DNA from: a virus
IMG/VR virus record: IMGVR_UViG_3300005077_000011
Coordinates: 1 to 21,001 of that record
Strand: one strand, 5' to 3'
Length of the DNA: 21,001 bases
Shown: positions 1 to 21,001 of the stretch, one piece after another
Numbering within the stretch: position 1 is the stretch's first letter
Layout: every line of letters begins with the position of its first letter
Position numbers and translations under genes: made by a program
Notes under the pieces: generated by a model
Told to the model about the DNA's origin: nothing
Databases searched by the model: none
Seen by the model: the letters and a program-made list of their open reading frames with translations, nothing else

Positions 1-62
1 GGTACTGCCCCCGCTCAGACTGCATTCACAGTGCAGTGCCTCGCTTCTTGGCTTTTTCCACC
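1..62 (-). tRNA. tRNA-His(GUG), 3' end truncated by window edge
   Basis: Anticodon arm CTGCA-CT-GTG-AA-TGCAG; encoded G-1; A8 instead of U8; atypical T-loop GGCAGTA. Confidence 0.85.
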
Positions 63-166
63 AATAATAATGCTTCAATAACTTGGTTAGGCACTATGCA
101 CTTAAATCGTGCTTTCTTAAATGCTGCTAACCATTTTCTTGCTTCTTTCAATGTTATATGAGCCAT
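26..166 (-). CDS. 46-aa hypothetical helical protein overlapping tRNA-Thr and tRNA-His
   Basis: MAHITLKEARKWLAAFKKARFKCIVPNQVIEALLLVEKAKKRGTAL*; fills the unstructured spacer with phage-typical codons. Confidence 0.45.
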   Translation of the reverse strand: MAHITLKEARKWLAAFKKARFKCIVPNQVIEALLLVEKAKKRGTAL

Positions 167-232
167 CGAGAGGAATCGAACCTCTTACATGCTGTTTACA
201 AAACAGCTGTTCTGCCAGTGAACTACGAAGGC
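161..232 (-). tRNA. tRNA-Thr(UGU)
   Basis: GCCTTCG acceptor, GCTGT-TT-TGT-AA-ACAGC, T-loop TTCGATT. Confidence 0.95.
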
Positions 233-236
233 ATGG

Positions 237-372
237 GTTGAGGTAAACCAGTCTTTTATGTTACAAGGCTTGCGCCAGGCACTGCTTGTCTTCCGCTTCC
301 TACTTGCAAATAGGAAATTAGACTACAGACAACTCGAGAAAGTAGGCTTAAAGGGCTTAAAGCCCCCTCAAC
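237..372 (-). ncRNA. Unassigned structured RNA (~136 nt)
   Basis: Closing stem GTTGAGG/CCTCAAC; helices GGGCT/AGCCC, TAAGCC/GGTTTA, TTGTCT/AGACAA, TTCCTA/TAGGAA, GGC-GCAA-GCC. Confidence 0.55.
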
Positions 373-376
373 TTTG

Positions 377-449
377 TGCCGCCCCCAAGAATCGAACTCG
401 GATAATGTGATTTTCAGTCACACGCCTTGACCAGCTCGGCCAGAACGAC
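377..449 (-). tRNA. tRNA-Phe(GAA)
   Basis: TGTGA-CT-GAA-AA-TCACA; CCGAG-TTCGATT-CTTGG. Confidence 0.95.
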
Positions 450-450
450 T

Positions 451-527
451 AAGAGTGAGCATATCGTTACTGATTGAAAAATCGTATAATCAATCGAATT
501 AATTCTGTCAGACTATGACTCACTCTT
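451..527 (-). ncRNA. Unassigned stem-loop RNA (~77 nt)
   Basis: AAGAGTGAG(T)CATA pairs with TATG-CTCACTCTT (13 bp, one bulge); inner hairpin GATTGA/TCAATC. Confidence 0.45.
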
Positions 528-609
528 GTTGTACGAATATTAAATTCGTCTAATTGTTAGCTGACAGCACTATTCCTTAGATGTCGATTATCACCTGTAA
601 ATAGCCTTG

Positions 610-680
610 AGCGGAATACCAGAATTGAACTGGTTACTAATCATTGGCAATGATTCGTTTTGCCGGTAAACCAATCCCGC
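610..680 (-). tRNA. tRNA-Gly(GCC)
   Basis: GCGGGAT acceptor, AATCA-TT-GCC-AA-TGATT, U73. Confidence 0.95.
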
Positions 681-685
681 GGATC

Positions 686-755
686 TCCATGTAACTCCGT
701 ACGAAAGTTAGCACATGGATTAGCTTGCGAATAGAGCTCTTGCGGAACACTATTC
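686..755 (-). ncRNA. Two-hairpin structured spacer RNA
   Basis: GAATAG/CTATTC hairpin capped by GCAA; linker GCAAGCTAA; hairpin TCCATG/CATGGA with TAACT/AGTTA. Confidence 0.4.
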
Positions 756-760
756 CTTTG

Positions 761-832
761 AGGATCATAACAGAATCGAACTGTTGTTTAGTTGTTTTGC
801 AGACAACCGTGTTTCCACTTCACCAACGATCC
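761..832 (-). tRNA. tRNA-Cys(GCA)
   Basis: GTTGT-CT-GCA-AA-ACAAC, U73. Confidence 0.95.
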
Positions 833-889
833 ATGACAGAGATCCCAAAGGGTTCTCCGTAATCTTTTCTACACATGGTAGATAGACTG

Positions 890-961
890 TGGCTAATTAC
901 TGAATTGAACAGTAATCTGTCCCTTATGAGAGGACCGTAATGTCCATTATACCAAGTAGCC
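890..961 (-). tRNA. tRNA-Met(CAU), elongator-like (Ile2 not excluded)
   Basis: GGCTACT acceptor, GTCCT-CT-CAT-AA-GGGAC. Confidence 0.85.
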
Positions 962-970
962 ATTTATTTG

Positions 971-1040
971 TTGCGGCCCACGGAATCGCACCGTGACTTC
1001 AGGATTATGAGCCCTGTGTGCTGCTTTACACTAGACTGCA
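971..1040 (-). tRNA. tRNA-fMet(CAU), initiator-like
   Basis: CAGGG-CT-CAT-AA-TCCTG (GGG run in anticodon stem); 3' strand ...CCGCA-A; T-loop TGCGATT. Confidence 0.8.
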
Positions 1041-1041
1041 A

Positions 1042-1260
1042 TTATTCTTCTGTCAACTCTGAAGTATCTTCAAGAATATCTTCAACATGCTCTTGTTGTT
1101 TATTTACTGTCATCTGAATAAATAGAGACAAATAAATTGCTTCTAAAGATAATAATGTTGTTAATGTTAATAATACTTTTTCAAAGTCAAAAAAGAACAT
1201 GAGCAATATTGCTATTACAAATACTATTGTGTGCACAAACAAAGAGGACTTTGTTCCCAT
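1042..1260 (-). CDS. DUF1003-like small membrane protein (true start probably upstream, ACG at 1305)
   Basis: Two hydrophobic segments and the motif LTTLLSLEAIYLSLFIQMTVNKQ typical of DUF1003; frame open upstream (TKRKRANIIEDLIKW). Confidence 0.7.
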   Translation of the reverse strand: MGTKSSLFVHTIVFVIAILLMFFFDFEKVLLTLTTLLSLEAIYLSLFIQMTVNKQQEHVEDILEDTSELTEE

Positions 1261-1310
1261 CCATTTTATTAGATCTTCAATAATGTTTGCTCTTTTTCTT
1301 TTCGTGTCTG

Positions 1311-1381
1311 CACAGTCATAAAGAATCGAACTTTATCAAAGCGTTTTGGAGACGCTTGTGCAACCAGTACACCTTGACTGT
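1311..1381 (-). tRNA. tRNA-Trp(CCA)
   Basis: AGCGT-CT-CCA-AA-ACGCT, G73, A8. Confidence 0.95.
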
Positions 1382-1387
1382 ATTATG

Positions 1388-1472
1388 TGCTGATCCTAAG
1401 AGTTGAACTTAACGGCCCGGTTAAGGGTTCAGTTTTACAGACTGATTCGCCTCCGTAACGAACTATATCAGC
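1388..1472 (-). tRNA. tRNA-Tyr(GUA), long variable arm (bacterial type)
   Basis: TCAGT-CT-GTA-AA-ACTGA; G1-C72; long V-arm. Confidence 0.9.
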
Positions 1473-1503
1473 ATGAACTCCGTCTTTTGACGAATGTTCA
1501 TTG

Positions 1504-1588
1504 TGCACATGAGAGGAGTTGAACCTCTACGCTTTTTTAGGGCTCATCGTCCTTAGCGATGCGTGTCTGCCAATTTCACCACACGTGC
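1504..1588 (-). tRNA. tRNA-Leu(AAG)
   Basis: CATCG-CT-AAG-GA-CGATG; Leu-type D-loop AAATTGGCAGA; long V-region; A73. Confidence 0.92.
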
Positions 1589-1593
1589 ATTTG

Positions 1594-1666
1594 TCAAGAT
1601 AGAAAGACTCGAACTTTCAGTCTCCTGTTCCCAAAACAGGCGCGATGCCAATTTCGCTATATCCTG
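1594..1666 (-). tRNA. tRNA-Pro(UGG)
   Basis: C1-G72; CCTGT-TT-TGG-GA-ACAGG. Confidence 0.95.
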
Positions 1667-1705
1667 AAGTCAAGACCAGCCTTTATAGATGCTGGTCACA
1701 TCTTG

Positions 1706-1777
1706 CTCTGACGGAGAGATTCGAACTCCCGATATCCTCCTTAACAGGGAGGCGTTCTACCTCTGAACTACATCAGA
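1706..1777 (-). tRNA. tRNA-Asn(GUU)
   Basis: U1-A72, CCTCC-CT-GTT-AA-GGAGG, G73. Confidence 0.95.
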
Positions 1778-1779
1778 AT

Positions 1780-1856
1780 TGGCGAGCTTGACGGGATTCG
1801 AACCCGTGATCTGCTCCGTGACAGGGAGCCGGATTAAGCCACTTTCCCACAAACCC
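1780..1856 (-). tRNA. tRNA-Asp(GUC), only gene with encoded CCA
   Basis: GCTCC-CT-GTC-AC-GGAGC; ends G-CCA. Confidence 0.95.
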
Positions 1857-1862
1857 ATTTTG

Positions 1863-1933
1863 TTCCGCGCCCTAGATTCGAACTACAATTTCCTGCTTCA
1901 GAGGCAGACGTCCTACCGTTGAACGATCGCGGA
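1863..1933 (-). tRNA. tRNA-Gln(CUG)
   Basis: TCTGC-CT-CTG-AA-GCAGG; U1-A72; weak T-stem with a G-G mismatch. Confidence 0.85.
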
Positions 1934-1939
1934 ATCAAG

Positions 1940-2012
1940 TACTCTTACCGGGAGTCGAACCCAGATCCAGTGTTTCGAAGACACTCATTCTAGTCCATTA
2001 AACTATAAGAGC
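1940..2012 (-). tRNA. tRNA-Arg(UCG)
   Basis: AGTGT-CT-TCG-AA-ACACT. Confidence 0.95.
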
Positions 2013-2018
2013 ATTAAG

Positions 2019-2090
2019 TACCCCGTAGAGGAATTGAACCCCTATCCCGTCGTTAGAAGCGATGTATTCTGTCCATTGAACTAACAGGGC
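2019..2090 (-). tRNA. tRNA-Arg(UCU)
   Basis: CATCG-CT-TCT-AA-CGACG. Confidence 0.93.
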
Positions 2091-2095
2091 ATAAG

Positions 2096-2167
2096 TGAAT
2101 CCTGAAGGAGTTGAACCTTCCTAAGCCAGCTTAAAAGGCTGGTGCACTTCCGCTATGCCAAAGATCC
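2096..2167 (-). tRNA. tRNA-Lys(UUU)
   Basis: CCAGC-CT-TTT-AA-GCTGG. Confidence 0.95.
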
Positions 2168-2182
2168 TATCTATATTTGTAT

Positions 2183-2350
2183 CTATATTTTAGCATTATA
2201 TGAGCTCTTTTCTCCACATCTTTCACAGACGGGTATATCTAATTTATATGTAAATGTTCTTCCTGCTCCACTAACAGATCTTGTATAAATCCATTTATGT
2301 TGTCCAAGAATAGATTTTTTACACTTTGTTTCTTTGATTTCTTCTTTCAT
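2183..2350 (-). CDS. 55-aa zinc-binding microprotein (C..H..CxxC, DUF1660-like)
   Basis: MKEEIKETKCKKSILGQHKWIY...PVCERCGEKSSYNAKI*. Confidence 0.7.
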   Translation of the reverse strand: MKEEIKETKCKKSILGQHKWIYTRSVSGAGRTFTYKLDIPVCERCGEKSSYNAKI

Positions 2351-2360
2351 ACACGCATTG

Positions 2361-2432
2361 TGAATCCAGAAAGATTCGGACTTTCAACCGTCCGCTTAAG
2401 AGGCGGATGCTCTACCATTGAGCTATAGATCC
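2361..2432 (-). tRNA. tRNA-Lys(CUU)
   Basis: TCCGC-CT-CTT-AA-GCGGA; T-loop TCCGAAT. Confidence 0.95.
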
Positions 2433-2486
2433 AAAAAAAGGTGGCTTTACACGGTACAAAACATAAAGTAATGACGTGATCCACCT
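2433..2486 (-). other. Bulged stem-loop followed by U-tract (terminator-like or small RNA)
   Basis: AGGTGG/CCACCT and CACG/CGTG followed by a T-run. Confidence 0.35.
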
Positions 2487-2489
2487 AAG

Positions 2490-2563
2490 TGCCTATGAGA
2501 GGACTCGAACCTCTAGAACGCAGTTTCTAAAACTGCTGTCTTTGCCAATTTGACTACAAGGGC
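2490..2563 (-). tRNA. tRNA-Leu(UAG) lacking variable arm
   Basis: GCAGT-TT-TAG-AA-ACTGC; 5-nt V-region GTTCT; Leu-type D-loop; A73. Confidence 0.9.
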
Positions 2564-2567
2564 TATT

Positions 2568-2648
2568 TGAGCTACACCGCTTTTACTAATGGGACTAGAA
2601 AGCTCTTCGAAATGTCCCACAAGAGTCACAACTTTCAGCTCAGGTGAC
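2568..2648 (-). ncRNA. Unassigned pseudoknot-capable RNA (~80 nt)
   Basis: GTCAC/GTGAC, TGAGCT/AGCTCA, GTGGGAC/GTCCCAT, CTCTT/AAGAG. Confidence 0.5.
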
Positions 2649-2656
2649 GGTAAGAG

Positions 2657-2730
2657 TGCCTATAACAGGATTCGAACCTGTACTTGACCGCTTTTAAGAC
2701 GGTTGCCTCTGCCAGTTGGGCTATAAGGGC
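2657..2730 (-). tRNA. tRNA-Leu(UAA) lacking variable arm
   Basis: ACCGT-CT-TAA-AA-GCGGT; 5-nt V-region CAAGT; A73. Confidence 0.9.
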
Positions 2731-2731
2731 T

Positions 2732-2780
2732 TGGAGCCAGTGTTTTTATTTTACTGTGGTCATCCCCGGCGTCCCACATC
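2732..2780 (-). ncRNA. Small H-type pseudoknot candidate ending in CCA
   Basis: TGTGG/CCACA crossed with GCCGG/CTGGC, A-rich linker GTAAAATAAAAACA, 3' end TCCA. Confidence 0.4.
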
Positions 2781-2785
2781 TTGAG

Positions 2786-2864
2786 TGCTCATAGAAGGAT
2801 TCGAACCTTCATGCTTTCACAATAGTTTTTGAAACTATCGCGTATACCATTTCGCCATACGAGC
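2786..2864 (-). tRNA. tRNA-Leu(CAA), miniature variable arm
   Basis: ATAGT-TT-CAA-AA-ACTAT; V-arm GT-GAAA-GC (2 bp). Confidence 0.93.
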
Positions 2865-2869
2865 AATTC

Positions 2870-3069
2870 CAGGATATATAGTTGCGAACATTTCGTACCC
2901 TGAAGGGTTCGGTTAGATTTTGGTTTTCACCAAAACCCTTTGGCTGGTCGTTTTATAGGACTGAGCAATACATTCCTATGGGCCGACCTCTGCAATTGCT
3001 TTGCTCCGCCTTACGGCATTTAACTGATCTTCAGCCTTGATCAGCACCACCACAATTTAAGCCATTGTG
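2870..3069 (-). ncRNA. Unassigned multi-hairpin RNA (~200 nt) with two candidate pseudoknots
   Basis: CACAAT/ATTGTG, CTGATC/GATCAG, GCC-GTAA-GGC, GGTCG/CGACC, ATAGGA/TCCTAT, TTTTGGT-GAAA-ACCAAAA, ACCC-TTCA-GGGT. Confidence 0.6.
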
Positions 3070-3071
3070 AG

Positions 3072-3157
3072 CGGAAGAAGTGAGATTCGAACTCACGAGA
3101 ATCTTTCGACGCTGCCAATTTAGCAAACTGGCTAGGATAACCACTCCAGATTCTTCC
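3072..3157 (-). tRNA. tRNA-Ser(GCU)
   Basis: GGAAGAA acceptor, loop TT-GCT-AA, long V-arm with GAAA, G73. Confidence 0.92.
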
Positions 3158-3161
3158 AATG

Positions 3162-3247
3162 CGGAAGCTGAGGGATTCGAACCCCCAAGAGCTTGCGCCC
3201 GTGCCTGTTTTCAAGACAGGTTCCTTAACCGTTGGGATCAAGCTTCC
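3162..3247 (-). tRNA. tRNA-Ser(UGA)
   Basis: CCTGT-CT-TGA-AA-ACAGG; V-arm GGGC-GCAA-GCTC; G73. Confidence 0.95.
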
Positions 3248-3396
3248 AGATCTTTTCTTTTTTTAAAGTTCATTTTGTCAACAGTATCTCTCATCCAGTT
3301 CAAATGTAGCATCCTGCTCCATTCTCCTACAGATTTCATTGGAGAAAACATTTTTCTCCAGATTCGATGCTTGAATTTTTTCTTTTTAAAATTCAT
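3238..3396 (-). CDS. 52-aa basic microprotein; stop codon lies inside tRNA-Ser(UGA)
   Basis: MNFKKKKFKHRIWRKMFSPMKSVGEWSRMLHLNWMRDTVDKMNFKKRKDLEA*. Confidence 0.55.
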   Translation of the reverse strand: MNFKKKKFKHRIWRKMFSPMKSVGEWSRMLHLNWMRDTVDKMNFKKRKDLEA

Positions 3397-3399
3397 ATC

Positions 3400-3470
3400 T
3401 GTTAGTCTCTAAACCTTATCTGACGGTTGAAGTAAGTATCAGTTTAGAGCAACCGTAAATTATACTAACA
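3400..3470 (-). ncRNA. Nested pseudoknot directly upstream of the micro-ORF at 3396
   Basis: TGTTAGT/ACTAACA encloses crossing helices ACGGTTG/CAACCGT and CTCTAAAC/GTTTAGAG, all perfect Watson-Crick. Confidence 0.6.
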
Positions 3471-3473
3471 TTG

Positions 3474-3545
3474 TAGTCCCTAAGAGACTTGAACTCCCAA
3501 CCTTCTCTGTGTAAAAGAGTCGCTCTGCCATTGAGCTAAAGGACT
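3474..3545 (-). tRNA. tRNA-Val(UAC)
   Basis: CTCT-TT-TAC-AC-AGAG; A73. Confidence 0.93.
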
Positions 3546-3546
3546 G

Positions 3547-3617
3547 AGCATTCAAGGGGACTCGAACCCCTGACCGCTGCTTGGAAGGCAGCCGCGTTAC
3601 CACTACGCCATGAACGC
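3547..3617 (-). tRNA. tRNA-Gly(UCC)
   Basis: GCTGC-CT-TCC-AA-GCAGC; U73; 1-nt spacer to tRNA-Val. Confidence 0.95.
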
Positions 3618-3619
3618 AA

Positions 3620-3942
3620 TTAAAAAACTAACTATGGGAAAGAAGGCAATAAAAAATCCGTTTTTCCAATCAGCGGTTGTTCCAGGTTTCCCCAGTTCAA
3701 CATAAAAGGTCTAACAAGCTCCTTTACTGAACTTGCCACTCATTGAATCCTCTGCAGTAAAAATTTACATATGCCTGTAAGGTGATTGTTAAAATCTACT
3801 GGATTCGAGACCATTATCACTCTTGCGAGATCTAGGCTTACCTTTGATTATTTCGAAAGTCTAGATACTAATCACTTAGCTTCAAATGTGCACTAGCCCT
3901 GCGTAGCAGCTTATTATGCGATTCCCAAAGTTAATTTTTTAA
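3620..3942 (-). ncRNA. Large unassigned structured RNA (~320 nt)
   Basis: 21-nt imperfect terminal inverted repeat, many internal helices and GNRA loops, no long ORF, promoter immediately upstream. Confidence 0.65.
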
Positions 3943-3954
3943 TGTTCAAATACT

Positions 3955-3983
3955 ATTATATACCAACTTTTAAAATTTGTAAA
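3955..3983 (-). promoter_or_regulatory. sigma70-like promoter inside the tRNA array
   Basis: TTTACA-17 nt-TATAAT. Confidence 0.75.
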
Positions 3984-3994
3984 TATTCAATTTG

Positions 3995-4065
3995 TACCCC
4001 TACAGAGATTCGAACTCTGGCTACTACCTTGAGGGGGTAGTGTCCTGCCTCTAGACAACAGGGGC
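3995..4065 (-). tRNA. tRNA-Glu(CUC)
   Basis: CTACC-CC-CTC-AA-GGTAG (C33). Confidence 0.9.
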
Positions 4066-4073
4066 ATCAACTG

Positions 4074-4145
4074 TGGACCATAAGAGAATCGAACTCTTAC
4101 CTAAACTTTGCAAAAGTTTCGTTCTGCCATTAGCACTAATAGCCC
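4074..4145 (-). tRNA. tRNA-Ala(UGC)
   Basis: AAACT-TT-TGC-AA-AGTTT; G3-U70 identity pair. Confidence 0.95.
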
Positions 4146-4146
4146 T

Positions 4147-4212
4147 TTACTTCTTTTTGTTTTTCTTTGGTTTCTTTTTCTCGCGATTGCCGCGACGTTC
4201 TTTGTCTGCCAT
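4147..4212 (-). CDS. 21-aa Lys/Arg-rich microprotein
   Basis: MADKERRGNREKKKPKKNKKK*; fills the spacer between two tRNAs almost exactly. Confidence 0.65.
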   Translation of the reverse strand: MADKERRGNREKKKPKKNKKK

Positions 4213-4215
4213 ACG

Positions 4216-4289
4216 TAGCGTGTGCCGGATTCGGACCGGCGATCTTTTCCTTGAAAGGGAAACGAGTTGGGCCACTCCTCCAACACGCC
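4216..4289 (-). tRNA. tRNA-Glu(UUC)
   Basis: TTTCC-CT-TTC-AA-GGAAA; T-loop TCCGAAT. Confidence 0.93.
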
Positions 4290-4294
4290 TTAAG

Positions 4295-4365
4295 TTCCAC
4301 TGCTAGGAATCGAACCCAGATTAAGTGGTTCAAAGCCACCTGGCCTACCTTTAGCCGACTGTGGA
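4295..4365 (-). tRNA. tRNA-Gln(UUG)
   Basis: GGTGG-CT-TTG-AA-CCACT; U1-A72. Confidence 0.93.
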
Positions 4366-4370
4366 ATCAG

Positions 4371-4499
4371 TTATTTTTCTATAGGTTCTTTTGTAACAAA
4401 CTTACAATTTAAACACTTCCAGTTTGTTTTTGTACTTGTATCCTGTTTAATTAAATTTGTTGAGTCACATTTTGGACAATGTTTTGTTGTATCTGCCAT
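4371..4499 (-). CDS. 42-aa zinc-ribbon microprotein
   Basis: MADTTKHCPKCDSTNLIKQDTSTKTNWKCLNCKFVTKEPIEK*; two CxxC motifs. Confidence 0.75.
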   Translation of the reverse strand: MADTTKHCPKCDSTNLIKQDTSTKTNWKCLNCKFVTKEPIEK

Positions 4500-4502
4500 A
4501 AG

Positions 4503-4574
4503 TTGGTAAGACAGGATTTGAACCTGTGGCCTCTTCAATGTCAATGAAGCGTTCTTCCTCTGAACTACTCACCA
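4503..4574 (-). tRNA. tRNA-Val(GAC), first gene of the array
   Basis: CTTCA-TT-GAC-AT-TGAAG; TGGTGAG/CTTACCA acceptor. Confidence 0.93.
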
Positions 4575-4606
4575 GTTAGAGTATACTGTTATGTATACTC
4601 TATTAT

Positions 4607-4635
4607 ATTATATATTAACGAACCTTCTCTGCAAA
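4607..4635 (-). promoter_or_regulatory. Probable promoter of the tRNA array
   Basis: TTTGCA-17-TATAAT followed by a leader hairpin AGAGTATAC/GTATACTCT (about 4578-4601). Confidence 0.6.
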
Positions 4636-4992
4636 GTTCTCAGCCATTTTCTGATAACCTTGGGCCATTTTTAAGCTATACACTATTTCTCGTCGTACAA
4701 GAGCATAATATAATTCTGTTCCTAGTCGAGCAATCACATATTTGCCATTTACATTTCCAAACAATTCTTGATGAACATAAATATTACGTCCAAGAAATTG
4801 TTTCTTTATACTTCTAACAGTACTTCTAGTTTTAGAAGCTTCTACTTCAAGACTATAATCAAGATTTAATATTTCGGCAACTTCATGAATATCAAGTCCG
4901 TTACCTACATTTTGATATCTGCAGGCAGAACGAATTGCTGTTACTACGCGCTGTTGCATTGGATCTGCAACACAAATATTGGCTCTTCTCAT
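4615..4992 (-). CDS. Hypothetical protein, possible winged-HTH DNA-binding
   Basis: SD AGGAGG; LDIHEVAEIL...VRSIKK helix pattern followed by a beta hairpin (NGKYVI). Confidence 0.6.
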   Translation of the reverse strand: MRRANICVADPMQQRVVTAIRSACRYQNVGNGLDIHEVAEILNLDYSLEVEASKTRSTVRSIKKQFLGRNIYVHQELFGNVNGKYVIARLGTELYYALVRREIVYSLKMAQGYQKMAENFAEKVR

Positions 4993-5029
4993 ATATTCCT
5001 CCTATTGAGAAAAAATTTATACTGAGAAA

Positions 5030-5058
5030 ATTGTATCAGGAAAAAAGAAGATTGTAAA
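5030..5058 (-). promoter_or_regulatory. sigma70-like promoter with extended -10
   Basis: TTTACA-17-TACAAT with TGn. Confidence 0.7.
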
Positions 5059-5076
5059 TAGACAAAATATTATAGG

Positions 5077-5295
5077 TTATATGAGTTTATTCTCGATTTC
5101 AAGATAATAAGCTTTAAGAACAGCTTTTTCGAAGGTTTCTGCTTTATATCTACGACCAGTATTTATTTTAGGATTACCATACTTATCTATATCATAGACA
5201 TCTATAGAAGAAGAGCTCACAGGAGAAAATACACAATAAATGTGAAATTTACTTACTAACTTTCCTAGCTTGTCAGCATAAGAAGAATCATTCAT
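5077..5295 (-). CDS. Hypothetical protein (leaderless mRNA candidate)
   Basis: 72-aa ORF; ATG 7 nt after a TATAAT. Confidence 0.7.
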   Translation of the reverse strand: MNDSSYADKLGKLVSKFHIYCVFSPVSSSSIDVYDIDKYGNPKINTGRRYKAETFEKAVLKAYYLEIENKLI

Positions 5296-5302
5296 TATTG
5301 CT

Positions 5303-5331
5303 ATTATAAACTATTAAATGAAAAAAGTAAA
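5303..5331 (-). promoter_or_regulatory. sigma70-like promoter
   Basis: TTTACT-17-TATAAT. Confidence 0.7.
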
Positions 5332-5332
5332 A

Positions 5333-5557
5333 CTAGACTAGTTTTTGAAGTTCTAATTGAGACGGTATATTTTTTATGCCAACTTGTTTAGCCTCTCCTA
5401 CAATATTAGAATAATCTACATTTCGATTGTCGTGTTTATAAAAAGTTTGATCAGATTTTTTAAGATCTTTAAAATGATAAAAAAATGTACTAAAGGCGTC
5501 TTTAGTTAATTTAGTCTCAACAACAGTATTTTTTAAGGGCTCTGTGAATTTCTTCAT
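5333..5557 (-). CDS. Hypothetical protein
   Basis: 74-aa ORF; extended -10 TGTTATAAT 9 nt upstream, no SD. Confidence 0.65.
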   Translation of the reverse strand: MKKFTEPLKNTVVETKLTKDAFSTFFYHFKDLKKSDQTFYKHDNRNVDYSNIVGEAKQVGIKNIPSQLELQKLV

Positions 5558-5604
5558 AGTACTACTATTATAACATATTACAATAGAGTATAGAAGGAGC
5601 AGTT

Positions 5605-5952
5605 ATGACAACACATCAACAGTTTGAGAAAGACTTTGAAGAGTTTATATCTTCAATGCAAAATATCCTCGTAAAAAAGAACCATGATTATACAGGAGAA
5701 AATCAAGATCCACTTTTTAACTTTAGAAGAGCTGAAAACATGGGCATTCCTGCTTGGAAGGGAGCAATGATTCGTTTTTCAGACAAGGTGTCTCGCCTAG
5801 AGACTTTTGCTAAAAAGGGAGAACTCAAAGTTGAAGATGAAAACTTTTTAGATACATTACGTGATGCAGCAAACTATTTATTCTTAATAGGAGAGCTGTA
5901 TAAGGAGTCAAAATATGGGAAAAATAGTAAAAGCCTTGAGAGTAGCAGTTGA
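5605..5952 (+). CDS. Nucleotide-modification-associated domain 1 (DUF1599/Nmad1)-like protein
   Basis: KKNHDY...DPLFNF...IRFSDKVSRL...ENFLDTLRDAANY; SD AAGGAG. Confidence 0.8.
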   Translation: MTTHQQFEKDFEEFISSMQNILVKKNHDYTGENQDPLFNFRRAENMGIPAWKGAMIRFSDKVSRLETFAKKGELKVEDENFLDTLRDAANYLFLIGELYKESKYGKNSKSLESSS

Positions 5953-6370
5953 TCTTCAATCTCTTATTGATAAAAAGCTTACAAAAGATACAAAAAATTT
6001 ATTACATTTTGGAGCATGGAAAGGTGCATTAGGAACAGTTTCTGTTTTATCAGAAGTTTTTGACTTATATCTTATTGTTCCAAATGAACATTTAAATGAA
6101 GAAGAAGTATTACGCTGGCTAAAGGCAGCTCAAATTAATGCTTCTTTTAGAAAGTTTTTTATTAATGATGAAAAGATACGAGATACAATATTAATGTCGA
6201 GTATTAATGTTACAATAACATCAGCAACAGATTTAGCAAACACTTTAAAAGATGTCTCTAAAGTTTATTTGCTTCAAAAGAAACACGACAATAATATTTG
6301 TGATGGAATACTAAAAGTTTCTCAATGGAGAGAAATCATAAAAGATATTTCATTCTTTTCAACAGAATAA
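5915..6370 (+). CDS. Degenerate HAD-fold 5'(3')-nucleotidase-like protein
   Basis: RVAVDLQSLI (DxD reduced to DxQ), C-terminal KVSQWREI. Confidence 0.5.
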   Translation: MGKIVKALRVAVDLQSLIDKKLTKDTKNLLHFGAWKGALGTVSVLSEVFDLYLIVPNEHLNEEEVLRWLKAAQINASFRKFFINDEKIRDTILMSSINVTITSATDLANTLKDVSKVYLLQKKHDNNICDGILKVSQWREIIKDISFFSTE

Positions 6371-6371
6371 T

Positions 6372-8051
6372 ATGGAAATAAATTTTACAAAATTGTTTAC
6401 AAAATTGTTTACAAAAGCTCAAAAAGCTCAGTACGTAGTGACAAATGATCCTCGCTCTAAGGAATTAGGACAACCTATTCCAGCTCAATACTCTCCAGAG
6501 ATTAGAACTCGTTTGTATAAAACTCCTATTGTCTTCATGGCAATTAATACAATCGCAGATCAAATTGCAAAAGTGGATTGGGAAATAGTTCCTAAAAAAT
6601 CTATCTTAGAAACTTTTGGTTATGGACAAAGAGAAGGTAAATCAGTTGCAGTCTTAACAAGAAAAGAATGGGGACAGTTTACTAGAAAATATACAGGGAC
6701 AGATCGACAAAATATTTCTTCTCAAGTAAAAAGCCATATACAAAAGATTTATGATTTACTTCAAGATCCTAATGAAAATCAAGAAAATTTTTCTGCAATA
6801 ATAAAGAAAATAGCAATAGATCTTAAAATACATGATGCTGCAGGTATAGAAAAAACTCGAAATGGTCTTAATGAAATAGCAGAAATATATACAGTGCCAG
6901 GCCCATATATTAGAATGAATTATGATAAAAATGGAAAATTATTAGATCCAGCTTATTATCAACAAGATCCAAAATTTAATACAAGCAAAGTAGCAGAGTG
7001 GAATAAAGATGAGCTTATTTACTTTATGCTTAATCCTATATCTACTTCAATGTATGGTGTTTCTCCAATTGACGTAATTGCTCAAACAGTGGCTACGCTA
7101 ATAAATGCTCTTAATTATAACGGCACTTATTTTGAGTCTGCTGCTCTTCCAGAAGGATATTTTTCAATTCCTAATTTGTCAGAACAAGCTGCAAGAAGAT
7201 TAATGCAAAAATGGGAACAAGAAATTAAATCTAAAGCTCATAAAGTATTATTTATGCCAGAAGGAGCTACTTGGCATCAGTTTAGATTTTCTAACGTTGA
7301 AATGCAATGGCTTCAAGGACAGAAGTTTTATATGGAACTTGTTATGGCTGTTCTTGGTGTTACAAAACACGAATTAGGATTCACAGAAGATGTTAATAGG
7401 GCAACTGCGGATAATCAATCATTTGTATTTAAGAATAAATCTCTTCTTCCAATTCTTGGCTTAATTGCAGATAAAATTAATCAAGAGCTTATAGGAAAAT
7501 CTGGATTTGAATATGATGATGTGATGTTTGTCTTTAAAAATGTTGATCTTGCTGATAAAGAAACAATGGACAAAATTCATGATCGAGCAATCAAATCAGG
7601 AAGAATGACAATTAATGAAGCGCGAGAAGAAGCAGGCCATCGTCCTTATCCTGATTTTGGAGATGAGCCTGTCATTGCAACATCACAAGGTTTAGTGTTT
7701 TTACAGCAATATGATATGCAATTTAAAGAATATCAAGAAGAACAAGCTTGGCTTAAAGCAGAAGCTGCTAAGCAAAAAATTCCAGTAGCTGAATTGCGAA
7801 GACGAAATTCTGCAACAAAAGCAAATGAAAAACAACAACCTAATTCTCCAAACAATCCGAAAAGTCCACCAAAAGCTCCAGGCGCCGATGAACAGCCAAA
7901 CGTGGATGAAAGTAAGCCAAAAGAGAAAAGCTTTACAACTGTTGATGGGCTTAAACAGCTTGCAGAAACAATTGAAACAGCTTTAAAAGAAAATGACAAA
8001 CAGACAGAAGCTTCAAAAGACATTGGATCTAATAAAACAATTTCTCATTAA
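6372..8051 (+). CDS. Phage portal protein (HK97 family)
   Basis: VFMAINTIADQIAKVDW, YGVSPI, YFESAALPEG, VLGVTKHELG, NRATA, GRMTINEARE. Confidence 0.95.
   Translation: MEINFTKLFTKLFTKAQKAQYVVTNDPRSKELGQPIPAQYSPEIRTRLYKTPIVFMAINTIADQIAKVDWEIVPKKSILETFGYGQREGKSVAVLTRKEWGQFTRKYTGTDRQNISSQVKSHIQKIYDLLQDPNENQENFSAIIKKIAIDLKIHDAAGIEKTRNGLNEIAEIYTVPGPYIRMNYDKNGKLLDPAYYQQDPKFNTSKVAEWNKDELIYFMLNPISTSMYGVSPIDVIAQTVATLINALNYNGTYFESAALPEGYFSIPNLSEQAARRLMQKWEQEIKSKAHKVLFMPEGATWHQFRFSNVEMQWLQGQKFYMELVMAVLGVTKHELGFTEDVNRATADNQSFVFKNKSLLPILGLIADKINQELIGKSGFEYDDVMFVFKNVDLADKETMDKIHDRAIKSGRMTINEAREEAGHRPYPDFGDEPVIATSQGLVFLQQYDMQFKEYQEEQAWLKAEAAKQKIPVAELRRRNSATKANEKQQPNSPNNPKSPPKAPGADEQPNVDESKPKEKSFTTVDGLKQLAETIETALKENDKQTEASKDIGSNKTISH
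6384..6430 (+). repeat. In-frame tandem repeats at the portal 5' end
   Basis: TTTACAAAATTG x2.75 (FTKL-FTKL-FTK), then AAAAGCTCA x2. Confidence 0.85.
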
Positions 8052-8781
8052 AGAGAAACGAAAATATTGGATAACGCCAAAAGATAAAAGATATAGTCGA
8101 ATTGTAAATAAATACAAATCTCGACTTTCTTCTTTATGGACAAAAACACGTGATTCTTATCTTCATAAGTTTACTTCTAAACAAATAACAGAGTTAGATG
8201 ATAATCCAGAACAATATGATAAACCTCAGTTTGATTCTTCAGAATATATAGATGCTGCTTTATTAATTTTAGCAGAAGCTTTTGGAGAAGCTGTTATTAT
8301 TGGTTTTAAAGAAATTCAGAATAGAGGCATTTCAATTAAAATTCCAGAAAATCTTCATAAACTATTTAATAGTGCAAAAGAAATCAAAAATTATGAATGG
8401 GCAGCTTTATCTTATGAACAAAAACAAATGGATGATATTTTCAATGAATATAATAAAACTACGAACGGAAAAGAAGAAATTCAAAAATGGTTTGATAATA
8501 ATGAATATCGTTTAACAGATTTAATTATTGGTGGATTAGTATGGTACGGAATTCAATATGGGTTTGCTCAAGCAATTATAGAGGCTCAGAGCGGTGCTCC
8601 AGGAAGTAAAATATTAGCTTTTTGGATTACTGAACAAGATAATAAAGTGTGCAGTGACTGTTCTAATCTTGAAAAAAACAGTCCATATTCAGAAGAGAAT
8701 CCTTTGCCTACTTTACCAGGTGGAGGAAAAACAATTTGTGGAAGCAAATGCAGATGTATTATAGATTATAAACAAGAATAA
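7993..8781 (+). CDS. Head morphogenesis / minor capsid protein (SPP1 gp7/MuF-like)
   Basis: WITEQDNKVCSDC...LPGGGKTICGSKCRC; follows the portal. Confidence 0.8.
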   Translation: MTNRQKLQKTLDLIKQFLIKEKRKYWITPKDKRYSRIVNKYKSRLSSLWTKTRDSYLHKFTSKQITELDDNPEQYDKPQFDSSEYIDAALLILAEAFGEAVIIGFKEIQNRGISIKIPENLHKLFNSAKEIKNYEWAALSYEQKQMDDIFNEYNKTTNGKEEIQKWFDNNEYRLTDLIIGGLVWYGIQYGFAQAIIEAQSGAPGSKILAFWITEQDNKVCSDCSNLEKNSPYSEENPLPTLPGGGKTICGSKCRCIIDYKQE

Positions 8782-8783
8782 TT

Positions 8784-9068
8784 ATGGACTTAATATCTTA
8801 TATAAACCCTATTGTTGCCATAATATCCTATGGTTTAGGATTTTTAAGCGGATATATAATTCATCGCTTTATTGAAAAAACAGAAGAAAAGGACAACAGT
8901 ACTTTTGTGTTAATTATAGTGACTTTAATATGGGCAATTTCTATGATAGTAGATATAGTTAGTCCAACGTATGAAACTTCACCATTACTTCATGGATTAA
9001 TGGGAGCTATTGTTGGTTTCTATTATAAGAAAGGCATTTCTTATGACAAAACATCTAAAACAAGTTAA
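8784..9068 (+). CDS. Small multi-TM membrane protein (holin-like)
   Basis: Three hydrophobic segments and a basic tail. Confidence 0.6.
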   Translation: MDLISYINPIVAIISYGLGFLSGYIIHRFIEKTEEKDNSTFVLIIVTLIWAISMIVDIVSPTYETSPLLHGLMGAIVGFYYKKGISYDKTSKTS

Positions 9069-9501
9069 GGATAAATTTCCTTACATGATATTTTTTAGCC
9101 TTCTTTTTATGATATTAGGCTGGTTTATTCCTTATATGTACTATAAATATATTGATAAAAGAATTTATTTTTATTATTATTCTGTAAATACGACTCGTCA
9201 AGAATATAAATTATGTGATATTGCAACTATACATATTTATCGATATTCTGAAATAAACTCACATGGGACTATAAGCTTACAATTACTTGAAAAAGATGAT
9301 CACAGAATAGTTCACCAACATATTTCTTTTGAAGTTCCAATTACTTCAGGATCTAAAGAGTTTGATGATTCTACTTTCAGATTACCGTGCGATGGTCTCA
9401 AACCGGGAATATATTTTTATGAAGGTAGTCTTAAATACTATGTTAGCGGAGTGCCTAGAACAGCAAATTTTATAACAAATTATTTCAATATAACAAATTA
9501 A
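9043..9501 (+). CDS. N-terminally membrane-anchored beta-sandwich protein
   Basis: Single TM, then beta-rich domain ending LPCDGLKPGIYFYEG; in-frame ATG at 9043 preferred over 9010. Confidence 0.65.
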   Translation: MTKHLKQVKDKFPYMIFFSLLFMILGWFIPYMYYKYIDKRIYFYYYSVNTTRQEYKLCDIATIHIYRYSEINSHGTISLQLLEKDDHRIVHQHISFEVPITSGSKEFDDSTFRLPCDGLKPGIYFYEGSLKYYVSGVPRTANFITNYFNITN

Positions 9502-9513
9502 TAAGGAGCAAAT

Positions 9514-9861
9514 ATGAATTTTGGTAGAGGTATAAGCCCACAAGATTATAGTATCTTGAATGAACTTTTAACTCATTATTCAAAAGATGAAGTAAAAATT
9601 GATTTTGATATAACTCAAGAGCCTTGTATTTTTTATAATTATTATGGCTCTTGGAATTTAGTGTATAAACTTAGTAAAGATGGTTCTTATACAAAGAATA
9701 GATGGTCCTATGTTCATGATATACACAATGCAATTATAAGTTTTATAAAAGAACAAAAGAAGGTTACATATGAGCAAGAAAAAAAATATCAAGAAAGTTT
9801 CAAAAAAAAGCGTAAAGAGCTTAGCACAGGCAAGTTTAAAGAAGATTTGCCAGAATATTAA
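9514..9861 (+). CDS. Hypothetical protein
   Basis: SD AAGGAG, 115 aa. Confidence 0.75.
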   Translation: MNFGRGISPQDYSILNELLTHYSKDEVKIDFDITQEPCIFYNYYGSWNLVYKLSKDGSYTKNRWSYVHDIHNAIISFIKEQKKVTYEQEKKYQESFKKKRKELSTGKFKEDLPEY

Positions 9862-9873
9862 GGAGAAAATAAT

Positions 9874-10080
9874 ATGGACAAAGGAGAAGATACACAAGAA
9901 GTTTATGCTTTTAAATCAGAAATCTTAGGAGTTGATTCTGCAGATTTTCTTATGGAAGATGCAACATTTATTCGTATACAAGTAATGGTCAGAGGAAGAA
10001 TAAAAAAAGTTCCTACTGATTTAATAGAAAATGTAGCAAAATTAATTCGGGAGTATGAGTTAAATAAAAAGGTGGTTTAG
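9874..10080 (+). CDS. Hypothetical protein
   Basis: SD AAGGAG, 68 aa. Confidence 0.75.
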   Translation: MDKGEDTQEVYAFKSEILGVDSADFLMEDATFIRIQVMVRGRIKKVPTDLIENVAKLIREYELNKKVV

Positions 10081-10081
10081 T

Positions 10082-10273
10082 ATGATAGCAAATAGAAAAT
10101 CAAATGCGGCTATGGCAGAGTTGTTAGAATTAAGAAGAATTCAACAAGATCAAGTTCGACAAGCACTTGATGCTGAAACTGAACAAAGTCAGCAAAATTT
10201 TAGAGACAGAGTACAAGCAGCTAGACACGATCCGTCATTAAACTTAGATATTGAAGATGAAAACAAAGATTAA
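10082..10273 (+). CDS. Hypothetical helical protein
   Basis: SD-like AAGGTGG; tightly packed with neighbours. Confidence 0.7.
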   Translation: MIANRKSNAAMAELLELRRIQQDQVRQALDAETEQSQQNFRDRVQAARHDPSLNLDIEDENKD

Positions 10274-10424
10274 AAAAGAGCTAAAAAATATTGAAATCTT
10301 ACCAAAGAATGAAGAAACTCAAGAGATTGATTTAGGAACCCGTTGGCCAAAAAAAATAGGACGCGCGAATAAACCAAATGATGACGGAAAGATACGAGAT
10401 GCTAATGGAAACGTATTAGGATAG
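10257..10424 (+). CDS. Hypothetical 55-aa protein (not in ORF track)
   Basis: MKTKIKKELKNIEILPK...GKIRDANGNVLG* fills the gap between neighbours. Confidence 0.65.
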   Translation: MKTKIKKELKNIEILPKNEETQEIDLGTRWPKKIGRANKPNDDGKIRDANGNVLG

Positions 10425-10426
10425 AT

Positions 10427-10618
10427 ATGATAGTAGAAATAAAAACAAATAAAACTTTAGATCCTAGACAAAGTGTTGTTATAATTAATGGTGTAGAGTA
10501 CAAAAATATTGAAAGTCTACAGCTTCGTCTGATAAAAGATGGGCGAGGAGAACTAACTATACAACATAGCTCTGGGTATTTAGAGGCTTACAAAGCAGAG
10601 GTGAACAATGATATATGA
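10427..10618 (+). CDS. Hypothetical beta-rich protein
   Basis: 63 aa; ATGA overlap with the protease gene. Confidence 0.7.
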   Translation: MIVEIKTNKTLDPRQSVVIINGVEYKNIESLQLRLIKDGRGELTIQHSSGYLEAYKAEVNNDI

Positions 10619-11646
10619 ACTATAACACATTCAAATTTTATACAAACACTTTAAAAGCTGTTAAAAGTGATGATAATTCTCGATACATTGTTGGTATTGC
10701 TTCTTCAACAGCTCTTGATCGTGATGGAGATAGAATGTCCGAAGCTGCTCTTCAAACAATGAAATCAACAGCAGAAGCAAATCTTACAATCTTTACAAAT
10801 CATGAATACAAAGTACCAGATGATCTTTTTGGATCTTGTACAGAAGCATTAATTAAAGCTAAAAAAGACGAACAACCTATTGTTGTTAAGAGCGAAGATA
10901 ATATGACAGAAATTGCTACTTTTAGTCCTCAAAATATGGAGATTAAAATTAAAGTCGTTTCTGATGCTGTTAATCCAAAAGCAGGACAAATATATAAAGC
11001 TATTGAAGAAGGTGTCAATTTAGGATTTTCAATAGGAGGAGTTGTACGAAAAGCAGTTAAGGTATTTGATGATGTAGCAAAAAAAGCTTATAATCTTATT
11101 GATGCTATTGAATTGTACGAAATATCGATCGTCTCAATTCCGGCAAATCCAGATGCTATGAATCTCGCAATTGCAAAATCACTTAAAACAGACAAAGACG
11201 AAAAAGTCAATAAAGAAGAAATTGTTGAAATTGTCAAGAAAATTGAAAATGCTCAACCAAAAGAAGTAGAATATACCCTTGAAGGCACTCATAATTTTTT
11301 GCTTGGAGTTCTTAAAGGAATGTATGATGAAACTTATGGAGCAGAACCAAACAAACTAACTCAAGAACAGATGGATGAAATAGAAGAAGAAGATATGCAG
11401 AGAGCAAAAGCACAAGCAGAAAATATTCTTATGTGTAATGGTATTGCAGTAAAAGTTGATGAAACAGATGATCACGTAATTCATCTTAGATCTCATTCTT
11501 ATTGTATGCAAGACTGCATGTCAATGGGCAAAGATGTAACAACACACGCAAATCATATTCAAAATCATCTTAAAAAATTAAAAAAAGAAATTGCAGAAGA
11601 TGAAGCCACAGAAGACACTGCAAATATGGGAAAAGTAAGCATATGA
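10615..11646 (+). CDS. HK97-type prohead protease with C-terminal His-rich extension
   Basis: GIASSTALDRDGDRM, FTNHE, GFSIGG, LYEISIVSIPANPDA. Confidence 0.93.
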   Translation: MNYNTFKFYTNTLKAVKSDDNSRYIVGIASSTALDRDGDRMSEAALQTMKSTAEANLTIFTNHEYKVPDDLFGSCTEALIKAKKDEQPIVVKSEDNMTEIATFSPQNMEIKIKVVSDAVNPKAGQIYKAIEEGVNLGFSIGGVVRKAVKVFDDVAKKAYNLIDAIELYEISIVSIPANPDAMNLAIAKSLKTDKDEKVNKEEIVEIVKKIENAQPKEVEYTLEGTHNFLLGVLKGMYDETYGAEPNKLTQEQMDEIEEEDMQRAKAQAENILMCNGIAVKVDETDDHVIHLRSHSYCMQDCMSMGKDVTTHANHIQNHLKKLKKEIAEDEATEDTANMGKVSI

Positions 11647-11870
11647 TTGAACTAGATATAATTAAAACAGAAGAAAATTTCTTTAATATAGGAGATCCTC
11701 TTCCTGTTAGTCCAACCCATAATCATGATATGCATATAGAGTCTCATCAAAAAATGCTAGACAGATTACTCAAAGAAGAAGAATCAGGATTTAGAAATCA
11801 GAAGATACTAGTTCTTGCGGGACATATTGATGTTCATAAAGTATACAAAGAGCGGCAATCAAATAAATAA
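11643..11870 (+). CDS. Stand-alone His-rich domain protein, paralog of the protease C-terminus
   Basis: HxxHxxSH...HIxxH motif shared with the upstream protein. Confidence 0.75.
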   Translation: MIELDIIKTEENFFNIGDPLPVSPTHNHDMHIESHQKMLDRLLKEEESGFRNQKILVLAGHIDVHKVYKERQSNK

Positions 11871-11874
11871 TATT

Positions 11875-11904
11875 TTGAAAAATATTTAAAAAAGTTAATA
11901 TAAT
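11875..11904 (+). promoter_or_regulatory. Probable promoter for the scaffold-capsid-glycosyltransferase unit
   Basis: TTGAAA-18-TATAAT followed by SD GGAGGTGA. Confidence 0.55.
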
Positions 11905-11928
11905 AATATTAGGGAGGTGAATTAAACT

Positions 11929-12384
11929 ATGAAAACAAACGAAGAAGTATTAAAAGACGTTAAAGAAACGCTTGATGCTATTGACGCATTAAAAACTGCT
12001 GCAACAGAAAAGAAAGAAGAGAAAGTTGAAGAAAAAAAAGAAGTAGTAGAAGAGAAAAAAGAAGAAGTTGTAGAGGAAAAGAAAGAAGAAGTTGAAGCAG
12101 TTGTTGAAGACGAAAAAGAAGAGGTCAAACCAGAAGAGGAAAAAGAAGAAGTGAAAGAAGAGGAAAAAGTCGAAGAAAAGAGTGTTGACCTTACTGAAGT
12201 CTTAAACGGAATTAAAGATATTGCTGCAGTCGTTGGAAAACTTTCTGAAGATGTAGAAGCTCTTAAAGCTGCAAAAACAGCAAAAAAGAGTGTTGTAGTT
12301 GAAGACGAAAAAATAGAACAGAAGAAAGAAATGACTGAAGAAGAAAAGCTTAGAAAACAAGCTCAAATAATCTTTGGAAAATAA
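11929..12384 (+). CDS. Acidic capsid scaffolding protein
   Basis: E/K/V low-complexity repeats, coiled coil, position directly before the capsid gene. Confidence 0.75.
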   Translation: MKTNEEVLKDVKETLDAIDALKTAATEKKEEKVEEKKEVVEEKKEEVVEEKKEEVEAVVEDEKEEVKPEEEKEEVKEEEKVEEKSVDLTEVLNGIKDIAAVVGKLSEDVEALKAAKTAKKSVVVEDEKIEQKKEMTEEEKLRKQAQIIFGK

Positions 12385-12392
12385 AAAACAAA

Positions 12393-12452
12393 AGCCGCTT
12401 ATCTGCGGCTGCTAGAGAATATAAATTCTTTAGCACTTGCAGATAACTGCAA
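12393..12452 (+). promoter_or_regulatory. Three-hairpin structure in the capsid 5' leader
   Basis: AGCCGC/GCGGCT, GCTAGAGAAT/ATTCTTTAGC, TTGCAG/CTGCAA. Confidence 0.6.
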
Positions 12453-12499
12453 TAGAAAATAAGAAAATATTCACATAAATGAGGAGGTGAAAAAATAAT

Positions 12500-13441
12500 A
12501 TGGATAAAGTTGACGTAAAAAAAGCGCTTGGAGGTGTTAATACTTCTGATGCAACAGGTGGAGATTTTATTCCTACAGAACTTGCCGCAGAATTAGTTGA
12601 GTATATCAAATGGAATTCAGTTGGTAGAAATCTTTGGGATCAAGTCATAATGCCTACTCCTACATTCCTTATTCCTAAACTCACAGGTGTTAACTCAATC
12701 TACTATGTAGGTGAAGGTTCACAACCAACACAATCAGGAATGGCAACAGATCAAGTTACTCTTACAGCTAAAAAGCTTATGGGTCTTTTGACAGTTGACT
12801 CAGAAATCGATGAAGATTCAAAAATCGCATTGATGCCTTTGATTAAACAGGATTTTGGTACAGAAATTGGTCTTGCAGAAACTGATGCATTCTTTAATGG
12901 AGATACATCATTTGCTGTTTCAGATCATCCACGAAAAGCTTTTAATGGTCTTAGAGCTCTTGCAGCAGGCACAGCAGTCGATGCAGCAGGTTCAAGAATA
13001 ACTCTTAAGCATCTTAATCAAGGTCTTGTAAATCTTGGTAGACACGGACAAAATCCACAGATGATCGATGTTTTTGGTGCTCCTATAGTCATTGGAGAAC
13101 TTAGAAAACTTTACGCAGACTTCGATAAGTACACAGTGTTTAATCAAGGTGCACTTAAAACAGGTCAGGTCGGAGCTATCTGGGGAATGAATGTGTACAC
13201 AGTAGGTCTTCTTCCAACAGATCTTACCTATGGTGGATCTACAGGAAATGGATATACTGAAGCTCTTCTTGTAAATAGAAGAACTCCTATCATTGGAGAC
13301 CGAAGAGCGATCAAATTTAAAACATTTGATCAAATCTGGACAGATCAAACTCTTGTCGTTCCTTCAGAACGTATTGCGTTTGCTGTTAGATGGACGGATG
13401 CTATCGTTAAAATCACAAACTTGGAAACAACACTTAGCTAA
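12500..13441 (+). CDS. Major capsid protein (HK97 fold)
   Basis: GGDFIPTELA, YVGEG, VTLTAKKL, ETDAFFNGD, IWGMNV, ERIAFAV; SD GGAGGTGA. Confidence 0.95.
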   Translation: MDKVDVKKALGGVNTSDATGGDFIPTELAAELVEYIKWNSVGRNLWDQVIMPTPTFLIPKLTGVNSIYYVGEGSQPTQSGMATDQVTLTAKKLMGLLTVDSEIDEDSKIALMPLIKQDFGTEIGLAETDAFFNGDTSFAVSDHPRKAFNGLRALAAGTAVDAAGSRITLKHLNQGLVNLGRHGQNPQMIDVFGAPIVIGELRKLYADFDKYTVFNQGALKTGQVGAIWGMNVYTVGLLPTDLTYGGSTGNGYTEALLVNRRTPIIGDRRAIKFKTFDQIWTDQTLVVPSERIAFAVRWTDAIVKITNLETTLS

Positions 13442-13472
13442 GTAATTGGCTAACACTAAAAAAGGAGCACTC

Positions 13473-14429
13473 ATGTCTGAAGAATTAATTCGGATTAGAC
13501 ACTTGGATAGTCCGAATATTACAGTTTTTATAGAAGGAAAACAAATTAACATTCGTAATTATGAAGCTTTGATACCTAGAAGCGACGCAAAAGCAATAGT
13601 ATCAGGGCCATATGGTTATGAATTAGTTGGTATATACGATGATTTCATCGTATATGTTAACAAAATTGACATCCAAACAAAAACTTTCAGACCAATGAGT
13701 GCTCTTGATAATAGTGTATTAGTAGGTACTTCATTAGCTGGTAGTAAATTATATGCTTGGGAAAAATATTCTCAAGCTCTTCTTACTTTAAAAGGCAAAG
13801 AAAAACTTCACTTACTCTTCACAATAGATGATTCAAAAGCCTCTTGGAAACAACAAATTCATGATTGGGCAGAAACTAATATTGACAAATTTTATAATAT
13901 AACTATTATTGAATGGGACTCAGATAAAGAAATGGCGTGGAATCGAGTATTCAAAATTACAGTAGGTCGACAACTTATCTTTAATTTTGCAAGGACTATT
14001 GAAAATATAACTCATATCTTTTTTATAGATTCAGACAATATAGTTCCAGAACATGCTTTTGAGACACTCTATTCACTTGAGAAGCCTGCAGTAGCAGGAT
14101 TGTATAACTTTAAATCAGTTGTTTCAGGAGGGCCAGTTGTATTTAACGGATATGGCGATAAAAATTGGCCGCCAACATGTCTAGGCAAGCAATTAGTAGA
14201 AACAAAACAAGATTCAGGTTTAATTGAATGTGACTGGACTGGAGCAGGATGTCTCATGATAAGCAGAAAAATATTTGAAAAATATAATTTTGATTGGTCT
14301 AGGTGGATACAACGGAACGGAGAAGACGCTTGGATATGTTTATGCGCTCAAAAAGAAACAGGTCAAAAACTTTTAGTAGATACTTCAGTAAAATGCGGAC
14401 ATTTAGATGATAGAGGTCAAATATGGTAG
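13473..14429 (+). CDS. GT-A (GT2-like) glycosyltransferase with extra N-terminal domain
   Basis: FFIDSD, DWTGAGCLMISR, GEDAWIC, VDTSVKCGH; SD AAGGAG before ATG 13473. Confidence 0.88.
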   Translation: MSEELIRIRHLDSPNITVFIEGKQINIRNYEALIPRSDAKAIVSGPYGYELVGIYDDFIVYVNKIDIQTKTFRPMSALDNSVLVGTSLAGSKLYAWEKYSQALLTLKGKEKLHLLFTIDDSKASWKQQIHDWAETNIDKFYNITIIEWDSDKEMAWNRVFKITVGRQLIFNFARTIENITHIFFIDSDNIVPEHAFETLYSLEKPAVAGLYNFKSVVSGGPVVFNGYGDKNWPPTCLGKQLVETKQDSGLIECDWTGAGCLMISRKIFEKYNFDWSRWIQRNGEDAWICLCAQKETGQKLLVDTSVKCGHLDDRGQIW

Positions 14430-15649
14430 ATGTAAAAATACGTCATCGGGATCATTTGAATATTGTTACTTTTATTGACGGAAAACAAATAAATATTAGA
14501 AATCATGAGGGAATTGTGCCTCTTGATCTTGCTTCAAAATTAATAGAATCTCCTTTTGGATATGAATGGGGAGCTCCTGTTGAACCTTTCAATAAAGAAA
14601 CTTGGACAAAAACTAACCGTAAAATTGTTTGGAATCATATTATGCCTTATTATGAAGGATATGGATATGTAGGACAAATGATGGTTTGGGCGCTTAAAGA
14701 ATTAGGAATAGATATTTCTATTTTTTATAAACCTGAAATGTATTATCTCAAAAGAGACATTATGGATCTTATTTTTAAAGAACGTCAATACGATTGTTGG
14801 GGAATATGGCATCATTTTTGGATGAAGCCTGGAATGTTACCACATGAGAAAAAAGCCATGTATACTATGTGGGAAAGTACTCAACTTCTTCCAGGATGGG
14901 CAAATGCGTGCAATGAAGTAAATATGATATTTGTTCCTTGCGAAGAAGATGTTAAAATCTTTAAAACAAATGGAGTAAAAGTTCCTATTAGAGTTTTGCA
15001 TCATGGAGTAGATCAAGAATTTTATTATTATCGACCAAAAGTAAAAAGAGATAAGTTTATTGTTGGAACAATAGGAAGTTTAGTCCCTCGAAAAGATCCT
15101 GAGCTTCTTATAAAAGCTTTTTTAGATGAATTTCGAAATGAAAAAGATGTTTTGCTATATATGAAAGACACAAACGAAGAAACAGATCTTTCAAATAAAT
15201 ACAAAGATAATGAAAAAATACAATTTAATGGAAAAAAAATATCACCTTTAGAATTAGGAGATTTATTAGCTTCTTTTGATATTGCTGTTTTTCCTTCTCA
15301 TGGAGAAGGCTTTGGACTCGGCGGACTTCAAGCTATGGGCGTTGGAACAACATGCATATGCACAAACTGGGGTGGGTTCAAAGAATATCTAAACTCAGAG
15401 TATAATTTTACTCTTGACTGTAAATTAGTTGATATAAAAAATATTGCCTCTAATAATACTTTTTATTCAGGGCAATGGGCTCAAGCAAGCTATGAACATC
15501 TTAGAAGTTTGCTTAGATATGCTTATGAACACAAAGATGAAATTCATAAAAAAGGGGAAAAAGCAGCTCAATGGGTAAAAGAATTTTGGACGTGGAAGCG
15601 ATGTGGTCAACAATTAATTAATGCAATTGATGAATACGAAAGAATATGA
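14423..15649 (+). CDS. GT-B (GT4-like) glycosyltransferase with the same N-terminal domain
   Basis: GYG, HGVD, PRK, FPSHGEGFGLGGLQAMGVG, TNWGG, FWTW. Confidence 0.92.
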   Translation: MVDVKIRHRDHLNIVTFIDGKQINIRNHEGIVPLDLASKLIESPFGYEWGAPVEPFNKETWTKTNRKIVWNHIMPYYEGYGYVGQMMVWALKELGIDISIFYKPEMYYLKRDIMDLIFKERQYDCWGIWHHFWMKPGMLPHEKKAMYTMWESTQLLPGWANACNEVNMIFVPCEEDVKIFKTNGVKVPIRVLHHGVDQEFYYYRPKVKRDKFIVGTIGSLVPRKDPELLIKAFLDEFRNEKDVLLYMKDTNEETDLSNKYKDNEKIQFNGKKISPLELGDLLASFDIAVFPSHGEGFGLGGLQAMGVGTTCICTNWGGFKEYLNSEYNFTLDCKLVDIKNIASNNTFYSGQWAQASYEHLRSLLRYAYEHKDEIHKKGEKAAQWVKEFWTWKRCGQQLINAIDEYERI

Positions 15650-16368
15650 ATACAATATGTGCAAACATGATATTAGGAGAAAAACCTGAACCATTTTTAG
15701 AATATTCTTTGAATTCGATAAAGTGGGTAGATGAACTTGTAATTGTTAATACAGGATCAAAAGACAATCTTAATATAAATATTGCAAAGTCTATTGTTCC
15801 TCATGCAAAATATTTAGATTTTTTTAACTCAAATTTGCCATTTACTTTTTCTAACGCAAGAAATTATGCACTAGACAACTCATCTGCATATTGGATTTTG
15901 TGGATTGATGCAGACGAAGTTCATTATAATCATCTAGAGAGAATATTAAGAGAAAGTCTTTCTTGGACACACTATGATGGCTTTCAATTTTGTTTTTATC
16001 ATTTTTTATTAGACGTATTTCATTATCAACATAAAGAATATAGAAAAAATGTATTTAAGCGAATAGGAAGAAGATGGAACGGAGACGTTCATGAACAAGT
16101 TTACCCTTTAGAAAATACTTTAAGTCTTGATTATTTTTATCATCATTACGGATATGTCAAACCACAACATTTAATTTATGAAAATTGGAAATTGTATTGG
16201 AGTCTAAATCCAGAAGAAAAATATAAACTTAATGAAAATAGAAATCCAAATGATATAATCTCTGACAGAGTCACTGTTGCTCATGAATATACAGGTTTAT
16301 ATCCAGAAGTTATTCAAGAATATATTAAAAAACAAAAACCTATTGTAAAAAATTATAATTTTCTTTAA
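15646..16368 (+). CDS. GT2 glycosyltransferase
   Basis: VDELVIVNTGSKD, FSNARN, WILWIDADE, GDVHEQV, HHYGY. Confidence 0.92.
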   Translation: MNTICANMILGEKPEPFLEYSLNSIKWVDELVIVNTGSKDNLNINIAKSIVPHAKYLDFFNSNLPFTFSNARNYALDNSSAYWILWIDADEVHYNHLERILRESLSWTHYDGFQFCFYHFLLDVFHYQHKEYRKNVFKRIGRRWNGDVHEQVYPLENTLSLDYFYHHYGYVKPQHLIYENWKLYWSLNPEEKYKLNENRNPNDIISDRVTVAHEYTGLYPEVIQEYIKKQKPIVKNYNFL

Positions 16369-16369
16369 T

Positions 16370-17029
16370 ATGAAAAAAATCGGAATAATACTTACTACAT
16401 TTAATAATTTAGAAATGACAAAAGTGTGTTTGCATTCATTGTTTGAAAATACAACAAATTATGAGTTAATTGTTGTTGATAACAATTCTACTGACGGCAC
16501 ACAAGATTGGATAAAAAAGCAAAATATTCAATTGATAGAATTAAAAGAATGGAAAGGAGTATCTAGTGCTATCAATCAAGGAATACGCTTCTTTTTTAAT
16601 AAAGAGAATGAAAAAACTTTTTATGACATTTGCTGGATTCATAATGATATGACTTTTTTTCCAAAATGGTTAAATGCTTTGCAAGAATATCTTGATAATC
16701 ATCCTGAATGTGGTCGTGTAGCTTCACATAATATGCGTGATCCATTAGCTCCTGAAAGGCCGGGAAATGAATTGCCATTTCTTATAAGAGGTGAATGCTT
16801 TAAAAAAATAGGAATGTTTGATGAACGTTTCAAAGGAGCAGCTGGCAAAGAAGATTGGGATTTCAATAATAGACTCTTAGATAATGGTTGGAAAATTATG
16901 ATTACTCCTGAATCAAAAGTATTTCATAAAGGCGCAGGAACAAGATCTGGACTTATGCCTAGAGAATGGGAAGAACATAATAATTGGTTATATTGGTCAA
17001 AGTGGGGAACAAATGAACCTAAAGTATAA
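16370..17029 (+). CDS. GT2 glycosyltransferase
   Basis: IVVDNNSTDGT, HND, GMFDERF, EDWDF. Confidence 0.92.
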   Translation: MKKIGIILTTFNNLEMTKVCLHSLFENTTNYELIVVDNNSTDGTQDWIKKQNIQLIELKEWKGVSSAINQGIRFFFNKENEKTFYDICWIHNDMTFFPKWLNALQEYLDNHPECGRVASHNMRDPLAPERPGNELPFLIRGECFKKIGMFDERFKGAAGKEDWDFNNRLLDNGWKIMITPESKVFHKGAGTRSGLMPREWEEHNNWLYWSKWGTNEPKV

Positions 17030-17780
17030 TATATCAGCAGTAATTCCTGTGTTAGGAAATTGGAATTACACAGAAAAATGCTTGACTTCTCTCTTTTCAA
17101 AGAGTGAATTCATAGATGAAATTATTGTTATAGATAATTCTAATGATAAAGATTCTACAAGAGCAATTATTAAAAACGGATATCCGTGTTCAATTTATGC
17201 TCCAGGAAGAAATCTTGGAGTCGGTCAATCATGGGATGCTGGAATAAAAATTGCAAAGAATAATATTATATGTGTTATAAATAATGACGTAGAAATTATT
17301 ACTGAAAAATGGGATACAATAATAATGACAGAATGGCAAAAGCATGAAGATGCAATAGTATTTTGTCCTTGGCCTGCAAGTCATGAGACTGAAGATCTAG
17401 CTCATATGGTTGATCCTTTAAAAGGTCTCAATGGAAGTTGTTTTTTTGTTGACAGAAATAGTCTACAATTAACTGACAACTATAAATTATTAGGACACTA
17501 TATTGATCCAATTTATCATTTAGCATATTGGGAAGATTGTGATTTGCTAGTTCAAGTTAGAAAATTAGGAAAAGAAAGTTATGTCACATCAAAAGTAAAA
17601 ACGGTTCACTATAGTAATAAAACAGCTGGACCACTGCTTCCAAGTAATAAAGGAATGAATAATCCTTATTGGAGTAATCTAGATAAATTTAATAAAAAAT
17701 ATGGAGTAAATATATGGGACTATTTCAAAGTGTTTATGAGTAATGTTCTTGATGAAAATTCAAACGAAAGGCTTATATGA
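17013..17780 (+). CDS. GT2 glycosyltransferase
   Basis: SAVIP, IIVIDN, NLGV, INND, AYWEDCD. Confidence 0.9.
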   Translation: MNLKYNISAVIPVLGNWNYTEKCLTSLFSKSEFIDEIIVIDNSNDKDSTRAIIKNGYPCSIYAPGRNLGVGQSWDAGIKIAKNNIICVINNDVEIITEKWDTIIMTEWQKHEDAIVFCPWPASHETEDLAHMVDPLKGLNGSCFFVDRNSLQLTDNYKLLGHYIDPIYHLAYWEDCDLLVQVRKLGKESYVTSKVKTVHYSNKTAGPLLPSNKGMNNPYWSNLDKFNKKYGVNIWDYFKVFMSNVLDENSNERLI

Positions 17781-17926
17781 AACATTTTAAAACAACTAAA
17801 AAAGGAATGTATCAAGATGAAAGCTTCAAAAGACAAAGAACAATACAAATGTTAAGAAAAATGAAAGAAGAAAGAAAACGCACAAAGACAGAAATGAGGA
17901 ATTATGAAAACAGCGATAATTTATGA
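17777..17926 (+). CDS. 49-aa basic hypothetical protein (not in ORF track)
   Basis: ATGA-coupled to the upstream GT; MKHFKTTKKGMYQDESFKRQR...; overlaps the next gene. Confidence 0.55.
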   Translation: MKHFKTTKKGMYQDESFKRQRTIQMLRKMKEERKRTKTEMRNYENSDNL

Positions 17927-18788
17927 TCTAGGAACACCATTTACAACAGGAGTATATTTTGATAGAGCTTTGAGAGAACTTGGTATAACTGTAGACAGGT
18001 TTGATCATAATAATGTCACTACAGTACCGGAGGGATATGGTTTATACTTTATTATTGATTCAGGACCACAATATGCTATTCCAGAATGGAAATCTGGACC
18101 TTCAATTTATTATAGCATTGATACTCATCTTGATTTTGAACATAGATTTGAAATGGCTAAAACAGCAGGCATTCCTGTTATGGCACAATATTCGTGTGGT
18201 GCTAAAAGGGCTACAGATGCCGGATTAGAAACTTTATGGCTTCCTCTTGGTTGTGACCCTTGGATTCATCAAGATTATCAAGTAGAAAGAAATTTAGATA
18301 TAGCATTTGTAGGTCACTTGTATGAAGATGATCCATGGAGACAAACTATTCGTTCAAAATTAATTTCTCACGGATTTAATGAAAACAAAATCTTTATTGG
18401 AGAAGCTACAAAAGAGGACATGGGACAAATATACTCAAGAGCAAAAATTGTTCTTAATGCTTCAGTAAGAAATAATCGACAAGATATTAGTATGCGTTTT
18501 TTTGAAGCCATGTCTAGTGGAGCATATCTTCTTACTCAAAAATTACTTCATGATGATGCTAACAAAATTATAGACCCAAAGCTTTATAGTACATTCGAAA
18601 ATGATGAAGAAATGTTTGTCAAAATTGATGATATTCTTAAAAATTATGTTGTGTATCATGATGTTGCGGAAAGAGCAAAACTTTTCATAAGAACATTTCA
18701 TACTTATGCAAAACATATAGAGAGTCTATTTAGAAATATAACAATGAATAAAAAAGAAAGAAATCAATTTACAGAATTAATAAAATGA
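17904..18788 (+). CDS. GT-B glycosyltransferase (CgeB/Glyco_trans_1_2-like)
   Basis: WLPLGCDP, DIAFVG, YSRAKIVLN, MRFFEAMSSG, HTY. Confidence 0.9.
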   Translation: MKTAIIYDLGTPFTTGVYFDRALRELGITVDRFDHNNVTTVPEGYGLYFIIDSGPQYAIPEWKSGPSIYYSIDTHLDFEHRFEMAKTAGIPVMAQYSCGAKRATDAGLETLWLPLGCDPWIHQDYQVERNLDIAFVGHLYEDDPWRQTIRSKLISHGFNENKIFIGEATKEDMGQIYSRAKIVLNASVRNNRQDISMRFFEAMSSGAYLLTQKLLHDDANKIIDPKLYSTFENDEEMFVKIDDILKNYVVYHDVAERAKLFIRTFHTYAKHIESLFRNITMNKKERNQFTELIK

Positions 18789-19525
18789 AAAATATTGCTT
18801 ATATTATAAAAACACATAATGAGTTGCCATATCTGCAGCTTATGCTATGGAGCCTCAAATACAATAATCCAAACATGTGGAACAGTTCAAATATATATAT
18901 ATTTGCGAATAATTGTAATGACGGCACAAAACAATGGTGTGATAAGAATAATCTTTGGTGCAAAGAAGTAAATTTTCCAGGGCTTTATTCTCTTTGGAAT
19001 CATGCTGCACAAATAACAAATGAACAATTTATTGTATTTTCAGCCTCTGACTTTGTCTTAGCTCCAGGTTTTTGGAATAAAATTATCAAGCAAACAGTAG
19101 AAAATAAAGACAAATTTTTCCATTTTACAGGAACTTGTTTAGATAATGGAGTAAGTTATGGTCATCAGGATGAACCTATACGAAGATGGTATGTAAGAAA
19201 TTGTGGAGATAATTGGCAAGAATTTGATTATGATAAATTTATTAATTACACAAAAGAATTTGAAAATGATAATGGAATATTAGAAGGAGTAACACAGTAT
19301 TGTCCTTTTATAACAACGCGAGAGCATTATGATTTGCTTGGAGGATTTAATTTAGCTCAAGGAGACTATCCTTCTGATGTAGACGAAACATTTGTAAGAA
19401 CAGGGCGAGAAAAAGGTAGACCTCCTTGTATAGTAAGAGGAGCATGCTTTTATCATTTTGGTAAGAAGTCTTTACTAAGACGAGATACAATTAATTATGA
19501 TTGGAGTGAAATAGACAACATATGA
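18785..19525 (+). CDS. GT2-like glycosyltransferase
   Basis: NNCNDGT, WNHAA, ASDFV, LGGF, YHFG. Confidence 0.85.
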   Translation: MKNIAYIIKTHNELPYLQLMLWSLKYNNPNMWNSSNIYIFANNCNDGTKQWCDKNNLWCKEVNFPGLYSLWNHAAQITNEQFIVFSASDFVLAPGFWNKIIKQTVENKDKFFHFTGTCLDNGVSYGHQDEPIRRWYVRNCGDNWQEFDYDKFINYTKEFENDNGILEGVTQYCPFITTREHYDLLGGFNLAQGDYPSDVDETFVRTGREKGRPPCIVRGACFYHFGKKSLLRRDTINYDWSEIDNI

Positions 19526-20064
19526 TAACATCTAGAAATTCAAATAGAGATATTAGCAAGTTAACAAAGCTTCACTTAGGCTGTGGAGGAGATTTTAAAG
19601 AAAATTATATTAACGTGGATTTATATGATCTTCGTGTTTGTGATGTTCAAGACGATATGATTACTTTAGAAAAATTTCCTGATAATTTTGCATCTGAAAT
19701 ATTTCATATGCACATAATGGAACATATAAATTATGATGAAGGCCATAAGGCTATAAAAACTTGGTATAGAGTAATGGCACATGGTGGAAAATTAGAATTT
19801 GAAACTCCAGATGCAGAAGAAACTTTTAGAATGTTTTTAGAAATGGATTATCACCAAAGATGGGAACAAGTAGCTAATTTATGGCAAGGATATAAGATGC
19901 AAATCTGGGGAACTCAGGATGCCCCCGGAATGCAACACTATATTCTATATGACAAAGAAAAAATGTACAAAATGCTTGAGGAAGCAGGATTCAAAAATAT
20001 ATCAGTAGTCAACATTAATGATCCCTGGCTCCGCGAAAACATGAGAGTCGAAGCTTATAAATAA
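19522..20064 (+). CDS. Class I SAM-dependent methyltransferase (type 11-like)
   Basis: KLHLGCG, YINVD, HIMEHI, GGKLEFETPD, LEEAGF. Confidence 0.92.
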   Translation: MITSRNSNRDISKLTKLHLGCGGDFKENYINVDLYDLRVCDVQDDMITLEKFPDNFASEIFHMHIMEHINYDEGHKAIKTWYRVMAHGGKLEFETPDAEETFRMFLEMDYHQRWEQVANLWQGYKMQIWGTQDAPGMQHYILYDKEKMYKMLEEAGFKNISVVNINDPWLRENMRVEAYK

Positions 20065-20065
20065 T

Positions 20066-20593
20066 ATGACTCCATGGAATAAAGGTAAAACTGGTGTATA
20101 CTCTAAAGAAACTTTATTAAGAAAAAGTTTAGCTACTAAAGGAATACCAAAGAGTTTAGAAACTAGAAAAAGAATGAGTGAGGGCTCTAAAGGAAAAATA
20201 ATGTCAAAAGAAGCTAGATTAAAAATGAGTCTAGCTAAAGCTGGAAAGAAAAGAAGACCTTTATCTTTAGAAATTAAAAAGAAAATAAGCATAACATTAA
20301 AAATTAGAAATAATCCTAATTTTTCTGAAGATACTATAGAATATAAAATAAACACAGGCTCTGTAGAATATTTTCATTTTAGAAAACAAGTTTTAATTAG
20401 AGATGAATACACGTGTCAAAGATGCGGAAATAAAGAAAATCTAGAAGTTCATCATATAAAGCCTAAAGCTCAATTTCCTGAATTTCTCTGTACAATAGAA
20501 AATGGAATAACTTTATGTGATAAATGTCACTGCAAAGTGGATAAAATTAGATCTTATTTTGGCACAAGAAATTACAAAAAATTATATAAATAA
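20066..20593 (+). CDS. NUMOD3-repeat HNH homing endonuclease
   Basis: PWNKG, SxETRKRMS-type repeats, RDEYTCQRCG, LEVHHIKP, NGITLCDKCH. Confidence 0.92.
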   Translation: MTPWNKGKTGVYSKETLLRKSLATKGIPKSLETRKRMSEGSKGKIMSKEARLKMSLAKAGKKRRPLSLEIKKKISITLKIRNNPNFSEDTIEYKINTGSVEYFHFRKQVLIRDEYTCQRCGNKENLEVHHIKPKAQFPEFLCTIENGITLCDKCHCKVDKIRSYFGTRNYKKLYK

Positions 20594-20603
20594 AGGAGAA
20601 TAT

Positions 20604-20810
20604 ATGGAAACAGATAAAAAAACCCAATTGGAAGAAGCATTAGAAGCACTATTAAAAGGTTTTGCTTTAATGGTAAATGTAAATAATGAAGAAAGAAGCA
20701 GAGAACTTTCTGTAGCAATTACAGAACTTGAAACTTCTATGATGTGGCTTAATAAAACACGAGCAATTAAAGGGTATTTAAACAAAACTGAAACTCATGT
20801 ACAAGTATGA
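20604..20810 (+). CDS. Acb2/Tad1-like helical hairpin protein
   Basis: SRELSVAITELETSMMWLNK; SD AAGGAG before ATG 20604. Confidence 0.65.
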   Translation: METDKKTQLEEALEALLKGFALMVNVNNEERSRELSVAITELETSMMWLNKTRAIKGYLNKTETHVQV

Positions 20811-21001
20811 TACGAATAGCTTTGGACTATGATGGTGTCGTTTCTGCGAATTATCAACATTATTTTCAGCTTGCGTCTGATTTTAAAAGAAGCGGACATC
20901 AAGTATATATAATCACTGCAGCAGAACATGAGCGAGGAATACAGATTATTGATAATTTAAGTAAGTTGTGTTTTCCTTATTCAGGAGCTTTTATTAGAGA
21001 T
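20807..21001 (+). CDS. HAD-superfamily phosphatase, truncated by window edge
   Basis: MIRIALDYDGV (DxD motif I), GHQVYIITA (motif II). Confidence 0.85.
   Translation, partial: MIRIALDYDGVVSANYQHYFQLASDFKRSGHQVYIITAAEHERGIQIIDNLSKLCFPYSGAFIRD

Follow-up and report, generated by a model that had tools for sequence, protein, structure and literature searches.

Small genes and folded RNAs between the tRNA genes of an uncultured freshwater phage: a possible case of tRNA punctuation

In the tRNA gene array of an uncultured freshwater phage, most of the longer spacers hold small protein genes or folded RNAs, and start codons flush against tRNA 3' ends are shown by sequence comparison to recur across the arrays of other phages. 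A preliminary description of the window (the whole stretch of 21,001 nucleotides that was analysed) had observed this arrangement, which our analysis confirmed. It had read the array as a case of tRNA punctuation, in which tRNA processing would release the spacers as near-leaderless messages and discrete small RNAs. To that reading we give an even chance of being correct.

ARAGORN called 29 tRNA genes, all on the minus strand. The Rfam tRNA model backed 27 of the 29; tRNA-Ser(GCU) was a tRNA-clan match, and tRNA-Tyr was called by ARAGORN only. Thirty tRNAs had originally been counted, and the thirtieth is probably the His-like stretch 61-1, a truncated and unverified candidate that aligned to the tRNA-His of four relatives. 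When both contig ends were joined, no tRNA appeared at this stretch. C74 alone follows the discriminator in 27 of the 29 genes, CCA being encoded by tRNA-Asp only, and across six arrays 137 of 164 tRNA genes are of this C74-only form. Since they encode C74 and not CCA, the 27 genes depend on an endonuclease for their 3' ends and on CCA addition. In B. subtilis, RNase Z cuts CCA-less precursors endonucleolytically (PMC1874595), and in S. coelicolor CCA-encoding tRNAs are cut between the two Cs, i.e. after C74 (PMC4681348).

The spacer lengths are bimodal, with 12 spacers of 0-8 nt, 16 of 30-376 nt and none between. Five of them carry ORFs and are AT-rich, with a coding-like GC content of 0.31 (range 0.27-0.39), compared to 0.40 in the non-coding spacers and 0.49 in the tRNAs. 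Two of the ORF-bearing spacers, folded whole, were unstructured (z -0.8 and +0.5). The ORF-bearing spacers are a class apart from the structured, GC-richer non-coding ones. Coordinates of all features are collected in Table 1; the block of the array promoter is kept in another array, L061.

Table 1. Features of the tRNA array and its surroundings in the window
Feature	Coordinates	Strand	Evidence or remarks
tRNA gene array	160..4574	-	29 genes; ARAGORN, Rfam, 3' end listing, CCA tally
Possible 30th tRNA, His-like	1..61	-	GUG anticodon stem-loop, atypical T arm, cut by contig start
Three structured non-coding spacers (450-608, 681-759, 833-888)	450..888	-	z -2.3, -2.1, -2.7
orf72, DUF1003-like small membrane protein	1042..1260	-	Pfam DUF1003, E 2e-4
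Near-perfect 12-bp hairpin	1473..1502	-	fills tRNA-Leu(AAG)/tRNA-Tyr spacer; z -6.4
orf55, 55-aa C...H...CxxC protein	2183..2350	-	9 nt past C74 of tRNA-Lys(CUU)
3-codon mini-ORF	2347..2358	-	read from sequence; start 1 nt past C74 of tRNA-Lys(CUU)
Stem GGUGG/CCACC, then seven U	2433..2488	-	just ahead of tRNA-Lys(CUU); z -3.6
Non-coding spacer, 206 nt, several hairpins	2865..3070	-	z -2.6 and -3.2; GC 0.44
orf52, 52-aa basic protein	3238..3396	-	ORF list, G001 counterpart
Structured RNA, ~330 nt	3618..3948	-	inverted repeat, fold; 22-nt closing stem, 3619-3640 with 3922-3943
Internal promoter TTTACA-17-TATAAT	3955..3983	-	best regional promoter match, 11/12
orf21, 21-aa lysine-rich peptide	4147..4212	-	geometry, shuffle probability 0.02
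orf42, 42-aa CxxC...CxxC zinc-ribbon protein	4371..4499	-	Zn-ribbon matches, homologues
Hairpin, 10 bp	4577..4600	-	z -4.8; predicted primary-transcript 5' end, 2-3 nt ahead of tRNA-Val
Array promoter TTTGCA-17-TATAAT	4607..4635	-	promoter scan, 10/12 matches
72-aa gene (5077-5295) and promoter TTTACT-17-TATAAT	5077..5331	-	ATG 7 nt past TATAAT; promoter-type leaderless
74-aa gene (5333-5557) and TGnTATAAT extended -10	5333..5572	-	ATG 9 nt past box; near-leaderless

Homologues are known for four of the five spacer ORFs (orf42, orf55, orf52 and orf72), mostly at the same place in the tRNA arrays of other phages. The four are conserved at the protein level in several phages, with conservative or synonymous changes, and as judged from these comparisons they are real genes. 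As a chance test, mononucleotide shuffles were scored for the rate at which each ORF geometry reappears (orf42, 0.0012; orf21, 0.020; orf55, 0.0006; orf72, 0.0003; orf52, 0.006), and the spacer-filling ORFs were found to occur more than expected by chance. The product of orf42, which stops 5 nt ahead of tRNA-Gln, gave weak Zn-ribbon matches in Pfam and PHROGs; a homologue, P0023, is 64% identical and was called in frame through a tRNA-Val, and in the L061 homologue three of the five DNA differences are synonymous. For orf55, predicted to form a beta-hairpin (pLDDT 70), an exhaustive search returned the small homologues P0027 (E 1e-7), P0031 and P0033. The mini-ORF in front of it has a TGA that overlaps the orf55 ATG (ATGA) and might couple its translation to that of orf55. 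For the DUF1003-like orf72, 21 homologues were obtained, the best at E 3e-16; those in L020, L024 and L063 lie directly ahead of tRNA-Met, as does orf72 itself with a stop 1 nt from this tRNA. Its frame is open and family-like upstream to 1308, with no canonical start codon there; 49 nt separate its first ATG from tRNA-Trp, and orf72 does not fit punctuation. The least certain of the five is orf21, which stops 1 nt ahead of tRNA-Ala; comparable lysine-rich peptides were found flush behind tRNAs in L020 and L063.

As the preliminary description had stated, the ATGs at 4499 (orf42, behind tRNA-Val(GAC)) and 4212 (orf21, behind tRNA-Glu(UUC)) lie 3 nt past the discriminator, i.e. 2 nt past C74, and the ATG at 2350 (orf55) lies 10 nt past it, i.e. 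9 nt past C74; no SD core precedes any of the three. No separate promoter precedes the flush ORFs, the upstream sequence being the 3' half of a tRNA. From tRNA-Val to the Zn-ribbon ORF, the gap past C74 is 2 nt in the window, about 1 nt at P0023 and 0 nt in L061. The orf55 homologue P0027 in L024 begins directly at the C74 end of tRNA-Lys(CUU), with a gap of 0 nt; in the window this gap is 9 nt, or 1 nt when measured to the mini-ORF. The flush position relative to specific tRNAs is conserved in other phages while the linker varies, the tRNA-Val junction occurring in three lineages. Over five arrays, ATG ORFs with 40 codons or more begin within 0-8 nt behind 16 of 139 tRNAs, compared to 5.4 expected (P 1e-4). 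Two of these 16 are spurious read-throughs of a tRNA; among the others are Fic, two MazG genes and a gene for a 363-aa protein, all lacking an SD. The sixth array, that of L063, has flush SSB, HisRS-like and DUF1003 genes.

The neighbouring genes at 5295 and 5557 had also been described as leaderless-looking, and this was borne out: both are of the promoter type, with the -10 box 7 and 9 nt ahead of the ATG, respectively. The 72-aa gene has an ortholog in G001, our only genome-level relative, and in the G001 ortholog of the 74-aa gene the ATG is 13 nt from the box, with a weak GAAGGA. Genome-wide, the most frequent spacing between -10 box and ATG is 6 nt (six genes); 12 genes have 6-10 nt, with -35 boxes in place. 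To judge from these gene starts, the host can evidently translate leaderless mRNAs. A missing SD is not exceptional in this genome: by a crude first-ATG test, the core is absent in 57% of the long ORFs.

Under the punctuation reading, the array would be a T5-type tRNA operon, in which the sigma-70-like promoters at 4635-4607 and 3983-3955 would drive long minus-strand transcripts; on these, at least 29 tRNAs would presumably be co-transcribed with the five small protein genes and several folded RNAs. Each tRNA would be cut by host RNase P at its 5' end and, at or next to C74, by a 3' endonuclease such as RNase Z, with a CCA-adding enzyme completing the end. Cleavage behind the preceding tRNA would make a message with its AUG at or within 2-3 nt of the new 5' end. 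Such a message would be near-leaderless because orf42, orf21 and the mini-ORF begin 1-2 nt past C74 and lack both an SD and a promoter. The processed fragments would then be translated by a host that already handles the promoter-made leaderless mRNAs of this phage, and the same cuts would free each folded spacer as a discrete small RNA. Roles for the small proteins and RNAs are likewise inferred. In favour of this reading are the conserved ORFs, the conserved flush junctions, the C74-only tRNAs, the leaderless genes and one covarying RNA; stop codons inside tRNAs, an SD in some homologues and the lack of conservation of most structured spacers in G001 speak against it.

The TGA stop of orf52 is formed by nucleotides 8-10 of tRNA-Ser(UGA), and in L020, L024 and G001 real ORFs end 10-15 nt inside the next tRNA. 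RNase P would strip the stop codon from such ORFs, and therefore they must be read before the tRNA is excised; their position argues against clean excision. Also against punctuation, the tRNA-to-ORF linkers vary from 0 to 9 nt, and leaderless initiation in model bacteria is most efficient when no nucleotide precedes the AUG. Flushness is not obligatory either: the G001 counterpart of orf52, directly upstream of tRNA-Ser(GCU), has an AAGGAG SD, and the DUF1003 gene of L020 has a GAGG. The overlapping stops and the variable linkers would be accommodated if the same operon and genes were translated from a precursor in which the tRNAs were still uncut or only partly cut out, with SD-independent starts at unstructured A/U-rich regions and flushness reflecting compaction only. 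The two unstructured ORF spacers, the AT-richness of all five and the scarcity of SD cores in the genome's long ORFs are consistent with such precursor translation, which we regard as a possible but less probable explanation. A start codon 2-3 nt from a stable acceptor stem would be a poor 30S site, and at its promoters the phage clearly makes use of leaderless starts that depend on a 5' end. Moreover, phage T5, whose host is SD-dependent, keeps 16-34 nt with an SD behind each tRNA, and therefore compaction alone does not force flush starts.

The folded spacers were compared with shuffled sequences. With 200 shuffles, z-scores of the 11 non-coding spacers ranged from -0.5 to -6.4, and separate runs on 10 of them gave a mean z of -2.65, compared to -0.55 for coding controls; as a set, the non-coding spacers fold better than controls. 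The claim that essentially every longer spacer is filled by a micro-ORF or a folded element is borne out only in part: in three of the 11 non-coding spacers (233-375, 2564-2655 and 2731-2784), z is above -1.5. The spacers at 450-608, 681-759 and 833-888 are set apart by tRNA-Gly and tRNA-Cys. The ~330-nt RNA has its own promoter (3955..3983), and its core (3700-3927) is homologous to G001 5045-5249, right behind tRNA-Trp; in the two-sequence alignment with G001, 14 of 37 predicted pairs are compensatory. Sequence comparison thus shows one spacer RNA to be conserved with covariation; it had no Rfam family match. At the place matching the hairpin 4577..4600, the hairpin present in L061 differs in sequence and ends in a GAAA loop. 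A homologue search with the 206-nt spacer found none, and for the structured spacers other than the ~330-nt RNA no counterpart was detected in G001 or elsewhere. Conservation of the spacers, proposed earlier as a check, was seen for four ORFs and the ~330-nt RNA and not for most structured spacers.

The spacers could in principle be remnants of genes, tRNAs or homing endonucleases that are decaying or silent, and their folds, rather than being products themselves, would serve only as insulators, pause sites, terminators or RNase III sites that help the adjacent tRNAs to fold. We consider this unlikely, given the protein-level conservation of the four ORFs, the strong promoter and compensatory pairs of the ~330-nt RNA, and the annotation of T5 spacers of this kind as stable RNAs. 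There are nevertheless signs that point to it: orf72 has lost the N-terminal start codon of its family with the frame kept, orf21 is a short, low-complexity peptide with a borderline shuffle result, the structured spacers are for the most part simple hairpins for which no homologue was found, and an L061 tRNA-Val copy with a 3-nt anticodon loop shows that decay occurs in these arrays. That the flush ATG ORFs are chance frames is very improbable, for although an A-2 U-1 leader meeting G+1 of the next tRNA gives many ATGs behind tRNA ends, and two of the 16 flush matches are spurious, the cross-array excess speaks against it, and for orf42, orf55, orf52 and orf72, orf21 being the exception, it is contradicted by the shuffles (0.0003-0.006) and the homologues.

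The closest known system is the tRNA region of Escherichia phage T5 (NC_005859, about 28.0-41.6 kb), likewise a one-strand array, with about 25 tRNAs. Annotated CDSs of 27-60 aa lie in its spacers, and a few of the products have transmembrane segments; the spacers also contain eight "stable RNA with unknown functions" and several internal promoters, and some CDS stops overlap the next tRNA. The T5 embedded CDSs have an SD core in 13 of 17 cases and are set back from the tRNA as given above, whereas here they start 2-9 nt past C74 without an SD; 21 of 23 T5 tRNA genes encode CCA, compared to the C74-only ends in this phage. Sequence homology to T5 was not found, and the T5 portal protein was absent among the matches listed. 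The phage T4 tRNA cluster comprises eight tRNAs and the stable RNAs C and D, and its CCA-less tRNAs need host RNase BN/Z and nucleotidyltransferase. The present array resembles it in that its tRNA precursors would carry extra stable small RNAs and in not encoding CCA, with a host 3' endonuclease and CCA addition needed; we know of no T4 genes that start flush against tRNA 3' ends. Mitochondrial tRNA punctuation reportedly goes back to Ojala, Montoya and Attardi in 1981. As in mitochondria, a polycistronic transcript would have tRNAs flanking short mRNAs with almost no 5' or 3' UTR, and cuts by RNase P and RNase Z would set leaderless mRNA ends. In contrast to mitochondria, this is a phage in a bacterium, punctuation would concern part of the array only, some ORFs overlap the next tRNA, the case is known from sequence alone, and to our knowledge no polyadenylation could complete stop codons here. 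The mitochondrial model is described in PMC8601606. Promoter-made leaderless mRNAs of bacteria, common in Actinobacteria (PMC4633059), likewise begin with the AUG or have only a few nt in front of it, and lack an SD; this phage has at least 6-12 such genes, but the 5' ends of the array ORFs would be cleavage-made monophosphates rather than transcription starts.

The source record is a linear contig of 89,947 bp, listed in IMG/VR as 96% complete. A megablast search of positions 1-6000 against 50,697 phage records found no cultured relative at the DNA level, and for the portal protein, identity to the nearest records reaches only about 25%. IMG/VR holds one genome-level relative, G001 (94 kb, direct terminal repeats, 31-32 tRNAs), whose core genes are about 67% identical to those of the phage studied here, and a metagenome scan for relatives returned only a 2.4-kb fragment. 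Our guess that the host is an actinobacterium was probed with WhiB, which had no match in either genome. The two genomes are syntenic over most of their length, yet their main tRNA arrays run in opposite orientation and lie 1.8 kb from the portal gene in our phage and about 18 kb from it in G001. The order of the tRNAs is mostly shuffled between them, and G001 has additional small tRNA clusters at 4-6.6 kb and 12.2-12.5 kb.

The 29 tRNAs that ARAGORN identified in the window occupy 160-4574 and share the minus strand; it found no tmRNA, and Rfam confirmed 28 of the 29. The preliminary description had counted 30. The thirtieth is perhaps a His-like anticodon stem-loop at 61-1, with an atypical T arm, which is cut by the contig end. 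Joining both contig ends did not complete it, and a terminal repeat is absent. Since the contig begins within this element, more of the array probably lies outside the record. The part present in the window lacks tRNA-Ile(GAU) and a complete tRNA-His. The spacers form two groups, as had been described, with 16 of 30-376 nt and 12 short ones that measure 0-8 nt rather than the 1-10 nt given previously.

Five of the long spacers are nearly filled by minus-strand ORFs, named here by their length in amino acids. Their starts were measured from C74, the C that directly follows the tRNA discriminator base. None of the five has a Shine-Dalgarno (SD) core upstream, and shuffled spacers reproduced their geometries at rates of 0.0003 to 0.02. 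The earlier remark that ATGs sit close behind tRNAs and lack an SD was borne out for 4499 and 4212 (both 2 nt after C74) and for 2350 (9 nt). Inspection of the tRNAs upstream of these three ORFs, orf42, orf21 and orf55, revealed no promoter of their own. As in mitochondria, each of the three would be a message nearly devoid of untranslated regions with a tRNA on both sides. This does not apply to orf52, with its long leader and a stop inside a tRNA, nor to orf72, with its 49-nt leader. In addition, two three-codon mini-ORFs (2347-2358 and 3461-3472, minus strand) start 1 nt after the C74 of tRNA-Lys(CUU) and tRNA-Val(UAC), respectively. The TGA of the former overlaps the ATG of orf55 (ATGA), and stop-start coupling is possible there.

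Small ORFs in the spacers of the tRNA array
ORF	Position	Strand	Start	3' side and remarks
orf42	4371-4499	minus	ATG 2 nt after C74 of tRNA-Val	5 nt on 3' flank
orf21	4147-4212	minus	ATG 2 nt after C74 of tRNA-Glu	1 nt on 3' flank; lysine-rich 21-mer
orf55	2183-2350	minus	ATG 9 nt after C74 of tRNA-Lys(CUU)	15 nt on 3' flank
orf52	3238-3396	minus	ATG 76 nt after C74 of tRNA-Val(UAC)	stop inside next tRNA
orf72	1042-1260	minus	ATG 49 nt after C74 of tRNA-Trp	

Where would a tRNA 3' end be cut in such an array? C74 alone is encoded after the discriminator in 27 of the 29 window tRNA genes, and in 137 of 164 (84%) across six related arrays (window 160-4574, G001, and the phage loci L020, L022, L024 and L063). 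In the genes so counted, the base after C74 is A or T; neither CCA nor a random base is encoded. By comparison, 21 of 23 tRNA genes of phage T5 encode the full CCA. Genes that encode only C74 require an endonucleolytic 3' cut and completion of the CCA. In Bacillus subtilis, precursors that lack CCA are cut by RNase Z on the 3' side of the discriminator, and C74 forms a pair with RNase P RNA (PMC1874595). For CCA-encoding tRNAs of Streptomyces coelicolor, the cut falls between the first C and the second (PMC4681348). By analogy with either cut site, the downstream fragment would begin 0-3 nt before the ATG of orf42 or orf21. The C74-only genes mark a predicted cut boundary and can serve as a testable marker.

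Flush starts are not confined to the window. In our phage, G001, L020, L022 and L024 taken together, an ATG-initiated ORF of at least 40 codons begins 0-8 nt downstream of 16 of 139 tRNAs, compared with 5.4 expected from random positions (P 1e-4), and two of the 16 matches are spurious, reading through a tRNA. The remaining ORFs encode, among others, a 363-aa protein, Fic, two MazG proteins, an HNH-like protein and several zinc ribbons, and none has an SD. The flush genes of L063 include those for SSB, a HisRS-like protein and a DUF1003 protein. The pattern was not seen in the more distant arrays (L026-L056).

Conservation of the spacers in related phages had been suggested as a check. It was found for four of the ORFs (orf72, orf42, orf55 and orf52), which have homologues, and for one RNA core, present in G001; the other non-coding spacers had no detectable counterpart. 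orf42 is a predicted four-cysteine zinc ribbon. Both it and orf55 carry the two conserved metal-binding knuckles of such ribbons (CxxC...CxxC or C...H...CxxC), with Pfam hits that are all under their cut-offs. orf42 itself is absent from the protein database. Its single homologue there, P0023 (64% identical), was called as 69 aa, of which the first 25 are tRNA-Val read in frame, and its real start lies about 1 base past the tRNA end. Two genes upstream of P0023, on its contig from run SRR23086394, match the synteny of the window. A second relative is found on the 780-bp contig L061 from GCA_040961015.1. The promoter there is the same as in the window; next come a 5' hairpin that differs in sequence, then a tRNA-like element with an ATG directly after its C74. 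Three of the five DNA differences between orf42 and L061 in the conserved ORF stretch are synonymous. Both relatives retain the first CxxC of orf42; P0023 also retains the second, a point that the L061 contig does not reach. The tRNA-like element (L061:658-722), at the position of tRNA-Val, scores 38 bits on the tRNA model. With an anticodon loop of 3 nt it is unable to decode, but it keeps the acceptor, D and T arms, and its C74 is immediately followed by the start of the zinc-ribbon ORF. The element may be a tRNA retained solely to direct processing, or may reflect a faulty assembly.

The orf55 family comprises three further small proteins, with H18, C42 and C45 invariant and the first Cys present in three of the four members; the structural model of orf55 is a beta-hairpin (pLDDT 70). 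The homologue in L024 starts directly after the C74 of tRNA-Lys(CUU), the same tRNA as in the window. The G001 counterpart of orf52 lies directly upstream of a tRNA-Ser and has an AAGGAG SD.

orf72 has 21 homologues (E down to 3e-16), several of which bear precomputed PF06210 hits. Its own match to Pfam DUF1003 (E 2e-4, profile positions 1-66 of 103) scores 21.8 bits, below the gathering cut-off of 27.4, and it is therefore best named DUF1003-like; its sequence is that of a putative DUF1003-like small membrane protein. Four further phage contigs have a homologue within a large array of tRNAs, and same-strand tRNAs occur within 4 kb of this gene in 14 of 35 IMG/VR loci. The gene lies directly before tRNA-Met(CAU) in the window, L020, L024 and L063. 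In the window, the orf72 frame is open from its ATG at 1260 back to the base after the C74 of tRNA-Trp. The translation of this stretch (1261-1311, minus) resembles the lysine-rich N-terminus of the family, and the stretch itself is free of ATG, GTG and TTG. The family member in L063 has its ATG 2 nt after tRNA-Asn. It seems that orf72 of the window has lost a tRNA-flush start codon, or uses an unusual one.

Gene-plus-tRNA modules survive in arrays that are otherwise shuffled, namely the DUF1003-like gene with tRNA-Met(CAU) and tRNA-Lys(CUU) with the orf55 family; L024 carries both protein families. Short lysine-rich peptides of 21, 24 and 46 aa are encoded 0-2 nt after tRNAs at 4147-4212 of the window, after tRNA-Gln(UUG) in L020 and after tRNA-Met in L063. 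They recall Tpr, the protamine-like peptide encoded downstream of Escherichia coli tyrT.

The phage also appears to make leaderless mRNAs regularly from promoters. When the spacing between a TAnAAT box and the first ATG was tallied for long ORFs across its genome, 6 nt stood out as a sharp maximum, with 6 genes where about 0.75 would be expected in a bin. A spacing of 6-10 nt is shared by twelve genes, most of them with a TTTAC(A/T) -35 box, and G001 has several such genes. In at least six genes, for example at 47572, 80036, 81495, 79948 and 79473, TATAAT stands exactly 6 nt before the ATG and is accompanied by a -35 box. The genes at 5295 and 5557, previously described as looking leaderless, agree with this: TATAAT lies 7 nt and 9 nt (the latter a TGn-extended -10) before their ATGs, and neither has an SD. 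The arrangement at 5557 is not fixed, since the G001 ortholog has 13 nt between box and ATG and a weak SD. Strong SDs are used as well, such as AGGAGG before 4992, and in a crude test an SD core preceded 43% of the long ORFs, compared with 9% of random positions. An 8-nt box, TATACTCT (minus, 5592-5585), makes up both arms of a palindrome at 4577-4600 that closely follows the array promoter. The box may act as a common operator, its regulator perhaps being the 125-aa protein encoded at 4615-4992.

We propose the following mechanism, with transcript units drawn from promoter and terminator consensus scans. Two promoters would produce polycistronic precursors of tRNAs, mRNAs and small RNAs, from which RNase P and a 3' endonuclease would free the tRNAs. 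After the 3' cut of a tRNA, the message left behind would carry a 5' monophosphate, with its AUG at that end or close to it, and a host competent in leaderless initiation could translate it; the folded spacers would be released as small RNAs. Judged from sequence, this mechanism as a whole, with processing-made leaderless mRNAs and freed spacer RNAs, has in our view an even chance of being correct. It is tempting to extend it to a freshwater phage lineage in which cuts at C74 would expose an AUG 0-5 nt from the new 5' end for dozens of genes (MazG, Fic, SSB, DUF1003-like proteins, zinc ribbons), and in which non-decoding tRNA-like elements, such as that of L061 with an anticodon loop of 3 nt, would be maintained solely as punctuation. 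This broader reading is offered tentatively. The main rival holds that initiation is SD-independent and takes place on unprocessed precursors, the flush starts being mere compaction; we consider it somewhat unlikely. Its strongest point is that the reading frames of orf52 and of at least eight ORFs in relatives run 10-15 nt into the tRNA that follows, usually ending where U8-R9-R10 is read as a stop. RNase P would strip these stop codons, so translation and processing must at least compete.

The proposed release of small RNAs concerns the non-coding spacers, which base composition separates from the ORF spacers: GC is 0.31 in the latter, as in coding sequence, 0.40 in the former and 0.49 in tRNAs. 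Folded whole, two ORF spacers were unstructured (z -0.8 and +0.5), and eleven non-coding spacers gave z from -0.5 to -6.4. Separate shuffle runs gave non-coding spacers a mean z of -2.65 in sense and -1.76 in antisense, compared with -0.55 for coding controls. The claim that essentially every longer spacer is either an ORF or a fold needs tempering: five are filled by ORFs and most others are folded, but 233-375, 2564-2655 and 2731-2784 are individually unconvincing.

No promoter match in the region is better than that of the 376-nt spacer, which also has a 22-nt closing stem and a structured element of about 330 nt (3618-3948, minus). The core of this element, 3927-3700, is homologous to G001 5045-5249, there directly after tRNA-Trp, and 14 of 37 predicted pairs have changed on both sides and still pair. 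With just two sequences, these compensatory changes are suggestive of a conserved RNA structure. Among the candidate stable RNAs of the window, this element combines a promoter with covariation, and the rest are nominated by fold z-scores alone. A two-block pattern of it matched in G001 only, and nhmmer with a two-sequence profile found no further copies in the loci examined. By blastn the spacers could not be aligned to G001, and exact-pattern scans with the two long spacer RNAs gave no match; no homologue was detected for any other non-coding spacer. Rfam in permissive mode found only tRNA in the spacers, so for the long ones there is no match among curated families such as RNase P RNA, tmRNA, 6S, GOLLD and ROOL. 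Hidden or degenerate tRNAs gave no tRNA-model hit in the spacers at E up to 1, and no T-arm motif was seen by eye.

If the mechanism is true, 5' ends made by processing rather than by promoters can license bacterial translation, which would be a new route to leaderless mRNAs. It would explain why small genes in phage tRNA arrays are missed or mis-started by gene callers, and would link the small proteins (zinc ribbons, lysine-rich peptides, a DUF1003-like membrane protein) to when, and in what quantity, the phage makes its tRNAs. The conserved modules, tRNA-Val with the zinc ribbon, tRNA-Lys(CUU) with orf55 and DUF1003 with tRNA-Met, would supply candidate proteins for tRNA biology or host takeover.

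A full-text search found no paper on tRNA-flush or tRNA-punctuated phage genes, and is weak evidence of novelty with most subscription journals outside its coverage. The closest known architecture is that of T5, whose tRNA region has 25 tRNAs, CDSs of 27-60 aa, promoters and eight stable RNAs to which no function is assigned. With 29 same-strand tRNAs and five small spacer ORFs, four of them with homologues, the window is of the T5 kind. The two differ at the start codons: the embedded CDSs of T5 begin 16-34 nt after a tRNA, with an SD core before 13 of the 17, whereas the window has none in five, three starts at 2-9 nt after C74, and no T5-type leader of about 20 nt with its own SD. They differ also at the tRNA 3' end, where T5 genes encode CCA and those of the window mostly C74 only. 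By analogy, the proposed mechanism would combine mitochondrial tRNA punctuation with bacterial leaderless translation, and the lineage-wide reading, if true, would make these arrays a viral or bacterial counterpart of the mitochondrial system.

Follow-up and report, generated by a model that had tools for sequence, protein, structure and literature searches.

A Conserved, Covarying Multi-Domain RNA Family of Phages, Absent from Rfam 15, with a Member Inside a tRNA Array

Introduction

Large, highly structured noncoding RNAs without an assigned function are, to our knowledge, rare, and the few that are known include GOLLD, ROOL, OLE and raiA. Each of these four opened new biology, the latest instance being RNA-only cages. 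ROOL is approximately 580 nt long, and RNAC and RNAD of phage T4, two much smaller RNAs, are approximately 120-140 nt long. A loose association with tRNAs has been reported for both GOLLD and ROOL; tRNAs are sometimes found in the linker region of GOLLD, and many GOLLD RNAs are longer than 800 nt (PMC12286853). RNAC and RNAD come from the tRNA region of the T4 genome and their roles are unknown (PMC3014915). A survey of IMG/VR produced 8,495 candidate structured RNAs with an average length of 67 nt (PMC10690425).

Here we describe an RNA encoded on the minus strand of a phage genome, at positions 3618-3948 of the window (the whole 21,001-nt stretch of DNA that was analysed). It is a member of a conserved, covarying, multi-domain family of phage RNAs that is absent from Rfam 15, and the family is a new class within a known kind, the large ornate phage RNAs. 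Like GOLLD and ROOL, which often lie near tRNA islands, the family is phage-encoded, large and multi-domain and has no assigned function, and two of its members lie in tRNA arrays; it differs from them in being about half the size (330 nt) and in matching no Rfam model. With T4 RNAC and RNAD it shares, in its array-borne members, a predicted transcription from a tRNA region and an expected release by tRNA processing, but the new family also occurs in phages that are free of tRNAs; homology to the two T4 RNAs was compared through Rfam only, where nothing matched.

Results

The RNA Lies in the Largest Gap of a Phage tRNA Array

The window covers the initial 21 kb of IMG/VR record IMGVR_UViG_3300005077_000011 (89,947 bp, 96% complete; G000 below), a phage that encodes HK97-type portal and capsid genes. 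The genome has 33% G+C, and the coding part of the window approximately 30%. Directly 3' of the major capsid gene, within the structural module, is a run of four glycosyltransferase-like genes (13446-17780). The only related phage in IMG/VR, G001, has a portal that is 65% identical; relatives closer than G001 exist, with portals 76-81% identical.

The tRNA array of G000 consists of 29 genes on the minus strand (160-4574). It has neither tRNA-His nor tRNA-Ile(GAU), and two of its genes have a CAU anticodon, one of which may be of the Ile2 type. Several spacers of the array (3248-3472, 2865-3070 and 233-375) fold below shuffle expectation (z between -1.7 and -2.5), and terminal stems close some of them. 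One hairpin-forming spacer that follows a tRNA is common to G000 and G001 (approximately 2743-2783 of the window, minus strand, and approximately 2736-2775 of contig L011; approximately 72% identity, with matching stem arms), while most other array spacers cannot be aligned between the two phages.

The largest gap of the array (3618-3993) separates tRNA-Glu(CUC) on the upstream side (3994..4065, minus strand) from tRNA-Gly(UCC) on the downstream side (3546..3617, minus strand), and it is here that the RNA element sits. We take the whole RNA, approximately 331 nt, to run from its predicted start to the base that precedes tRNA-Gly(UCC) (3618..3948, minus strand), and its alignment with six homologues covers this extent from one end to the other. 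A first-pass annotation, made from the letters of the window, had proposed that an ornate RNA inside the array has a promoter of its own. The proposed sigma-70-type promoter, TTTACA-17-TATAAT, is present at 3983..3955 (minus strand), with its -35 hexamer 10 nt beyond the 3' end of tRNA-Glu(CUC). It matches at 11 of 12 positions, is the top sigma-70-like site in the first 6 kb and predicts a start near 3948. Promoters of this class (TTTACA, 16-18 nt, TAnAAT) occur eight times in the 90-kb genome, compared with approximately 1.6 expected by chance (an estimate from base composition), and one copy stands 9 nt upstream of the tmRNA of the same phage. Such a promoter is, however, found at the G000 copy of the RNA only; the G001 copy is without one, so that the claim holds for this phage but not family-wide.

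Single-Sequence Evidence Is Confined to the Closing Stem

Considered alone, the G000 sequence offers one strong signal. Its ends form an inverted repeat (5' strand 3922..3943, 3' strand 3619..3640, minus strand) with 20 of 22 positions complementary. When the window was dinucleotide-shuffled 300 times, no shuffle reached the score of this repeat, and across the whole G000 genome it is the sole such repeat within a distance of 600 nt. The helix begins approximately 6 nt past the predicted transcript start and ends one base before the +1 position of tRNA-Gly.

Coding potential is not evident in the gap. Stops interrupt all six frames, no ORF is longer than 36 amino acids, and a search of 5.8 billion proteins with a read-through translation gave no relative, for which reason we rejected a decayed or TGA-recoded ORF. 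The largest tRNA gap of G001 is filled by a MazG gene; a remnant of that gene was also considered for the G000 gap and was rejected.

The interior 281 nt show no excess of folding stability (z = +0.39 relative to shuffles; 127 of 200 shuffles fold equally well), and the counts of perfect stems of at least 5, 6 or 7 bp in the element equal the shuffle means. The whole element has a folding z of approximately -2.2 to -2.5, similar to other array spacers, and this value is due to the closing stem. As a control, we scored the interiors of the two genuine tmRNAs of G000 and G001, which fold at z of only -0.6 and -1.7. Thermodynamics therefore cannot decide the question in these AT-rich phages, where folding z-scores are weak discriminators.

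Covariance Models Recover Homologues in Six Further Viral Contigs

At the gathering score, Rfam 15 finds only tRNAs in the window, and even at E <= 10 it finds nothing over the element (3560-4050 searched). It also returns nothing at the gathering score on the five homologous loci described below, and nothing over the RNA at E <= 5 on one of them (L152). The models searched include GOLLD, ROOL, HEARO, RNase P, the group I intron, 6S, SRP and riboswitches, and the family belongs to none of them. The suggestion in the first-pass annotation that the RNA might be of a new class is thus borne out, no copy having a match in Rfam 15.

Ordinary sequence searches gave no homologue of the element. With blastn against GenBank phages we obtained tRNA matches only, and BLAST of the element against G001 gave nothing. 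Neither IMG/VR nor the JGI metagenomes gave matches to exact 19-21-mers taken from the RNA or tRNA-Gly. A pattern anchored on tRNA-Val matched 70 metagenome loci that have only that tRNA in common and contain no homologue of the element. This 25-nt pattern, with two free positions, covers the anticodon arm of tRNA-Val(GAC) and seven of the nine following bases; the 70 contigs (L012-L081) come from groundwater, marine and other metagenomes and share nothing else with the phage. The pattern is a possible clue to the lineage of the host.

R1, a covariance model of the single G000 sequence and its predicted fold, matches G001 at 5063-5232 with 33.1 bits, within the 240 nt that separate tRNA-Trp from tRNA-Met. 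The two copies have identical blocks of 6-11 bases at identical spacing, together with compensatory changes in several hairpins; BLAST missed the G001 copy because blocks of this length are too short for it. For the two sequences RNAalifold predicts 44 pairs, 14 of them compensatory, and none of 300 column shuffles reaches either the energy or the number of compensatory pairs. Strict patterns of three or two blocks found G001 only, plus chance matches in coding regions. When the pattern fixed the unpaired conserved bases only, it matched 38 IMG/VR loci, five of which (L121, L145, L152, L154 and L130) are picked by a covariance model of the two sequences (R2) with 111-136 bits and E-values from 1e-26 to 1e-33. 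The same model found nothing in the remaining pattern loci or in 97 further loci, and the RNA was not found in the 307 sampled genomes from two prokaryote phyla that were searched. The homologue search that the first-pass annotation had suggested was successful by covariance models and not by ordinary searches. A covariance model made from a single sequence can recover homologues that BLAST and exact-word searches overlook.

Seven Members Share a Covarying Fold of 12 Helices

We aligned the seven full-length sequences from seven viral contigs (G000, G001, L121, L145, L152, L154 and L130; alignment A7, 244-369 nt aligned, 65% mean column identity). The RNAalifold consensus of this alignment has 12 helices with 89 pairs (-82.2 kcal/mol), and 58 of the pairs show compensatory changes. 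The first-pass annotation had read the element as a structured noncoding RNA, and the sharing of this covarying fold by six further viral contigs bears it out. In 200 column shuffles that preserve conservation and gap classes, the energy is -9.1 +/- 2.7 (z = -27) and the number of covarying pairs 6.3 +/- 2.9 with a maximum of 15, compared with 61 observed by the same count; neither observed value is reached by any of the 200 shuffles, in statistics that, like the pair counts below, are based on seven sequences, two of them (L152 and L130) close to each other, and ignore kinship. The pairs are specific to their partners: 92.8% of cells are paired, compared with 74.9% when the 3' partners are re-dealt (reached in 0 of 500 trials) and 38-47% after a slide of 1-3 columns, the counting and the consensus structure both coming from the same alignment. 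The covariation score is 0.575, compared with 0.24 for re-dealt partners and 0.09-0.14 for slid ones. At several columns G-U pairs are invariant. Since these would be A-C mismatches on the opposite strand, selection acts on the RNA of the minus strand of the window.

In this fold the closing repeat, P1, joins both ends of the RNA and holds three domains: P2 with P2a, a three-hairpin junction closed by P3, and P4 together with P5-P7 (all on the minus strand). P1 is a long helix of approximately 11-22 bp across members; among its 19 consensus pairs 12 are compensatory, and 91% of cells are paired. P2 (3916-3919 / 3890-3893; 96% paired across members) encloses the hairpin P2a (3907-3911 / 3895-3899; 97% paired). 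The P3 domain (3812..3888) is closed by a stem (3885-3888 / 3812-3815) in which all four pairs covary, and it encloses P3a (3867-3880, with a GNRA loop; covariation at three of five pairs), P3b (3830-3866; nine of eleven) and P3c (3820-3829, with a GCAA loop; one of three). These four helices are 93-100% paired, and the junction has two GNRA loops. The loop of P3b (3842..3854) contains a 10-nt block, AAUAAUCAAA, that is invariant in all seven members. P4 (3801-3807 / 3744-3750; domain 3744..3807) has a tip whose length, derived from the arm lengths, varies between 26 and 92 nt among members. The 3' domain (3641..3737) contains P5 (3732-3737 / 3641-3646), P6 (3713-3727 / 3650-3663), which at 84% paired is the weakest helix, and P7 (3691-3700 / 3676-3686), which has a GAAA loop. 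G001 is without the P7 region, and this part of the fold is therefore dispensable. The G000 copy has all hallmarks of the family, namely P1, the P3 junction with its invariant loop, a P4 with variable tip, and P5-P7 with the GAAA hairpin.

The comparison also allows the helices proposed from the single sequence to be revised. All motifs quoted in the first-pass annotation are found where it had placed them, and the comparison bears out five of its helices, leaves one ambiguous and shows no conservation of the other three. Its closing stem corresponds to P1 in the comparison of the seven homologues, CUC-GCAA-GAG to P3c, GAAUCC/GGAUUC to P4 and GG-GAAA-CC to the tip of P7. The pairing of AUCUAG with CUAGAU also stands, but not as the pseudoknot that had been proposed; it is nested, as the outer part of P3b. 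GGCAA/UUGCC is the ambiguous case: the consensus P5 uses GGCAAG, with the 3' partner shifted by 3-4 nt. In place of UGAUUA/UAAUCA the family has the GNRA hairpin P3a, GUGAU/AUCAC falls in the tip of P4, which is variable, and conservation is also lacking for AGUUCAG/UUGAACU with AAAGG/CCUUU.

Genomic Context and the Possibility of a cis-Acting Device

The placement of the RNA in a tRNA array, as described in the first-pass annotation, applies to two members. The G000 and G001 copies are flanked by tRNAs, with no ORF on either side, but the other five lie in unrelated records in which neither ARAGORN nor the tRNA model finds a tRNA (L121, L145, L152, L154 and L130), one of these being a 95%-complete genome of 38 kb. 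Members of the family are found in tRNA-rich phages of 90 kb as well as in small tRNA-free ones. In all seven members the neighbours are on the same strand as the RNA. The genes downstream are not conserved: among them are a zinc-finger ORF, a gene for an HTH protein and one for a NinG/HNH-type nuclease, and L121 and L130 have their HNH and large-terminase genes within 0.3-2 kb downstream of the RNA.

Directly upstream of the RNA, four of the seven members have an ORF of 47-68 amino acids with two CxxC pairs (L121 1399-1575, plus strand; L154 857-1063, plus strand; L130 6969-7112, minus strand; L152 9024-9212, minus strand). These small ORFs have a common IYP(W/Y) motif, and their matches to zinc-ribbon Pfam families are all sub-threshold. 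The ORF is absent from G000. We regard the small putative zinc-ribbon protein as a candidate partner of the RNA.

The arrangement of this ORF also raises the possibility that the RNA is a cis-acting device. In L121, L152, L154 and L130 the stop codon of the small ORF lies within the 5' strand of P1, and the 3' strand of P1 ends in a conserved UAGG(G/A), a few to approximately 40 bases before the next start codon. P1 would then pair the end of the upstream ORF to a purine-rich stretch before the next start codon, and ribosomes terminating upstream would open P1 and so permit translation or processing of what follows. We consider this improbable. The G000 and G001 copies have no ORF on which such a switch could act, their flanks being tRNAs, and the conserved, covarying interior of approximately 300 nt exceeds by far what the switch needs. 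The genes downstream are, moreover, mutually unrelated, and with such different neighbours a cis role for any one of them is unlikely; a coupling role of P1 in the members flanked by ORFs is a minor alternative.

Spacer, tmRNA and DNA-Level Explanations

The element might instead be a processing or insulating spacer, in which an RNase III-type stem separates two tRNA sub-operons and the interior is functionless. The single-sequence data fit such a spacer rather well: the stem spans exactly the distance from transcript start to tRNA, the interior alone is without thermodynamic signal, and stems close other array spacers too. The comparative data contradict it, however, since the interior is conserved and covarying in six other phages, five of which are without any tRNA, and we now hold a mere spacer to be very unlikely.

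In two of the seven members (L145 10107-10475, minus strand; L154 1055-1419, plus strand) the tip of P4 holds a tRNA-like multibranch. A hairpin with a 7-nt T-loop-like loop is followed by a stem of 7-8 bp with GCCA in its loop, an arrangement like that of a closed or permuted top half of a tRNA. ARAGORN and the tRNA model make no call on this module, which has G-C instead of G-U as its third acceptor pair. In all, four of the seven members have links to tRNAs, two through their position in tRNA arrays and two through the tRNA-like module.

Could the RNA be a diverged or two-piece tmRNA, or another tRNA-derived RNA? The T-arm-like hairpin and the GCCA stem of L145 and L154 would fit such an origin, as would the size of the element (the tmRNAs of the two large phages are 328-333 nt), the joining of its ends in a helix and, in G000, the promoter class. 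The first-pass annotation had nevertheless set tmRNA aside, and our results agree. Both large phages have a standard tmRNA elsewhere (G000 69765-70092, plus strand, RF00023, 59.2 bits; G001, contig L103 4371-4703, RF00023, 65.1 bits, missed by ARAGORN), and the element has no sequence similarity to either. No tmRNA or tRNA model matches any member of the family, and ARAGORN finds none at the element. The tRNA-like part is optional, being missing in five of the seven members, and where present it has the G-C acceptor pair described above. Three-frame translations of the element, read informally, contain no obvious tag-like frame. A tmRNA or tRNA-derived origin is thus highly improbable.

The tmRNA genes of both phages have a hydrophobic micro-ORF of approximately 35-40 amino acids directly upstream (G000 approximately 69,630-69,750, which is L105 approximately 1370-1490; L103 4263-4370 in G001). 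The promoter of the G000 tmRNA overlaps the 3' end of this micro-ORF. The micro-ORF and the tmRNA gene may form a conserved pair.

Least credible of all is a DNA-level element, to which the unique inverted repeat of 22 bp on either side of 281 bp might point: a miniature transposon bounded by terminal inverted repeats is rejected because a search of the G000 genome finds a single copy and all 21 matches to the repeat pattern in IMG/VR and GTDB genomes are chance matches to one arm only, an invertible segment is rejected because serine and tyrosine recombinases (PF00239, PF00589) are absent from the 96%-complete genome, no target-site duplication is seen at the ends of the element, and selection at the RNA level is indicated because the closing helix of the homologues keeps its pairing, with G-U pairs, while its sequence changes.

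Discussion

Taken whole, the evidence is best explained by a conserved RNA family whose product is stable, acts in trans and has a role linked to tRNAs or translation, and we regard this combined explanation as probable. In G000 the RNA would be made from its own sigma-70-type promoter, with a further contribution by read-through from the array promoter. Cleavage by RNase P at the 5' end of tRNA-Gly would set its 3' end, the two ends would be sealed in P1, and P1 would make the RNA stable. On this model the RNA is presumably an independently folding molecule that acts in trans, and not a leader for one gene. It might serve as a scaffold, a decoy or an RNP that engages the tRNAs or the translation machinery of the host during infection, and in some phages it may work with the small zinc-ribbon protein encoded just upstream. 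Engagement of the host tRNA or translation machinery appears the most likely role because the links to tRNAs run in two ways, through the arrays and through the P4 module. A tRNA- or translation-related role, as is suspected for GOLLD and ROOL, is our best guess and draws on the analogy with these RNAs.

It is tempting to go further and to place the family alongside GOLLD and ROOL as a third class of large ornate phage RNA that has its own activity on tRNAs or ribosomes. We put this forward tentatively and think it unlikely. Such an RNA might be a self-assembling scaffold or cage, or else bind tRNA-shaped substrates as a ribozyme or RNP; the P4 module of some members would then be a tethered ligand and the zinc-ribbon protein a partner.

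Two other known RNAs invite comparison with the family. The bacterial Y RNA-like RNAs (YrlA) have a long end-to-end stem and a tRNA-like module with a loop closing its acceptor end, and we mention them as a lead only. The new family likewise has a long closing stem, and a loop-closed tRNA-like module in two of its seven members only; YrlA RNAs are, however, much shorter, and the new RNA has no Rfam match. The packaging RNA (pRNA) of phi29 is, like the new RNA, a structured RNA encoded by a phage, and the L121 and L130 copies lie upstream of HNH and large-terminase genes, but the new RNA is far larger, is not matched by Rfam and in G000 sits in a tRNA array. A packaging role for it is pure speculation.

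With its approximately 330 nt, 12 helices, optional tRNA-like module and candidate protein partner, the RNA that we favour as stable and trans-acting is a compact and testable system, and one that bears on why phages carry ornate RNAs beside their tRNAs.

Follow-up and report, generated by a model that had tools for sequence, protein, structure and literature searches.

The locus described here raises the question of why a tailed phage should carry a run of sugar-transferring enzymes directly downstream of its capsid gene, and on which molecules these enzymes act. It lies in the 89,947-bp genome of an uncultured, low-GC freshwater phage (IMG/VR record IMGVR_UViG_3300005077_000011), whose first 21,001 nucleotides constitute the stretch analyzed, hereafter the window. 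Our best reading, held with a little more confidence than doubt, is that the cassette glycosylates virion proteins. If so, it would be a new and much larger form of the virion glycosylation that is already known. Nearly all coding in the genome is on one strand, and gene orientation is therefore uninformative with regard to the timing of expression.

The capsid gene product also matches phrog_10 (major head protein) and has relatives that are 74-94% identical. It is a compact protein that ends in NLETTLS, and the final TLS is kept in an alignment of close relatives. Upstream of this gene is that for an acidic protein, which is preceded by a strong SD (GGGAGGTGA), has a homolog in L001, and is without a Pfam or PHROG match. 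The position and composition of this protein suggest that it is scaffold-like. The capsid stop codon (13439-13441) is followed by a 31-nt spacer holding only the AAGGAG ribosome-binding site of gene A, whose ATG is at 13473, and no terminator-like hairpin was found in this spacer. These findings agree with the first-pass annotation, which had noted the short gap and the missing terminator, and we infer that the capsid gene and the cassette are co-transcribed. The same annotation had placed the start of the cassette at 12500, but this position is that of the capsid gene itself, and the cassette proper begins at 13473. From there to 20064, the eight genes do form the overlapping or abutting block that had been described (Table 1). 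Neighboring genes overlap by 7 nt (A/B), 4 nt (B/C, F/G, and G/H), or 17 nt (D/E), or are separated by a single nucleotide (C/D, and H/HNH gene).

Table 1. Features of the capsid-cassette region, in genome positions (identical to window positions up to 21,001).
Feature	Position	Strand	Assignment	Basis
151-aa protein	11929..12384	+	Acidic, E/K-rich; between protease and capsid genes	
Major capsid protein (MCP)	12500..13441	+	HK97 fold, 313 aa	PF05065 Phage_capsid, E 1.1e-20
Gene A	13473..14429	+	GT-A domain plus ~50-aa N-terminal domain common with B	
Gene B	14423..15649	+	GT4-type GT-B plus the N-terminal domain of A	PF00534 2.4e-15, PF13692 1.8e-14
Gene C	15646..16368	+	GT2 (GT-A), DADE motif	PF00535 5.2e-10
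Gene D	16370..17029	+	GT2 (GT-A)	PF00535 1.7e-19
Gene E	17013..17780	+	GT2 (GT-A)	PF00535 2.9e-17
Mini-ORF	17777..17926	+	Putative coding, 49 codons, very basic (pI 10.2), bridging E/F	
Gene F	17904..18788	+	GT-B-like, Glyco_trans_1_2/CgeB-type, 294 aa	PF13524 6.5e-15 only
Gene G	18785..19525	+	GT2 (GT-A)	PF00535 2.6e-7, 31.2 bits
Gene H	19522..20064	+	Class I SAM-dependent methyltransferase, 180 aa	PF13489 (Methyltransf_23) 7.7e-8, PF08241 (Methyltransf_11)
HNH gene	20066..20593	+	NUMOD3 + HNH homing endonuclease	PF01844, PF07460
116-aa ORF (start)	20807..21001	+	Runs to genome 21157	DYDG HAD-like motif, by eye only
Methyltransferase	21157			Pfam
Methyltransferase	23499			Motif by eye

Glycosyltransferases (GTs) were classed as GT-A when they have one Rossmann-like domain for the nucleotide sugar, a metal site of the DxD type or a variant of it, and an acidic residue as catalytic base. 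The GT-B class comprises enzymes with two Rossmann domains, including a C-terminal nucleotide-sugar domain of the Glycos_transf_1 type. The earlier count of five GT-A enzymes, two GT-B or GT-B-like enzymes, and one methyltransferase is upheld by Pfam matches and by the AF2 fold of the gene A product. C, D, E, and G all score above the PF00535 cut-off of 23.3 bits. Gene A has no Pfam match, and its AF2 model (pLDDT 91.7) adopts a GT-A fold carrying R166, a DxD motif (D186-S-D188), and E284-D285. Its top Foldseek matches are COLGALT1 (E 2e-11), LH3, Mnn9, Mimivirus R699, TarP, and STIV A197, and a profile comparison with the PDB returned STIV A197 (5e-11) and Mnn9 (7e-11). Giant-virus GTs are its nearest viral structural neighbors, and its GT domain has 911 homologs. 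The N-terminal domain of B is 51% identical to that of A (E 1e-12) and is conserved in four phages, and orthologs of B form 17 clusters at 60-80% identity. The best solved relative of C is Listeria GmaR (E 1.8e-6), known as the flagellin O-GlcNAc transferase of that genus, and the DADE motif of C is kept in four orthologs. Conserved motifs in D (VVDNxS, HND, and EDWD) and in E (NND and WEDxD) were also recognized, and the DxD/ED motifs are invariant among cassette orthologs. The gene F product is short for a GT-B enzyme, and H is related to the methyltransferase domain of methyltransferase-GT2 fusions that adjoin capsid genes in distant phages.

None of the cassette proteins has a membrane segment, as no 19-residue Kyte-Doolittle window exceeds 1.2 (maximum KD19 1.17), and thus the cassette encodes neither a membrane anchor nor a polytopic flippase or polymerase. 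The hydropathy scan and the absence of the relevant families, including any sugar-nucleotide synthesis gene, both agree with the initial description of the block, and neither Epimerase nor NTP_transferase families occur anywhere in the 89,947-bp genome. Gtr-type lysogenic O-antigen conversion depends on three membrane proteins, namely the flippase GtrA, the anchored bactoprenol GT GtrB, and a serotype-specific GT that is polytopic, and the cassette does not fit this scheme, as none of its proteins has a hydrophobic segment. The similarity of D to GtrB PHROGs is only N-terminal and at the level of GT2 enzymes in general.

Rather than ending at 20064, as had been proposed, the enzyme genes continue in a 24-kb island 3′ of the capsid gene that reaches approximately 36 kb, past the end of the window. 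Beyond the window, this island adds two A-family GT-A genes (at 24125 and 28131), two methyltransferases, and one probable GT-B-like gene, for a total of approximately 10 GT-like genes and three methyltransferases. The GT-B-like assignment of the gp21744 family is tentative, with weak GT4 N-domain matches in 8 of 22 members. The genome has six GT2-type matches in total, all of them within 13.8-28.6 kb, and the GC content of the cassette is like that of the rest of the phage. The GT and methyltransferase genes of the island are interleaved with those for several S/T/N-rich structural-type proteins (gp22821 and the paralogs gp25276 and gp26649 are S/T/N-rich) and for a 2,428-aa acidic repeat protein. 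Among the intergenic gaps printed, the first clear terminator comes after gp22821. Genes for head closure, Neck1, the tail terminator, and the major tail protein first appear at 37386-39232 of the genome, and so the cassette indeed occupies the slot assigned to it, with connector genes resuming only at 37.4 kb. The HNH gene is a mobile insert outside the pathway, and a NUMOD3/HNH homolog sits between D and E in the relative L094.

A comparison of synteny, which had been suggested as a check, revealed that four sequenced relatives (G000, L001/G001, L002, and L094) retain the order MCP-A-B-C-D-E. Across these genomes, the MCP is 84-90% identical and the GTs are 47-71% identical. In six additional cases, a B ortholog and an MCP relative come from contigs of equal length, which suggests that the two genes are linked there as well. 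Gene F is present in three of the four relatives, with homologs that come after E in L002 and L094, and is absent from G001, where the distal module is swapped for a different methyltransferase, a CE4 polysaccharide deacetylase, and a GT2 enzyme. Among distant HK97 loci, 14 of 52 carry a methyltransferase(-GT2) fusion gene no more than 4 kb downstream of the capsid gene. Where inspected, the fusion gene lies between the capsid gene with a small S/T-rich protein on one side and a connector-like gene on the other.

Several of these observations argue for virion proteins as the target. The cassette is located inside the structural block, in close coupling with the capsid gene, and the order from MCP through E is conserved in four relatives. 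Its enzymes are predicted to be soluble and are acidic (pI 5.3-6.5), and their nearest solved relatives include the protein GTs GmaR (for C) and collagen GalT, Mnn9, and STIV A197 (for A). Furthermore, a T4 beta-GT-like enzyme is encoded separately in a DNA-modification cluster, methyltransferase(-GT2) genes recur independently near the capsid genes of distant HK97 loci, and further GT and methyltransferase genes are interleaved with structural-type proteins across the island. Fold and the missing membrane segments are not discriminating, because GT2 and GT4 enzymes with lipid-linked or wall polymers as substrates are likewise soluble or peripheral. The island most likely serves to coat the virus particle or its fibers with a complex sugar. 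Of the virion glycan proposed in the first-pass annotation, the part that stands is a complex, possibly methylated glycan on virion proteins as the best-supported reading, with the capsid as one candidate acceptor among several.

On this reading, the cassette would be a phage-encoded cytoplasmic pathway for protein glycosylation, expressed alongside the late structural genes. Its soluble GT-A and GT-B enzymes would take nucleotide sugars from the host and assemble an oligosaccharide stepwise on at least one virion protein, before or during assembly, after which SAM methyltransferases would modify the product. A and B might act first, with their common N-terminal module of ~50 residues either initiating the pathway or docking it to the acceptor, and C, D, and E might then lengthen a conserved core. 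The distal genes could be an exchangeable tailoring module (F, G, and H in this phage; the methyltransferase, CE4 deacetylase, and GT2 enzyme in G001) that would make the glycan differ between related phages. Candidate acceptors include the 313-aa capsid protein, gp22821, the paralogs gp25276 and gp26649, and the 2,428-aa acidic repeat protein. The S/T/N-rich fiber-like proteins of the island are at least as good candidates as the capsid protein, and the MCP has no Ser/Thr-rich extension. S/T-richness is weak evidence for an acceptor, since most structural proteins of this phage show it. No shared C-terminal tail was seen between the MCP (ETTLS) and the major tail protein gp38708 (SGQANP).

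Instead of virion proteins, the enzymes might remodel a glycoconjugate of the host envelope during infection, such as a lipid-linked precursor of O-antigen or capsule, teichoic acid, or another wall polymer. The possible gain would be a block to superinfection or progeny kept off debris, with the lipid carriers, flippases, and polymerases coming from the host. Generic GT2 and GT4 enzymes usually serve polysaccharide pathways, and the weak NCBIfam matches, all well short of cut-off, are to EPS, teichuronic-acid, and rhamnosyl transferases. TarP, the prophage-encoded GlcNAc transferase for wall teichoic acid, is a structural neighbor of both A and D, which speaks against the virion reading. The JGI label for B orthologs, 'glycosyltransferase involved in cell wall biosynthesis', and the CE4 'polysaccharide deacetylase' in the variable module of G001 point the same way. 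Nevertheless, we consider envelope remodeling unlikely. A position between capsid and connector genes with tight coupling to the former is a poor site for host conversion in an apparently lytic 90-kb phage, and fiber-like proteins are encoded in the same island. Moreover, the cassette has no GtrA/GtrB-type or other membrane protein, and no initiating phosphoglycosyl transferase was found among the assigned genes.

The case for sugars on DNA is also weakened, and we regard it as quite improbable. Here the cassette enzymes would lengthen the sugar carried by hydroxymethylated pyrimidines in the phage DNA until it formed a long methylated glycan, acting after the products of ThyS-like, kinase, and beta-GT-like genes located 35 kb away. 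Acceptor bases probably do exist, because the cluster at 53.7-60.3 kb encodes a ThyS-like hydroxymethylase candidate, a nucleotide kinase, a dUTPase_2/MazG-like enzyme, and a UDG-family protein. As with T4 alpha/beta-GT, a hydroxymethyl-pyrimidine genome would coexist with GT-A and GT-B enzymes, and phage enzymes of both classes are described as placing mono- to trisaccharides on 5hmC (bioRxiv 10.1101/2023.12.21.572611). The R166, D186xD188, and E284D285 motifs of the A family resemble the R...DDD...EDY/F signature of DNA-modifying phage GT-A enzymes from the same source, and gp28131 carries DDD; this likeness also counts against virion proteins. R/DxD/ED motifs are generic to inverting GT-A enzymes. 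In addition, PHROG labels the MT24 family 'DNA methyltransferase', and DNA genes surround one homolog in a spring-water phage, a further point against the virion reading. However, genes for DNA hypermodification reportedly cluster with those for base synthesis, whereas the cassette (13.5-20 kb) lies 35 kb off among head genes, and the base-synthesis cluster already has its own T4 beta-GT-like gene (gp57584). Known DNA glycans have no more than three sugars, a poor fit for approximately 10 GT-like genes, and the acidic pI of every cassette enzyme is likewise unfitting. No cassette protein matches PF09198 (T4-Gluco-transf), and C is closest to a flagellin GT. Least probable in our estimation are independently acquired morons without a common pathway, or enzymes that glycosylate something outside the virion, for instance a small molecule or a host protein. 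Most of the enzymes lack a specific family assignment, the distal part differs between relatives, and homing endonucleases insert at the locus. Yet A-E keep the same arrangement and direction across four diverged genomes, their catalytic motifs are intact and the genes are translationally coupled, GC content agrees with the rest of the phage, and the GT2-type genes of the genome all reside in one island.

Glycosylation of virion proteins by such a cassette would have parallels elsewhere. GmaR, the GtfA/B enzymes of SRR adhesins, and CgeB-type enzymes of the spore surface are soluble GTs that modify Ser/Thr-rich proteins of the surface ahead of their export or assembly. The cassette resembles these bacterial cytoplasmic O-glycosylation systems in that GmaR is the closest relative of C and the family of F, PF13524, is CgeB-type. 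The likeness is distant (E 1e-6, or at the domain level), and with neither flagellin nor an SRR adhesin present, the acceptor would be a virion protein. In the chlorovirus PBCV-1, A064R and other GTs, including a methyltransferase domain, act on the capsid protein Vp54. Giant viruses, including PBCV-1 and Mimivirus, are described as glycosylating their own capsids or fibrils autonomously (PMC4691112, PMC7019647). They share with this phage many virus-encoded cytoplasmic GT-A and GT-B enzymes and methyltransferases, which in their case build partly methylated capsid or fiber glycans, and they supply the nearest viral structural neighbors of A, with Mimivirus R699 among its PDB neighbors. Unlike them, this is a bacterial tailed phage in which no sugar-nucleotide synthesis genes were found and no orthology is apparent at the sequence level.

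Mycobacteriophages provide a further precedent. Virions of Che8, Corndog (cluster O), and Myrna are reported to be glycosylated by phage GTs (Freeman et al. 2023, as cited in PMC11600133, PMC11256854, PMC12619734), and in cluster O phages an O-methyltransferase adjoins three GT genes (PMC11600133, PMC12619734). The glycans are reported on capsid and tail-tube subunits, where they shield the particle, and these subunits have a common C-terminal acceptor tail (PMC12619734). Soluble phage-encoded GTs with a methyltransferase beside them, as in cluster O, are thus common to both systems. The differences are that seven GTs and one methyltransferase are present here (approximately 10 GT-like genes and three methyltransferases in the island) versus two to four GTs in mycobacteriophages, and that no common C-terminal tail was seen in the MCP and major tail protein. 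The first-pass annotation had placed the GT genes of Che8 among structural genes, but Che8-type GT genes, as in cluster F1, lie near the genome 3′ end (PMC11256854), rather than in the capsid-to-connector block as here. The present phage differs as well in its freshwater bacterial host and low GC content. In tblastn searches of 50,697 phage records with B, C, and MT24 as the only queries, no match to a Mycobacterium phage was obtained. Gene B instead matched GTs of Streptomyces, Rhodococcus, and Arthrobacter phages at 27-28% identity.

Eight genes (A–H) follow the major capsid protein (MCP) gene of this phage, an IMG/VR contig of 89,947 bp that is an estimated 96% complete, has a GC content of ~30% and begins with the 21 kb of the window. 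From 5.6 kb on, genes lie on the plus strand (see table). The first-pass annotation had described A–H as a capsid-coupled block of glycosyltransferases (GTs) with one methyltransferase and with no obvious terminator between it and the capsid gene. Gene A indeed begins 31 nt past the MCP stop codon, and this spacer holds an AAGGAG ribosome-binding site, nothing else, and no terminator-like hairpin. A putative mini-ORF bridges genes E and F; its ATG overlaps the stop codon of E (ATGA), and its 3′ end overlaps the start of F by 23 nt. Upstream, between the scaffold-like and capsid genes (window 12385–12499), lies a GC-rich hairpin, AGCCGC-TTATCT-GCGGCT.

Features of the phage contig (genome coordinates in nt)
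Feature	Position	Strand	Remarks
tRNA array, 29 genes	160–4574	−	most amino acids covered
Portal	6372–8051	+	
Prohead protease	10615–11646	+	
Scaffold-like protein	11929–12384	+	E/K-rich
MCP, HK97-fold	12500–13441	+	stop codon 13439–13441
Gene A	13473–14429	+	7-nt overlap with B
Gene B	14423–15649	+	4-nt overlap with C
Gene C	15646–16368	+	1 nt between C and D
Gene D	16370–17029	+	17-nt overlap with E
Gene E	17013–17780	+	joined to F via mini-ORF
Mini-ORF, putative	17777–17926	+	49 codons; very basic, pI 10.2
Gene F	17904–18788	+	4-nt overlap with G
Gene G	18785–19525	+	4-nt overlap with H
Gene H (methyltransferase)	19522–20064	+	1 nt before next gene
NUMOD3-HNH homing endonuclease	20066–20593	+	after H
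Small ORF	20807–21157	+	HAD-like motif, by eye
MT24 (Methyltransf_24 enzyme)	21157–21747	+	
gp21744, tentative GT-B-like	21744–22634	+	296 aa; weak GT4 N-domain similarity (Pfam)
gp22821	22821–23279	+	152 aa; S/T-rich; SD GAGGTGA; own terminator
Third methyltransferase-like protein	23499–24116	+	motif by eye; match to methyltransferase-bearing protein
Second A-family GT-A	24125–24949	+	profile E 1.8e-18
"Virion structural" paralog pair	25276–26427, 26649–27833	+	PHROG 10356; weak BclA_C match
Third A-family GT-A	28131–28817	+	
Acidic repeat protein	28810–36096 (L004 8810–16096)	+	2,428 aa
gp57584, T4 beta-glucosyltransferase-like	57584–58699 (L005 17584–18699)		371 aa; ESM Atlas features and structure

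By Pfam, C, D, E and G are GT2 enzymes, B belongs to the Glycos_transf_1 families (GT4-type), F to Glyco_trans_1_2 and H to class I methyltransferase families; A gave no match. Residues 80–318 of A belong to a widespread family of 200–250-aa proteins (911 representatives at E≤1e-3), and an AF2 model (pLDDT 91.7) predicts a clear GT-A fold for this protein. Its nearest structures are collagen hydroxylysine galactosyltransferase, LH3, Mnn9, Mimivirus R699, TarP and STIV A197. The best solved relative of C is GmaR (E 1.8e-6), known as the Listeria flagellin O-GlcNAc transferase. Thus, the Pfam placements and the model of A uphold the initial count (five GT-A proteins, two GT-B(-like) proteins and one methyltransferase); the folds of F, G, H and, tentatively, gp21744 are assigned from Pfam. 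No PDB sequence relatives were found for F, G or H, and every match in an NCBIfam search for specific enzyme names fell far below cut-off. Equally sound were the statements that the block has no membrane component and no sugar-nucleotide synthesis gene: none of the cassette proteins, which are acidic to neutral (pI 5.3–6.5), carries a hydrophobic segment, and Epimerase and NTP_transferase families were absent in a whole-genome search.

The extent first assigned to the cassette holds for A–H (13473–20064), but enzymes run on past 20064 and the island is larger. Beyond the window are MT24, gp21744 (orthologs 60–81% identical in about 23 clusters; no match of its profile to PDB), a third methyltransferase-like protein and further GT-A enzymes related to A. 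One of these directly precedes the gene for the 2,428-aa protein, which is 23% Ser+Thr and 9% Asn, has about 70 N-x-S/T sequons and many ENISxTEN/SISISES-type repeats, and gave no Pfam match. A conserved 387-aa protein follows, at the front of the head-closure, neck and tail genes. Head-closure, Neck1, tail-terminator and major-tail genes appear only at 37386–39232, as expected if the cassette occupies the slot of the connector genes. Because these genes resume only after the 2,428-aa and 387-aa proteins, the capsid-to-connector block spans about 24 kb, with about ten GT-like genes and three methyltransferases. The genome has six GT2-type matches, and every one of them is in this island. A clear intrinsic terminator lies after gp22821 (genome region 22635–23498), and the strong SD sequence GAGGTGA is common to the scaffold, MCP, gp22821 and major-tail genes.

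The order MCP-A-B-C-D-E is kept in four diverged genomes, namely this phage, the complete 94-kb relative G001 and relatives represented by loci L002 and L094, with 84–90% identity among the MCPs and 47–71% among the GTs. F follows E in L002 and L094. In G001, F, G, H and the HNH gene are replaced by a Methyltransf_25 enzyme, a CE4 polysaccharide deacetylase, a GT2 and a Cpn10/GroES co-chaperonin (L001 15261–17257), and a conserved 294-aa GT-B-like gene lies downstream. Motifs invariant among orthologs are DADE in C, VVDN/HND/EDWD in D, NND/WEDxD in E, and DxD and ED in A. The kept order, these motifs and the replaced distal genes together mean that the cassette is, on sequence grounds, a conserved core plus a putative exchangeable tailoring module. 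It is also apparently under purifying selection, with synonymous sites saturated at 50–70% protein identity. Its base composition is that of the remaining phage DNA. Logan/NCBI contigs with B orthologs and those with MCP relatives have identical sizes in six further cases (24,380; 77,986; 18,275; 28,239; 10,163; 94,156), which suggests that the two genes lie on the same contigs there. The island is kept across a clade of 90-kb freshwater phages and is integrated into the head module. In G001, an unrelated S/T/N-rich protein of 1,465 aa takes the place of the 2,428-aa protein; gp22821 showed no similarity to the 173-aa G001 protein that shares its slot behind the GT-B-like gene, and F showed none to gp21744.

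We lean toward the view that the cassette carries out cytoplasmic glycosylation of virion proteins. Its genes sit within the head module in close coupling with the capsid gene, the closest relatives of A and C with solved structures include enzymes that glycosylate proteins, and the enzymes are interleaved with fiber-like proteins. To our knowledge, experimental proof of virion glycosylation is limited to a few actinobacteriophages, which use two to four enzymes, and this precedent also favors the view. Cluster O mycobacteriophages encode three GTs and, next to them, an O-methyltransferase; these are reported to act on capsid and tail-tube proteins (PMC11600133), and Rhodococcus phages with a GT and a methyltransferase are suspected of the same process (PMC13313380). 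The earlier statement that Che8 carries GT genes among its structural genes was mistaken, since those of cluster F1 lie near the genome 3′ end (PMC11256854). Searches by tblastn with B, C and MT24 gave no Mycobacterium phage match, so the cassette is not a sequence-level member of that system; B homologs in Streptomyces BE-cluster phages lie upstream of ribonucleotide reductase, endolysin and portal genes, a setting that gives no clue to the acceptor.

Recurrence in an independent lineage lends further support to virion-protein glycosylation. Of 52 distant HK97 loci with sufficient sequence on the downstream side, 14 encode, no more than 4 kb past the capsid gene, a ~390–400-aa protein that has a methyltransferase domain; among the members scanned, several also have a weak C-terminal GT2-type match. 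In the three loci inspected, the capsid gene is usually followed by a ~150-aa S/T-rich protein, then by the methyltransferase(-GT2) gene and a connector-like gene. The observation concerns loci L018–L055 and L084 (e.g., L037 10733–12348, L019 3313–5529), and high-GC phages are among them. Such fusions beside capsid genes in distant phages suggest that glycosylation linked to the capsid is common, and that it has gone undescribed except in actinophages.

Hypermodification of DNA by the cassette deserves attention because base-modification-type genes (a thymidylate-synthase-like enzyme, a nucleotide kinase, a dUTPase_2-type enzyme and a UDG-family protein) are encoded at 53.7–60.3 kb. Moreover, phage GT-A/GT-B enzymes can place up to three sugars on 5hmC (bioRxiv 10.1101/2023.12.21.572611), and the R/DxD/ED motifs of the A-family resemble the DNA GT-A signature, yet are generic and so decide nothing either way. 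We nevertheless judge this quite unlikely. The cassette enzymes are acidic and lie 35 kb from that cluster, which has its own T4 beta-glucosyltransferase-like gene, gp57584, flanked by the nucleotide kinase on one side and the UDG/ThyS-like genes on the other. This protein resembles PF09198 clusters (Atlas feature score 0.97, TM 0.72) and has no Pfam, PHROG or PDB sequence match.

Remodeling of the host envelope would fit the generic GT2/GT4 families, the similarity to TarP and the CE4 gene of G001, but not the position of the cassette within the head module or its freedom from membrane components, and we consider it unlikely. That the block is a mosaic of unrelated accessory genes seems quite unlikely given the conserved order and coupling of its genes.

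If virion proteins are the targets, the acceptors merit consideration. The MCP is compact, and it shares no Ser/Thr tail with the major tail protein. S/T-richness of island proteins was rejected as specific acceptor evidence, for it is common to most structural proteins of this phage, and tail and connector proteins are equally rich. Perhaps, and we offer this only tentatively, the phage is a tailed one with a giant-virus-like glycosylated fiber coat, for which the island would encode both enzymes and acceptors. The acceptors would be hypervariable S/T/N-rich head fibers, including the 2,428-aa repeat protein, a ~50-residue module of A and B would dock the pathway onto them, and swaps of distal tailoring genes would yield a strain-specific glycan "serotype."

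In proposed function, the system would resemble two known ones: the glycosylation of mycobacteriophage virions and the autonomous glycosylation of capsids and fibrils in chloroviruses and mimiviruses. Its distinctive points are its size, the conserved core with a variable module, the N-terminal domain common to A and B, and giant repeat proteins encoded alongside. Should the virion be the target, some phages would make glycans that equal those of chloroviruses and mimiviruses in complexity, and the variable module would diversify particle surfaces much as O-antigen loci do those of bacteria. Adsorption, stability, grazing or immune recognition could then be affected, as could the reading of phage proteomes and cryo-EM maps. 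Both the candidate acceptor set and the two enzymes of unrelated folds with one small N-terminal module in common are testable.

This module opens both A (GT-A) and B (GT-B) as a domain of ~50 residues with 51% identity (E 1e-12), and H10, N15-I16, P46, G48-Y49-E50 and F58 are invariant over eight sequences. It is predicted to form four strands and one helix. Its HMM found no further copy in the genome or among the 87 loci retrieved, no usable match came from the ESM Atlas, and an AF2 model of the isolated module (pLDDT 73) matched no fold above noise (best Z 4.5). Matches to prophage YqbF and to the C-domain of lambda gpFI were at noise level, and neither was accepted as a relative. It seems reasonable to speculate that the module serves acceptor docking or A-B pairing.

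No match to the cassette was returned by megablast against 50,697 phage records. The closest capsid proteins of cultured phages are 24–33% identical over partial length, and a metagenome scan with the MCP as query returned only three short loci. A NUMOD3-HNH homolog, 37% identical to the endonuclease located after H, lies between D and E in L094 (4255–4821), and the cassette thus appears to be a landing zone for homing endonucleases.

Follow-up and report, generated by a model that had tools for sequence, protein, structure and literature searches.

A previously undescribed small domain shared by the N-termini of a GT-A and a GT-B glycosyltransferase encoded next to a phage capsid gene

We identified a small N-terminal domain of approximately 50 residues that is shared by two putative glycosyltransferases (GTs) of unrelated folds, both encoded directly behind the major capsid protein gene of an uncultured phage (source genome of 89,947 bp, ~90 kb). 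The window analyzed here comprises 21,001 nucleotides (positions 1 to 21,001 of IMG/VR record IMGVR_UViG_3300005077_000011); coordinates refer to this stretch, and the genes and domains given with coordinates lie on its plus strand. The sequence family of the domain has not been described previously, and it represents a new domain family whichever role holds. We tentatively propose that it is a common protein-recognition adaptor, which would bring both enzymes to one macromolecular acceptor, most probably the capsid or the assembling head.

Upstream of the two GT genes is the gene for an HK97-type major capsid protein (313 aa, 12500..13441; PF05065, Phage_capsid, E value of 1.1e-20). The original prediction had placed the two GT genes first after the capsid gene, and this was confirmed: gene A starts 31 nt behind the capsid stop codon at 13441, and gene B follows it with an overlap of 7 nt. 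Gene A (13473..14429) codes for a 318-aa glycosyltransferase in which a linker joins the shared N-domain to a predicted GT-A catalytic domain, and gene B (14423..15649) for a 408-aa glycosyltransferase with the shared N-domain and a predicted GT-B (GT4) catalytic part. Gene A begins with the ATG at 13473, behind an AAAGGAG ribosome-binding site, and not with an upstream TTG. A terminator scan from the capsid gene to gene A found no convincing terminator, and site counts were close to those expected from shuffled sequences. Five further GT genes without the shared domain were recognized by Pfam matches (15646..19525), including three GT2 genes directly after gene B (15646-16368, 16370-17029 and 17013-17780), a Glyco_trans_1_2 gene (17904-18788) and a last GT2 gene (18785-19525). 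The cassette ends with a gene for a SAM-dependent methyltransferase (19522..20064; PF13489, E value of 7.7e-08), which was also found in relatives. The cassette is embedded in the structural module: genes for the portal, the protease and the capsid lie upstream of it, and genes for virion structural proteins downstream.

Residues 6–50 of the gene A product could be aligned without gaps to residues 4–48 of the gene B product, with 23/45 identities and 32/45 positives (BLASTP, E value of 2e-13), which bears out the 45-aa ungapped stretch originally noted as common to the two N-termini. In a shuffle control of gene B (n = 200), the best ungapped 45-residue window contained at most 13 identities (mean 10.4). 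At the DNA level, 77 of the 135 nucleotides were identical across the stretch defined by the strict BLASTP match (13488-13622 vs 14432-14566). The domain itself extends slightly further, to residues 5–51 of gene A (copy A, 13485..13625) and residues 3–49 of gene B (copy B, 14429..14569). A search of the complete 89,947 bp genome revealed no copy beyond those in genes A and B. The other five GTs had no match to the domain, as originally noted, and their GT2 or GT1 Pfam match, where present, began at residues 6–15. An assembly artefact was rejected as the source of the two copies, as more than nine independent assemblies contained both of them in diverged form.

The catalytic parts were also found to belong to unrelated folds, as had been expected, with the GT-A part beginning at residue 77 in gene A and the GT-B/GT4 part at approximately residue 67 in gene B. 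The gene A protein had no match in Pfam or NCBIfam and matched PHROGs weakly (phrog_1574, E value of 9.7e-07; phrog_12406, 'glycosyltransferase', E value of 4.6e-04); one of its orthologs carried a precomputed PF00535 match. The full-length AF2 model of gene A (pLDDT 89.6, pTM 0.89) predicts a GT-A fold, i.e., a single Rossmann-like alpha/beta/alpha domain. In VIA-align comparisons, in which the gene A range started at residue 76 or 77 and ended at 315 or 317, residues 77–315 aligned with residues 293–536 of LH3 (8one_A; Z score of 20.4, rmsd 3.5, 216 residues aligned), and the GT-A domain was also similar to residues 48–311 of COLGALT1 (9evk_A, Z score of 20.0), to Mnn9 (3zf8, Z score of 19.5) and to RmlT, TarP and SpsA (Z scores of 17–18). 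Both Asp residues of the DxD metal/nucleotide-sugar motif (D186-x-D188, within 'FIDSD') were invariant in 18 homologs. On the basis of the structural alignment and the invariant D186-S-D188, we assigned the GT-A catalytic domain to residues 77–318 (13701..14426). Gene A is thus a candidate GT-A enzyme by fold and motif, and its catalytic activity is predicted. Gene B, in turn, matched PF00534 (Glycos_transf_1; E value of 2.4e-15, 56.9 bits, cut-off 26.4), PF13692 (54.6 bits) and PF20706, and its residues 67–405 matched phrog_2170 (E value of 1.1e-38), which identifies it as a putative GT-B/GT4 enzyme. At the putative EX7E motif of gene B, E295 was invariant, and the position eight residues on, Q303, was an equally invariant Gln, not Glu, in 9/9 orthologs.

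Structure prediction suggested an autonomously folding domain of ~50 residues for the shared stretch, in which four strands are followed by a helix and one further strand. The AF2 model of copy B alone (pLDDT 90.2) has strands at residues 3–8, 13–18, 21–26 and 29–33, a helix at 34–42 and a strand at 47–49; the secondary structure of copy A inside the full gene A model is alike (strands 5–10, 16–20, 23–28 and 31–35, helix 36–43, strand 49–51; pLDDT 83–93 within the N-domain). No family match to the domain was found in Pfam, PHROGs or NCBIfam. Searching Pfam with 27 domain copies (hmmscan, E values up to 10) gave no consistent family and no link to YqbF, and a domain profile had no match below an E value of 0.3 among PDB sequences. 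The best Foldseek match in the PDB had an E value of 0.39, and the best matches in BFVD (E value of 0.013, TM score up to 0.77) were to unnamed phage proteins; a protein-atlas feature search likewise returned unnamed clusters only, with scores of no more than 0.80. A sugar-binding domain was absent from Pfam matches and from the best matches listed in four fold libraries. The possibility that the stretch is a known sugar-binding or catalytic subdomain, considered at the outset, found no counterpart among these best listed matches, which were led by the C-terminal domain of PriS (1zt2_A; Z score of 6.0, rmsd 2.1, 50 residues aligned), the N-domain of YqbF (2hjq; Z score of 5.0, rmsd 2.1, 47 residues aligned) and GINS B-domains (Z scores of 4–4.5), all weak. 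The GINS B-domains are grouped with the PriA/YqbF superfamily d.344.1. The predicted structure has the beta(4)-alpha-beta topology of these small domains, and the Z scores to PriS, YqbF and GINS are too low to prove common ancestry. The superfamily is named 'PriA/YqbF domain' in SCOP (PMC5671483). The archaeal PriS, Bacillus subtilis skin-prophage YqbF and GINS-B domains resemble the shared domain in size and topology, but they have no detectable sequence similarity to it and are not known to be fused to a glycosyltransferase. In PBSX-type phages, YqbF is encoded directly behind the major capsid gene (PMC11526630), the position that gene A occupies here.

The view that the domain is an appended module is well supported: it is predicted to fold alone, it lies outside the GT-A core and the range matched by phrog_2170, and it is absent from the nearest outside families (the phrog_2170 and phrog_1574 profiles) as well as from the GT-A paralog in the same genome. 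We further checked its occurrence in other sequences. An exhaustive HMM search of 1.84 billion proteins detected the domain only in the gene A (GT-A) and gene B (GT-B) enzyme families of one rare phage lineage, and a word-indexed profile search likewise recovered only these two architectures. When IMG/VR was scanned with the alignments of the GT-A protein and the capsid protein, it yielded only one or two true relatives and no new architectures. Cellular or capsid-unlinked homologs, which had been envisaged as evidence against a link to the capsid, did not appear among the copies with genomic context, each of which directly followed a phage capsid gene. The gene order capsid, A, B and three GT2 genes was constant in 8/8 relatives with context, and the distal part of the cassette varied. 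All of these loci belong to one narrow syntenic lineage, and capsid adjacency therefore counts as a single evolutionary observation. Several other candidates were rejected. Ankyrin-repeat proteins (P0025, P0026, P0029 and P0030) matched repeat by repeat through the pattern G-x-x-(I/V)-N-x-x-N-x-x-G-x-x-P-L and were discarded as spurious in view of the predicted beta-rich structure of the domain and its occurrence in single copy; P0027 (repeated GP[FWQ]GYE[WL]) and P0028 (repeated NVVTFSDGKxLNIKNG) had only short motifs in common with it.

The domain was kept in all aligned copies (17 GT-A and 10 GT-B) and in 18/18 full-length gene A homologs. Multiple alignment of the 27 copies showed that H8, G46, Y47 and E48 are invariant and that N13, I14, I23 and A37 are almost so. 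Most of these positions may be conserved for structural reasons, a point against the adaptor model. Mean pairwise identity of the domain and the catalytic part was 63% vs 56% in the GT-A family and 59% vs 68% in the GT-B family, indicating purifying selection on the domain of roughly the same strength as on the catalytic cores. In a tree of the domain copies, the GT-A and GT-B sets formed separate clades (support 100/100), and the identity between A and B domains was 0.45 within a genome and 0.43 between genomes. Two clean clades and equal identity within and between genomes therefore point to an old duplication, and gene conversion was rejected as the cause of the A-B similarity. In this history, a single ancient event of duplication or domain transfer placed the domain on both N-termini before the lineage diversified.

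In the proposed model, the domain on enzymes A and B would bind one shared protein acceptor, for which the major capsid protein or the assembling head is the likeliest candidate. Enzymes A and B would attach the sugars nearest to the protein, and the later GTs, which lack the domain, would need to recognize the glycan only. The cassette, which adjoins the capsid gene, consists of five core GTs, a variable distal part and the methyltransferase. The capsid protein, which is 82-92% identical among eight relatives, is presumed to be the acceptor of the glycan, or at least its gene is the one that always precedes the cassette. Docking to the capsid is a plausible candidate role for the domain; that A and B are priming enzymes we infer only from gene order. 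The genetic tie of GTs to structural genes seen in phage virion glycosylation systems is present here and in eight relatives.

Capsid glycosylation has a precedent in the mycobacteriophages Che8 and Rita (Freeman et al. 2023, as cited in PMC11256854). As outlined there, these are also tailed phages with their own GTs, whose glycans are covalently attached to the major capsid protein and form a glycan shield. Maravista, an F1-cluster phage closely related to Che8 and Rita, has few putative GT genes, located near the 3' end of the genome (PMC11256854), in contrast to the seven GTs and methyltransferase directly behind the capsid gene here. Glycosylation was demonstrated for Che8 and Rita, whereas for the present phage it is putative. 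We know of no targeting domain shared by the Che8 and Rita GTs. Another system is the chlorovirus PBCV-1, in which virus-encoded cytoplasmic multi-domain GTs reportedly glycosylate the major capsid protein without the host secretory machinery. Virus-encoded GTs and methyltransferase activity for a complex capsid glycan have a parallel in the GT and methyltransferase genes beside the capsid gene here. However, PBCV-1 belongs to the giant viruses of eukaryotes and has several catalytic domains fused into a single polypeptide, unlike the separate genes of the present cassette, and to our knowledge no small shared adaptor domain has been described in chloroviruses. In cells, the TPR repeats of OGT, the lectin domain of ppGalNAc-T and the GtfA-GtfB pair acting on serine-rich adhesins are examples of non-catalytic modules, either added to a GT core or partnered with it, that direct the core to a protein acceptor. 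Each of these modules occurs in one enzyme family, whereas here one module is present on both a GT-A and a GT-B enzyme.

Other roles of the domain were also considered. A wider form of the docking model, which we regard as somewhat doubtful, is that the domain is a portable head-addressing tag that docks glycan-priming enzymes of any fold and perhaps originated from a YqbF-like head protein once encoded behind the capsid gene. It is rather unlikely that the N-domains instead bind each other or a partner enzyme, making A and B a heteromeric priming complex with no other target. Such pairing would fit a domain found on exactly two adjacent genes with invariant A-B adjacency, the conserved hydrophobic residues on both faces of the predicted sheet (alignment columns read against the model strands), and the weak match to the fold of the GINS B-domain, which serves subunit contacts. 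The start of gene B overlaps the end of gene A in most relatives as well, but the cassette genes that lack the domain overlap from start to stop just as often, so translational coupling is not peculiar to this pair. Co-folding of full-length genes A and B gave a score of 0.00 against a mark of 0.32, which we counted neither for nor against binding. We consider it unlikely that the domain is a structural cap or regulatory lid, packed on its own catalytic domain for stability, acceptor-site gating or homo-oligomerization and having no external partner. One small domain would then need to pack on two unrelated folds; moreover, it is confidently predicted to fold alone, and the nearest GT relatives (phrog_2170, phrog_1574 and the in-genome paralog) work without it. 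On the other hand, the pTM of 0.89 and the N-domain pLDDT obtained for full-length gene A suggest that the domain is held in place against the catalytic domain rather than freely tethered, which also speaks against the adaptor model, and the invariant H8, G46, Y47 and E48 could determine the fold.

An acceptor other than protein is conceivable because the nucleotide-metabolism module of this phage includes a thymidylate-synthase-like gene, with UDG-like, dNMP-kinase, dUTPase_2-like and DnaE genes as its neighbours. The glycans would then be built on hydroxymethylated bases of phage DNA, and the domain would direct A and B to the DNA or the packaging machinery. Transfer of mono- to trisaccharides to 5hmC is a known activity of phage GTs, and some of the corresponding clusters are near structural genes (bioRxiv 10.1101/2023.12.21.572611). 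Such sugar-hypermodification clusters normally occur beside a ThyS or 5mYOX gene, add one to three sugars and use GT-A and GT-B enzymes in series (Pyle et al., bioRxiv 10.1101/2023.12.21.572611); both GT types and a ThyS-family gene are also present in this genome. However, DNA-hypermodification pathways usually cluster (bioRxiv 10.1101/2023.12.21.572611), whereas this cassette is ~39 kb from the ThyS-family gene and inside the head module, and its seven GTs and methyltransferase exceed what known DNA glycans involve. The domain copies are also not basic (each with ~6 K/R vs 7 D/E by residue count), and we regard a DNA-directed cassette as very unlikely. Hardly probable at all is a packaging tag, in which case the domain would target A and B to the capsid for loading into the prohead, like the targeting peptides of T4 internal proteins or encapsulin cargo tags. 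The N-terminal position of the domain, its invariant G-Y-E ending and the location of the genes behind those for a scaffold-like protein, an S78 protease and the capsid protein are in line with it. Yet the capsid-targeting sequences known to us are short peptides, not folded domains of 50 residues, and packaging would be of no obvious use for glycan-building enzymes, which depend on cytoplasmic sugar nucleotides.

We know of no account of how virus-encoded GTs find their capsid substrates, either in the glycosylated mycobacteriophages or in chloroviruses. The domain, which only the two leading enzymes of this capsid-linked cassette carry, is a concrete and separable candidate for this acceptor-recognition step, and its size of ~50 residues and predicted self-folding make it amenable to deletion, fusion and binding assays with the capsid protein. 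If pairing is its only function, it would illustrate in compact form how GTs of different folds can recruit the same docking domain. If it docks to the head, it could offer a way of decorating or shielding phage particles, and if it proves to be a head-addressing tag, viral protein glycosylation would have its first described dedicated targeting module, which could be reused to aim enzymes at phage heads.

Two glycosyltransferases (GTs), encoded by gene A (13473–14429) and gene B (14423–15649), were found to share an N-terminal domain (N-domain). BLASTP detected an ungapped 45-residue match (23 identities, 32 positives, E 2e-13) and no other significant match outside this stretch, and the best 45-residue window in 200 shuffles had at most 13 identities, which bears out the original observation of a 45-aa N-terminal domain on both enzymes. 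The start of gene A (ATG at 13473 with AAAGGAG upstream) agrees with the N-termini of its orthologs. Only two copies of the domain, those of genes A and B, were present in the 89,947-bp viral record (96% complete by estimate); the window covers the initial 21 kb of that record.

As also predicted, the catalytic parts have unrelated folds. Gene A had no match in Pfam or NCBIfam. In its AF2 model (pLDDT 89.6, pTM 0.89), structural alignment identified residues 77–315 as a predicted GT-A fold, with matches to LH3 (residues 293–536, Z 20.4), COLGALT1 (48–311, Z 20.0), Mnn9 (Z 19.5) and ordinary GT2 enzymes (Z 17–18); no structural match covered residues 1–76. D186-x-D188 is invariant in gene A homologs. 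Gene B is assigned to GT-B by above-threshold matches to Glycos_transf_1 and Glyco_trans_1_4 and by phrog_2170, a phage GT family that spans residues 67–405 (profile positions 4–372 of 374); since this nearly complete profile begins only at residue 67, the family lacks the N-terminal piece. At the GT4 EX7E position of gene B (E295...Q303, 15305–15331), Gln is invariant in 9/9 orthologs, so this family consistently has another residue in place of the second Glu.

The domain was modeled alone from 27 copies (pLDDT 90.2), yielding strands 3–8, 13–18, 21–26 and 29–33, helix 34–42 and strand 47–49, and the full gene A model repeats these elements. H8, G46, Y47 and E48 are invariant across both families, and N13, I14, I23 and A37 nearly so. 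The top match among structural representatives was the C-terminal domain of archaeal primase PriS (1zt2_A 279–329, Z 6.0, rmsd 2.1, 50 aligned residues); the N-terminal domain of Bacillus subtilis YqbF (2hjq, Z 5.0, rmsd 2.1, 47 aligned) and several GINS B-domains (Z 4–4.5) were among the best, and Foldseek against PDB also ranked GINS first (E 0.4). These three are presumably grouped in d.344.1, with a common topology of four strands, a helix and a strand. This SCOP superfamily is named 'PriA/YqbF domain' and occurs in ~95% of eukaryotic proteomes (PMC5671483). The predicted structure is consistent with a PriA/YqbF-type fold, the scores being too low to prove homology, and no sequence profile from Pfam or PDB sequences tied the domain to PriS, YqbF or GINS. 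Among models of viral and metagenomic proteins, the most similar shapes belonged to unnamed small phage proteins (72–191 aa, TM by query 0.65–0.77). No known sugar-binding or catalytic subdomain, which would have spoken against a docking module, occurred among the structural matches listed. In PBSX-type prophages the YqbF gene directly follows the major capsid gene, and YqbF has been speculated to function in head-tail connector assembly (PMC11526630), which is a lead and not a test for the shared domain.

Fusion partners, a search for which had been proposed, were limited to these two GT types in the databases searched. A four-sequence profile run against all 1.84 billion cluster representatives recovered only two true families, represented by a 410-aa GT-B (E 1.8e-19) and a 321-aa GT-A protein (E 4.2e-16); all other matches were ankyrin repeats or a short repeated motif and were rejected. 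A 27-sequence profile run against longer proteins of a 5.8-billion set found only proteins of 316–324 aa (GT-A) and 408–411 aa (GT-B), besides fragments and one truncated gene call. Neither search revealed a stand-alone copy or a third partner. Two of the proteins matched by the four-sequence profile resemble parts of the domain, probably by chance or short-motif convergence: a high-GC, membrane-anchored protein (P0027, 185 aa) repeats GP[FWQ]GYE[WL], which corresponds to the invariant end, four to five times, and a collagen-like phage fibre protein (P0028, 391 aa) has three copies of NVVTFSDGKxLNIKNG, similar to strands 2–3. All 17 other full-length homologs of gene A (49–72% identity) contain the domain. 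One apparent exception (P0019, 301 aa) was dismissed: its public gene call begins too late, and an in-frame ATG at ~7941 of its locus (L012, 7941–8000) restores the full N-domain.

Genes A and B lie in a structural module. On the plus strand, portal (6372–8051, PF04860), S78-type prohead protease (10615–11646), Glu/Lys-rich scaffold-like protein (11929–12384) and HK97-type major capsid protein (12500–13441, PF05065) genes precede gene A, which begins 31 bases past the capsid stop. The overlapping or abutting cassette continues with gene B, three GT2 genes, Glyco_trans_1_2, GT2 and a methyltransferase, directly followed by an HNH/NUMOD3 homing-type endonuclease (20066–20593). Further downstream in the genome are two 'virion structural protein' genes (phrog_10356) and an eighth GT-A-like gene (genome 28131–28814; L015 8131–8814; 228 aa; phrog_1574, E 2.7e-16), a gene A paralog without the N-domain (29% identity around the DxD region) directly followed by a giant ORF (L015 8810–16000, >2,397 codons). 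The cassette is thus embedded among structural genes, and the position of the paralog hints that a tail or fibre protein may be glycosylated too. Bases 1–4600 of the window hold 26 minus-strand tRNA genes (161–4574, Rfam gathering threshold), with a GC content of ~0.40–0.43 versus ~0.30 in the coding part.

Gene order (portal, protease, scaffold-like, capsid, A, B and three GT2 genes) was conserved in eight relatives for which sufficient flanking DNA was available (L001, L004, L005, L006, L011, L012, L013 and, in part, L007), where A was never apart from B, nor the pair from the capsid gene. The position next to capsid genes was found in all eight. These loci form one syntenic lineage, with capsid proteins 82–92% identical, so in evolutionary terms the linkage amounts to a single observation rather than nine. 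Compared with the window, the capsid protein of relatives (82–92% identity) is far better conserved than gene A (49–72%) or gene B (61–80%). All of these loci retain the first five GTs, and the distal cassette varies (Glyco_trans_1_2 plus GT2, or polysaccharide deacetylase plus GT2), with possible insertions of Cpn10, small ORFs or NUMOD3 endonuclease. In L004 (12813–14276), a polysaccharide-deacetylase-like gene takes the place of Glyco_trans_1_2 and a Cpn10 (GroES-like) gene directly follows the last cassette GT; in L011 (12662–12940), Cpn10 lies inside the cassette. In L012, a NUMOD3 protein (10130–10687) separates gene B from the next GT2; with the endonuclease of the window located after the cassette, mobile endonucleases appear to invade at different points.

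A tree of the 27 copies separated GT-A and GT-B clades with 100/100 support, and A-B domain identity was similar within (mean 0.45) and between genomes (0.43). The similarity thus goes back to a single ancient duplication or transfer of the domain and not to recent recombination. Mean pairwise identity of the domain versus the catalytic part was 63% versus 56% in GT-A and 59% versus 68% in GT-B. Such comparable conservation shows that the domain is under selection and is not a passive leftover.

The domain is an appended, independently folding and selected unit, confined to the two enzymes that open the capsid-linked cassette. Its status as an appended module, as predicted, follows from its location outside the GT-A core and phrog_2170, its confident model in isolation and its absence from related GTs. 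It would confer the same binding specificity on both catalytic cores, unrelated as these are, and the simplest common ligand would be a shared macromolecular acceptor: enzymes adding protein-proximal sugars would need to see the protein surface, whereas later GTs would need to see only glycan. We tentatively favor recognition of the acceptor or head by the domain. Mild support may come from the modeled gene A core, which structurally is closest to domains of collagen hydroxylysine glycosylation enzymes; however, the regions matched in those enzymes are accessory or non-catalytic GT-A domains. Precedent for phage capsid glycosylation comes from mycobacteriophages Che8 and Rita (Freeman et al. 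2023, as cited in PMC11256854).

Pairing of A with B through their two domains is a weaker candidate. Somewhat less probable still is that the domain forms a cap or lid, with a structural role, on its own enzyme; the high pTM obtained for gene A favors this, and the autonomy of the domain and its absence from related GTs speak against it. That the cassette is directed at DNA is quite unlikely: phage GTs can glycosylate 5hmC, but such pathways are usually clustered (bioRxiv 10.1101/2023.12.21.572611), and although a thymidylate-synthase-family gene is accompanied by UDG-like, kinase, dUTPase_2-like and DnaE genes in the 53–62 kb region, this nucleotide module is 39 kb from the cassette and the shared domain is not basic. 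That region (L022, genome 53001–62000) encodes dUTPase_2-like, ThiF-type E1, dNMP-kinase-like, UDG-superfamily and thymidylate-synthase-family (phrog_5131, E 1e-73) proteins as well as the beginning of a DnaE polymerase, with unannotated 371-, 286- and 221-aa genes in between. A role as a prohead-packaging tag is the most improbable of these alternatives.

GTs with appended recognition modules and phage virion glycosylation are already known in kind. The domain family is new with respect to Pfam, PHROGs, NCBIfam and PDB sequences, and the literature searched contained no description of a single adaptor-like domain carried by one GT-A and one GT-B enzyme encoded at the start of a phage glycosylation cassette. 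We propose that the domain functions as an adaptor in this rare, uncultured phage lineage.
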